Shown: one piece after another, positions 1 to 64,000 of the stretch
Position numbering within the stretch: the first letter of the stretch is position 1
Layout of the letters: the number at the start of each line of letters is the position of its first letter
DNA from: Azolla caroliniana
Lineage: Eukaryota > Plantae > Polypodiophyta
Assembly (NCBI GenBank): GCA_043228905.1
Contig: JBHGNT010000004.1
Span: 9,486,001 to 9,550,000 of the forward strand
Length of the DNA: 64,000 nucleotides
Reading direction: 5' to 3'
Notes under the pieces: model-generated
What the model saw: the letters and a program-made list of their open reading frames with translations, nothing else
Told to the model about the DNA's origin: nothing
Databases searched by the model: none
Translations under genes and position numbers: made by a program

Positions 1-1316
1 GTGGACTGGAAGGTGAGGCCAATCGTGGCTCCCTTGCCAGAGGATAGCTGGGAACGGATAAAAGGGGTCGCGGCCGACCCAAGTTTACGAAATCTGGCTG
101 GCATAGGATATCGGTTCACCGACGAGATGCTACGAGAGCTCAAGATCGGTGGGGGTGGCTTCTTACTGCCTGCGGAGGAAGACCGGTTTCGAAGGATGCT
201 GGAAAGGCATGGGAAAGGCTTCACACTCTCGCCAGGGGAGATCGGGTGCGTCGACATGATGATCGTGGATCCAATGGTGATCTTCACGGTACCGCACGTA
301 CCGTGGAATCTCAGGTTGGTTTCTATGCCGAGAGCTCACATACCGAAGTTGACAGAGCTACTCAAACAAAAGATCGAGATGGGGGTCCTCGAGCCATCGA
401 GCGCCCCAACTCGAATCGGTGATTTACCGTGCCAAAGAAGAACGGCACGCTACACTTCATTCAAGACCTGGAGCCGGTCAACAAAGTAACCATTCGAAAC
501 GTAGGGATTGGGCCGACAATTGACGAGTTTGCGGAAGCCTTCATGGGAAGTTCGACCTACTCGGTCGGCGACTTATACTCTGGATATAACCAATTCCAGC
601 TAGCCATAGAGAGTGGGGACATCATGACGATGCGAACTCCTCTCAGCTTGGTTCAGATGTGTACCTTGCCGCAAGGAGGGACCAACTCGGTGGCACACAT
701 GGTGAATGCAATGATCAAGGTCTTGTAGGACTACATCTCGGACATCACCATGCCTTTCTTGGATGACATCCCGATCAAGGGATGTCCGGAGGAAGTGAAA
801 GATGAATTGATCGGGCCGAACAGATGCCAGAGTTTTGTCGCGGCCCACATCTCCGACTGCAAGAAGATATTGCAGAGGCGTGAGAGCGCTCAACTTACCT
901 TCTCTGGGAAGAAGTCAGCTTTCGGACAATCCGAGATCCTCGTAGTGGGGCACCTGTGTGAACCATACTGCCGGAAACCGTCTCCGGCGAAAGTAGAGGC
1001 CATCTCCGCGATGAAGGAGGAATGGGGGTCGGTCTCGGAAGTCCAGAGATTCTTGGGAGCGTGCACCATCTACCACATTTGGATCCCACACTACCCACAC
1101 CTTGCCGAACCGCTCTACCGGTTGCTAAAGAAAGGTCAGAAGTTCAAATGGGGCACAGAGCACATAGGGGTTGTCCGGAAACTAAAGGAAAAGTTGACAG
1201 TAGCCCCAGCTCTCCGAAAATCGATATACAAGGCGGAAACTCCGGCTTACGTAACGATGGATACGATTCCAACCAGAATCGGGTGGGTGGTTAATCAGGA
1301 AGACAAGGACGGGATA
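1..1316 (+). pseudogene. Decayed Ty3/gypsy pol fragment (RT and start of RNase H), non-chromovirus type
   Basis: Frameshifted ORFs 1-489, 429-728 and 750-1325 carry RT motifs QDLEPVNKVT, DLYSGYNQ, TLPQGGTNS, FLDD and FLG, then degenerate RNase H TMDTIPTRIGWVV. Abrupt switch to a different, AT-richer pol at about 1317. Confidence 0.85.
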
Positions 1317-2369
1317 TATTCATGATAATCTTGCAAATGGCTTTATTCAACATTCTCAATCTCCTACTGGCACTCCTATTTTTTTCGTTAAGAAGAAAGA
1401 AGGATGTTTACTTTTGGTCGTAGATTATCGAGGCTTGAACAAGATTATGATCCGAAATCGATATGCTCTACCATTGATTCCAAATCTCTTGGAATATCTC
1501 AGTGGGTCCAAATACTTCACAAGGCTAGACTTACAAGGTGCTTATAACCTTGTTCGTATTCGACCTTGTGATGAATGGAAAATTGCTTTTTGCACGTGAT
1601 ATGGTCACTTCGAGTACACAATAATGCCATTCGATTGTACAAATGCTCCAACAATTTTCCAACATATGGAAAATGATATCTTTCGAGATTTCCTTGATAT
1701 CTTCACACTAATTTACTTGGATGACATACTAATATACTTATAGACACAAGAGGAGCACGATAACCATGTTCGACAAGTTCTGCAACGATTACGGGAATTT
1801 GGTCTTTTTGCCAAACTCTGAGAAATGTTGGTTTGACCGCAATCAAGTGGAATTTCTAGGGTATATGATCTCTCTGGAAGGTATTTCTATAGATCCAAAG
1901 AAAGTACAAATGGTTCTAGATTGGAAGACACCAGGCTTAGTTCGCGACCTGCAATGTTTCTTGGGATTTGCAAATTTCTACCACAATTTCATCAGGAGTT
2001 ACTCAAAAGTTGCTTTGCCCCTCACAAAACTATCACAAAAGAACCAAACATTTGTATGCATGACAAGCGCATCCGATGCATTTGATAGCTTGAAGCAAGC
2101 ATTTACATCTGCTCCGATTTTGGTCCACGTTGACCTTGAAAAGCCGTTTATCATAGAAGTATATACATTTGATTTTGCACTAGGAAGTGTTGTATCGCAA
2201 ATAGCGCATGATGAGAAATTGCATCCAATTGCATTTCATTCAAGAAAGTTTGAACCTGTAGAAATCAATTATGAAAACCATGACAAATAATTGTTGGCAA
2301 TTGCTGATTCTTTCGAACAATGGTTTCACTTCTTGGAAGGTTCTCCCCACCAAATTGTTGTTTACAGTG

Positions 2370-3064
2370 TGACGGGAACTCGATGCTCGTTATACGCAAC
2401 GCTCGGCCACAACCGAGCTTAGAATCATACACAGAAAACGGGAAATAATGAACGACATGAAGAAGAGACGAGTACGCAGGATGTTTACGTGGAAAACCCA
2501 AACTAAGGGAAAAACCACGGCAGCCCACATGCTGCAAACTATCACTATGCTAGAATGTACAACAGTGAGTTCACGGAGGTAACGACCTCGTGCTCACGAT
2601 CCTTGCCACAGGCGGCAGTTACAATAGAGGCAACGACCTCTTCCTCTCTCTCTCGCTCTCTGTACACTGTTACACACACTCTCTCTTCTTACACCAACAA
2701 GAAAATGAAAACTGCTACTAAAAGTTTGCCCTAAGTCATATTTATACTAATATGACTTTTCGGCTATTTACAAATATAGCCATGATGGACTCTCAGAAAC
2801 ATATTTACGAATATGTCTCTTCATCCGGTCTTGACCGGGTCTGCACCATCCGGCTCTCCGTAGCCGAGTACTCCTCATTCGGTTCTCACCGGGTCTGCAC
2901 CATCCGGCTCTCCGTAGCCGGGTACTCCTCATCCGGTTCTCACCGGGTCTGCACCATCCGGCTCTCCGTAGCCGGGGACTCCTCATACGGTTTCGGCCTC
3001 GGCCGAGTTTGTTCATCAGCATTGTTCTTCTCCCTTCCCATCCGGAGGGACCTGTCTCCCAACA
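2370..3064. mobile_element. Solo LTR (695 bp) with 5-bp TSD CAGTG
   Basis: TGACGGGA...CTCCCAACA flanked by CAGTG at 2365-2369 and 3065-3069. Removing it restores the RNase H frame (tac agt gat cat aaa aac). Confidence 0.9.
2820..2990. repeat. Three tandem copies of a 54-bp unit inside the solo LTR
   Basis: Unit accgggtctgcaccatccggctctccgtagccgRgKactcctcaT...; seen in the ORF track as a repeated 18-aa RVCTIRLSVA.YSS.GS. Confidence 0.9.
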
Positions 3065-3916
3065 CAGTGATCATAAAAACCTCACATACTTTTAGAATGC
3101 TAAGTCCTAAATCGACGACAAGCTCGGTGGACACAATTTTTTTCATGGTTCAACTTTATGATAACATATCGACTAGGAATACAACAAGGTAAAGTTGATG
3201 CCTTATCAAGACGCTCTTATTTTGCACCAAAACCGGGGGACCCAACTTATGACCATCAAGAACAAGTCCTTTTGAGCCCTAGTCGTCTACAATTAATGGT
3301 GACAAATGTTGCTGAGACAACTTTGGATTCAAAATTTCTTGATTCTATTCGCTCAAGCATTGGTTCAAATGATTTTGCACAATACATTTTAGACCACATT
3401 GTTCCAACTTTTTGTACACGCTCCAACTTTTCTCGCATGGATTATGGGAACTTCAGTTGGCATGATGGGATTTTTTATCGAAACAACTGTACTTATATTC
3501 CCAATGGACCTTCTCGACTTGAAGTCTTGCATCACTGCCATGATTCACCATTAGCTGGACATTTCGGAGTTTTGAAAACATTGGAGCTAGTTACCTAAAA
3601 CTATTGGTGGCCTCAGGTTCGTCAATTTGTCATAGACTATTTTTCTACATGTGATGTATGTTGTCAATCAAAGATGCCTTGACATCGGCCATATGGTTAG
3701 TTGCACCCATTGCCCATTCTAGATGGTCCGTGAAAATCCATTTCTATCGATTTCATCACAGATCTCCCATCTTCCCAAGGCTATGATGCTATTCTTACAA
3801 TCCCACGGTCAAGGATCGTCTAGAACAACTCAAAGAAATTCAAGCCAACCTTTCCCATAATTTGCTTCATGCTCTCATTATCTTCTTTTCTTGGATGTCT
3901 ACATCTTCTTTGAAGC

Positions 3917-4135
3917 TTGGGCCGCGACAGAATTCATCAAGACATGCAATACTTGTGCTTGATCCAAAGTAGCATATCATCATTCATACAATCTGCTCTA
4001 ACAACTCCCATTCCAAGCAGGTTGTGGGCATCTATGTCACTTAACTTCATCACCAACTTAGCTCAATTTGATAGAGTCGACTCGGTGATAGTAACGGTCG
4101 ACCATTTTACCAAATTGGTTCACTTTGTCCCCTAG
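3917..4135 (+). pseudogene. Short gypsy integrase remnant
   Basis: PIPSRLWASMSLNFITNL...VDHFTKLVHFVP is a degenerate integrase core start. Confidence 0.7.
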
Positions 4136-4369
4136 GGAGTTCACTGTCAAAACTTGTATGATACCACATGAGTTCATCAAAAGGGGTTTAAATTAGTCAC
4201 AAAGATACAGAATGTATATATATAAGGGTATTAATAAATATTGGGAAATATATTTCCATAAGGGTATTATCGATTATGCTAGTGAAAGCAATTTCATAAC
4301 CCCATGAAATATTACATATTTCAATGAGATAGTAAAGAATATATTATGCAAACAATACTCAAATTTGGA

Positions 4370-4585
4370 GTAGCATATATACATACATTCTTTTATACAT
4401 ACATACATATACATACATGCATGCATATATACCTACATTCAAACATTACATCCATGAATATGTATATACATACATTACACCCATTTATACATGCATACTC
4501 ACTAAACATAAATATATGTACAAATTATATATATTAGCATATGTAAATATGTACATACACATACATAAATACATTACATACTACG
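4370..4585. repeat. Degenerate (TACA/TA)n low-complexity tract
   Basis: Runs such as atacatacatatatacatacat. Confidence 0.75.
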
Positions 4586-5140
4586 ATCTAACATTTCATT
4601 GACGTATGTGATAAGAAACAACAGGAGAAAAAACAGAGAACACTAAAGAAGATGAAGTAGAAGATAGTTGACACGTTATGTCAGGGGAACTCTGACGCAA
4701 CGCCCCAACCACTCCTCCACATTTTGCTATCATTGTCGTCTTTACGCGGGAAGAAGAGGTCATGCTGAGAAGAGAGGTAAGTCATCTACACTCCTATTCA
4801 ATAGTGTGCAGGGTAATAGGTTTACAGCAAAATAGAGGGGATTTGCGAGATCTCCTTCAGGTGGCGTTTCAACATTGGATAGGAAAAATAATTGATGTTT
4901 AGTTCATTCGGCATGGTTTTTATTACTTAGAATTGGATACAACTGAGTCCATAGAGGTAATGTTGAATGGTAATATGATTAATATTCGGAATGTGATTGC
5001 ATGTTTTGTGCCATGGAAATTGGGCTTTGATCCCATCAAAATTATGAATTTTCCATTTTTTTCCAAAGAATGCCTAAGGATACATGGTTGTACTTCCATC
5101 AATCGCAATGAAAATCTTCACAGTTCCTTCTCCTCGTAAG

Positions 5141-6046
5141 TGTCATGAATACATAAACATCATGGCTTCACCTGGGCTTGAACCCAAGACCTTGAAATAC
5201 ATAATCAAGAACCTAACCATTAAGATAACCTACGATCATATAAGATGATAAAAGCTACTTCTTATAATACACTGATTATGGTAAATACTCTGGAACATTC
5301 TAGAACATTCTATAGGAACCTATAAATATAGACATGTACAATTCTTCTCAAACCAATTCGAATCAACACCAGTCTTAAGCTCTCATCAGCTATCTCGTAT
5401 CCATTCTCATTCTATCTAATACATTCATTCTTCTCTTATCATTTCATTCCTCTCTTCTTGTGATCTCTTTATATCTTTCTTCTGTCACTCTATCTTTCTC
5501 TTGGTTTTGACAGTTTGATTCGAATTCATCTCTCTCTCCTTTATCCTCGTCTATAAACATCATGAAACCATGGTTGCCATCAACTTAGAAGAATATCTCA
5601 CCCTTGTTGCAAAAGTGGAGAATCTTAAATCCAAGTTTGCATCTCTTGCATTAGAGAATCAACGTCTTCTTGGATATCCACAAAAGGTTACTATGGAGAA
5701 ACAACAACAACAAGAGGAGTTTACATGACGGGTGCAACAATTAGAATCGACAATCGTAGTTTTACAACAACATAGGGTCGAACGTCAAGGAATTATCAAG
5801 GAGCCCAAAATCAGCCTCCCAACTAAATTTGAAGGTTCGAGGGGGAATTTCCGAGGTTTCTTGAATCAAGTGAGGTTGGTAATTCAAATGCATCCCACAC
5901 GTTATGCGACAGATGCATCACGAGTCGGGTTAGTGGGCACCTTATTGATTGGCATAGCGTTGTCATGGTTTTCTCCATTACTAGAGACAAACTCTCCTCT
6001 ACTGCATAGTTTCGAGGAGTTGAAAGCTTGCTTTCGAGATACAAAT
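5141..6046 (+). mobile_element. Chromovirus G: 5' LTR (5141-5512), self-priming PBS (5515-5526) and truncated gag
   Basis: LTR TGTCATGA...TTTTGACA with TATAAATA at 5321. Gag EPKISLPTKFEGSRGNFRGFLNQVRLVIQMHP is cut at 6046 by the LTR of H. Confidence 0.85.
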
Positions 6047-6525
6047 TGTCATGATATGGCAATACTCAAACCCATGACCTTATGTTACATGGGTCGAGCT
6101 CTTGACCATTAGACTATTTGCTGTAATACAAAGGATATTATTTTCATTTAAGTTTTACTATAGAAAATTGACATATATTCCAGATTTCTCTGGAACATTC
6201 TAGAAACTTCAGGAGTACTCCTGAGAAAACTATAAAAGGAGGTACAAGGAATTATTTCGAGCCAAATTGGTTCAACGCCAGTCTTAAGCCTCCTCCTAGC
6301 TACTATTGTATATTCTCTTAACATAATATATATCTTTTGTTATCATCATTCTCTCTCTCGATCTCTCGATCTCTCGATCTCACTCACTCTTTCCTTCTCT
6401 CGAGAGTTCTACACCTCCCTTAGTACTAATCCTCATCTTTTAGTACTAATTCTTTATGTGTCTTAGTACTGTTCTCTATCTTAGTACTGCTCCTAACAGT
6501 ACTTCTCTTAGTACTGCTCCTGACA
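6047..6525 (+). mobile_element. 5' LTR of chromovirus H
   Basis: TGTCATGA...CCTGACA, TATAAAA at 6231, repeated TAGTACT in U5. Homologous to 52094-52567 and, inverted, to 10763-11219. Confidence 0.92.
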
Positions 6526-6619
6526 GTTTGAACCGATTTTGCTCTCCTTCCTTCTCTTCCTTTATCTTCTTACTTCCCCCCCTTCATACTAATCTCTTAT
6601 TAATCTTTTCTCTCATACT

Positions 6620-7771
6620 ATGGCCATTGTTAGCGCTCAAGAATATCAATCCGTTTTTTAGGAGTTGCAATGCTTAAAAGAGAAGTTTCTGGCGTTGGAA
6701 CAAGAAAATCAACGACTATTGGGGGAGGTTCAACAAATATCCTTAGAGAAACAGCAGATGCAACAACAACACGGGGAACTAGCATTACACATGCAACAAC
6801 TCGAAGCAACCATAGTAGCAATGCAACAACAAGGACCTAGTACGCAAGGGGTTCATAAAGAACCCAAGATCGGTCTTCCCATGAAATTCGATGGAATGCG
6901 ATCACAGTTTAGAAGATTCCTTAATCAAGTACGATTAGTCATTCAAATGCATCCTTCCCGAGATCCCACCAATGCATCACGAGGGGGTTTAGTAGGCACG
7001 TTGTTAAGTGGCTCAGCTTTGGTATGGTTCACTCCATTGTTAGAAAAGGAATCTCCTTTACTAAACAATTTTGAAGATTTTTTAAGTGAGTTTAAAGCTT
7101 GTTTTGGAGACACTGACAGCATAAGGACAACAATCAACAAAATCCAACGATTACGTCAAGGTGATCGTCCAGCCTCCGCATACACTGCAGATTTTCACCT
7201 ACTCGCCTCCAATATCCCCTGGGATGACCAAGCACTTATGGAGCAATTTCGTTATGGTCTACATAACGATGTCAAGGATTTACTCTTGACCTTCCCTGAA
7301 GAACCAAAGTCATTGACAGAAGCAATCAGTCACGCGGTGAGATGCGACAATCGTCTTTTCGAACGACGTTCGGACCGTCAGTTCCAGATGCCAAGGGCAA
7401 GATCAGAGCTCACCTACGCCTCAGTGGTAGAAAAACCTTTTCCAAGGGAGTCACATAATGCGTCTCCAGTTAATACTCCAACTCCGATGGAAATTGACAC
7501 TACACGTCGTCACGGACCATTATCGGAAGAAGAAAAACAACAACATCGAGCAAATCGACTATGTCTTTATTGCAGTGGACTAGGGCATATTGCAGTGAAC
7601 TGTCCCCATAGGCCAAGAAGACAGGTGAACCAAATAGTTGCTAGTCCTAATTGTACTAAACCCAAGTCTATTTCAGTAGGAATATCTGATAGTCCTAATA
7701 GGACTAATAGTCCAAATCTATCAAACAAATTTGATGTCCTTAGTCAAATAGATGAAGAGTTAAACGATTAA
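6620..7771 (+). pseudogene. gag: gag of chromovirus H (coiled coil, capsid, CCHC knuckle), frameshifted near the 5' end
   Basis: ORF 6665-7771 contains LRQG, TPMEID and CLYCSGLGHIAVNC. The ATG at about 6620 is in another frame. Confidence 0.88.
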
Positions 7772-8048
7772 GTCCAGCCAAAATAGGAGTCGTTTGGTTA
7801 GACAGCCCTAGATCTGTGCAGCTCATTAGTGGTTTCATTCCCTCTAAGCAAGTTAACAATGTGTTCTTAGCCCAAGTAACCGTTAGTACTAAAAGTACCT
7901 CTCCAGTACATGTCTCAACACTCCTAGATTTCGGAGCTAATTCTTGCTTCATGGATAAGAATTTTGCCCAAGCTCATTAGATATCCCTAAGAAAACTCCC
8001 GTGTCCAGCCTCTATGGTAGTCATTGATGATCGTCCTATTGCTTCCGG
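7772..8048 (+). pseudogene. Protease of H, interrupted at 8048 and resuming at about 48813
   Basis: LLDFGANSCFMD...RPIASG continues as NIIEESEP at 48813; the intact version IASGNIIEESEP is in ORF 9095-9514. Confidence 0.88.
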
Positions 8049-8892
8049 TGTCGTGAAGATCCGTCACCACGTGCGGATCGTGAGGCGGAACCGCCGGGGT
8101 TCTGGATTGGAGGGACTCGAAGTTTGCACAAGCTTTAGCGAGAAAGGAATTAAGATAGATTCAGAGAGAGAGATTGAGATAAGATAGAACGATTGACTTT
8201 AGATTGAGAGAGATTAAGATTGAACTCTTGACTTTACATTTGAAGAACAAGATTGATACATCAATTGGATATTGAATTTCCTACTTTTAATTTATTGATT
8301 AATACATCAATTGGATAACAAATTTTCTTCTTAATATTAATTTTGATATAAAGTACAAAGCTCCCTTTGATATTTTTCATCCACCCTTTTATAGATGCTC
8401 CCATGCATATGATGCATGTGAGGTTACAAGACATGCATACAATGCATGGAATGCATGTGATGCATGTTTGTCATTTGGCGCTCATGCATCACATGTCATG
8501 AGATCGAGCTCTAATATGAGAATTGACATGTAAAGCTATAATAATAAAAATATAATACCTAAAGAAATGACTTGGCTTAATGGTAAGTCTATTATTTCCT
8601 ATCTTGGAGGTGTAAAGTTCGAGTTTTGCTTACATCTTTTTCTTTTATGCACAAAATACTATTAGGCTTTTGGACCAAATATCTTTGAGACACCATGCAC
8701 CGCGATCAACCGACCTGACCGATCCATCCAATTTGCATCCGTTTGTCCAGCCCAATCCGCATCCCGAGTCGCTTGCCGGTAACCGTCTGGTCGCCGGTTG
8801 CTGCCGGTTTTGGTTGGCCAAAAACTTTTACAAGTCACTTGCCAGTAACCGGCTGGTCGTTGCTTGCCGCCGGCTCACCGGTTCCATCGTCG
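8049..8892 (-). mobile_element. Truncated 3' LTR of Trp-primed element C
   Basis: Starts TGTCGTGAAGAT like 12745; 8193-8840 is homologous to about 47747-48420. Left flank CCGG. Confidence 0.8.
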
Positions 8893-10867
8893 GTTGCCGC
8901 GTATTGGCTCGTACTTTATCGAATACATCGGCATAATGATGATACTTCTTTGGAAGCTGAACGGTGGACTCCTCTTTAATGGTGTCGGAGGGTTTTAGTG
9001 ATATTGCGAAGAGAAACATTTCTTCCTTGCGTCCTTCTTCCCGCAACTGATGTAGTGAAATGGTGGCAATCTTCTGAGTAGATCCTCGGGTTTGTCAACA
9101 CTGGATTTCTCTTGTTCTCCAATCTATGTGTGGGTTATGTAACTCGAACCATGGTAATCCCAAAACGATGGGATGTTCTGGGATACTAATAATGTTAAAT
9201 GATACTACACATGCTAAGTTATCTAAGACAATATTAACGGGTTCTGACTCTTCTATGATATTTCCGGAAGCAATGGGACGACCATCAATGACGACTACAG
9301 AGGCTGGACACGGGAGTTTTCTAAGAGATATCTGATGAGCTTGGGCAAAATTCCTATCCATAAAGCAAGAATTAGCTCCGGAGTCTAGAAGTGCTAAGAC
9401 TTGTACTAGAGGGGTACTTTTAGTACTAACTGTTACTTGGGCTATGAACACATTGCTAACTTGCTTAGAGGGAATGGAACCACTAATGGGATGCACAGAT
9501 CTAGGGTTGTCCAACCAAACGGCTCCTATTTTGGCTGGACTTAATCGTTTAACTCTTCTTCTAACTGACTAAGGACATCAAATTTGTTTGCTAGATCTAG
9601 GCTATTAGTACTATTAGTACTATCAGATATCCCTACTTTAATAGGATCGGGTTTAGTACAATTAGAACTAGCAACTATTTGGTTTACCTGTCTTCTTGGC
9701 CTATGGGGACAATTTATTGTGATGTGTCCTGGTCCACCGCAGTAGAGACATAGTCGATTTGTTCGGCGTTGCTGCTTTTCTTCTTCGGATAATGGTCCTC
9801 GACGACGTGTAGTGTCAATCTCCATCGGAGTCGAAGTATTCACTGGAGGCGCATTATAGTACTCCCCAGGTAAAGGTTTTTCTACCATTGAGGCGTAGGT
9901 GGGCTCTGATCTTGCCCTCGGCATCTGTAGCTGTCGTTCCGAACGTCGCTCAAAGAGGCGGTTATCACATCTCACCGCACGATTGATTGCTTTTGTTAAG
10001 GACTTTGGCTCTTCAAGGAAAGTCGAGAGTAAATCCTTGACATCGTTGCGTAAACCATAATGAAATTGCTCCATCAACGCTTGATCATCCCAAGGGATGT
10101 CAGCGGCGAGTAGGCAGAAATCTGCAGCGTATGCGGAGGCTAGACGGTCTCCTTGGCGTAATCGCCGGATTTTGTTGATTGCGGTCCTTATGCTATCAGT
10201 ATCCCCAAAGCATGCTTTAAACTCACCTATAAACTCTTCAAAGTTGTTGAGTAATGGAGACTCCTTTCCCAACAGTGGAGCGAACCATGCCAACATTGAG
10301 CCACTTAATAGCGTCCCTACTAAACCCACTGGTGATGCATCGGTAGGATATCGGGAAGGATGCATTGAATAACTAATCGTACCTGATTAAGGAACCCTCT
10401 AAACTGCGATCGTGTTCCATCGAACTTCGTGGGAAGGCCAATCTTGGGTTCCTTATGAATCCCTTGTGTTCCAGGGCCTTGTTGTTGCATCGCTACGATG
10501 GTTGCTTCGAGTTGTTGCATGCGTAATGCAAGTTCCCCATGTTGTTGTTGCATTTGCTGCTTTTCTAAGGAGATTTGTTGAAGATCCCCTAGCAACCGTT
10601 GATTTTCTTGTTCCAAAGCAAGGAACTTCTCTTTCAAGCATTGAAACTCCGAGAAAACAGATTGATATTCCCGAGCGCTAACTGTGGGCATGGGATGAAA
10701 AGAAAAGAGGAATAAGAGATTAGTATGAAGGTAGAGAGACAGAAGGGAAAATTGGTTCAAACTATCAGGAATAGTACTAAACAGAGAGAGAATTAGTACT
10801 AGAGAAGGGAAGTACTATTAGAACTAAGAGGACGGGACTGCATAAGACTCCCGAGAGAGGAAGAGAG

Positions 10868-10928
<61 letters not shown>

Positions 10929-11219
10929 GATAACTGATTATATATTATAAGAAGAGTAAGTACAAAAGGTTTATGAGGCTAAAGACTGGCGTTGAACCAA
11001 TTTGGTTCAAGATAATGCCTAGTGCCTCTTTTATAGTGTTCTCAGGAGTTATCTTGAAGCTTGTAGAATGTTCCAGAGAAATCTGGAATATACATTAATT
11101 TCCTATAATAAAATGTAAACGAAAATAATATCTTACGTATTACAATAGATGATATAATGGTCAGGAACTTGACCCATATAACCTAAGGTCATGGGTTCGA
11201 GTCTTGCCATATCATGAGA
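8893..11219 (-). mobile_element. Truncated H-family copy (H'): LTR 10763-11219, frameshifted gag 9541-10690, protease 9095-9540
   Basis: Gag is near-identical to H (CLYCGGPGHITINC); protease LLDSGANSCFMD; LTR contains (GA)n. The 3' part is deleted. Confidence 0.9.
10855..10924. repeat. (GA)n microsatellite in the H' LTR (copy at 26566-26635)
   Basis: Direct reading. Confidence 0.95.
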
Positions 11220-12842
11220 ACAATCCTTTATTATGCTTCTCTCTTCGCCGCATGTATTAGTTTCGACCTTCGGTTCTTCACCATCACCTCCCGTCTCTTG
11301 GGTCTTACATTGGTTCTCGGACGTAATTGCCCAAGTCTCTGGAACAAGTGTGGAGAAAATTTGGCCGTCGTCATTGGTTGTATTATCTTGGTCCTTCTCT
11401 TCCTTTTTGCCACCATCCGTCTCTTGGGTCTCACGTTGGTTCCCAGACGCAACTACCCAAGTCTCTAGATGAAATGTTAGGAAAGTCTCCACATGACCAT
11501 CCGCCATCGGCTCGTTCATAGCCATCTCTGACTCGATGTCGTTTTTCGTGGCTATCTCTTCAATCTCATGGGCCTCGCACCCATTGACCCTCTTGATCGA
11601 TCAAGCTTCGATTATCCTTCTCTCTTCGTCGCATGTATTCTTTTCGACCTTCCGTCTCTTGGTTCTCACGTTGGTTCTTTGACTCAACTGCCCAAGTCTC
11701 TGGAACATGTGTGGAGAAAATCTGGCCATGGTCGTTGTCGACGCTTGTGGTCTTGTTCATAGTCACCTCCTCAATGTCCTTTTTAGCGGCTAGATCCTCA
11801 ATTACACTAACCTCGGACTCTTTATCTCCATTGATGCAAGCTTCGATTAGGCTTGCTTCTTCATCATCCAATGTTTCGAACACGACGCGCGTTCTGAAAC
11901 ATTCATCCTCCCTCTAAGTGGCCTTCTCCATCCCCGAGTCATCATCAATCTTCTTTTCATGTAGGTTGCTTTGTTTAGACACCTCAACTTCTTTAGGTGT
12001 TCTTGATTTTTCTATGCTTGGTCTTACAAAGTCAATATCATCAAGCCATTAATGACTCATGTCGATCTTGTTGCATGCTTGCTTCACCGCAACCCAGTCC
12101 GCTACAAGCCCGTTCGCTTGGGTATAATCTTCGAGGAGAGTCCCCAACTCTCTCCTATCCTTCATTTCCACAGCTTTCAAGAAGTACAAAGTCTTGTCCT
12201 CCTCAACTAGCACTTGGTCCATGGCTGGGAGACGACGAAACATTTGGTCGAACTCATCGTACACCCTCGAGGCGCGCATCTTCTTATTTTTCTTCTCTAA
12301 CCACCTCATCAAGGTATGTCGAGTCATCCTCGACAAATCTTCCATCGAGAACTCTGCTAATATTGATCTTTCAAACTCTGACCACGTTGTCTTGCCTTCT
12401 TGAAGCTCGATGACACGTTTTTGGATGTTGTTGACAACAACTCTCTTGAAGCTTGCGATTTGACGTGCTTCAGACACGTCCCTTTGATTCATCTCCCTTC
12501 TATATGCGTCAAGGACCTTCGTAATGTTCCTTCCGTCAAATTGAACCTCGAGCTCAATGATACAGTCGACAGCCTTCTCCACGCTCGCATCGTTGTCTCG
12601 AGATCTCATCATTTGTTCGAAGATTATCATCATCCTTTCGAACTCTCCCGCTTGATTGCTTGAGGACGCCATCTCCAAGTATTGGTCGATCCTCGACTTG
12701 ATCCTTCCTACCACCTCTTTCACGTCGGGTTCACCACTTAATTATGTCGTGAAGATCCGTCACTACGTGTGGATCGTGAGGTGGAACCGTCGAGGTTCGA
12801 AACCAGAAGGACTCGAAGTTTGCACAAGCTTTAGCGAGAAAG
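11220..12842 (-). mobile_element. Element C: U5 end of 5' LTR (12745-12842), tRNA-Trp PBS (12721-12736) and broken gag-like ORF with ETWAV repeats (copy at 26931-28553)
   Basis: PBS TGGTGAACCCGACGTG on the minus strand. ORF 12049-12723 (FDGRNITKVLDAYRREM) is homologous to the A/B proteins; ORFs 11566-11883 and 11220-11525 carry PETWAV repeats. Confidence 0.85.
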
Positions 12843-13215
12843 TGTCATGGACAAGTATAATAGAGTAGAACAAAGATAAGACTAGAGAATAAGAGAGAGT
12901 AAAAGAACAAGAACTCAACTTATAGAACCTGTAACTTGTGTTGTTCACCTTGATTAGAATCAAGGTGCACATGAGTATTTATACAAGAAGGTAGGTCTAT
13001 GTAAGCCATCTAGAAATAGAGTATGCATGAGGATGCATGCAAGCTAGAAAATGAGAATACATGCAAGCTAGGAACTTCGAATGTTCAATCTACACTATAT
13101 GAAGTTGAATTAAATGTAAGGATGCATATGTAGCTCAAGTGGTAGGGTTGCCCAATAGAGACCATGAGGTCTTGGGTTCCATCCCTACCTTCTTTCGTGG
13201 CATATGTCTATGACA
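12843..13215 (-). mobile_element. 3' LTR of chromovirus D (copy at 28554-28926)
   Basis: TGTCATGG...CTATGACA; adjacent PPT (AGAGGGAGGATAA on minus); matches 47511-47738. Confidence 0.9.
13124..13207 (+). ncRNA. tRNA-like pseudo-tRNA module in the D LTR (copy at 28835-28918)
   Basis: GCATATG-TA-GCTC-AAGTGGTA-GGGT...AGGTC-TTGGG-TTCCATC-CCTA...CATATGT gives an A box, D arm, T arm and possible acceptor stem; the anticodon arm is degenerate. Confidence 0.6.
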
Positions 13216-13722
13216 TTATCCTCCCTCTAAGGCCGCCTCCTAACACCTGCCACCGGTTTATGGGGGTATCGTTGATGAAAAGCGCGAATTGCCTCCGGTG
13301 CATTTTGTAAATGTGTAATTGGTTCCCATGTGGCGTCCGAAAGAGGGTAACCTTTCCATAAGACCAGGTATTGAAGTCTGCTCGACGCAAGCGAGAGTCG
13401 AGGATCCAGTCAACCTCATACTCCTCACCTGTCGATAATTCCACGGGCGGCGGCGGAGGAGGTTGTCGTCCCGAAATGTGAGAAGGATGATAGAGTTCGA
13501 GGAGAGAGACGTGGAAAACATTGTGAAGCCGAAATGTGGGGGGAAGCGATAACCGGAAAGCGACTGGGTTAACACGCTCGAGGATACAGAATGGGCCTAG
13601 CTTTTAGTAGTCAAGCTTCGCACAGGGATGGGTGGTTGCGATGTGCCGACGTAGCAATCAAACCATGTCACCAACTGTGAAGGTCGGCACGACTAAGCGA
13701 TGTTGGTCAACGTGAGCTTTAT
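13216..13722 (-). pseudogene. D integrase C-terminus and chromodomain (copy at 28927-29433)
   Basis: [15 protein letters not shown] followed by a frameshifted [10 protein letters not shown]...TWEP. Confidence 0.85.
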
Positions 13723-14163
13723 TATTATAGATCTAGGTACTAAAGTAAGATTAAGATAAGGATAAAGAAATGAAAGATAGAAAGGAGAAAGAGAAAGAAG
13801 GGTGCCGATCCACCCGACCACCCCCGAGCGAAGGGATCGAGACGGACTCGAGCCTCGATCGGCGTCCCAGACCACCGTCGTGGCGTCGAGTCGTACCTGG
13901 TGCTGGCGCGCTCGCTACAAGAGTTGACCCACCACACAAGCAGAGTCTTGATGTAGTCAAAAGATGATCAAATGAGGGTAGCTAGGCCTCTTATTTATAG
14001 CGAAACCCAAGGCCCCCAGGCAAGTTCACACTTGACCTAATGGGTTGTCTCAATCCCGAGGATTAAAAGTAATCCTCCCCTTCTTTACACTCTCATTTAA
14101 CCCTCACACTTATCCACGTGTATAGAATACTACGGTAAATTCTTACCACGGGATATTATATGG

Positions 14164-17100
14164 TCATGCCCGTAACATACTCCCCCTCTTTAAAACATTG
14201 CACTCTTGCAATGGAAAGTTAGGGAAGTTAGTTCTAAGAGTATTTTCGCGTTCCCATGTGGCATCTTTTATTGATTTATCCATCCATTTTATTTTGAATT
14301 CTCGGATTTCTTTAGTACGTAATTTTTTTGTTTTAACATCGAGAATTCTTTCTGGTACATGTGGTTTAGAAGATAATTCGTCAGAAGTAACCAGAGTTTC
14401 AGTCGTAACTGTATTGTCGCCAGAACCTACAAGTTCTTTTAGACGACTCACATGAAAGACTGGATGAATTCCGACACCATCGGGAAGAGCGAGACGATAG
14501 GCTGATGACCCAATGCGTTTGAGGACTGTAAAAGGTCCACAAAACCGTGGGGCTAACTTAGCGCACTTACCCGTAGACAATGTCTTAGAATTGTGAGGTA
14601 CACGTAAAAATACCTTCTGTCCAGGGTTGAATACACGAGGGTGCCTATGATGATCGGCATAAAAACGCGCTCTATCTTGAGCTGTTTTTATATTATCTCG
14701 TGCAATATGCAACATATCTTGCATATCCCGAAGAAAGTTTTGCGTACTTCGCAACTCATCATGATGTATATTAACATCAATCGGGGCTCGTGGCTGAAAA
14801 CCATACATCAACATAAAAGGACTATATCCCGTCGACGTATGCTTGGAGCTGTTATAAGCAAACTCCAAAATTGGGAGATAACGTTCCCATTTTGTTGGTT
14901 TTGCACCAACGTATGCTCGAAGCATGTCCTCAATAATTTGATTTACTCGTTCTGTCTGTCCATCGGATTGAGGATGATCCGTGGAGCTCATGCTCAACGT
15001 AGTTTCTAACTTCTTAAAGACTTGTGTCCAGAAGTCACTAGTAAACTTTGGATCTCGATCACTCACGATATCCATCGGTAACCCATAAAAACAAAACAAT
15101 TCGTCAACGAATTGGTAAGCCAATTCAAGAGCTGTTACCGTGGTTTTAGTAGCAATAAATCTGGCCATTTTAGTTAGTCGATCAACGACAACCCAGATGG
15201 CATCATGACCTTTTTGGGTGCGAGGAAGGCTAACAATAAAATCCATGGATATACTTTCCCACTTATTATTGGGAATGTCCAAGGGATGTAAAAGTCCTGC
15301 GGCTTTAAGTCGCTCGGCTTTGTTAACCTGGCACTGGTGACATTTAGTCACATAGCTATGTATGTCAGGACGCATCTTAGGCCAATAAAATTGAGTGGAG
15401 ATGAGAACGAGTGTACGATGTATTCTAGGGTGCCCTGCTGAGGGTGCATCATGGCATTCAAAAAGAATCCTCTTTTTGACCTCGGGTAAATCTGGAACAC
15501 AAACCTTCCCATTACGGTAGAGCAAACCGTTAGCAATGTGGAAGTATTCCTTCAAGGATGTGGTGGTGTCTGTTCCAGACTCAACTCTAGCCCAATATTT
15601 TGCGAAATAACTGTCATCAGGATACTTTCCTCGAAGGTGATCATAAAGATCTGATGATATTGCAGTGAAGCTAAGCATGTTAACTTCACGGATGCGACTT
15701 AGTGCATCAGCGACAGTGTTCATGGAACCTTTACGATATCGTATGGAAAAATCAAAGTCCTGGATGAGATCAGCCCATCGTGCCTTACGACCTTTCAGGT
15801 CTTGTTGGTCACAAAAATATTTCAAGGACTCGTGGTCCGTAGTTACCACAAAGTGATTTCCATAAAGATAATGGCGCCATGTTTTGAGCGCATGTATAAC
15901 TGCAAATAATTCCTTTTCTTGAACGGTATACCGACATTGAGCAGAATCAAGTTTCTTACTCTCGAATGCTATTGGTTTACCATCTTGATACAAGACAACA
16001 CCTATAGCATAATCGCTTGCATCGGTTTCAACCTCAAAAGGTTTTGAAGGATCGGGTAAAAGAAGTGAAGGAGCCTTGCAAACCAGGTCCTTGAGTTCCT
16101 TAAAGGCAAGGTCTAGTGTAGCATTCCACACAATAGGTTTTGTAGACTTACGCGTTTGACCTTTTAAAAGATCAGTAAACGGCGTCGTCAATTGGGAGTA
16201 ATTACGAAGAGACTTTCGCAAAAACCCCACAAAACCAAGGAATGATCGAACTTCTCGAATATTCCGAAGAGTGGGCCAGAGCTTGATTTTCTCAATGCGA
16301 GAAGGATCAATTTCAACTCCTCGTTCGGTTATGAGATGTCCTAGATAAGTAATTGATTTCTTGAAGAACTCACATTTTGAGATCTTCGCATAAAACTGTT
16401 TGTCACGCAATGTTTGTAAAACAAAGCGGACATGTCTAGCATGTTCTTGTAATGTACGGCTATAAACTAAAATATCATCCAAGAAAATAACGACAAATTT
16501 TCCAAGTTGTTCTCGGAAAATGTCATTCATTTCTTGTTGAAAAGTAGCCGGAGCATTGGTCAAACCAAAAGGCATAACCAAAAACTCGTAATGGCCATAG
16601 CGCGTACGAAATGCCGTTTTAGGAACATCGTCCTCACTTATTCGTATTTGATGGTAGCCAGTACGGAGATCAAGTTTCGTAAAATACCGAGCTCCCTGGA
16701 GACGGTCAATTAGATCGTCAGCCCGAGGCAATGGATACGAATTCTTGATCGTCACTTTATTCAAGCGTCGGTAATTAATACACATACGCCATGTGCCCTC
16801 TTTCTTTTTAACCAAGAGAACTGGTGCACCCCATGGAGATTTACTATAACGTATATAACCCATTCGTAAATAGTCCTTGAGTTGCTTAGATACCTCATCT
16901 TCTTCGGATCGACTTAAGCGATACGGAGGTATACTTATTGGTGCAACACCGGGTACAATATCTATACGATGGTCTATATTACGTTTAGGGGGTAACCCAT
17001 TAGGTAGTTCACTTGGAAAAACATCATGAAAATCATTTAAGATTTCATCAAGTTGTTGTTGTTCAAAATATGTTAATTGAATCGGGACATTATCGATATT

Positions 17101-18597
17101 GTAAACGTGAATGTCCGGATCAAGTACACAATAAAATAACGTAGAACAAGACAACTCGGATATTGATGGACATGAGGAAACAATCGAGAGGGATTGTTTT
17201 TTTACACATTGAATAAAATGCGTACAATCGTTTAGTACAAAAGAAATGGAATGACGAACCCAATCAATAAATAAAGAAGAGTTTTTATTATAAAACCAGG
17301 GATAACCCAGTATTACATCGGTGGTACAAAGATTCATTACATGGAAGTCTACTTCCTCTATATAAGTATCAATAGAAATTCCTAATGAATGAATCGCCTC
17401 GTTGATGTATTGTACTCTTCCATCAGCCAAGTGCACCGTGTAGGTGTGATCACTTACGGTGGGTTGGATTCCCCATATCTGAACCAAACGATCATTCACA
17501 AAATTGTGTGAGCTTCCCGAATCAAATAAAAACTGTACGGGAGATCCATTGATATACCCGTTTGCACGTAGTAAATCATTGGGACCCAATACATAGTGAG
17601 GGAAAGAACATTGACAATTACTTAAATGATGTGTATAGACCTGAAGGACATTAGGAATCTGACCTTTATGGTCTGCAGCTTTAGCTTTGTTGTCGTGCTC
17701 TTTCCGTTGGAGCTTTCGACATTGATCTTTTGTATGACCCTTCTTTTTGCAGAATACACAAAAAGGATGTTGTCGCTTACAATCGCGATCCAGGAATTTG
17801 TTGGGTGTCTTGCGTTTCCCAACAAATTGCGACTGCTTAGTCCCGGGCGCTTCGTTGGGTTTGTTATGGTCCTTCTTCGAAGTGCGTTGATAGCGAAGAA
17901 CTATTTCAACGGCCTCTTCGAAGGATTTTGGATCCTTATCGTGCACTATCCAGTGATAGTCCGAATTGGGGATGCCATTGACAAAACAAGCTATCAACCA
18001 ATTGTCCCCTTCTAGACCCGATTTTTGGATTTGGGTTCTAGCATGGTGAACATAGTCTTCTAGCGAGGAAAATTTCCTGCTAGAGAGGTTCATTAAAGCT
18101 TGTGCTGCCTCGGTTCGAGAGGGAGGTTGCAGAAATTGGCCCTTAAAAACCGTGACAAAATCTGTCCAGGTATCGGGCAATTTCCCCATAGTACGGAGGC
18201 CACGCCACCAGGCGGCGGCCTTACCCCCGAGTTCTCGACCGACATATGCAATCTTCGTACTATCTGGCGTGGGATAGAGCTCAAAATGAGACTCCCATCG
18301 TCCCAGCCATGTGCAGATTGCTTCTTCGGTTCTTTCCTTTTTGTCTCCCGTAAATGGCTTAACGACAAATGATGGTTCACCTTGTCGCTCATCAGGTCTA
18401 TTAGTCTCACGTTGTAGACTAATGACACGTGCCTCAAGAGCACTCTGAGATTGCCGAAGTTCGGTCATCTGTTGAGCGGTGAAACTAAGGTATTGGGTTA
18501 TTTGTGCCAAATACATCTCAGTGGACATTTGTCCAGGAGGATTCCCTTGAGTTCCTTCCGCTTGAGCGGATGACATCGGGTTGTTAATTTGAGCCAT
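14164..18597 (-). CDS. Single-ORF Gag-Pol polyprotein (1477 aa): gag-CCHC, protease, RT, RNase H, integrase, chromodomain
   Basis: [50 protein letters not shown] and PERILD...IKW...ATWE. Confidence 0.97.
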
Positions 18598-19777
18598 TAA
18601 AGATTATTTCTGGAAAAGAAATAGGATAAGGTCAGAGATATAGTCATAACATCATGTCGTGATGTAAACATATCATGGGCGAGCATTAATCGATATCATT
18701 ATCTCACGTCAATACCCCTCTAGACGTATGAGATGAGGTTCAAGATCAGGTTACTATGGTAACACAAAGGTGTTTTAAAAACCATGGGGGTGACAAATAA
18801 ATGTCTTTCCCTGATCTCTATATCGATTTTTTCATGGTGGCTCCCCGAGGCTCAACCATGTATGTTCGCGTCATGAATAGTTTATACACGAAAAAAATGT
18901 TAACAATAAACTATGTTTCGGTGCCCACATAAGTGGTTTCGGCTCTTTAAGTCCTATTACGAGGACCCCGAGGTGCACTTAGACCTTAAGTCTAAACATG
19001 TGTTATAGTCATATGTATCAAGGATGTTGTATGGTCTTTGTCATATTTGAACTCGAGACCTCGAGAACAAATACATTAAACACTTGAGCCAACCAAGTAA
19101 GTTGCTCTTCTCGAATGCTTAATGTTTGATGCGTATAAGAGATATGCGAGGCAATTGATCATATATGTTTTTTTAAAAGAACATATATGTCAAGGGTCCT
19201 TATTGCGCCCTCATTTACCAAAACTATGTTGGTACGTTACCTAACCTCAAGTCTCGTAATTACGATGGCATACGCCAAAGTGCAACCTAATGGTCAAGCC
19301 AAATGAGCCCTTGTTTCGTAGTAGGCTCACGTGGGCCATCACATGGTCACGTCATTACGAATGCCTCTCATAAGAACGAGCTCATGGTGGCATCGTATCC
19401 ATGTAACGAGGGAGGGATGTTGGATACGTGCGTCATTGGAGCGACCTCACTTGAAGTGGGTCAAGCCCTACGTACTCAACATCATTTTGGCTATTCGCGT
19501 TTCTTTACGTAACGAAATCGAGGTCGTCAACGGGGTTATCAACAATAAAAAAAATGTTGAAAAAGGGATGGTGACAACACCATTCTCACAAAAATGTGAG
19601 GACGGCCACCAACATCCTTTTCCCGATAAGGACAACTTTCGATATAATCACGTAATAACGAATATAAACATATGTTTACTTATCACATATATACGATCAA
19701 ATACGTATATATGTGACCACATATGCCTATATTAAACATATCGTTATATTAAATAGCCACAAATGATGTGATCGAGA

Positions 19778-20035
19778 TACGTAATCGAGGTATATACCTC
19801 TACGCACACGAAACATCCACAAATAAGAAATCATCGTAATACGCAATGGAGGTATTGACCTCTTACGCATACGAGACCAAACGCATATCGTTTACAGCAA
19901 ATCAAGGTATTAAACTCATACGCAAACGTAACATATGTTCGTGAACGTAATACGTAATTGAGGTATTAACCTCGTACGCATACGACACTCATCACATATT
20001 ATCAATATGTCAAACGAGGTATTGACCTCATGCAC
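19778..20035 (-). repeat. Array of five ~56-bp-spaced hairpin repeats in the E 5' leader (copy at 35489-35746)
   Basis: Cores GAGGTAT(A/T)(T/G/A)ACCTC (third one degenerate) at 19787, 19849, 19904, 19960 and 20016. Confidence 0.85.
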
Positions 20036-20741
20036 ATATGTAAACGTTTTAGATAATCAATTAAAGACCACTACAACATCATTGACTTAATGAAAAAAAT
20101 TACATATAAACTAAACACATGATTAGATGGGAGAAGAGAGAATAGAAAGAAAAATTATGGAAAGAGTTACCGAAGTTCTTTGTTGATCGTTGTCTGGATC
20201 AAGGCCAACCGCACAACGATCGATCAGCATCAATCAAAAGACAAATGAAAAACAAAGAAACATTAGTACAAAAATCTGATACCAAATATTATAGATCTAG
20301 GTACTAAAGTAAGCTTAAGATAAGGATAAAGAAATGAAAGATAGAAAGGAGAAAGAGAAAGAAGGGTGCCGATCCACCCGACCACCCCCGAGCGAAGGGA
20401 TCGAGACGGACTCGAGCCTCGATCGGCGTCCCATACCACCGTCGTGGCGTCGAGTCGTACCTGGTGCTGGCGCGCTCGCTACAAGAGTTGACCCACCACA
20501 TGAACAGAGTCTCGATGTAGTCAAAAGATGATCAAATGAGGGTAGCTAGGCCTCTTATTTATAGCGAAACCCAAGGCCCCCAGGCAAGTTCACACTTGAC
20601 CTAATGGGTTGTCTCAATCCCGAGGATTAAAAGTAATCCTCCCCTTCTTTACACTCTCATTTAACCCTCACACTTATCCACGTGTATAGAATACTACGGT
20701 AAATTCTTACCACGGGATATTATATGGTCATGCCCGTAACA

Positions 20742-21615
20742 TTTATACTGTTTGCCAATGGCACGGAGCTCGAGGGCGAGTTCACGATGAACATCTTGTA
20801 AGGTGTGGGCATGCTTCTCGGCCGACGGATTGATGGATATCGCCGGAATGGAAATGTTGAACCGAGGGTGGAAACCGTAATTTGCAAAGAATGGAGAAAC
20901 CTTAGTTGAGGCATGGATACTGTTATTGTAGGCAAATTCCGCCATGGCAAGGAGGTCCACCCAATCGTCTTGTTGGTAGCTAACTATACACCGGAGGTAT
21001 TGTTTGAGGATTTGGTTGACTCTTTCGGTTTGACCATCCATTTGAGGGTGGTGTGTGGTTGAAAAGTTCATAGAAGTCCCGAATGTGAAGTCGGCGCCAA
21101 AAGTGGGAGATAAATTGAGGACCTCGATCAGAAGTGACATCCTCAAGCAAACCGTATAACCAGACGACATTTTTCTAGAAAAAGGGTAGCTGTCTCCTCC
21201 CCCAAAATGGTTTTCGAATATGGGACAAAGAAAGCCATCTTTGAAAACCGATCAACGACCACTAGCACTGTCTCATTGTCACCGACTTGAGGAAGGTCGG
21301 TGATAAAGTCCATGGAGAGAGAAGCCCAAGGTCAATTGGGGATTGGAAGTGGGTGTAGAAGGTCGTATGGACGATGGTGAGCCGCTTTGGAGCGAGCACA
21401 GATGTCACAAGTTTTGATAAATTCTTTGACCAATTTCCAAGGTTGAGGCCACCAAAACCCTCGAGAAAGCAATGCCAACGTTTTGGCGACCCCAAAGTGT
21501 CCGACACAAGGATCATCATGGCGAGTTTGTAGAACTCGGAGGCGATATGGGCCAGCTGGTACTTAAAGGAGGTGATTACGATAGAGTGGCCCATCTTGAG
21601 TTCTAAAGTGACTGA
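20742..21615 (-). pseudogene. D integrase core (copy at 36453-37326)
   Basis: [22 protein letters not shown]...AEFAYNNS, frameshifted. Confidence 0.9.
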
Positions 21616-22044
21616 TATTATAGATCTAAGTACTAAAGTAAGCTTAAGATAAGGATAAAGTAATAATAGATAGAAAGGAGAAAGAGAAAGAAGGGTTTCG
21701 ATCCACCCGACCACCCCCGAGCGAAGGGATCAAGACGGACTCGAGCCTCGATCGGCGTCCCATACCACCGCCGTGGCGTCGAGTCGTACCTGGTGCTGGC
21801 GCGCTCGCTACAAGAGTTGACCCACCACACGAGCAGAGTCTCGATGTAGTCAAAAGATGATCCAATGAGGGTAGCTAGGCCTCTTATTTATAGCAATACC
21901 CAAGGCCCCCAGGTAAGATCACACTTGACCTAATGGGTTGTCTCAATCCCGAGGATTAAAATTAATCCTCCCCTTCTTTACACTCTCGTTTAACCCTCAC
22001 ACTTATGCACGTGTATAGAATACTACGGTAAATTCTTACCACGG
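21616..22044 (-). mobile_element. Solo LTR of family E split by the A-B-A unit (copy at 37327-37755; remainder at 44283-44308)
   Basis: Same sequence as the E LTRs; TSD ACTGA at 37322-37326 (21611-21615) and 44309-44313. Confidence 0.92.
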
Positions 22045-22751
22045 TGTCGTGATGTGGCATGTCTAGTGCGAGAAAAACTCAAAAATTGAGGATCCACACA
22101 CATTTCACGAATACTTGTAAAAATGAAAATAAATAAACCTAGGTCACAATGGCATTGAGTGCATGTAGAGGGTTGCAAGTAAGATTTGAACCTTGCACCT
22201 CTACGGTAAGAGGCAATTACCTTACCACTAAAGCTACTACTAAGCGCTTTAGATGTTCTATATTTCTTTCTCATATTCAGTATTCCGTAGGAAACAAACG
22301 AACAAAACCGTGTACACAAAACCACGGTTTTAAGCCCATGGTTTCCTGCATGTCACAAAGCAAAACTGTGTGCACAAAAACCATGGCTCCAAGCCCATGG
22401 TTTTGTGCATGGACAAACCTATAAAACCCCTAGTACGGCTTGTGTAAGGGGGGGCTCAATATGATATGACCATCATCATCACCATCAATAATATAAGCTT
22501 CTATTTCTTCTTCTTCGCATCTATCTTGTAATTATTTATCTACTTCTTAAAGTGTACAATCTTCAATCTTCTCAAGTGTAATAGTTCTTCCTCCAATCTT
22601 ACATTCACATCATCCTCTTCTCAATACCTTGACGGACATCCTCCTTGGTCCAAGACCCCGGTGGTCCCGCTCAAGCGAAGCACGCTCGCACGCGCATCTT
22701 CGCGACATCATTTGGTGAACCCGATGTGAAGAGTAGTAGGGGAGGACGAAG

Positions 22752-24739
22752 ATGGATGGCGAATATCTCATGGAGGCAATGTCAAAAAGGATGATGGAGT
22801 TTCTGAGAGAAGGGAAAAGAAGAAATGAAGCCCAACAAGCCGTCGACAAGGTAGTCGAACGAATGAGCTATTTCAACGGTGCCGAAGTCCAAAGTTTCCT
22901 AAAAGTCTACAATGCGGAGATGGATTCAAGAGGTGTGGACAAAGCTATGAGGCTAGAGTACTTTTGTCGGGTGGTGTCTCAACCGATCTTCAAAGATGTA
23001 AAAGAGCTTCTAGAAGCTCATGATTCGTGGGCGACTTTCGAGAAGGCTCTATTGGAGGAATATGGCTATGAGAGACTGAAGGGACGAGATCGACGCAACT
23101 TCGACCAATGGGTGACATCAGCGAAGACCCACCAAGGTGCGACACAAGCATTCGTAGACTTCGAGCATCATTTTTCTCAATTGTCGGAGCGGGAACAAAG
23201 ATTGGTGGGGGTCGATAAGGTCCTTATGTTCGTGAAGTCAATCGATCGAATGGAAAGGATGGCGATCGGCCTCAAACTCGAAGAAGATGATGGTGCAAAT
23301 GGCCTCATCGAGGATTGGAGCAAAGTGGAAAGTGTATGCCGACTACACGATAAGGGGAAAGCGAGAATATCGACGACAACAAGACGGCCCATGAGGGACG
23401 ATCGAAGAGGGACGAGATGCAACAACGCGCCACCAACAAAAGAAATGAAGCTTAGAAGGGAGACAAAACCGAGGCGAATGGTGATCGAGGAAGAAGAGAC
23501 CTCCCAACAAATGCGGGTTAATGAAGTGGCCGATACAAAGGCTCTGGTTCGGTATGACGGTACCGAGAGAGAAGGTGTGAAACAAGTCACCTTCTTGTCT
23601 TACAAAGAAACGACGGCGAAGGAGGAGGCCGATGACTCGAGGACGGCGAACGCCACTTCGAGGGAGGATAAATGTTTCGGAACACGCATTGTGTACGAAA
23701 CATCGGGTGATGACGGCGCAAGCATGAGAAAAGCTTGCATGATCGAGGGAGAAAAAGTGTTTGAGTCTGAAGAGATTGAGGAGGTAGCCATGACAAACGA
23801 CATCGAGTCGGAGGTGGCTATGGACGAGTCGACAACGGATAGCCATGTCAAGACTTCTCCACGATTGTTCCAGAGACTTCGGCGGTTGCGCCCGTGTGCC
23901 AACGTGAGACCAGAGAGACGGAAGGTGGTGACGGGAAGATAAAGGCCCAACACAAAGAGGAAGAAGATCGAGGAAGAAAGGATATCCCCACACCTATTCT
24001 AGAGACTTCGGCGGTTGTGCACGTGCGCCAACGTGAGACCGGAGAGACAGAATGTGTGGACAAAAAAGAGGACGACTGGAAGGGCGATGAAGAAGACAAG
24101 GTAAATGTAAATGAACGAAGGGATTCCTTCACACTGGTTCCGGAGACTTCGGCAGTCGAGACCGTGTGTCGACATAAGACCGAAGATAAAGGAGGTGGCG
24201 AAGAGGAGACAATATGGCTCGAGGCGAGCATACACGGAGGGAAGGATATGGCCGACGTGGAGGCCAAGGATGAAGCTACGGTTGAGTTCGATGGAGAGGT
24301 TGCATGCGGGAAGGAAGGAAGAGTCGAGAACCGGTTGAACCGGAAGATGATCCGGCCGGGATTCCGACCCGAACGAAGGAAGATCCACATGGGAGCCGAT
24401 CGACCGGGGCCGACCCGGCCGAAACCTGATTCGGCGAAAATCGATCGGACGATTCCGATCCAAAAGGGGGCCGACCCAGCCAGAATCAATCGGTCGAGCC
24501 CGACTCGGGGAAATGTGAATGCAGACGAAGGCCAACCAAGCCAAGAAGCGATCGGTGGAGACCGATCCGGACAAGGGCAAACCCAGCCTAATCGGAGATC
24601 GACACGAACGATCTACAATACCCAGTTGAAGACGGTGAGCGTGAGGAGTGGCCAGGAGTCCAATCGAAGGACACGCGCCGTGGACGAAGGAAGAGCGGTC
24701 GTATCGATCTACTACAACCGATCGGGGAAGAAGGTGTGA
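22752..24739 (+). pseudogene. ORF A: gag/capsid-like N-terminus plus acidic ETSAV repeats, one frameshift near 23870 (copy at 38463-40450)
   Basis: ORFs 22752-23942 and 23894-24739 together are collinear with the 624-aa ORF B. Confidence 0.75.
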
Positions 24740-24894
24740 GCACCGGATATGGTGGATCGGGTGGCTACGGTGGTTCGGTTGGAAAGATTGCGCATCGTTC
24801 GGTAGATCTACTACAACCGATCGGGGAAGAAGGTGTGAGCACCGGATATGGTGGATCGGGTGGCTACGGTGGTTCGGTTGGAAAGATTGCGCAT
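24706..24894. repeat. 99-bp tandem duplication in the 3' region of A (copy at 40417-40605)
   Basis: gatctactacaaccgatcggggaagaaggtgtgagc...gattgcgcat occurs twice. Confidence 0.92.
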
Positions 24895-25952
24895 ACTCGA
24901 AGTGGAAGACGAAGTCGACGAGCGTGTAGAGGAACTCGGTTGATCACCGTTGCCAAAGATCTCACCTCTTCACCTTTCTCGGCACATACCGGAGGATGTG
25001 CGGGTTTGGTGGGGGTGGATGTCGTGACGATTTTCGGCTACGGTGTGAAACCGAGTGAGACGAATAAACCAAGGATGTGCAACATTGCACATACACTTAG
25101 CAAATAAGCCTCCTAAGGCCTAGTGGCACTTGAGTTCATACAGAGGGGTGCAAGCAAGGATTGAACCTTGCACCTCTAAGATACAAGATAATTGCATTAC
25201 CACTAGGACAACTATCATATAGTGTAGATTTTATGTATTTCCTTTTCATATACAAATTATAGACGAAACAACCATAGAAAACCATGTGCACAAAACCATG
25301 GTTTTAAACCCATGGTTTGTGCATGACATAAGCAAAACCGTGTGCACAAAACCATGGTTTTAGCCCATGGTTATGTTCGTCTTTATCTTCTTCATATTTT
25401 TCTACTTCTCAAGTGTACAATCTTTCTTCTTCTCAAGTAAACCAATTTCATCTAATCTTTCATTGATCATCATCTAGCGTCGATAATTCCGCGAACGTCC
25501 TCCCCAGTCCAAGACCCCGGTGGTCGCTCGAGTAGCACACGCACGCGCGAATCTTCGCGACATCATTTGGTGAACCCGACGTGAAGAGCGGTAGGCGAGG
25601 ATGAAGCTGGACGAGGAATATCTAATGAAGGCAATGTCAAAGATGATGATAGATTTTTCAAGAGAAGGGAAAACACGACATGCGGCCCAACAAGCCGTCG
25701 AAAGCATGATCAAGCGAGTCGGGTTTTTCGATGGAGGCAAAGTCCAAAAATTTCTAAAGGCCTACAATGCCGAAATGGATTCAAGAGGAGTGGAGGAAAC
25801 AATGAGGCTGGAGTACTTTTGTCAAGTGGTGGCCGAACCGATCTTCGAAGAGATTAAAGAGATTCAAAAAACTCACGATTCGTGGGTGTCCTTCAAAGAA
25901 GCTTTACAAGAATCATATGGTTACGAACAGCAAAAGGGACGGGGTCTGTATG

Positions 25953-26578
25953 AGTTGTTGAGTAATGGAGACTCCTTTCCCAACAGTGGAGCGAACCATG
26001 CCAACATTGAGCCACTTAATAGCGTCCCTACTAAACCCACTGGTGATGCATCGGTAGGATATCGGGAAGGATGCATTGAATAACTAATCGTACCTGATTA
26101 AGGAACCCTCTAAACTGCGATCGTGTTCCATCGAACTTCGTGGGAAGGCCAATCTTGGGTTCCTTATGAATCCCTTGTGTTCCAGGGCCTTGTTGTTGCA
26201 TCGCTACGATGGTTGCTTCGAGTTGTTGCATGCGTAATGCAAGTTCCCCATGTTGTTGTTGCATTTGCTGCTTTTCTAAGGAGATTTGTTGAAGATCCCC
26301 TAGCAACCGTTGATTTTCTTGTTCCAAAGCAAGGAACTTCTCTTTCAAGCATTGAAACTCCGAGAAAACAGATTGATATTCCCGAGCGCTAACTGTGGGC
26401 ATGGGATGAAAAGAAAAGAGGAATAAGAGATTAGTATGAAGGTAGAGAGACAGAAGGGAAAATTGGTTCAAACTATCAGGAATAGTACTAAACAGAGAGA
26501 GAATTAGTACTAGAGAAGGGAAGTACTATTAGAACTAAGAGGACGGGACTGCATAAGACTCCCGAGAGAGGAAGAGAG

Positions 26579-26639
<61 letters not shown>

Positions 26640-26930
26640 GATAACTGATTATATATTATAAGAAGAGTAAGTACAAAAGGTTTATGAGGCTAAAGACTGG
26701 CGTTGAACCAATTTGGTTCAAGATAATGCCTAGTGCCTCTTTTATAGTGTTCTCAGGAGTTATCTTGAAGCTTGTAGAATGTTCCAGAGAAATCTGGAAT
26801 ATACATTAATTTCCTATAATAAAATGTAAACGAAAATAATATCTTACGTATTACAATAGATGATATAATGGTCAGGAACTTGACCCATATAACCTAAGGT
26901 CATGGGTTCGAGTCTTGCCATATCATGAGA
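25953..26930 (-). mobile_element. Duplicated piece of H' (5' gag and LTR 26474-26930)
   Basis: Matches 10242-11219. Confidence 0.92.
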
Positions 26931-29433
26931 ACAATCCTTTATTATGCTTCTCTCTTCGCCGCATGTATTAGTTTCGACCTTCGGTTCTTCACCATCACCT
27001 CCCGTCTCTTGGGTCTTACATTGGTTCTCGGACGTAATTGCCCAAGTCTCTGGAACAAGTGTGGAGAAAATTTGGCCGTCGTCATTGGTTGTATTATCTT
27101 GGTCCTTCTCTTCCTTTTTGCCACCATCCGTCTCTTGGGTCTCACGTTGGTTCCCAGACGCAACTACCCAAGTCTCTAGATGAAATGTTAGGAAAGTCTC
27201 CACATGACCATCCGCCATCGGCTCGTTCATAGCCATCTCTGACTCGATGTCGTTTTTCGTGGCTATCTCTTCAATCTCATGGGCCTCGCACCCATTGACC
27301 CTCTTGATCGATCAAGCTTCGATTATCCTTCTCTCTTCGTCGCATGTATTCTTTTCGACCTTCCGTCTCTTGGTTCTCACGTTGGTTCTTTGACTCAACT
27401 GCCCAAGTCTCTGGAACATGTGTGGAGAAAATCTGGCCATGGTCGTTGTCGACGCTTGTGGTCTTGTTCATAGTCACCTCCTCAATGTCCTTTTTAGCGG
27501 CTAGATCCTCAATTACACTAACCTCGGACTCTTTATCTCCATTGATGCAAGCTTCGATTAGGCTTGCTTCTTCATCATCCAATGTTTCGAACACGACGCG
27601 CGTTCTGAAACATTCATCCTCCCTCTAAGTGGCCTTCTCCATCCCCGAGTCATCATCAATCTTCTTTTCATGTAGGTTGCTTTGTTTAGACACCTCAACT
27701 TCTTTAGGTGTTCTTGATTTTTCTATGCTTGGTCTTACAAAGTCAATATCATCAAGCCATTAATGACTCATGTCGATCTTGTTGCATGCTTGCTTCACCG
27801 CAACCCAGTCCGCTACAAGCCCGTTCGCTTGGGTATAATCTTCGAGGAGAGTCCCCAACTCTCTCCTATCCTTCATTTCCACAGCTTTCAAGAAGTACAA
27901 AGTCTTGTCCTCCTCAACTAGCACTTGGTCCATGGCTGGGAGACGACGAAACATTTGGTCGAACTCATCGTACACCCTCGAGGCGCGCATCTTCTTATTT
28001 TTCTTCTCTAACCACCTCATCAAGGTATGTCGAGTCATCCTCGACAAATCTTCCATCGAGAACTCTGCTAATATTGATCTTTCAAACTCTGACCACGTTG
28101 TCTTGCCTTCTTGAAGCTCGATGACACGTTTTTGGATGTTGTTGACAACAACTCTCTTGAAGCTTGCGATTTGACGTGCTTCAGACACGTCCCTTTGATT
28201 CATCTCCCTTCTATATGCGTCAAGGACCTTCGTAATGTTCCTTCCGTCAAATTGAACCTCGAGCTCAATGATACAGTCGACAGCCTTCTCCACGCTCGCA
28301 TCGTTGTCTCGAGATCTCATCATTTGTTCGAAGATTATCATCATCCTTTCGAACTCTCCCGCTTGATTGCTTGAGGACGCCATCTCCAAGTATTGGTCGA
28401 TCCTCGACTTGATCCTTCCTACCACCTCTTTCACGTCGGGTTCACCACTTAATTATGTCGTGAAGATCCGTCACTACGTGTGGATCGTGAGGTGGAACCG
28501 TCGAGGTTCGAAACCAGAAGGACTCGAAGTTTGCACAAGCTTTAGCGAGAAAGTGTCATGGACAAGTATAATAGAGTAGAACAAAGATAAGACTAGAGAA
28601 TAAGAGAGAGTAAAAGAACAAGAACTCAACTTATAGAACCTGTAACTTGTGTTGTTCACCTTGATTAGAATCAAGGTGCACATGAGTATTTATACAAGAA
28701 GGTAGGTCTATGTAAGCCATCTAGAAATAGAGTATGCATGAGGATGCATGCAAGCTAGAAAATGAGAATACATGCAAGCTAGGAACTTCGAATGTTCAAT
28801 CTACACTATATGAAGTTGAATTAAATGTAAGGATGCATATGTAGCTCAAGTGGTAGGGTTGCCCAATAGAGACCATGAGGTCTTGGGTTCCATCCCTACC
28901 TTCTTTCGTGGCATATGTCTATGACATTATCCTCCCTCTAAGGCCGCCTCCTAACACCTGCCACCGGTTTATGGGGGTATCGTTGATGAAAAGCGCGAAT
29001 TGCCTCCGGTGCATTTTGTAAATGTGTAATTGGTTCCCATGTGGCGTCCGAAAGAGGGTAACCTTTCCATAAGACCAGGTATTGAAGACTGCTCGACGCA
29101 AGCGAGAGTCGAGGATCCAGTCAACCTCATACTCCTCACCTGTCGATAATTCCACGGGCGGCGGCGGAGGAGGTTGTCGTCCCGAAATGTGAGAAGGATG
29201 ATAGAGTTCGAGGAGAGAGACGTGGAAAACATTGTGAAGCCGAAATGTGGGGGGAAGCGATAACCGGAAAGCGACTGGGTTAACACGCTCGAGGATACAG
29301 AATGGGCCTAGCTTTTAGTAGTCAAGCTTCGCACAGGGATGGGTGGTTGCGATGTGCCGACGTAGCAATCAAACCATGTCACCAACTGTGAAGGTCGGCA
29401 CGACTAAGCGATGTTGGTCAACGTGAGCTTTAT

Positions 29434-32400
29434 TATTATAGATCTAGGTACTAAAGTAAGATTAAGATAAGGATAAAGAAATGAAAGATAGAAAGGAGAA
29501 AGAGAAAGAAGGGTGCCGATCCACCCGACCACCCCCGAGCGAAGGGATCGAGACGGACTCGAGCCTCGATCGGCGTCCCAGACCACCGTCGTGGCGTCGA
29601 GTCGTACCTGGTGCTGGCGCGCTCGCTACAAGAGTTGACCCACCACACAAGCAGAGTCTTGATGTAGTCAAAAGATGATCAAATGAGGGTAGCTAGGCCT
29701 CTTATTTATAGCGAAACCCAAGGCCCCCAGGCAAGTTCACACTTGACCTAATGGGTTGTCTCAATCCCGAGGATTAAAAGTAATCCTCCCCTTCTTTACA
29801 CTCTCATTTAACCCTCACACTTATCCACGTGTATAGAATACTACGGTAAATTCTTACCACGGGATATTATATGGTCATGCCCGTAACATACTCCCCCTCT
29901 TTAAAACATTGCACTCTTGCAATGGAAAGTTAGGGAAGTTAGTTCTAAGAGTATTTTCGCGTTCCCATGTGGCATCTTTTATTGATTTATCCATCCATTT
30001 TATTTTGAATTCTCGGATTTCTTTAGTACGTAATTTTTTTGTTTTAACATCGAGAATTCTTTCTGGTACATGTGGTTTAGAAGATAATTCGTCAGAAGTA
30101 ACCAGAGTTTCAGTCGTAACTGTATTGTCGCCAGAACCTACAAGTTCTTTTAGACGACTCACATGAAAGACTGGATGAATTCCGACACCATCGGGAAGAG
30201 CGAGACGATAGGCTGATGACCCAATGCGTTTGAGGACTGTAAAAGGTCCACAAAACCGTGGGGCTAACTTAGCGCACTTACCCGTAGACAATGTCTTAGA
30301 ATTGTGAGGTACACGTAAAAATACCTTCTGTCCAGGGTTGAATACACGAGGGTGCCTATGATGATCGGCATAAAAACGCGCTCTATCTTGAGCTGTTTTT
30401 ATATTATCTCGTGCAATATGCAACATATCTTGCATATCCCGAAGAAAGTTTTGCGTACTTCGCAACTCATCATGATGTATATTAACATCAATCGGGGCTC
30501 GTGGCTGAAAACCATACATCAACATAAAAGGACTATATCCCGTCGACGTATGCTTGGAGCTGTTATAAGCAAACTCCAAAATTGGGAGATAACGTTCCCA
30601 TTTTGTTGGTTTTGCACCAACGTATGCTCGAAGCATGTCCTCAATAATTTGATTTACTCGTTCTGTCTGTCCATCGGATTGAGGATGATCCGTGGAGCTC
30701 ATGCTCAACGTAGTTTCTAACTTCTTAAAGACTTGTGTCCAGAAGTCACTAGTAAACTTTGGATCTCGATCACTCACGATATCCATCGGTAACCCATAAA
30801 AACAAAACAATTCGTCAACGAATTGGTAAGCCAATTCAAGAGCTGTTACCGTGGTTTTAGTAGCAATAAATCTGGCCATTTTAGTTAGTCGATCAACGAC
30901 AACCCAGATGGCATCATGACCTTTTTGGGTGCGAGGAAGGCTAACAATAAAATCCATGGATATACTTTCCCACTTATTATTGGGAATGTCCAAGGGATGT
31001 AAAAGTCCTGCGGCTTTAAGTCGCTCGGCTTTGTTAACCTGGCACTGGTGACATTTAGTCACATAGCTATGTATGTCAGGACGCATCTTAGGCCAATAAA
31101 ATTGAGTGGAGATGAGAACGAGTGTACGATGTATTCTAGGGTGCCCTGCTGAGGGTGCATCATGGCATTCAAAAAGAATCCTCTTTTTGACCTCGGGTAA
31201 ATCTGGAACACAAACCTTCCCATTACGGTAGAGCAAACCGTTAGCAATGTGGAAGTATTCCTTCAAGGATGTGGTGGTGTCTGTTCCAGACTCAACTCTA
31301 GCCCAATATTTTGCGAAATAACTGTCATCAGGATACTTTCCTCGAAGGTGATCATAAAGATCTGATGATATTGCAGTGAAGCTAAGCATGTTAACTTCAC
31401 GGATGCGACTTAGTGCATCAGCGACAGTGTTCATGGAACCTTTACGATATCGTATGGAAAAATCAAAGTCCTGGATGAGATCAGCCCATCGTGCCTTACG
31501 ACCTTTCAGGTCTTGTTGGTCACAAAAATATTTCAAGGACTCGTGGTCCGTAGTTACCACAAAGTGATTTCCATAAAGATAATGGCGCCATGTTTTGAGC
31601 GCATGTATAACTGCAAATAATTCCTTTTCTTGAACGGTATACCGACATTGAGCAGAATCAAGTTTCTTACTCTCGAATGCTATTGGTTTACCATCTTGAT
31701 ACAAGACAACACCTATAGCATAATCGCTTGCATCGGTTTCAACCTCAAAAGGTTTTGAAGGATCGGGTAAAAGAAGTGAAGGAGCCTTGCAAACCAGGTC
31801 CTTGAGTTCCTTAAAGGCAAGGTCTAGTGTAGCATTCCACACAATAGGTTTTGTAGACTTACGCGTTTGACCTTTTAAAAGATCAGTAAACGGCGTCGTC
31901 AATTGGGAGTAATTACGAAGAGACTTTCGCAAAAACCCCACAAAACCAAGGAATGATCGAACTTCTCGAATATTCCGAAGAGTGGGCCAGAGCTTGATTT
32001 TCTCAATGCGAGAAGGATCAATTTCAACTCCTCGTTCGGTTATGAGATGTCCTAGATAAGTAATTGATTTCTTGAAGAACTCACATTTTGAGATCTTCGC
32101 ATAAAACTGTTTGTCACGCAATGTTTGTAAAACAAAGCGGACATGTCTAGCATGTTCTTGTAATGTACGGCTATAAACTAAAATATCATCCAAGAAAATA
32201 ACGACAAATTTTCCAAGTTGTTCTCGGAAAATGTCATTCATTTCTTGTTGAAAAGTAGCCGGAGCATTGGTCAAACCAAAAGGCATAACCAAAAACTCGT
32301 AATGGCCATAGCGCGTACGAAATGCCGTTTTAGGAACATCGTCCTCACTTATTCGTATTTGATGGTAGCCAGTACGGAGATCAAGTTTCGTAAAATACCG

Positions 32401-35400
32401 AGCTCCCTGGAGACGGTCAATTAGATCGTCAGCCCGAGGCAATGGATACGAATTCTTGATCGTCACTTTATTCAAGCGTCGGTAATTAATACACATACGC
32501 CATGTGCCCTCTTTCTTTTTAACCAAGAGAACTGGTGCACCCCATGGAGATTTACTATAACGTATATAACCCATTCGTAAATAGTCCTTGAGTTGCTTAG
32601 ATACCTCATCTTCTTCGGATCGACTTAAGCGATACGGAGGTATACTTATTGGTGCAACACCGGGTACAATATCTATACGATGGTCTATATTACGTTTAGG
32701 AGGTAACCCATTAGGTAGTTCACTTGGAAAAACATCATGAAAATCATTTAAGATTTCATCAAGTTGTTGTTGTTCAAAATATGTTAATTGAATCGGGACA
32801 TTATCGATATTGTAAACGTGAATGTCCGGATCAAGTACACAATAAAATAACGTAGAACAAGACAACTCGGATATTGATGGACATGAGGAAACAATCGAGA
32901 GGGATTGTTTTTTTACACATTGAATAAAATGCGTACAATCGTTTAGTACAAAAGAAATGGAATGACGAACCCAATCAATAAATAAAGAAGAGTTTTTATT
33001 ATAAAACCAGGGATAACCCAGTATTACATCGGTGGTACAAAGATTCATTACATGGAAGTCTACTTCCTCTATATAAGTATCAATAGAAATTCCTAATGAA
33101 TGAATCGCCCCGTTGATGTATTGTACTCTTCCATCAGCCAAGTGCACCGTGTAGGTGTGATCACTTACGGTGGGTTGGATTCCCCATATCTGAACCAAAC
33201 GATCATTCACAAAATTGTGTGAGCTTCCCGAATCAAATAAAAACTGTACGGGAGATCCATTGATATACCCGTTTGCACGTAGTAAATCATTGGGACCCAA
33301 TACATAGTGAGGGAAAGAACATTGACAATTACTTAAATGATGTGTATAGACCTGAAGGACATTAGGAATCTGACCTTTATGGTCTGCAGCTTTAGCTTTG
33401 TTGTCGTGCTCTTTCCGTTGGAGCTTTCGACATTGATCTTTTGTATGACCCTTCTTTTTGCAGAATACACAAAAAGGATGTTGTCGCTTACAATCGCGAT
33501 CCAGGAATTTGTTGGGTGTCTTGCGTTTCCCAACAAATTGCGACTGCTTAGTCCCGGGCGCTTCGTTGGGTTTGTTATGGTCCTTCTTCGAAGTGCGTTG
33601 ATAGCGAAGAACTATTTCAACGGCCTCTTCGAAGGATTTTGGATCCTTATCGTGCACTATCCAATGATAGTCCGAATTGGGGATGCCATTGACAAAACAA
33701 GCTATCAACCAATTGTCCCCTTCTAGACCCGATTTTTGGATTTGGGTTCTAGCATGGTGAACATAGTCTTCTAGCGAGGAAAATTTCCTGCTAGAGAGGT
33801 TCATTAAAGCTTGTGCTGCCTCGGTTCGAGAGGGAGGTTGCAGAAATTGGCCCTTAAAAACCGTGACAAAATCTGTCCAGGTATCGGGCAATTTCCCCAT
33901 AGTACGGAGGCCACGCCACCAGGCGGCGGCCTTACCCCCGAGTTCTCGACCGACATATGCAATCTTCGTACTATCTGGCGTGGGATAGAGCTCAAAATGA
34001 GACTCCCATCGTCCCAGCCATGTGCAGATTGCTTCTTCGGTTCTTTCCTTTTTGTCTCCCGTAAATGGCTTAACGACAAATGATGGTTCACCTTGTCGCT
34101 CATCAGGTCTATTAGTCTCACGTTGTAGACTAATGACACGTGCCTCAAGAGCACTCTGAGATTGCCGAAGTTCGGTCATCTGTTGAGCGGTGAAACTAAG
34201 GTATTGGGTTATTTGTGCCAAATACATCTCAGTGGACATTTGTCCAGGAGGATTCCCTTGAGTTCCTTCCGCTTGAGCGGATGACATCGGGTTGTTAATT
34301 TGAGCCATTAAAGATTATTTCTGGAAAAGAAATAGGATAAGGTCAGAGATATAGTCATAACATCATGTCGTGATGTAAACATATCATGGGCGAGCATTAA
34401 TCGATATCATTATCTCACGTCAATACCCCTCTAGACGTATGAGATGAGGTTCAAGATCAGGTTACTATGGTAACACAAAGGTGTTTTAAAAACCATGGGG
34501 GTGACAAATAAATGTCTTTCCCTGATCTCTATATCGATTTTTTCATGGTGGCTCCCCGAGGCTCAACCATGTATGTTCGCGTCATGAATAGTTTATACAC
34601 GAAAAAAATGTTAACAATAAACTATGTTTCGGTGCCCACATAAGTGGTTTCGGCTCTTTAAGTCCTATTACGAGGACCCCGAGGTGCACTTAGACCTTAA
34701 GTCTAAACATGTGTTATAGTCATATGTATCAAGGATGTTGTATGGTCTTTGTCATATTTGAACTCGAGACCTCGAGAACAAATACATTAAACACTTGAGC
34801 CAACCAAGTAAGTTGCTCTTCTCGAATGCTTAATGTTTGATGCGTATAAGAGATATGCGAGGCAATTGATCATATATGTTTTTTTAAAAGAACATATATG
34901 TCAAGGGTCCTTATTGCGCCCTCATTTACCAAAACTATGTTGGTACGTTACCTAACCTCAAGTCTCGTAATTACGATGGCATACGCCAAAGTGCAACCTA
35001 ATGGTCAAGCCAAATGAGCCCTTGTTTCGTAGTAGGCTCACGTGGGCCATCACATGGTCACGTCATTACGAATGCCTCTCATAAGAACGAGCTCATGGTG
35101 GCATCGTATCCATGTAACGAGGGAGGGATGTTGGATACGTGCGTCATTGGAGCGACCTCACTTGAAGTGGGTCAAGCCCTACGTACTCAACATCATTTTG
35201 GCTATTCGCGTTTCTTTACGTAACGAAATCGAGGTCGTCAACGGGGTTATCAACAATAAAAAAAATGTTGAAAAAGGGATGGTGACAACACCATTCTCAC
35301 AAAAATGTGAGGACGGCCACCAACATCCTTTTCCCGATAAGGACAACTTTCGATATAATCACGTAATAACGAATATAAACATATGTTTACTTATCACATA

Positions 35401-36452
35401 TATACGATCAAATACGTATATATGTGACCACATATGCCTATATTAAACATATCGTTATATTAAATAGCCACAAATGATGTGATCGAGATACGTAATCGAG
35501 GTATATACCTCTACGCACACGAAACATCCACAAATAAGAAATCATCGTAATACGCAATGGAGGTATTGACCTCTTACGCATACGAGACCAAACGCATATC
35601 GTTTACAGCAAATCAAGGTATTAAACTCATACGCAAACGTAACATATGTTCGTGAACGTAATACGTAATTGAGGTATTAACCTCGTACGCATACGACACT
35701 CATCACATATTATCAATATGTCAAACGAGGTATTGACCTCATGCACATATGTAAACGTTTTAGATAATCAATTAAAGACCACTACAACATCATTGACTTA
35801 ATGAAAAAAATTACATATAAACTAAACACATGATTAGATGGGAGAAGAGAGAATAGAAAGAAAAATTATGGAAAGAGTTACCGAAGTTCTTTGTTGATCG
35901 TTGTCTGGATCAAGGCCAACCGCACAACGATCGATCAGCATCAATCAAAAGACAAATGAAAAACAAAGAAACATTAGTACAAAAATCTGATACCAAATAT
36001 TATAGATCTAGGTACTAAAGTAAGCTTAAGATAAGGATAAAGAAATGAAAGATAGAAAGGAGAAAGAGAAAGAAGGGTGCCGATCCACCCGACCACCCCC
36101 GAGCGAAGGGATCGAGACGGACTCGAGCCTCGATCGGCGTCCCATACCACCGTCGTGGCGTCGAGTCGTACCTGGTGCTGGCGCGCTCGCTACAAGAGTT
36201 GACCCACCACATGAGCAGAGTCTCGATGTAGTCAAAAGATGATCAAATGAGGGTAGCTAGGCCTCTTATTTATAGCGAAACCCAAGGCCCCCAGGCAAGT
36301 TCACACTTGACCTAATGGGTTGTCTCAATCCCGAGGATTAAAAGTAATCCTCCCCTTCTTTACACTCTCATTTAACCCTCACACTTATCCACGTGTATAG
36401 AATACTACGGTAAATTCTTACCACGGGATATTATATGGTCATGCCCGTAACA
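29434..36452 (-). mobile_element. Second copy of full-length chromovirus E, created by the tandem duplication
   Basis: Same LTRs, same TTTAT TSD and same flanks as 13723-20741. Confidence 0.97.
29875..34308 (-). CDS. Gag-Pol polyprotein (1477 aa), duplicate copy
   Basis: Same as 14164-18597 except YINEAI versus YINGAI. Confidence 0.97.
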
Positions 36453-37755
36453 TTTATACTGTTTGCCAATGGCACGGAGCTCGAGGGCGAGTTCACGATG
36501 AACATCTTGTAAGGTGTGGGCATGCTTCTCGGCCGACGGATTGATGGATATCGCCGGAATGGAAATGTTGAACCGAGGGTGGAAACCGTAATTTGCAAAG
36601 AATGGAGAAACCTTAGTTGAGGCATGGATACTGTTATTGTAGGCAAATTCCGCCATGGCAAGGAGGTCCACCCAATCGTCTTGTTGGTAGCTAACTATAC
36701 ACCGGAGGTATTGTTTGAGGATTTGGTTGACTCTTTCGGTTTGACCATCCATTTGAGGGTGGTGTGTGGTTGAAAAGTTCATAGAAGTCCCGAATGTGAA
36801 GTCGGCGCCAAAAGTGGGAGATAAATTGAGGACCTCGATCAGAAGTGACATCCTCAAGCAAACCGTATAACCAGACGACATTTTTCTAGAAAAAGGGTAG
36901 CTGTCTCCTCCCCCAAAATGGTTTTCGAATATGGGACAAAGAAAGCCATCTTTGAAAACCGATCAACGACCACTAGCACTGTCTCATTGTCACCGACTTG
37001 AGGAAGGTCGGTGATAAAGTCCATGGAGAGAGAAGCCCAAGGTCAATTGGGGATTGGAAGTGGGTGTAGAAGGTCGTATGGACGATGGTGAGCCGCTTTG
37101 GAGCGAGCACAGATGTCACAAGTTTTGATAAATTCTTTGACCAATTTCCAAGGTTGAGGCCACCAAAACCCTCGAGAAAGCAATGCCAACGTTTTGGCGA
37201 CCCCAAAGTGTCCGACACAAGGATCATCATGGCGAGTTTGTAGAACTCGGAGGCGATATGGGCCAGCTGGTACTTAAAGGAGGTGATTACGATAGAGTGG
37301 CCCATCTTGAGTTCTAAAGTGACTGATATTATAGATCTAAGTACTAAAGTAAGCTTAAGATAAGGATAAAGTAATAATAGATAGAAAGGAGAAAGAGAAA
37401 GAAGGGTTTCGATCCACCCGACCACCCCCGAGCGAAGGGATCAAGACGGACTCGAGCCTCGATCGGCGTCCCATACCACCGCCGTGGCGTCGAGTCGTAC
37501 CTGGTGCTGGCGCGCTCGCTACAAGAGTTGACCCACCACACGAGCAGAGTCTCGATGTAGTCAAAAGATGATCCAATGAGGGTAGCTAGGCCTCTTATTT
37601 ATAGCAATACCCAAGGCCCCCAGGTAAGATCACACTTGACCTAATGGGTTGTCTCAATCCCGAGGATTAAAATTAATCCTCCCCTTCTTTACACTCTCGT
37701 TTAACCCTCACACTTATGCACGTGTATAGAATACTACGGTAAATTCTTACCACGG

Positions 37756-40700
37756 TGTCGTGATGTGGCATGTCTAGTGCGAGAAAAACTCAAAAATTGA
37801 GGATCCACACACATTTCACGAATACTTGTAAAAATGAAAATAAATAAACCTAGGTCACAATGGCATTGAGTGCATGTAGAGGGTTGCAAGTAAGATTTGA
37901 ACCTTGCACCTCTACGGTAAGAGGCAATTACCTTACCACTAAAGCTACTACTAAGCGCTTTAGATGTTCTATATTTCTTTCTCATATTCAGTATTCCGTA
38001 GGAAACAAACGAACAAAACCGTGTACACAAAACCACGGTTTTAAGCCCATGGTTTCCTGCATGTCACAAAGCAAAACTGTGTGCACAAAAACCATGGCTC
38101 CAAGCCCATGGTTTTGTGCATGGACAAACCTATAAAACCCCTAGTACGGCTTGTGTAAGGGGGGGCTCAATATGATATGACCATCATCATCACCATCAAT
38201 AATATAAGCTTCTATTTCTTCTTCTTCGCATCTATCTTGTAATTATTTATCTACTTCTTAAAGTGTACAATCTTCAATCTTCTCAAGTGTAATAGTTCTT
38301 CCTCCAATCTTACATTCACATCATCCTCTTCTCAATACCTTGACGGACATCCTCCTTGGTCCAAGACCCCGGTGGTCCCGCTCAAGCGAAGCACGCTCGC
38401 ACGCGCATCTTCGCGACATCATTTGGTGAACCCGATGTGAAGAGTAGTAGGGGAGGACGAAGATGGATGGCGAATATCTCATGGAGGCAATGTCAAAAAG
38501 GATGATGGAGTTTCTGAGAGAAGGGAAAAGAAGAAATGAAGCCCAACAAGCCGTCGACAAGGTAGTCGAACGAATGAGCTATTTCAACGGTGCCGAAGTC
38601 CAAAGTTTCCTAAAAGTCTACAATGCGGAGATGGATTCAAGAGGTGTGGACAAAGCTATGAGGCTAGAGTACTTTTGTCGGGTGGTGTCTCAACCGATCT
38701 TCAAAGATGTAAAAGAGCTTCTAGAAGCTCATGATTCGTGGGCGACTTTCGAGAAGGCTCTATTGGAGGAATATGGCTATGAGAGACTGAAGGGACGAGA
38801 TCGACGCAACTTCGACCAATGGGTGACATCAGCGAAGACCCACCAAGGTGCGACACAAGCATTCGTAGACTTCGAGCATCATTTTTCTCAATTGTCGGAG
38901 CGGGAACAAAGATTGGTGGGGGTCGATAAGGTCCTTATGTTCGTGAAGTCAATCGATCGAATGGAAAGGATGGCGATCGGCCTCAAACTCGAAGAAGATG
39001 ATGGTGCAAATGGCCTCATCGAGGATTGGAGCAAAGTGGAAAGTGTATGCCGACTACACGATAAGGGGAAAGCGAGAATATCGACGACAACAAGACGGCC
39101 CATGAGGGACGATCGAAGAGGGACGAGATGCAACAACGCGCCACCAACAAAAGAAATGAAGCTTAGAAGGGAGACAAAACCGAGGCGAATGGTGATCGAG
39201 GAAGAAGAGACCTCCCAACAAATGCGGGTTAATGAAGTGGCCGATACAAAGGCTCTGGTTCGGTATGACGGTACCGAGAGAGAAGGTGTGAAACAAGTCA
39301 CCTTCTTGTCTTACAAAGAAACGACGGCGAAGGAGGAGGCCGATGACTCGAGGACGGCGAACGCCACTTCGAGGGAGGATAAATGTTTCGGAACACGCAT
39401 TGTGTACGAAACATCGGGTGATGACGGCGCAAGCATGAGAAAAGCTTGCATGATCGAGGGAGAAAAAGTGTTTGAGTCTGAAGAGATTGAGGAGGTAGCC
39501 ATGACAAACGACATCGAGTCGGAGGTGGCTATGGACGAGTCGACAACGGATAGCCATGTCAAGACTTCTCCACGATTGTTCCAGAGACTTCGGCGGTTGC
39601 GCCCGTGTGCCAACGTGAGACCAGAGAGACGGAAGGTGGTGACGGGAAGATAAAGGCCCAACACAAAGAGGAAGAAGATCGAGGAAGAAAGGATATCCCC
39701 ACACCTATTCTAGAGACTTCGGCGGTTGTGCACGTGCGCCAACGTGAGACCGGAGAGACAGAATGTGTGGACAAAAAAGAGGACGACTGGAAGGGCGATG
39801 AAGAAGACAAGGTAAATGTAAATGAACGAAGGGATTCCTTCACACTGGTTCCGGAGACTTCGGCAGTCGAGACCGTGTGTCGACATAAGACCGAAGATAA
39901 AGGAGGTGGCGAAGAGGAGACAATATGGCTCGAGGCGAGCATACACGGAGGGAAGGATATGGCCGACGTGGAGGCCAAGGATGAAGCTACGGTTGAGTTC
40001 GATGGAGAGGTTGCATGCGGGAAGGAAGGAAGAGTCGAGAACCGGTTGAACCGGAAGATGATCCGGCCGGGATTCCGACCCGAACGAAGGAAGATCCACA
40101 TGGGAGCCGATCGACCGGGGCCGACCCGGCCGAAACCTGATTCGGCGAAAATCGATCGGACGATTCCGATCCAAAAGGGGGCCGACCCAGCCAGAATCAA
40201 TCGGTCGAGCCCGACTCGGGGAAATGTGAATGCAGACGAAGGCCAACCAAGCCAAGAAGCGATCGGTGGAGACCGATCCGGACAAGGGCAAACCCAGCCT
40301 AATCGGAGATCGACACGAACGATCTACAATACCCAGTTGAAGACGGTGAGCGTGAGGAGTGGCCAGGAGTCCAATCGAAGGACACGCGCCGTGGACGAAG
40401 GAAGAGCGGTCGTATCGATCTACTACAACCGATCGGGGAAGAAGGTGTGAGCACCGGATATGGTGGATCGGGTGGCTACGGTGGTTCGGTTGGAAAGATT
40501 GCGCATCGTTCGGTAGATCTACTACAACCGATCGGGGAAGAAGGTGTGAGCACCGGATATGGTGGATCGGGTGGCTACGGTGGTTCGGTTGGAAAGATTG
40601 CGCATACTCGAAGTGGAAGACGAAGTCGACGAGCGTGTAGAGGAACTCGGTTGATCACCGTTGCCAAAGATCTCACCTCTTCACCTTTCTCGGCACATAC

Positions 40701-43700
40701 CGGAGGATGTGCGGGTTTGGTGGGGGTGGATGTCGTGACGATTTTCGGCTACGGTGTGAAACCGAGTGAGACGAATAAACCAAGGATGTGCAACATTGCA
40801 CATACACTTAGCAAATAAGCCTCCTAAGGCCTAGTGGCACTTGAGTTCATACAGAGGGGTGCAAGCAAGGATTGAACCTTGCACCTCTAAGATACAAGAT
40901 AATTGCATTACCACTAGGACAACTATCATATAGTGTAGATTTTATGTATTTCCTTTTCATATACAAATTATAGACGAAACAACCATAGAAAACCATGTGC
41001 ACAAAACCATGGTTTTAAACCCATGGTTTGTGCATGACATAAGCAAAACCGTGTGCACAAAACCATGGTTTTAGCCCATGGTTATGTTCGTCTTTATCTT
41101 CTTCATATTTTTCTACTTCTCAAGTGTACAATCTTTCTTCTTCTCAAGTAAACCAATTTCATCTAATCTTTCATTGATCATCATCTAGCGTCGATAATTC
41201 CGCGAACGTCCTCCCCAGTCCAAGACCCCGGTGGTCGCTCGAGTAGCACACGCACGCGCGAATCTTCGCGACATCATTTGGTGAACCCGACGTGAAGAGC
41301 GGTAGGCGAGGATGAAGCTGGACGAGGAATATCTAATGAAGGCAATGTCAAAGATGATGATAGATTTTTCAAGAGAAGGGAAAACACGACATGCGGCCCA
41401 ACAAGCCGTCGAAAGCATGATCAAGCGAGTCGGGTTTTTCGATGGAGGCAAAGTCCAAAAATTTCTAAAGGCCTACAATGCCGAAATGGATTCAAGAGGA
41501 GTGGAGGAAACAATGAGGCTGGAGTACTTTTGTCAAGTGGTGGCCGAACCGATCTTCGAAGAGATTAAAGAGATTCAAAAAACTCACGATTCGTGGGTGT
41601 CCTTCAAAGAAGCTTTACAAGAATCATATGGTTACGAACAGCAAAAGGGACGGGGTCTGTATGAGTTTCACGAATGGGTGTCATCGAGAAAGACCCACCA
41701 GAGTGCTATGCATGCATTCGTTGAGTTTGAGTATCGCTTCGCTCAACTCTCGGACCGGGATCGAAGATTGGTGGGGGTGAATAAAGTTCTGATGTTTGTA
41801 AAGTCAATCGATCGGAATGAAAGGAAGGCCATTGGAATCCAACTTGAGGATGACAATGGTGAAAATGGCCTCACTGAGGATTGGGCCAAAGTGGAAAGGG
41901 TATGCCGACAACACGATAAGAGGGAGATGAGACTCTCATCGACAACAACACGACCCACAAGGGATGTTCAAAGGAGAATGGGATGTGGCAATAAAAACCC
42001 ACTGAAGGAAGAAAGCTCGAAGAGGGAAGCTTCAAAAGAACTCAACATAGAAGACTTGATGAGAGAGGCATTAATGAACTTAAAGGCACAAGTCGAGGTT
42101 GAAGAGAAGCTGAAAACAAAACCGAGGAAAATGGTGATCGACGAAGAGAAGACCTCCCGACAAATGCAGACTAATGGTGCGGCCAATACGAAGGCCCAGG
42201 TTTGGTATGACAGTACCATGGGAGAAGGTGTGAAACAAGCCACCTTCTCGACTTATGGAGGAACGACGGTCGAGAGAAGGGCCGAAGACTCGAGAGCAGG
42301 AAATGCTGCTTTAAGAGTGGACGAGCATTTCAGAACACATGTTGTGTCCGAAATATCGAGTAATGAAGGTGCAAGCATGAGGGAAGCTTGCGTGATCAAG
42401 GGATGTAAAGAGTGCGAGGTCGACATGATTGAGGCGGTAGCCACGAGAAACGACATCAAGTCGCAGATGGCTAAGGAAGAGTTCACGGCGGATGACCGTG
42501 TCGAGACTTTCCCAACACTTGATCTAGAGACTTGGGCAGTTGCGTCCGAGAGCCAACATGAGACCCAAGAGACGGAAAGTGGTGGGGAAGAAAATATTGA
42601 AGACAATGCGAATAACAACATTGAGCGAAAGATGGCTACGGATGAGAAGACGGTGACCGATGGTGTCGAGGTTCTCCCCACATTTCTTCCTGAGACTTCG
42701 GCAGTTGTGCCCAAGTGTCAACATGAGACCGGAGAAATGGAAGGTGACGGCAAGAAATCAAAGGACCAAAGTGGCAATGAGGACGATGACCACAGACGAA
42801 GGGATCCCTCCACACTAGTTCCGAAGACTTCGGCAGTTGTGCCCGAGAGCCAACATCAGACCGGAGAGATGGAAGGTGGCAGCGAGGAGATGAGGGTCGA
42901 AGCCGGCGCATACAAAGGAACGGGTGCCAACAAGGAGGCCAAAAACAAAGCTACAATAGAGTTCGATGAAGAGCCAAAGAGCGGCAAGAAAGGAAGAAAC
43001 GGAATACAATCCGGATGGAAGATGACTCCGTTGGTATTCCGACCCGAACGGAAACCGACCTGGGCGAGAGTTGATCAACCAGGCCCGACCCAACTGAAAA
43101 CCGGACAGAAACTAACCCGAACGAAAGTCGATCATCTAAGTCCGATTCGGCCGAATGCGAATCCGAACGAAGGCCGACCAAGCTAGAAGTTGATTGGTCG
43201 AGACCAATCCCGACAGAAGTTGAGCCGGCCTAGACAGAGGTCGAAGCAAACGAGCCGCGACATCCAGTCGAGGCTGTTGAGCATAAGGAAAGGCAAGCAT
43301 AAGACGAGAAAGGATGATAAAGGAAAGTTAAGTGACCAAGGAGATGGCCGAGATGAAGGTGGAACATGCACGAGGCATGAAGCGTTATGCTCGGGAGGAG
43401 CACAGAGAGCCATGACAACTAGACATGGCAATAAAAAAGGTGAGCGAATGATATGGTGGATCGGATGGCAACGGCAGTTTGAAGTAGACGACAAAAAGAC
43501 GGTGCAGACGAGGCACAAGAAAGGAGGAAATCAAACACCAACCACCTTTGACCCTTCCACATCACTCTTTTCTTCTTGGCACATACCGGAGGATGTGCGG
43601 TTTGGTGGGGGTGGATGTCGTGATGTGGCATGTCTAGTGCGAGAAAAACTCAAAAATTGAGGATCCACACACATTTCACGAATACTTGTAAAAATGAAAA

Positions 43701-44278
43701 TAAATAAACCTAGGTCACAATGGCATTGAGTGCATGTAGAGGGTTGCAAGTAGGATTTGAACCTTGCACCTCTACGGTAAGAGGCAATTACCTTACCACT
43801 AAAGCTACTACTAAGCGCTTTAGATGTTCTATATTTCTTTCTCATATTCAGTATTCCGTAGGAAACAAACGAACAAAACCGTGTACACAAAACCACGGTT
43901 TTAAGCCCATGGTTTCCTGCATGTCACAAAGCAAAACTGTGTGCACAAAAACCATGGCTCCAAGCCCATGGTTTTTTGCATGGACAAACCTATAAAACCC
44001 CTAGTACGGCTTGTGTAAGGGGGGGCTCAATATGATATGACCATCATCATCACCATCAATAATATAAGCTTCTATTTCTTCTTCTTCGCATCTATCTTGT
44101 AATTATTTATCTACTTCTGAAAGTGTACAATCTTCAATCTTCTCAAGTGTAATAGTTCTTCCTCCACTCTTACATTCACATCATCCTCTTCTCAATACCT
44201 TGACGGACATCCTCCTTGGTCCAAGACCCTGGTGGTCCCGCTCAAGCGAAGCACGCTCGCACGCGCATCTTCGCGACA
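37756..44278 (+). mobile_element. Complete non-autonomous composite LTR-A / ORF A / LTR-B / ORF B / LTR-A, with 4-bp TSD ACGG
   Basis: LTR-A at 37756-38418 and 43616-44278 (about 5 differences); LTR-B at 40731-41273; two Trp PBSs; two PPT-like tracts; ACGG at 37752-37755 and 44279-44282; no pol motifs. Confidence 0.92.
41312..43186 (+). CDS. ORF B, 624 aa: gag/capsid-like domain plus acidic repeat region; in-frame continuation 43190-43660 after one TAG
   Basis: Starts just after the PBS; FDGGKVQKFLKAYNAEM...WVSFKEALQESY resembles a retrotransposon gag; three T..PET(W/S)AV...QHET.E.EG repeats; no CCHC knuckle. Confidence 0.75.
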   Translation: MKLDEEYLMKAMSKMMIDFSREGKTRHAAQQAVESMIKRVGFFDGGKVQKFLKAYNAEMDSRGVEETMRLEYFCQVVAEPIFEEIKEIQKTHDSWVSFKEALQESYGYEQQKGRGLYEFHEWVSSRKTHQSAMHAFVEFEYRFAQLSDRDRRLVGVNKVLMFVKSIDRNERKAIGIQLEDDNGENGLTEDWAKVERVCRQHDKREMRLSSTTTRPTRDVQRRMGCGNKNPLKEESSKREASKELNIEDLMREALMNLKAQVEVEEKLKTKPRKMVIDEEKTSRQMQTNGAANTKAQVWYDSTMGEGVKQATFSTYGGTTVERRAEDSRAGNAALRVDEHFRTHVVSEISSNEGASMREACVIKGCKECEVDMIEAVATRNDIKSQMAKEEFTADDRVETFPTLDLETWAVASESQHETQETESGGEENIEDNANNNIERKMATDEKTVTDGVEVLPTFLPETSAVVPKCQHETGEMEGDGKKSKDQSGNEDDDHRRRDPSTLVPKTSAVVPESQHQTGEMEGGSEEMRVEAGAYKGTGANKEAKNKATIEFDEEPKSGKKGRNGIQSGWKMTPLVFRPERKPTWARVDQPGPTQLKTGQKLTRTKVDHLSPIRPNANPNEGRPS

Positions 44279-44308
44279 ACGGGATATTATATCGTCATGC
44301 CCGTAACA

Positions 44309-47300
44309 ACTGAGATCCGAGCTTTGCCTTTCTAGGGATAGGTTGTTGAGGCGCGCCATGATGTTAGTAGCAAAAGGGTCTGACGTGGTTTCTTGGGCAA
44401 TCTCGTTGAGCAAGGAATCATCTTGCAACATATAGGTTGCGAACATATGGAGTTGATCGGGCCGCAATAAACAATGTGATTGCTGAGAATAAGTGTCGTC
44501 ACCTGGGCGCAATGCGAAATTGGGTCGCCGAGAGAGAGCATCCGCTTTCCCATGTTGAACTCCGGGTCGAAACAAGATTTCAAAGTCGTAGTCGGCAAGA
44601 AAAGATGACCAGCGAGCCTGCCTCTGATTCAACGTACGAGTGGTGATGAAGTAGATGAGATTCTTGTGGTCAGTCACCACCTGAATACGATGTTGGGCCC
44701 CAGCCAGATAGGGTTGCCATTCAGCGAAGGCCGAGATGATAGTTGCAAGCTCCTTGTCGTAGATCGGATAGTTGATTTCCGGGGTTGTAAACTTCCGAGA
44801 GTAGAAGGCGACCGGATGTAGGGTGCCATCGTCATCAGGCTGGGACAAGACCGCACCTATGGCAAAGTCGGAGGCGTCGGTTTCAACCTGGAAAGGGCGA
44901 GAGGGGTCAGGGTGGACTAACAGGGGGTGGAGAGAAAAGTTGCTTTGAGGGCATTAAAAGCATTATGTGTTGCGGGGGTCCAAAGAAATGGAGTATCTTT
45001 CCCAGTAAGTTGGATGAGAGGTTGGACTAGGGAAGAGAACCTGTCTATAAATCGTCTATAAAAATTTGCAAAACCGAGAAACGATTGTACCTCTTTTAGC
45101 CAAGTAGGAAGAGGCCAATCAATGATTGCCGCGACCTTGTGTTCATCCATTGTGATCCCTGTAGGTGAGATCATGTAACCCAGGAATTCGACAGAGGTCC
45201 AATCAAATTCACATTTCTCACTTTTGGCGAAGAGCCCATATTCTCAGAGTTTGGTGAGAACTAGCCGGATGTGGTGTGTGTGCTCCTCCAAGTTGGAAGA
45301 AAAAACTAAGATGTCGTCAAGGTAGATGACCACGAAATGATCGAGATACTCTCGAAAAATATCATTCATCATGTGCTGGAAAACGGTCGGAGCATTGGTA
45401 AGGCCGAAAGGCATCACTTTTTACTTGAAATGTCCATAGCGCGTCCGAAAAGCCGTTTTCCACTCATCCCCAGGCTTAATGCGCACCAAATTGTAGGCGC
45501 CCCGAAGGTCAATTTTGGAGAAGATATGCCCCGTTCAGAGTCGATCGAGGAGCGCTGGAATTAAGGGCAGGGGGTAACGATTACGTACCGTAACTTTGTT
45601 GAGACCCCGATAATCCACACATAAGCGTAAGGAGCCGTCCTTTTTTTTTACAAATAAGATTGGTGCCCCAACCAGTGGTGCCCCAACCAGTGATTTGGAG
45701 GGTTGAATGAAGCCCTTTGCAAGATTCTCAGCCAAATATGTGTGGAGAGCCTCAAGTTTGGGTTCGGATAACCCATAGATAGGACCGAATGGGGGATGCT
45801 TGCCAGGTTGGAGTTCGATTAGGCAATTGTAGGGACGATGAGCTTGTAACCGATTTGCATTCAGCTTTTCGAAGATGTCGGAAAAGTCGTTATATCGGAT
45901 GGGTAAATTGGTGACAAGAACGGTGACATTTCCCGACACAACGGCCAGTGTAGCGGCCAAACCGGACTCGACCGTAACAGAATTAAGGGAGTGTCGTGAC
46001 CGAGTAGGAATTGGCGTTCTTGGAAAAGTAATGGAATGGCTACACCAATCCACCATCAGATTGTGTGCCTCCAACCAAGATAGCCCCAACACAATCGGAT
46101 TTCGGGGAGTCGCGATGAGGTAGAAAGTCAGTTCCTCCTTCTGTGCCCCGATTTGAAGTACCAACGGGATAGTGGCTTCGGTAACCGCCCCCTACGAGAG
46201 AACCTGGCCGTCAATCGCTTCAACGGATATGGGTTGTGATGTGCGGACAATGGGGATATTATGTGTGCATACAAAAGATTTATCGATAAAGCAAGTAGAT
46301 GCTCCGGAGTCGAGCAAGGCATGATAATGTATTGAAATCGAACCAAAACAAAGACTTACTTGCAAAGAAAACCCTCCTAATGGCGGTACGGACTTGTAGG
46401 AGCATGAGAAGGTGAGTAACGGGAAGCGTCCAGCGGCATGGCTCCTACTGCAGCTGGACTTGGTCGTTTTCCTATTGTCGAGGAACCTCCGCAAGACGTG
46501 CACGATGGAATTCGTGTCGAGGGCCTCGCACAGGACAATGGCGGATGACATGGCCAGGGTTGCCACAATAGAGTCAAAGTCCATTGTCCCGACGATGTTG
46601 GCGTTGGGCTTCAGTTAGTGGTTGGAACCGAGCATGGTCGATCTCCATCGGGGTATGGGACTCGACCTCCATTGTGGTATGGGTTTCACTGACTGATGGT
46701 AAGGTTGGCGTGGGCGACAAGTAGGGCCTGGTGATTGCTGCGTTCCGACAAGAAGCCAGAGATCCGCGAGTCCCCCATTCTTCTTGACGAAGTTCAAAAA
46801 GACGATTGTCACACTGGACAGCTTGGGAGATTACTTGAGACAATGATGTGGGCTCTAGGAAGTTTAAGAGAAGAGTCTTGACATCATTTCGGAGACCGCG
46901 ACGGAAATGGTCGCGTAGGGCTTGGTCATCCCAACTAACATCGCAGGCAATCTGGCGGAACTTTGAGCCATAGACCGAGGCAGGAAGTGAGCCTTGTTGG
47001 ACAGAATAAAGCTTTGTCAGTGTTGTTCGTCAGCGATCTGTCTTGCCAAATGTCGCTTCGAGCTCCTCAATGAAAGCGGTGAAGTCCTCCAAGAGAGGGG
47101 ATGAGGTCTCGATCAAGGGTGCAAACCACGCTTGCGCTGGCCCAGAGAGAAGTGTGCCGACAAGCCCAACCCGAGAAAAGTCGCTAGCATACCGTTGGGG
47201 TTGTAATCGGATGATAAGCCGAATTTGGTTGATGAAGCCGCGAAGATACGCCCTCATGCCGTTGAATTTGTCAGGTAGGCTGATGGTTGGTTCGAGGACA

Positions 47301-47482
47301 TATGGATGAGAAGAGGACGTGGTTGGGTTAGGTGTCGACGGTGGTTGTGACTCGGCGGCTACTGGATTTCTTCAAGTGCCAGATTGCAACTCTCGTAATG
47401 ATTCCCGAAGGATTTCATTCTCTAACTGAAGTTGTTGCAAGGTTGCCATGATTTGGTTTAGGTTGTCGATGGAGTCAGACAT
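44309..47482 (-). pseudogene. D gag, protease, RT and RNase H (decayed)
   Basis: [46 protein letters not shown] (about 45315-45326), AFYSRKF and KADALSRR. Confidence 0.92.
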
Positions 47483-47510
47483 TGTAGCAAGAAAAGGAAG
47501 GTGAACAAAT

Positions 47511-47738
47511 TGTCACGGACAAGTATAATAGAGTAGAACAAAGATAATACTAGAGAACAAGAGAAAGTAAAAGAACAAGAACTCAACTTATAGAACCTGT
47601 AACTTGTTTTGTTCACCTTGATTAGAATCAAGGTGCACATGAGTATTTATGCAAGAAGGTAGGGCTATGTAAGCTAGCAAGAAATAAAGTATGCATGAGG
47701 ATGCATGCACGCTAGAAAATGAGAATACATGCAAGCTA
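47511..47738 (-). mobile_element. Truncated 5' LTR of D with adjacent self-priming PBS (47498-47509)
   Basis: Matches 12843-13070; joined through a short filler to the C LTR. Confidence 0.88.
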
Positions 47739-47746
47739 AAGTATGC

Positions 47747-48808
47747 TTGACTTTAGATTGAGAGAGATTAAGATTGAACTCTTGACTTTACATTTGAAGA
47801 ACAAGATTGATACATCAATTGGATATCGAATTTCTTACTTTTAATTTCTTAATTAATACATCAATTGGATAACGAAATTTCTTCTTAATATTAATTTTGA
47901 TATAAAGTACAAAGCTCACTTTGATATTTTTCATCCACCCTTTTATAGATGCTCCCATGCATATGATGCATGCAAGGGTACAAGACATGCATACAATACA
48001 TGGAATGCATGTGATGCATGTTTGTCATTTGGCGCTCATGCATCACATGTCACTCAATCAAGCTCTAATATGAGAATTTACATGTAAATCTATAATGATA
48101 AAAATATAATCTCTAAAGAAATGACTTGGCTTAATGGTAAGTCTATTGTTTCCTATCTTGGAGGTGCAAAGTTTGAGTTTTGCTTACAACTTTTTCTTTT
48201 ATGCACAAAATACTATTAGGCTTTTGGACCAAATATCTTTAAGACACCATGCACCGCGATCAACTGACCCGACCAATCCGTCCGATTTACATCTGTTTGG
48301 TCCGGCCCAGTCCACATCCTGATTTCATTTGGTCCTCATCCCTAGTCGCTTGCCGGTAACCGGCCGGTCACTACTTGTCGATCGCCAGTTGCCGCCGGTT
48401 TTGGTTGGCTAAAATCTTTTACAAGTAGCTAGGCCACACCTACTTATCCAACTAGCTTAGTTCAAGTCACCTTGAACTCTCTATGCTCCACACATAAACA
48501 CAAAGATGATAGCTTTTGCTCTGCCTTATATATGGCGAGATCCTTATTTGTCCTATCTATGTGGGATATCTCATAGTTTTATCTTTCTCTTTTCCTTTGC
48601 AAACTTCCTACCCACATAACTTGAGACTTATATGTCTGTTTCTTATGTAGTAAAGTGCATTCGAAAGCTCTTAAAGACCTCCATCTTTTTGTACTAAGAT
48701 ATTAAACTATTTTAAATAGTATTTTGACTATTATTGTTTTATATGATTCATACTCGATTTCGTATGTTTTATGCGATTTTCAAACCATTGTAGAAAATCT
48801 TCACGACA
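47747..48808 (-). mobile_element. Remainder of the C 5' LTR
   Basis: Homologous to 8193-8840; ends TCTTCACGACA, the inverted repeat of TGTCGTGAAGA; right flank CTAG versus left CCGG. Confidence 0.85.
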
Positions 48809-51800
48809 CTAGAAATATCATAGAAGAGTCAGAGCCTTTTAATATTGTCCTAGATAGTTTAGCGTGTGTAGTATCATTTAATATAATTAGTATCCCAAAA
48901 CATTCCATTATTTTGGGATTACCATGGTTCGAATTACATAACCCAAACATAGATTGGAGAACAAGAGAAATCCGGTATCGACAAACCCGAGGATCTACTC
49001 ATAAGATTGCAACCATTTAGTTACATCAGTTGCGTGAGGAAGGACACAAGGAAGAAATGTTTCTCTTCACAGTATCAGTAAAACCCTCCAACACCACTAA
49101 ACAGGAGTCTAGCGTTCAACTTCCAGAGAAGTATCGTCATTATGCCGAGGTGTTCAATAAAGTACAAGCCAATATGCTTCCTCACTATCAACCGTATGAT
49201 TGCCCCATCGATTTACAACCGGGAAAAGAGCCACCATGGGGACCGATCTACAATTTTTCACCAATCGAGCTAGATGTCCTTCGAGCCGATATAGAGAAGA
49301 ATTTGGCAAATGGTTTCATTCGACATTCAAAATCTTCATCCGACGCACCCATTTTCTTCGTCAAGAAAAAGGATGGATCACTTCGTCTCGTCGTAGATTA
49401 TCGTGGCTTAAATAAGGTTACCATCAGGAATAGGTACAGACTTCCCCTTATCTCAAGTCTTTTAGAACAGATCAATGGGGCAAGGTTCTTCACAAAGATC
49501 GACTTATGAGGAGCATATAACCTCATACGGATCCGACCAGGAGATGAATGGAAGACCGCGTTTCTCACCAGATATGGGTAGTTCGAGTATACGGTTATGC
49601 CATTAGGCCTCACTAATGCGCCAACAGTCTTCTAGCACATGGCAAATGATATATTCCGAGATCTCTTGGATGTTTGTTTATTCATCTATTTGGATGATCT
49701 ACTGGTTTATATGAAGACCCAAAAAGAGCATGATTCTCATGTACTGTTAGTACTAAAATGACTTCGAGAACATGGTCTTTATGCAAAGTTGGAAAAATGT
49801 AGTTTTGAGTGCAACCAGGTAGAATTTATGGGCTATGTCATTTCCTCAGAAGGCATCTCCATGGATCCGACTAAGCTCAAAACGGTGGTAGAGTGGCAGA
49901 TTTCGCGTTCATTGCAAGATGTGCAATGCTTTTTAGGCTTTGCCAATTTCTACCACAAGTTTATACATGATTACTCAAAGCTTGTTCTGCCTCTCACACA
50001 GCTCACCAAGAAGGGACAATCGTTTGTTTGGTCTGAAGAAGCAGACATGGCTTTTGAGGGTCTTAAGAAGGCATTTACATCAGCTCCTATTCTGGCTCAT
50101 GTTGATCCGGAAAAACTATTCATCATCGAAGCAAAAGCGTTGGATTTCGTGTTGGGTAGCATTTTGTCACAACAAGGCGATGATGAAAAGCTCCATCCTA
50201 TGGCTTTCCACTCACGCAAGTTTGACGCCGCCGAAATCAACTATGAAATTCATGATAAGGAGCTATTAGCAATAGTGGACTCTTTTACGCAACGCAGGCA
50301 TTTTCTAGAGGGATCCTCTCATCAAGTCACAGTATTCAGTGATCACAAAAACCTTGCCTACTTTTAGAGTTTTCGTGTGTTAAATCGACGTCAAGCTCGG
50401 TAGACCCAATTCCTCACGTGTTTCGACTTCAAAATTACATATCGTCCGGGGAAGCACCAAGGGAAAGCAGATGCATTATCACGGCGTTCGTATCTAGCAC
50501 CGCGTCTCAGCGAGCCAGCTTTCGATAACCAAAAGCAAGTAATCCTAGGACCAGCACGACTGCAAGTAACACAGGTCTTCGGAATGCCCTTGGATTCCCA
50601 CGTTATCGATACCATACGTGAGGACTTGAAGACAGATGCTTTCTCCCAAGCCACTCTAGCATAGTCTCGACCATCTTGTTCACAGTCGCAACAACCAGGT
50701 ACAGATTATCGACAATTCGAATGTCATGAAGGATTACTATTCTTTACGAAACTGTTGTATGTTCCTAATGGTTCTTGTCGCCTTCGAGTAGTCCAAAACT
50801 GTCATGACACATATACATATGGGTATTTTGGTAGTACTAAAACATTAGATGTAGTACAATGATCATTCTAGTGGCCCCATATGCGACAATTTGTCGAAGA
50901 TTTTGTTCGGACTTGTGATAAATGTTGCAAAGAAAAAATGCCAAGGCATCATCCATATGGTTTATTAGAACCATTACCAATTCCAAGCAAGTCGTGGCAA
51001 TCCATTGCCGTAGATTTCATCACAGATCTTCCGGTCTCTAAGGGATTCGATGCTATATTAACAATAGTAGATCGATATACGAAGATGGCCCATTTTTTGT
51101 CATGTACTAAGGAAATCTCTAGTGAGGAAACCATCGAAACTGTCATGCGTGAAGTATGTCAGCATCATGGCCTTCCCGATAGTATCATCAACGACTATGG
51201 ACCCCAGTTCGTCTCGATCTTTTGGAAGCACCTCTTTAAAATGCTCAAGATCACTTGTAAGCTCTCCTCCGACTACCACCCGCAAACAAACGGCCAAGCA
51301 GAATGAACAAATCAAACGATGGAACAGTATCTTCGATGCTTTCTAAGCTATCATCAAGATGACTGGGCAGATATTCTCCACTTCACTGAATTTGCGTATA
51401 ATAACTCTGTCCACTCATCAACAAAGGTTACACCTTATACGGGTTGTCACCCTCGGTGGCGTGTATTTGAAACCCCAGAGTTATCCACAAATCCTTGCGC
51501 AGAGGATCGTTTGGAGCAGTTACGCAAGATAAAAGCGAATTTATCTACTCATCTATAGCAAGCTCAACAAACACACAAGGTTTACACGGATCGTCATTGG
51601 CTTCCATCCAGTTTTAACATTGGAGATCAGGTATGGCTACTTCAACGACACATCAAGACTACTTGCCCATGCGAGAAGTTGGATTATCGGCAATTAGGTC
51701 CTTTCCGTATTATCGGAAAAATTAATGATGTCACTTTTCGTCTCGATCTACCTCCACAACTTCGGATACATTCGGTGTTTCATAGTTCTCTCCTCGAACC

Positions 51801-52093
51801 CTATCAAGACAGCACCATGCCAGGTTGTATTAAACAACCTCGACCCCCTATCGAACTTGAAGATGGACCTGAGTACGAGGTTGTCCCCATCCTCGATTCC
51901 AAGATTGTTCGCAACAAGCTCTACTATATAGTCTATTGGCTAGGATATAGTCCCAGCGAGCATACTTGGGAACCAATATAGAATGTCACCAATGCTCGTG
52001 CTCTTCTTGAAAACTTCGATTGTGAATATCTAGACAAACCAGGTCCTCAATCCAAAACGATTCGTGACACTCGTCGTTTTAAAAGGGGCATAG
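48809..52093 (+). pseudogene. H pol continued: protease end, RT, RNase H, integrase, chromodomain, PPT
   Basis: [40 protein letters not shown] and YEVVPILDSK..YWLGYSPSEHTWEP; many stops. Confidence 0.93.
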
Positions 52094-52389
52094 TTTCATG
52101 ATATGGCAAGACTCGAACCCATGACCTTACGTTACATGGGTCGAGCTCTTGACCATTAGACTATTTGTTGTAATACAAAAAGTATTATTTTCATTTAAGT
52201 TTTACTATAGAAAATTGATGTATATTCCAGATTTCTCTAGAACATTCTAGAAACTTCAGGAGTACTCCTAAGAACACTATAAAAGGAGGCACAAAGCATT
52301 ATTTCGAACCAAATCGGTTCAACACCAGTGTTAAGCCTCCTAGCTACTATTGTATATTCTCTTAACATAATATATATCTTTTGTTATCA

Positions 52390-52428
<39 letters not shown>

Positions 52429-52567
52429 CACTCTCTCAATCACTCTTTCCATCTCTCGAGAGTTCTACACCTCCCTTGGTACTAATCCTTATCTTTTAGT
52501 ACTAATTCCTAATGTGTCTTAGTATTGTTGCTGACAATACTTCTCTGTCTTAGTACTGCTCCTGACA
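52094..52567 (+). mobile_element. 3' LTR of chromovirus H
   Basis: Follows PPT AAAAGGGG; homologous to 6047-6525; ends CCTGACA. Confidence 0.92.
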
Positions 52568-55500
52568 ATAACATTACAAAGGAGGACAATCGACACCTTA
52601 TGAAGGAGGAGGGTGCTTTATATAAGGTCACCCTCTCTCTTCATTAACTCTACTACAACAACCACTCTCTCTTGGGGAATGTGAAGAATCATTAGTCATG
52701 GGGAATATGGAACTCATTAGTTATGTGTCATAGAATATGATTCTATGAGACATAGTCAATGTGTAGAGAGTAGTGGTGTGACTTTTGACCTTTGAGTGCT
52801 CATAGATTCTCAAAGGGTGTGTTCACACACAAGGCTAGGTTGAGCTAGATTCTTAACACGCCCCCTCAAGCTCAACTCGGGTCGGTTCCTTTTTTGGTAT
52901 GTTCGTTTCGATTAGTATTCTGTTCGGACGATATCTAGTGTCCGCTTCAGCTAGTACCTGGTACGGATGGTATCCAGTTGTCTCTTGTACTCCCCCTCTA
53001 GCTTGGCAAGTCGGGGATCGTCAATCCAAGGTCTGACATGAATTGCCAAAGTTTATCGTCTCCTAAGGCTTTGGTGAAGATGTCGGTTGTCTGAAGATGC
53101 ATGCTGATGTGGTGAAGGTCTACATCGCATGCCTGAACGCACTCTCAAATGAAGTGATAGTGCACTTTGATATGCTTCGTGCGTGCATGGAACACCGAGT
53201 TCCGAGCCAGATAAATAATGCTCATGTTGTCGCAGTAGAGGGGAGTCAGATCGTGGATGGGAACGCTCAAATCCTTCAACATCCTCTTGACCCATACGGC
53301 TTCCATGCAGCCACAGTTGCACCCCTATATTTGGCCTTTGTGCTTGAAAGTGCAATAGTCGGCTCCTTCTTGTTACTCCATGAAATCTGGAGAAAACAAA
53401 TACGGAGGTCGATCGTCGATCGACTCTTTAGCCGGCCCAGTTGGCATCAGTGTACCACAATCCATTGTGCCACTCACGTATTGTAATACTAGCTTAGCGT
53501 AATCCAAGTGACTATCTCGTGGTTTTTGCATGAATTGCCTGAGGAAACCAACCGGGTAGCTAAGGTCAGGTCGAGTGATTGTGAGATAGATGAGGCTCCC
53601 GATCAGTTGTCGATACTAATTAGGCCCGCATTCTTCGGTGCCGGAGTCGGCATCAAGTTTGAGATTTCGATTGAGAGGGGTTGCCATAGGTTTACACTCA
53701 GTCATCCCGAACTTGTATAACAAGTTAAGGATGTAGTGTCGTTGAGAGATCATAATGCCGGCTGGAGTTTGAATTACCTCGATGCCAAGGAAGTAATGCA
53801 GCTCCTTCATGTTCGTCATCTCGAACTTGCTAGAGAGGAGGGACTTGACCTTGTTGATGTCGACTAGACTTTCACCTCCAATGACCAAATAATCCACATA
53901 TAGAATGATGACAATCGGACTTCCCGAATCACTTCTTGTGTATATGGAGTTGTCGGATTTTGACATTGAGAAGCTGATTCGATGAAGATATTGTGTTATC
54001 TTCGAATGCCAAGCATGTGGTGCTTGCTTAAGGCCATAGAGTAGCTTCTTATTCGACACACTACTTTCGGATGGGTGCTCGATTCAAAGCTAGGTGGTTG
54101 TACCATGTACACCTCCTCTTCTAATTCACCTTGAAGAAAGGCATTCTTGACATCCATTTGATGGAGGTGCCACCCTTTCGCTGCAGCAAGTGCTATCACG
54201 GTCCGCACAGTTGTCTTCTTTGCCACCGGGGCAAAGGTCTATTCATAGTCGACTCCATGTGTTTGTGCGTATCCTTTTGCTACAAGTTGATCTTTGTAGC
54301 GGTTCACGGAACCGTCGGCATGATACTTCAATTTCTATATCCATCTTCAGTCGATTGCCTTCTTGTGCGGTGAGTGGGGGACGAGATCTCATGTTTCATT
54401 TTTGCATAGTGCCTACATCTCCTCATTCATTGCTTTGACCCATGGTGGATCCTAGGCTGCTTCGGAGAAAATTTCCGGTTCTCGAACTGCTACCACCTTC
54501 ATCATAAAGGCATAGTGGTATGCCATATAGTCGTTGTAGCCGAATCGGCTAATTGGATTCTTCTCACGGCTCGAGTGACGGAGTTTCTGATTTGCCGATG
54601 TGAGTGCTTTCTTAACTCCGGGTGACCTAAGAAGAGGCACATCAAAGCCACCGAACACACTATCGAGTGAGAGTGAGTTGATTCGTTGTCGTCGAATTGA
54701 TCGTCTTCATATTCCGGCATTTTGGCCTTGCCTTTGTCCATCTTCGTACTTGGCCGAGATGTGCTTTGGTCACTCGGGGTCTCTTGTGGCCCACTAATCC
54801 TTGTCGTAATTGGACTTTCTTCAAACATATGCCTCAGTTGATCACCGTCTTCTATGTTGTCAAGGTCATTCATAAATGTTTCGGAAGGATTTAGCTCGGG
54901 TTCGTACCATGGTGTTGATTCTTCAAAGACGACGTCTCTACTTACACGAACCTTCCGAGTAGAGGGGTTATAACACTTGTACCCCTTTTGCTCCAATTAG
55001 TATCCTACGAGGATACACTTCTCCGACTTATGATCGAGCTTCTGTCGCTTTTCGTTGGGAATGTGCGCATATGCAAGTGAACTGAATATTCTTACATGAG
55101 ATAGATCTGGCTACTTCCCATAGTACTTTTCGTGTGGGGTAACCTCATGCACACCGTATGTTGTGCACCGGTTCATGAGGTAGACGACAGTATTTGTTGC
55201 TTCGGCCCAAGCCCAATATGACTTTGGCATATTCTTTTTGTTCATCATGACCCATGCTACTTCGAGGATGTTTCGATTTTTGTGTTCGGCCACTCCGTTT
55301 TGTTCAAGTGTACTCACCGAATTCTTGCTTTCCAAAGAAAAGCCGAAAATTTGTTAGAGAAGTACTCTTTTCCGCCATCCAACCAAAGACATCGTACATG
55401 ATGGCCGGTTGTCTTTTCGACTTCGCTTTTGAATTTCTGGAAGTGTCAGAACACTTCTCTCTTTTGCCGCATGGGGTAGATCCAGGTGAAGTCGTTGATA

Positions 55501-57531
55501 AAGGCCACGTTGTCTGCTGAATGTAGCCGTTTGAGTTGGTCCCCATACATCAGAATAAATTACGTCGAGTACACCTTTTCTCAAGTTCCTCTCTTTTGGG
55601 AACGGGTGTTAGTGTTGCCTGCCAAATTGGTAGGCTGCACATACGCCTTCAATCTCCTTCTCTTTGAAGCTAGGGAGCTCGATGACGACTCCTTTCGATT
55701 GCATTGCCTTGAGTTTATTGAGATTGATCTGGTCAATCCTCTTGTGGCACAACTCTATGTCTGTGTTGACTTTGGTGCCTTTTGCCAACATGGCTGATTT
55801 TATCTCCTGCGAATCAAGAATGAACATTCGACCTTTCCTTCGACCGTGAGCGATGAGTCGACCCTCTTTTTCGATGAAGCAACTACCTTGGTTAAATCGA
55901 ACTTCCATGCCTTGCTCCACCATTTGGCCGACTGAAGATCAAATTCTTCGTGATGGTCGGTACATGCAAGACATTCTTAATGTAAGTTTGGTTACCTTCT
56001 TTGTTGATTGGAACATTGCCGATGTGCCGAATCGGATGAGTAGTGTCATCTCCCGTTTCCACATAGCCGGGTCCATCCAGCTCTCGAAGGTCTCGGAACC
56101 ATTCTTGATGAGACATCATATGGTTCGAAGAATTGGAGTCGACAAACCATACATCTTCCGGACCAGATGAACTTGTCGAAGTAGAGGCTGACATAGAATA
56201 TGCACTATGTCTCATCACGAACATTCCACCATGGTCGTTATAGTCAAAATTTGTGGCGTAGTTGGTTAGTTGTTGGCATGTGGAATCTGACTCACGCTTC
56301 TTCTTTCGGCACTCTTCTTCGTGGTGGCCGATTTTGCTGCAATATCCGCATTCGATAGAGGTTTTTTGGCTCGGGCCGGAATGGAAGTTACCCCTTCTTT
56401 CGAAGGTTCCTCATTGGTTTCCGTCTTGTTGCCAAATTTAGGAGTTGTTTTCATATGTCAGACCTCGTTCGCCTCTTCCTTGGTTGAATCGGCCTCTTGC
56501 TCGGCCACATCCTCTTCCTCCATTCGAATGTGTGTAGAGCATGTGGCCTTTCGAGGCATTGCTCCTTGTTCAAACATGGTTTTCTTCAACCAACAACATG
56601 GATTGAAGATCGAAGAAAGAGGGAGAAGTCTCTTATGCTAGTATGGCGGTCCTCATCGTGCCAAACCGTGGTGCAAGGCCTCCGAGGCATATTTGCACCA
56701 TCTCATCATCCTCCACATTCACGCTTATTGAGCCAATGAATCACAAAGCTCCTTGATCTTCAAGGTGTAGCTTGTGATGGACCTGTCTCTTTATTGAATG
56801 TTGTTCAACTCTTGGCGAAGTTGACGCTTTTCATGCGATTGTGTTGGCCGCAAAAATCTTCCTAAGATTCTCCCATGCTTCCTTCGGCGTCTCGGCTTCT
56901 CGAATGTAGCCAAGCATGTGGTCATGAACACTTGTCGCCAAGAAATACATTACTCGACTCACCATTGCTCCCATGTTGAGTAGTCAGTGTCCTTTGGGTC
57001 AGGTTGATTTTCTTGTGCTCCTTTGATGTAGCTCCAATAGCCTTGGCCGACACAACACACACGGATGGGCTAGATCGAGCTATCAAACCACTCTGATACC
57101 ATGTAAAGAATCGGGCATGATTCTGTGCAGTGGAAGAGATGTGTTGTGTGTGTGCGTGTGTGGAAAGAGGAGAAGAGGAGAGAAACACAAGATAGACAAG
57201 ACAAAATAAAAAATGAAGTACTCAAGATTGTATATTAACAAGGGGAATATGAATTAAAAAATGTAGCATTACAAGGGAGGACAATCGACACCTTATGAAG
57301 AAGGAGGAGGGTGCTTTATATAAGGTCACCCTCTCTCTTCATTAACTCCACTACAACAACCACTCTCTCTTGGGGAATGTGAAGACTCCTTAGTTATGTG
57401 TCATAGAATATGATTCTATGACACATAGGTAATGTGTAGAGAGTAGTGGTGTGACTTTTGACCTTTGAGTGCTCATAGATTCTCAAAGGGTGTGTTCACA
57501 CACAAGGCTAGGTTGAGCTTTATTCTCAACA
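52568..57531 (-). mobile_element. Decayed Ty1/copia element: 5' LTR 57102-57531, iMet PBS 57091-57101, gag-PR-IN-RT-RH, truncated 3' LTR 52568-52858
   Basis: PBS TGGTATCAGAG; [40 protein letters not shown] and LYVDY; copia domain order; matching LTRs; PPT TTGAGGGGG. Confidence 0.93.
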
Positions 57532-59061
57532 GTTGCTAATGCTTCAATGATCTCCTTGAGTAGAGAGTTCCCATGTAGCATGCATGTTGCAAAGATATGG
57601 AATTGATCTGCCTTTAAGAAACATTGGGATTGTTGAGCATAGTCATTATCCCTTAGCTAGAGCTCAATTTCCAACTGTCGAGAAAGTTTCATCACCCTCC
57701 ATGTGTTATTTCCTAGGACAAAATAATATTTTGAAGTCATAATCAACTAAAAAAGTGAACCGAGGAGCATGGCCCCGACTCAATGTTCAAGCGGTTGAGA
57801 AGTAGGGTGAATTCTTGTGATGTCAGAGATTTAATGGAAGTGTCAAAATCCCCTTTCCAATTTATATTCGCTCAATGTTCAGTAGGAATTCCCATCTTGT
57901 ATGATAAGATGGTATTGGAGTTCCTTGGGTAGTGCAAATAGTGACATAATTGGCATGTGTTGAATGCCTTCATTTTTTTATACTCAAGGTGGGGTTCAAA
58001 AATACGTTTGACATTTAAAAGGCACAATCTCTAGGTAATTCTCCTTGGGGAGAATTCTAGGAGGTTGACATGAGGAGTTTGGGTTGTATAGATTTGCAAT
58101 GCATTGTATATTGTCTCCGATATTTGCATTGGTCGTAGTCCCTACATTTGATGATATAGGTCCATTATGAGATATACAAAGATGAGGAATGTATAAGGGG
58201 CACTCTATGCCTTTTGTGGTGGGTCAATATGATATTCTATCCCTATTCATTTAATACATTAGAGTAACCTTGTGCATGTACACATGGTTATATGATTTTA
58301 AAGGGCAACACTTACTATTTTTATAGTACGAGAAGCTTATCCTAAAGAATAGAGAAAATAAAACCATTTTGTGTCTTATTACATAATACTTTTTACTAAC
58401 AAACTAGGTTGACATATTTTATTGAACCAAACTATGATTTACCAATTGGTACATAATGTCATTTGCATTAAAGCTACAAGAGTTTATCAGAATGTTGACT
58501 CTACATTTCAAGTTAGAAGCCAAAATGATGATGTCATGCCAGTTGTGACTTAAGAGTTTAGATGACAATGGTTTGCGAGAAATAGATGTAGGAGTAAATT
58601 CATGAGAAACTATGCAAAGTTTCAAGAAGATATCCCAAGGTTTTCTGTTATAATCTCCAACAATCGCATTAACATCGTATCTATTTGCAATGACTTTTGC
58701 AATGAGCCACACGGATGGGATATTCATTCGTCCATGACTCGAAATATCATAATCAGAATCCTGATCGTGGAGACCACACACACAACAGAGATGGTACATT
58801 GTTTTGGGGTTTGGGATCGTGAAGGTCAGTCAGCCTACTTATTTATTATCCTATGGATCGTACACAAATGCATATGTATGTACAACGTGAAGTAATGTGC
58901 TGAAATGATGTAGAAATGTAGTACATAACAATATGGTTGGGGTTTGAAGTACATACATTGATACATAGCAACCACTCAACAACACGATGATGAGGAGGAA
59001 GGATATTATTTATTGATTGGAGGTCAAAGTGCTACTATTATTTTACACACAAACACACACA

Positions 59062-59068
59062 TATAAAT
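59062..59068 (+). promoter_or_regulatory. Candidate TATA box of the lipocalin gene
   Basis: TATAAAT 80 bp upstream of an ATG in the plant consensus context AACAATGGC. Confidence 0.55.
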
Positions 59069-59141
59069 ACATATACATGTTGCGGCTCCTTTGCAACAAA
59101 CACGCAAATACCTCCAGACATACACACACACACACACAACA

Positions 59142-60341
59142 ATGGCTTCTGCTGCTCATGCACTCATGTCTCTCATCAGAATGGTGATGGTGGCTTGCTT
59201 CTTCTTCGTCGTCTGTGTGCAAGCCCATCCTCAGCATGGCTTCTGCACCAGGACGCATGGCACCGCCAAGGGCTGCCCCACACCCCCAACCTTCGACGCC
59301 ATCAACCTCACGGCCTTCGCGGGCAGTTGGTTCCAGATCGGTATCAGCGCCAGGTCCCAGTTCAGGGACCAACCCGGCTCCGTTTGCGCCCGCGCCAAGT
59401 ACGAGCTAAGGGGCCACTCCCCTTCACACCAAACCCTCTTCTCCGTCCTCAACAGTGCCCTCTCCATCCTCCGCCCCGCTGGTGTGGCTGACATCTATTA
59501 TGCCGGCACCACCTCCTTCGGCGTCTGTAACTCTGCCCGAAGCTCGTGCCACGTCATCGGCCACATCAATGACCATGCTCTTGAATTGCTCAAGGATCAC
59601 CCCGCATTGTTGAAGAACGTGACGGACGCCGCTAAAATTGGAGAGGCAGCACTAGATTCTGCGGCCGGGAGGATCGGCCACATTCAAGGCTATCTCAACC
59701 AGTTGAGTCAAGCCAATTACACGGTAAGTCTAGCAAACACCACAGAGAAGATGGAGGTAAATGCAGAGAAGCTTAAGGCGGAGGACGCTGGAGCTTTGCG
59801 GCTTGCAGGGAAGCTTCTGGAGGATGCGGGGAGGAAGGTCGAGGCAATGCAGTCAATGAAGGCGGTGGGGAAGAAGATAAGGCTAGCAGGGAAAGAGCTG
59901 GTGAAGAGCGCGAAGAATATCGAGAAGGGTGCGATACAGCTGCGGAAGACGGCACGGTCGCTGGCCAAAGGCAACGGTAGATCGATCACGGTAGCACAAG
60001 GCGCCAAAGCGTACAAGGTGGAAGGCGAGGGAGTGCAGATTAAGGGAGGCAAGCTACAGGTGAAAGTGAAGGGGGAAGTGATTATGAAGCCATATTGGGT
60101 GCTGGCAGTGGACAGCCACAACGAAGCCGCGCTCGTGTATTCGTGCGTGAATGACAGCGATGGCAACATAGCGGAGAAATCCATCTTCATCATCGCCCGG
60201 TCGTGGAAACCCGACCCTTCGGTAGTGGAGGGTTTCCTGTCACTGGCCCAGTCATATGGCATCTCTTCAGACTGCGAGGATTCATTCTCCATGACCGTCC
60301 AGCGCGGTGGCTCATGCGGCCTTCCTCCCCATTCCATGTAA
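59142..60341 (+). CDS. Intronless secreted lipocalin (ApoD-like) with a ~175-aa helical insertion, 399 aa
   Basis: Hydrophobic signal peptide ending VQA; SCR1 INLTAFAGSWFQIG; CARAKY; SCR2 PYWVLAVD...LVYSC; SCR3 IFIIAR; C-terminal Cys; uninterrupted, GC-rich ORF. Confidence 0.82.
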   Translation: MASAAHALMSLIRMVMVACFFFVVCVQAHPQHGFCTRTHGTAKGCPTPPTFDAINLTAFAGSWFQIGISARSQFRDQPGSVCARAKYELRGHSPSHQTLFSVLNSALSILRPAGVADIYYAGTTSFGVCNSARSSCHVIGHINDHALELLKDHPALLKNVTDAAKIGEAALDSAAGRIGHIQGYLNQLSQANYTVSLANTTEKMEVNAEKLKAEDAGALRLAGKLLEDAGRKVEAMQSMKAVGKKIRLAGKELVKSAKNIEKGAIQLRKTARSLAKGNGRSITVAQGAKAYKVEGEGVQIKGGKLQVKVKGEVIMKPYWVLAVDSHNEAALVYSCVNDSDGNIAEKSIFIIARSWKPDPSVVEGFLSLAQSYGISSDCEDSFSMTVQRGGSCGLPPHSM

Positions 60342-60390
60342 TGTAGAAGGAAGAAGAAGGAATGAAGTTCTCCTTCTCCTCATGGCTTTC

Positions 60391-60418
60391 AATAATAATA
60401 ATAATAATAATGATGATG
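60391..60418. repeat. (AAT)n(GAT)n microsatellite in the 3' UTR
   Basis: Direct reading. Confidence 0.85.
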
Positions 60419-60633
60419 GTGACCGGCTCCTTTGTTCCTTTTTGAACACTTGTATAAGCTCAATGCGATTCCTAACTCATAACCTCAATAGCTTCATAAA
60501 CCACTACAGACATATTACCTACTATTAGTCTCCGCATCCCATCCCACACTGCTTTTGTATCAAGAAATGTCATGTTTCCTTTGCTTATCCCTGGGTGTTA
60601 TCATCTTTTTATTGCAGGAATTCTATCTTTTAT

Positions 60634-63600
60634 TGCGTTGGTATTGGAATTCTTCTACAAACTCTTGGGTGTGTGTAGGAGTGTAAGAGACACAGAAGAA
60701 GCAGACACAAGAAGTACAAACACAACACTCGTATAGAGAAGACAATGGCTGGAATGGCTCTCTCTATTGATGAATAATGCCAAAACTTAAGTAAGAGCTG
60801 AAATATATCCCTAAGTATTAAGTACCACCAGATATGAGTGAATGATGTATGTGGTAACGTGGGGAAAAAACCTCTAGCCAACACTAGAGTAAAAAGTGCC
60901 CATGTATAGGCAAAAGGTTCACATCAAAGCTACTCAAGGAACACATAAGTGTAACAAACCCCCCCTGGAGCGAATGATGTGAACACATACAGGGAGTAAC
61001 AAATCAACCCCAACAAGGCAACAAGGCAATAAGCCTAAAGCTTTACGAAAAGCTTCAAACTTTTCTCGTGGAAGAACTTTGGTGAATATGTCTGCCACCT
61101 TATCTTGTGTAGGCGCATATACCAAATCAATATCTCCAGCATGAAGGCGCTCTCTCACATACTGATAATGCACCTCAATATGTTTGGTCAGTGCATGAAT
61201 CGACTCAATTGGGAAACTGCGTACTGTATATCCAACCTTGTATTGCCTGCATATATAAGACATCCCACAACTTCCTATAAAGAGAAGTATCAAATGCATA
61301 ATTGGAATCGTCAACTGAGAACCTAAATACTGTCTCCACAGGTGTCGAAACCGGTTTGTCAAAACGTTGAAGTAGTTTTTCAACATACTTTCCTTGATGC
61401 ATAATCATTCCCCCTCAATAGATACAAACTGGATGCCAAGATAGTAGCTCAGAAGATCAAGATAAGTGTGTCATCAAAAGTACGTTGCACATTAGCCATA
61501 AGAATGTCAAGTTTTGCATGACATGACCCATCCAAGAGTATGCCATCAACATAAAGAACAAGCACGGTAAGATCAGCCCCATCTTTGCGTACATAAAGTG
61601 TGCTTTCAATTGGACTACATGTGAAGCCAAGAGCAATCAAGTGCTTATGGATTTTTTCATACCATGCACGTGGAGCTTGCTTGAGACCATACAAGGCTTT
61701 ATGCAAGCGACAAACCATATGCTCTTTCCCTTTCATAGAAAATCCAGGAGGTTGCTTCACATAAACCTCTTCTTGCAAATCACCATTCAAGAAAGTTGCT
61801 TTTATGTCGAACTGGTGCACTTCCAACCTCTTTGGGTAGCCAATGCAACCACGGTACGAATGGTAGTCATGTGTGAAGTAGGTGCAAAAATTTCTCATAA
61901 TCAATGCCATATTGTTCTGCATATCCTTTGGCAACCAATGTAGCTTTGTAGCGATCAATGCTACCATCAAACTTTCGTTTAATCTTGTAAACCCACTTAG
62001 TACCAATGGCATTCTTTCCTTTTGGCAATTCACACAACTCCCAAGTAGCATTCTTATATATGGAATCCATTTCTGATAGCATAGCACTCATCCAATGTGG
62101 ATCATCACATGCATCTTCAAAAGTAAGTGGCTCCTCGTTACATGCTGTTGCAACAAGAGAATAATCCACAAAATTACTAGATGCATGGCGAGAGCTTGAT
62201 CTTGTTCTACCAAGTACTACCATGTAAAGGTGCACTCAATTTGTTGCCTTGCAAAGTTTTTTCCCACCACTTTGGCATTGTTTGTGCACTCTTGATAGAC
62301 ATGCGCTCATTATGTAATACATCTTCAATATGTACATCATGCATGGGCTGAATTTCATGCTCATTTTCAGCCATGTTTGGCTGGACATTTCTTGCATTTT
62401 TAGCACTTATTTGCTGGAAATTTTCAGCCCTTTGAAGCTCACTTAGCTAGTCTACATGTCCATAGTCAACCACACCACTTTGGAACAAAGGCATGACGTA
62501 TCAAACACATCTTGTGAGCTAATTGTTGGCTGTTTTTTGCATTCAAGAAAAGGGAAAGCTCAATTTTCAGCAAATACCACATCTCGACTCACAATAATTG
62601 TGTCCGTCAATAGATGGTACAAACGATATCCCTTACTTTCAGTGCTATAACAAACAAATATGCATTTCTTTGCCTTGTCATCAAGTTTGTGACGTTGTTG
62701 TGATGGCACAAGAGCATATGCCAAATGACTAGACACACACATATGACTGACAATAGCTTTATGTCCATTCCAAGCCTCATAAGGAGTAATGATTCTCAAT
62801 GCTTTTGTAGGGCAACGATTCAACACATAATTTGCACACATAATTGCTTCCATCCAAAACTTGTTAGGAAGATGCTTTCCTTTAACCATCCATCATGCCA
62901 TCTCCAAGAGTGTTCTATTTTTGTGCTCTGCAACACCATTTTGCTGAGGTGTATATGACATAGTACATTGATGTGAAATAACTCTTTCACAAAGAAAAGC
63001 ATTAAACTCTTATGACATGTATTCACCGCCATGATTCGTGCGTAGAGTCAAGAGCTTATTTCCAGAAACATTTTCAGCCATAGCTAAAAATGATTTGAAG
63101 CAAGAAAATACCTCATTCTTTGGTTTCATAGGATGCATCCATGTATGCCGAGTAGCATCATCAATGAAGGTAACAAAATATACATGCTTTCCAAAAGATG
63201 GAGTCTTCACGGAACCACACACATCACTATGAACAACCTGTAATTTTCTTGTAGTGTGTGTAGTCATCTTTTGGAAAAGAAGCACGATGCATTTTTCCAA
63301 GAATGCAACCTTCACATGCATGCTTTTCAATGGACTCAAGTGTAGGCAACCCAAAAACCATATCCTTCGATTGCAAGTGGAGCAAACTATTGAAGTTCAA
63401 GTGACCAAAATGAGTATGCCAAAAGCTCCATTTCAGCCATGGAAGAAGTATGGACCACCAAGGCATTTAGGGCCGCCCTCTTGTATGTATCCAAGCGATA
63501 TAAGAAATTGCATAATGTACTAGACATCACGATAACATCACCATCGCTGAAACCATGAACCATACACTTATCATCAACAAAATGTATATGAAGTCCAACT

Positions 63601-63751
63601 TTTGCAATCAAAGGAACCAAAATTAAGTTCTTCTTGATACCGGCCACATACAATACATTCTTCAAGATGACAACACCTCCATTAGCAATCGTACGCTCAA
63701 TTTCTCCTACTCGAATGACATGATAAGAGGCATTGTTTGCATGCACCACAT
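60634..63751 (-). mobile_element. Second decayed Ty1/copia element (3' LTR about 60634-60956, RH, RT, IN, part of PR)
   Basis: [50 protein letters not shown] and CEGC; PPT GGGGGGG next to the LTR. The left LTR boundary is approximate. Confidence 0.88.
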
Positions 63752-64000
63752 TGTTGAGCGGGACAAGCTGAACATGATCTAAATCAACTAAATAAGCAAG
63801 AGCTAGATCGTAAACCGGAACGAAGAATCGGATCAGTGTCTGGATAGGTATCTGGAACGAAGAGCCGGAGTGGCATCCGGAATCAAGAGCCGCATCGGTA
63901 TCCGGAGTAGGGAACCGGATCAGTATCCTGCTCAATGTGTAATCGGTAGGCCGTTAGAGGCCTATGGTCCTAACATATTAGATAGACATATTTTTTGGGA
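63752..64000. mobile_element. Start of another inserted LTR-like sequence with short CCGGA repeats
   Basis: Copia protease similarity stops at TGTTGAGCGG; composition shifts; repeated ccggaacgaaga / ccggatcagt. The other end lies outside the window. Confidence 0.5.

What the first reader, a model, noticed from the sequence alone, without database searches (positions are those of the whole stretch)
13124..13207. Antisense tRNA-like (Pol III A/B-box) modules in the U3 of five different LTR types
Seen: read antisense to each element, the LTRs carry tRNA-shaped segments. D (13124-13207): TAGCTCAAGTGGTAG...GGTTCCATCCC. H (about 6058-6118, 11150-11208, 52105-52165): TAGTCTAATGGTCAAGAGC...AGGTCATGGGTTCGAGTC. 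G (about 5165-5228): TAATGGTTAGG...AGGTCTTGGGTTCAAGCCC. A (about 22175-22238): TAGCTTTAGTGGTAAG...GGTTCAAATC. B (about 25150-25210): TAGTGGTAA...GCAAGGTTCAATCCTTGC. Box spacing is tRNA-like, anticodon arms are degenerate, and all lie upstream of the LTR TATA/R region pointing outward. Known: A/B boxes recruit TFIIIC; tDNAs can act as chromatin barriers; Cassandra TRIMs carry 5S-derived LTR sequence, and tRNA-like LTR sequence has been reported in non-coding TRIMs. Inference: self-priming chromoviruses (which need no tRNA primer) and an unrelated Trp-primed lineage keep the same module, suggesting a selected role as insulator, anti-silencing element or outward Pol III promoter.
Basis: partly seen in the sequence, partly recalled or inferred. 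Interest (0 to 1): 0.82.

Follow-up and report, generated by a model that had tools for sequence, protein, structure and literature searches.

The report
Backward tRNA promoter in moss retrotransposons
Many protein-coding jumping genes of a likely moss host keep a backward-facing, tRNA-gene-like stretch near the outer end of their terminal repeats; mainly the bases that the RNA polymerase III factor TFIIIC reads in yeast are preserved, so it likely works as a TFIIIC binding site that would shield the element's own promoter from silencing.

Summary
Observation confirmed and wider than reported. The window is a nest of Ty3/gypsy LTR elements. Six LTR types (the five named plus F) carry a tRNA-shaped module in U3, antisense to the element. 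Two types (C, Copia) lack it. Models trained only on unrelated tRNAs find it (A2 E 1.6e-5, D E 0.0095). ARAGORN and Rfam find no tRNA. Of 53 related Tcn1-like 3' LTRs found by a protein anchor, 20 carry it (0 in sense), 6 carry remnants, and 27 lack it (24 are one family). Ten carriers have intact pol frames. Between families with near-random synonymous sites (0.31), tRNA positions 44-48 are 0.88 identical and the B box 0.75. The A box is 0.41 and the anticodon arm 0.28. There is no cloverleaf covariation, no conserved terminator and no match to the primer tRNA. This pattern resembles the yeast TFIIIC tauB footprint, including bases 44-47. Best reading: a selected TFIIIC site, probably a barrier for the element's Pol II promoter. 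Binding and function are untested. It differs from Helenus (non-coding, sense, whole tRNA). New variant of a known kind.

The parts
13124..13196 (+). D module (tRNA positions about 1-73), antisense in U3 of the D 3' LTR; A box 13131-13142, AGGT 13167-13170, B box 13175-13185
12843..13215 (-). D 3' LTR of a self-primed Tcn1-like chromovirus, preceded by a PPT and a frameshifted chromodomain end
5162..5234 (-). G module, in G 5' LTR 5141-5512 (+)
6050..6123 (-). H1 module (B box decayed, C56T), in 5' LTR 6047-6525 (+)
52097..52169 (-). H3 module, in 3' LTR 52095-52567 (+) of the same element as H1
11142..11216 (+). H2 module, in the 5' LTR of a second H element (-)
22170..22242 (-). A1 module, in 5' LTR 22045-22707 (+) of a Trp-primed Phygy-like element (TSD ACGG)
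43741..43813 (-). A2 module, in 3' LTR 43616-44278 (+) of the same element
25146..25217 (-). B module, in LTR 25020-25562 (+), an internal LTR of the tandem A-B-A structure
8565..8637 (+). F1 module (sixth LTR type, Trp-primed, TSD CCGG/CTAG), in the 3' LTR ending at 8049 (-)
48119..48191 (+). F2 module (B box decayed, C56T), in the F 5' LTR that starts at 48811 (-)
26853..26927 (+). Copy of the H2 module in the 15.7-kb tandem duplication
28835..28907 (+). Copy of the D module in the tandem duplication
37881..37953 (-). Copy of the A1 module in the tandem duplication
40857..40928 (-). Copy of the B module in the tandem duplication
13723..20742 (-). Element C (intact 1479-aa chromovirus polyprotein, two LTRs): internal negative control, no module

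Best explanation
The module is a tRNA-gene-like DNA stretch kept by selection in the U3 of protein-coding LTR retrotransposons, antisense to the element, and it likely serves as a binding site for the host factor TFIIIC that would act as a barrier protecting the element's own Pol II enhancer and TATA box from silent chromatin. Shown here: it lies inside both LTRs, so it is copied with the element. It is always antisense and lies between the LTR 5' end and the TATA. It is conserved at positions 44-47, 53-58 and 61 and at A14, T17, G18 and G19, at tRNA spacing, while stems and anticodon arm drift. Taken from yeast work: these are largely the bases that TFIIIC reads, and TFIIIC sites alone can be barriers. 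Inferred: TFIIIC binds in the moss nucleus. The antisense orientation would put any TFIIIB on the element's own AT-rich U3 tract and send any polymerase III away from the Pol II start. The benefit would be staying expressible after landing in heterochromatic nests such as this window.
For: Purifying selection: in 50 family pairs under 60% aa identity (of 105 pairs among 15 elements), four-fold sites are 0.31 identical (0.28 expected), the flank equals its shuffle (0.49 vs 0.49), the anticodon arm is 0.28, positions 44-48 are 0.88 and the B box 0.75. In 19 non-redundant carriers A44, G45, T47, G53, T54, T55 and A58 are invariant, G46 0.95, C56 0.89, A14 and T17 0.89, with G18-G53 spacing 33-36. 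A44 is not favoured by the scoring matrix. Position 57 varies freely between G and A (14 and 14 of 35), while C56T (6 of 35) includes single decayed copies such as H1 and L038. Sequence is kept, not structure: 52.6% paired vs 52.2% in shuffles, covariation reached by 179 of 500 shuffles, no consensus fold. PMC11724288 (section 26, part of 29): tauB makes base-specific contacts in the B box and one upstream of it, G45A changes TFIIIC binding 5-fold, +44 to +47 affect transcription, and A-box mutation barely affects binding. That is the hierarchy seen here. ETC sites act as barriers and insulators in yeast (PMC3395662 passages). Orientation and position are fixed: 30 of 32 distinct hits in 506,614 bases are antisense in an LTR U3. 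Heat-shock-element-like or RY-like repeats lie between module and TATA in most carriers (motif names recalled). Within families, the listed variants avoid the boxes: none of 40 listed rows falls at 43756-43772 or 43792-43815 in A (27 more hidden), and D reads restore the canonical base.
Against: There are no binding, chromatin or expression data. The module is dispensable: C (intact ORF, LTRs 98.7% alike), the Copia LTR, one 24-member family, L001, L020 and L031 lack it. One family (L058/L080, intact pol) appears to have fixed C56T, and only 2 of the 6 weak loci keep AGGT. Carriers were chosen with a matrix that includes these positions, and G18G19 served as the anchor, so the per-position figures are inflated. 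The TFIIIC contacts are from yeast. Methylated, clustered tRNA genes are silent in Arabidopsis (PMC7544208, abstract only), so TFIIIC may be excluded from methylated LTRs. The barrier step is not separated by any result here from other TFIIIC-dependent benefits.
Confidence: 0.5

Rival explanations
1. The module is a working antisense Pol III promoter and the transcript, or the act of transcription, is what matters: a short outward RNA, a hairpin small-RNA precursor, or antisense RNA over the PPT and integrase end from the 3' LTR.
For: A-box G18G19, A14 and T17 and the A-B spacing are kept. The tract at -40 to -20 is 78% AT. Foamy viruses carry Pol III miRNA cassettes in their LTRs (PMC3993851 passages). 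H-type modules fold into a long hairpin (H3 z -5.9).
Against: The first T4 lies 10-1204 nt from G53. CAA at -8 to -1 occurs in 2 of 19 and TATA at -40 to -24 in at most 6 of 19, whereas plant tRNA genes have both (PMC3082873 passages). The A-box 5' half is loose (0.41 between distant families). Only 5 of 19 modules fold with z below -2, and the H hairpin shows only weak covariation (14 of 500 shuffles, related rows; no RNAalifold consensus).
Confidence: 0.17
2. It is a TFIIIC site used in integration: it tethers the cDNA end to Pol III machinery or a nuclear compartment, or it is a landing pad for Ty3-like elements.
For: In Tcn1-like LTRs G53 lies only 15-49 nt from the U3 end. Unchecked notes from another genome report insertions upstream of LTR-borne tRNA boxes (a lead only).
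Against: In A and B the module is 146-201 nt from the end, and in F about 640 nt. LTR pairs in the window align without interruption through the 100 nt upstream of each module, so none of the nested insertions mapped here sits there.
Confidence: 0.12
3. It works in the genomic RNA, where U3 is the complement of a tRNA: it pairs with a host tRNA to help strand transfer or packaging, as proposed for HIV-1 U3-R.
For: The conserved bases are the tRNA loop positions, and U3 is present at the RNA 3' end. The precedent was seen only as a reference-list title (Piekna-Przybylska 2010); its content is recalled.
Against: Most carriers studied are self-primed. In Trp-primed A, B and F the module matches the primer tRNA 3' end at 4 of 14 positions. 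Conserved blocks are short and separated by freely varying stems, which does not give extended pairing with one tRNA.
Confidence: 0.07
4. It is a neutral relic of old SINE or tRNA insertions into ancestral LTRs, or a site for some Pol II factor that happens to resemble the boxes.
For: Several families lost it without visible cost. SINE insertion into an LTR is the origin proposed for Helenus. Selecting carriers by score is partly circular.
Against: Loci were fetched by a protein motif, not by the module. Near-invariant blocks persist where synonymous sites and neighbouring bases are at chance level. Two blocks 35 nt apart keep tRNA spacing in two lineages, which a single-site Pol II factor would not need.
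Confidence: 0.14

Closest known systems
Helenus / TRIMp3 (Kojima 2024, PMC10886601; read parts 1-4 of 6, passages, and the supplement passage with Helenus-1_SMo)
   Same: tRNA-derived sequence in both LTRs, conservation centred on boxes A and B, not a functional tRNA; one plant family (Selaginella) is known.
   Different: Helenus are 311-1263 bp non-coding TRIMs. In the LTRs seen in the supplement passage the tRNA part is in sense and looks near-complete. The paper expects autonomous partners to use Pol II and not to share such LTR sequence. Here the carriers are gag-pol elements with their own TATA, the module is antisense, and the stems are lost. The paper does remark that 'not a few' Repbase LTRs resemble part of a tRNA, without analysing them.
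Cassandra TRIM (5S-derived Pol III promoter; as described in PMC10886601)
   Same: A Pol III-type internal promoter carried in a plant LTR.
   Different: 5S type, non-coding, and drives the element's own transcription; the module here points away from the element's transcript.
ETC sites and tDNA barriers of yeast (PMC3395662 passages); TFIIIC-tRNA gene structure (PMC11724288)
   Same: B-box-dominated conservation, with barrier or insulator activity from TFIIIC binding.
   Different: Those are fixed host sites with a 3' extension of the B box. Here the extra conserved bases are 5' (44-47), part of the A box is kept, and the site is mobile.
B2 SINE chromatin boundaries in mouse (PMC8136502 passages)
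   Same: A tRNA-derived mobile sequence at chromatin boundaries, with divergent Pol II/Pol III arrangement proposed.
   Different: B2 is a free SINE affecting host genes; here the module is a fixed part of an LTR and would serve the element itself.
Foamy-virus LTR Pol III miRNA cassettes (PMC3993851 passages)
   Same: A/B boxes inside the LTR of an autonomous retroelement.
   Different: Those have terminators and hairpins and make miRNAs; neither terminator nor fold is conserved here.

Membership tests
Functional tRNA gene | Cloverleaf with paired stems and an anticodon loop | tested here: not met
   ARAGORN 0 in window and in 60 of 60 loci; Rfam none; acceptor 42% and anticodon stem 40% paired, no covariation
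Helenus / TRIMp3 | tRNA-derived A and B boxes within both LTRs | tested here: met
   H1/H3, A1/A2 and both LTRs of L074
Helenus / TRIMp3 | Short non-coding TRIM | tested here: not met
   10 of 20 carrier loci have stop-free pol frames of 868-1282 aa with YxDD
Helenus / TRIMp3 | Promoter oriented to transcribe the element (sense) | tested here: not met
   0 of 65 LTRs score in sense, 29 of 65 in antisense; Helenus-1_SMo is sense
Type II Pol III transcription unit | A and B boxes at tRNA spacing | tested here: met
   G18-G53 spacing 33-36 in 19 of 19 carriers; A-box 5' half loose
Type II Pol III transcription unit | Plant upstream TATA and CAA, and a nearby T-run terminator | tested here: not met
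Type II Pol III transcription unit | Pol III transcript | not testable with these tools
   Only contig-level runs were offered; no strand or start information
TFIIIC barrier (ETC-like) | Conserved B box with TFIIIC-contacted bases | tested here: met
TFIIIC barrier (ETC-like) | TFIIIC occupancy and barrier activity | not testable with these tools
   Needs ChIP and reporter assays
Host elements G, H, D: Tcn1 chromovirus | Chromodomain integrase and self-priming instead of a tRNA PBS | tested here: met
   definition from PMC6317226. No RT tree against reference Tcn1 elements was built.
Host elements A, B, F: Phygy non-chromovirus | tRNA-Trp PBS and 4-bp NCGN TSD | tested here: met
   definition from the PMC6317226 supplement. 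The Trp label of the PBS is recalled. The gag-like ORF has relatives in Physcomitrium, Riccia and Adiantum.
Host elements A, B, F: Phygy non-chromovirus | Placement by RT-RH-INT phylogeny | tested here: inconclusive
   These copies have no pol, and a search for longer relatives found none

The most novel reading that the evidence does not exclude
Two deeply separate Ty3/gypsy lineages of mosses independently captured a tRNA gene promoter, turned it backwards at the outer end of U3, and pared it down to a TFIIIC footprint. Every new insertion would bring its own host-factor chromatin barrier, a portable insulator that lets heterochromatin-targeting retrotransposons stay expressible and seeds very many TFIIIC sites through the genome.
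Probability: 0.35. Interest if true: 0.85.

Novelty: new variant of a known kind. Interest (0 to 1): 0.66.

Why it matters
How chromodomain retrotransposons that land in silent chromatin remain expressible is an open question. A conserved TFIIIC-type site at the LTR edge gives a specific, mutable candidate. It can be tested by reporter knock-in in a gene-targetable moss, if model-moss LTRs carry it. It would also be a rare handle on non-transcriptional TFIIIC function in plants. It extends tRNA-derived LTR sequence from non-coding TRIMs to autonomous elements, in the opposite orientation.

Tried and rejected
No whole genome is held. ARAGORN and Rfam find no tRNA in the window or in 60 of 60 loci, so no host tRNA set was available. 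The parent isotype was not tested; a likeness of D-type modules to a plant tRNA-Ala 5' end is from recall only. Three protein scans of viral contigs found no relatives. No RNA holder is listed on record; seven runs are only guessed to be RNA, and all runs are contigs, so none was laid for expression. This is no evidence either way. A cloverleaf or any shared fold was rejected. The H-subclade hairpin is inconclusive. Complementarity to the Trp primer was rejected. A tRNA gene as integration target, not part of the LTR, was rejected because the module follows PPT plus TG and occurs in both LTRs. A recent swap between lineages is not supported: a profile from 22 Tcn1 rows finds A only at E 0.02-0.04, B 0.17, F1 1.9. 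Antisense T4 runs in the integrase end are fewer in carriers than in non-carriers (1.35 vs 3.5 per stretch), but 24 of 27 non-carriers are one family, so this was not used. The first protein search used element C, which lacks the module, and did not help. No outside relatives of the A, B and F LTRs were obtained except contig variants. Print searches that found no report of this module in autonomous moss elements. The library lacks most subscription journals and Repbase entries, which may mention it. The REXdb supplements held as text were small and were searched only for 'Phygy'.

Full report
Setting. The window is a nest of LTR retrotransposons. G, H and D have chromodomain-type integrase relatives and no tRNA PBS. 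The sequence behind the 5' LTR is complementary to the LTR just downstream of the TATA (12 nt in G and D, 7 nt exact in decayed H1), as described for the self-priming Tcn1 clade of mosses and club-mosses (PMC6317226 passages). A, B and F have a PBS recalled as tRNA-Trp type and 4-bp TSDs ACGG and CCGG/CTAG. This matches Phygy (Trp 81%, NCGN; supplement row). These copies hold only a gag-like ORF, with relatives in Physcomitrium, Riccia and Adiantum. A moss host is therefore likely (inference). C is an intact chromovirus, and there are Copia remnants. A 15.7-kb stretch is duplicated at 99.97%.

The observation. A relaxed A/B scan found the five reported modules, and reading showed a sixth type, F. 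The module is part of the LTR: it follows PPT plus TG in 3' LTRs and is in both LTRs of H1/H3, A1/A2 and L074. It is not a tRNA. For an independent test I took 391 ARAGORN tRNAs from viral contigs (272 distinct) and built a PWM and two Infernal models from them. The PWM scores 9 of 12 window LTR copies at 15-34 bits antisense and none in sense. The misses are F2 (decayed and cut by the scanned range), C and Copia. Shuffles reached 8.7 at most. The covariance model ranks A2, B, A1 and D at the top of the window (E 1.6e-5 to 0.0095). It is weak for F1, H2, G and H3 (E 0.12-6.4), and palindromic stretches in the A and B LTRs score as well as those. The sequence-only model scores A, D and H higher than the structured one, and B lower.

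Relatives. One metagenome scan anchored on an integrase motif, not on the module, gave 123 loci with 118 distinct matches. Of these, 53 had a callable 3' LTR with at least 110 nt; 65 were dropped for too little sequence or no LTR call, and two of those (L053, L074) later showed modules. Of the 53, 20 score 14 bits or more antisense, 6 keep remnants, and 27 have none. On a tree of the integrase end, carriers fill both deep subclades. Non-carriers are one 24-member family plus L001, L020 and L031, needing 3 changes of the 'none' label; the root is midpoint only, so the order of gains and losses is not fixed. Ten of 20 carriers have stop-free pol frames of 868-1282 aa. In 506,614 bases scanned on both strands, 30 of 32 distinct hits are antisense in an LTR U3; the other two are homologous sites inside the L008 pol.

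What is conserved. In 19 carriers under 80% alike, A44, G45, T47, G53, T54, T55 and A58 are invariant, G46 is 0.95, and C56, A14 and T17 are 0.89. G18G19 was the anchor, and spacing is 33-36. Among 15 Tcn1-like elements (105 pairs), the 50 pairs under 60% aa identity have four-fold sites at 0.31 (0.28 expected), flank at shuffle level, anticodon arm 0.28, 3' tail 0.38, A box 0.41, B box 0.75 and positions 44-48 0.88. Across the two lineages (48 pairs) the values are A 0.60, 44-48 0.80, B 0.72, anticodon arm 0.26. Selecting carriers by score inflates these figures, and only 2 of 6 weak loci keep AGGT. Contigs of four public runs show that the D family has A at 13180 (99% or more of depth). In A, none of the 40 listed variants falls at positions 43-59 or 1-23, with 27 more rows hidden.

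What is not conserved. Cloverleaf pairing equals its shuffles (52.6% vs 52.2%), and no consensus fold is predicted. H-type modules fold into a long hairpin (z -5.9), but only 5 of 19 modules reach z below -2, and covariation in 16 related rows is weak. There is no fixed terminator (10-1204 nt to the first T4) and no positioned CAA or TATA, although the upstream tract is 78% AT. The module matches the primer tRNA end at 4-5 of 14 positions.

Mechanism. Kept sequence without kept structure points to a DNA-binding site (inference). In the yeast structure paper (PMC11724288, section 26 and part of 29) tauB reads the B box and a base upstream of it. That paper cites a 5-fold binding effect of G45A and effects of +44 to +47, and finds that A-box mutation barely alters binding. 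The modules show the same ranking. TFIIIC sites can be barriers without transcription (PMC3395662 passages). The module sits between the LTR edge and heat-shock-element-like or RY-like repeats and the TATA (motif names recalled). Antisense orientation would place TFIIIB on element DNA and direct polymerase III away from the Pol II start (inference). I put a TFIIIC barrier or anti-silencing role at 0.5, and TFIIIC binding of any purpose at about 0.8. Against it: several active-looking families lack the module, one family appears to have fixed C56T, methylated tRNA gene clusters are silent in Arabidopsis (abstract only), and nothing here measures binding or chromatin.

Comparison and novelty. 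Helenus TRIMs carry tRNA-like LTRs, but are non-coding and, in the supplement passage seen, in sense. That paper expects autonomous partners not to share such sequence, while remarking that many Repbase LTRs resemble part of a tRNA. Foamy-virus LTRs carry transcribed Pol III miRNA cassettes. B2 SINEs mark boundaries. Seven searches found no report of an antisense, conserved tRNA-type module in autonomous moss elements. Passages of the Tcn1 and Physcomitrium TE papers do not mention it. The library omits most subscription journals. Unchecked notes from this scan describe tRNA boxes in chromovirus LTRs of a probable gut fungus; I did not test them, and saw no landing-pad insertions here. Verdict: real, selected, a new variant of a known kind, function inferred; interest 0.66.

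Noticed in passing
window 10242-25956 and 25953-41667: 15.7-kb tandem duplication at 99.97% identity: a very recent duplication or an assembly artefact; it doubles several modules.
   Followed up: no
window 22045-44278: Tandem A-LTR / internal / B-LTR / internal / A-LTR structure with one TSD, suggesting template switching between two Trp-primed families. The B LTR lacks about 108 nt that hold A's TATA. L008 is a similar tandem with halves 84% alike.
   Followed up: partly
window 52097-52170 (-); L025, L011, L016, L021, L034: In the H subclade, tRNA positions about 22-37 are complementary to positions 48-62 and form a long hairpin with a few apparent compensatory changes; covariation is inconclusive.
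   Followed up: yes
window 5290-5310 and 6190-6210; L004, L008, L026: Arrays of TTCnnGAA/GAAnnTTC (heat-shock-element-like, name recalled) between module and TATA in many Tcn1-like LTRs, and CATGCA repeats (RY-like, name recalled) in D, F and others.
   Followed up: partly
L008 1003-1049 and 6323-6393 (-): A/B-box-like hits antisense inside the protease-RT linker of both halves of a G-type element (PWM 18 and 22 bits; profile E 0.004 and 0.04): chance or a second site.
   Followed up: no
window 22740-24940, 41306-43600, 11220-12740: Trp-primed A, B and F carry a gag-like ORF followed by a repeat-rich, acidic stretch and no pol, so they look like non-autonomous Phygy derivatives.
   Followed up: partly
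window 6260-6275 and 52310-52325: The H self-primer itself reads like a B-box core in sense; G's does partly and D's does not, so this is probably coincidence.
   Followed up: no
L057, L060, L071: Related families that keep the B box, as close as 15-38 nt to the LTR end, but have lost a recognisable A box: candidates for a B-box-only state.
   Followed up: partly
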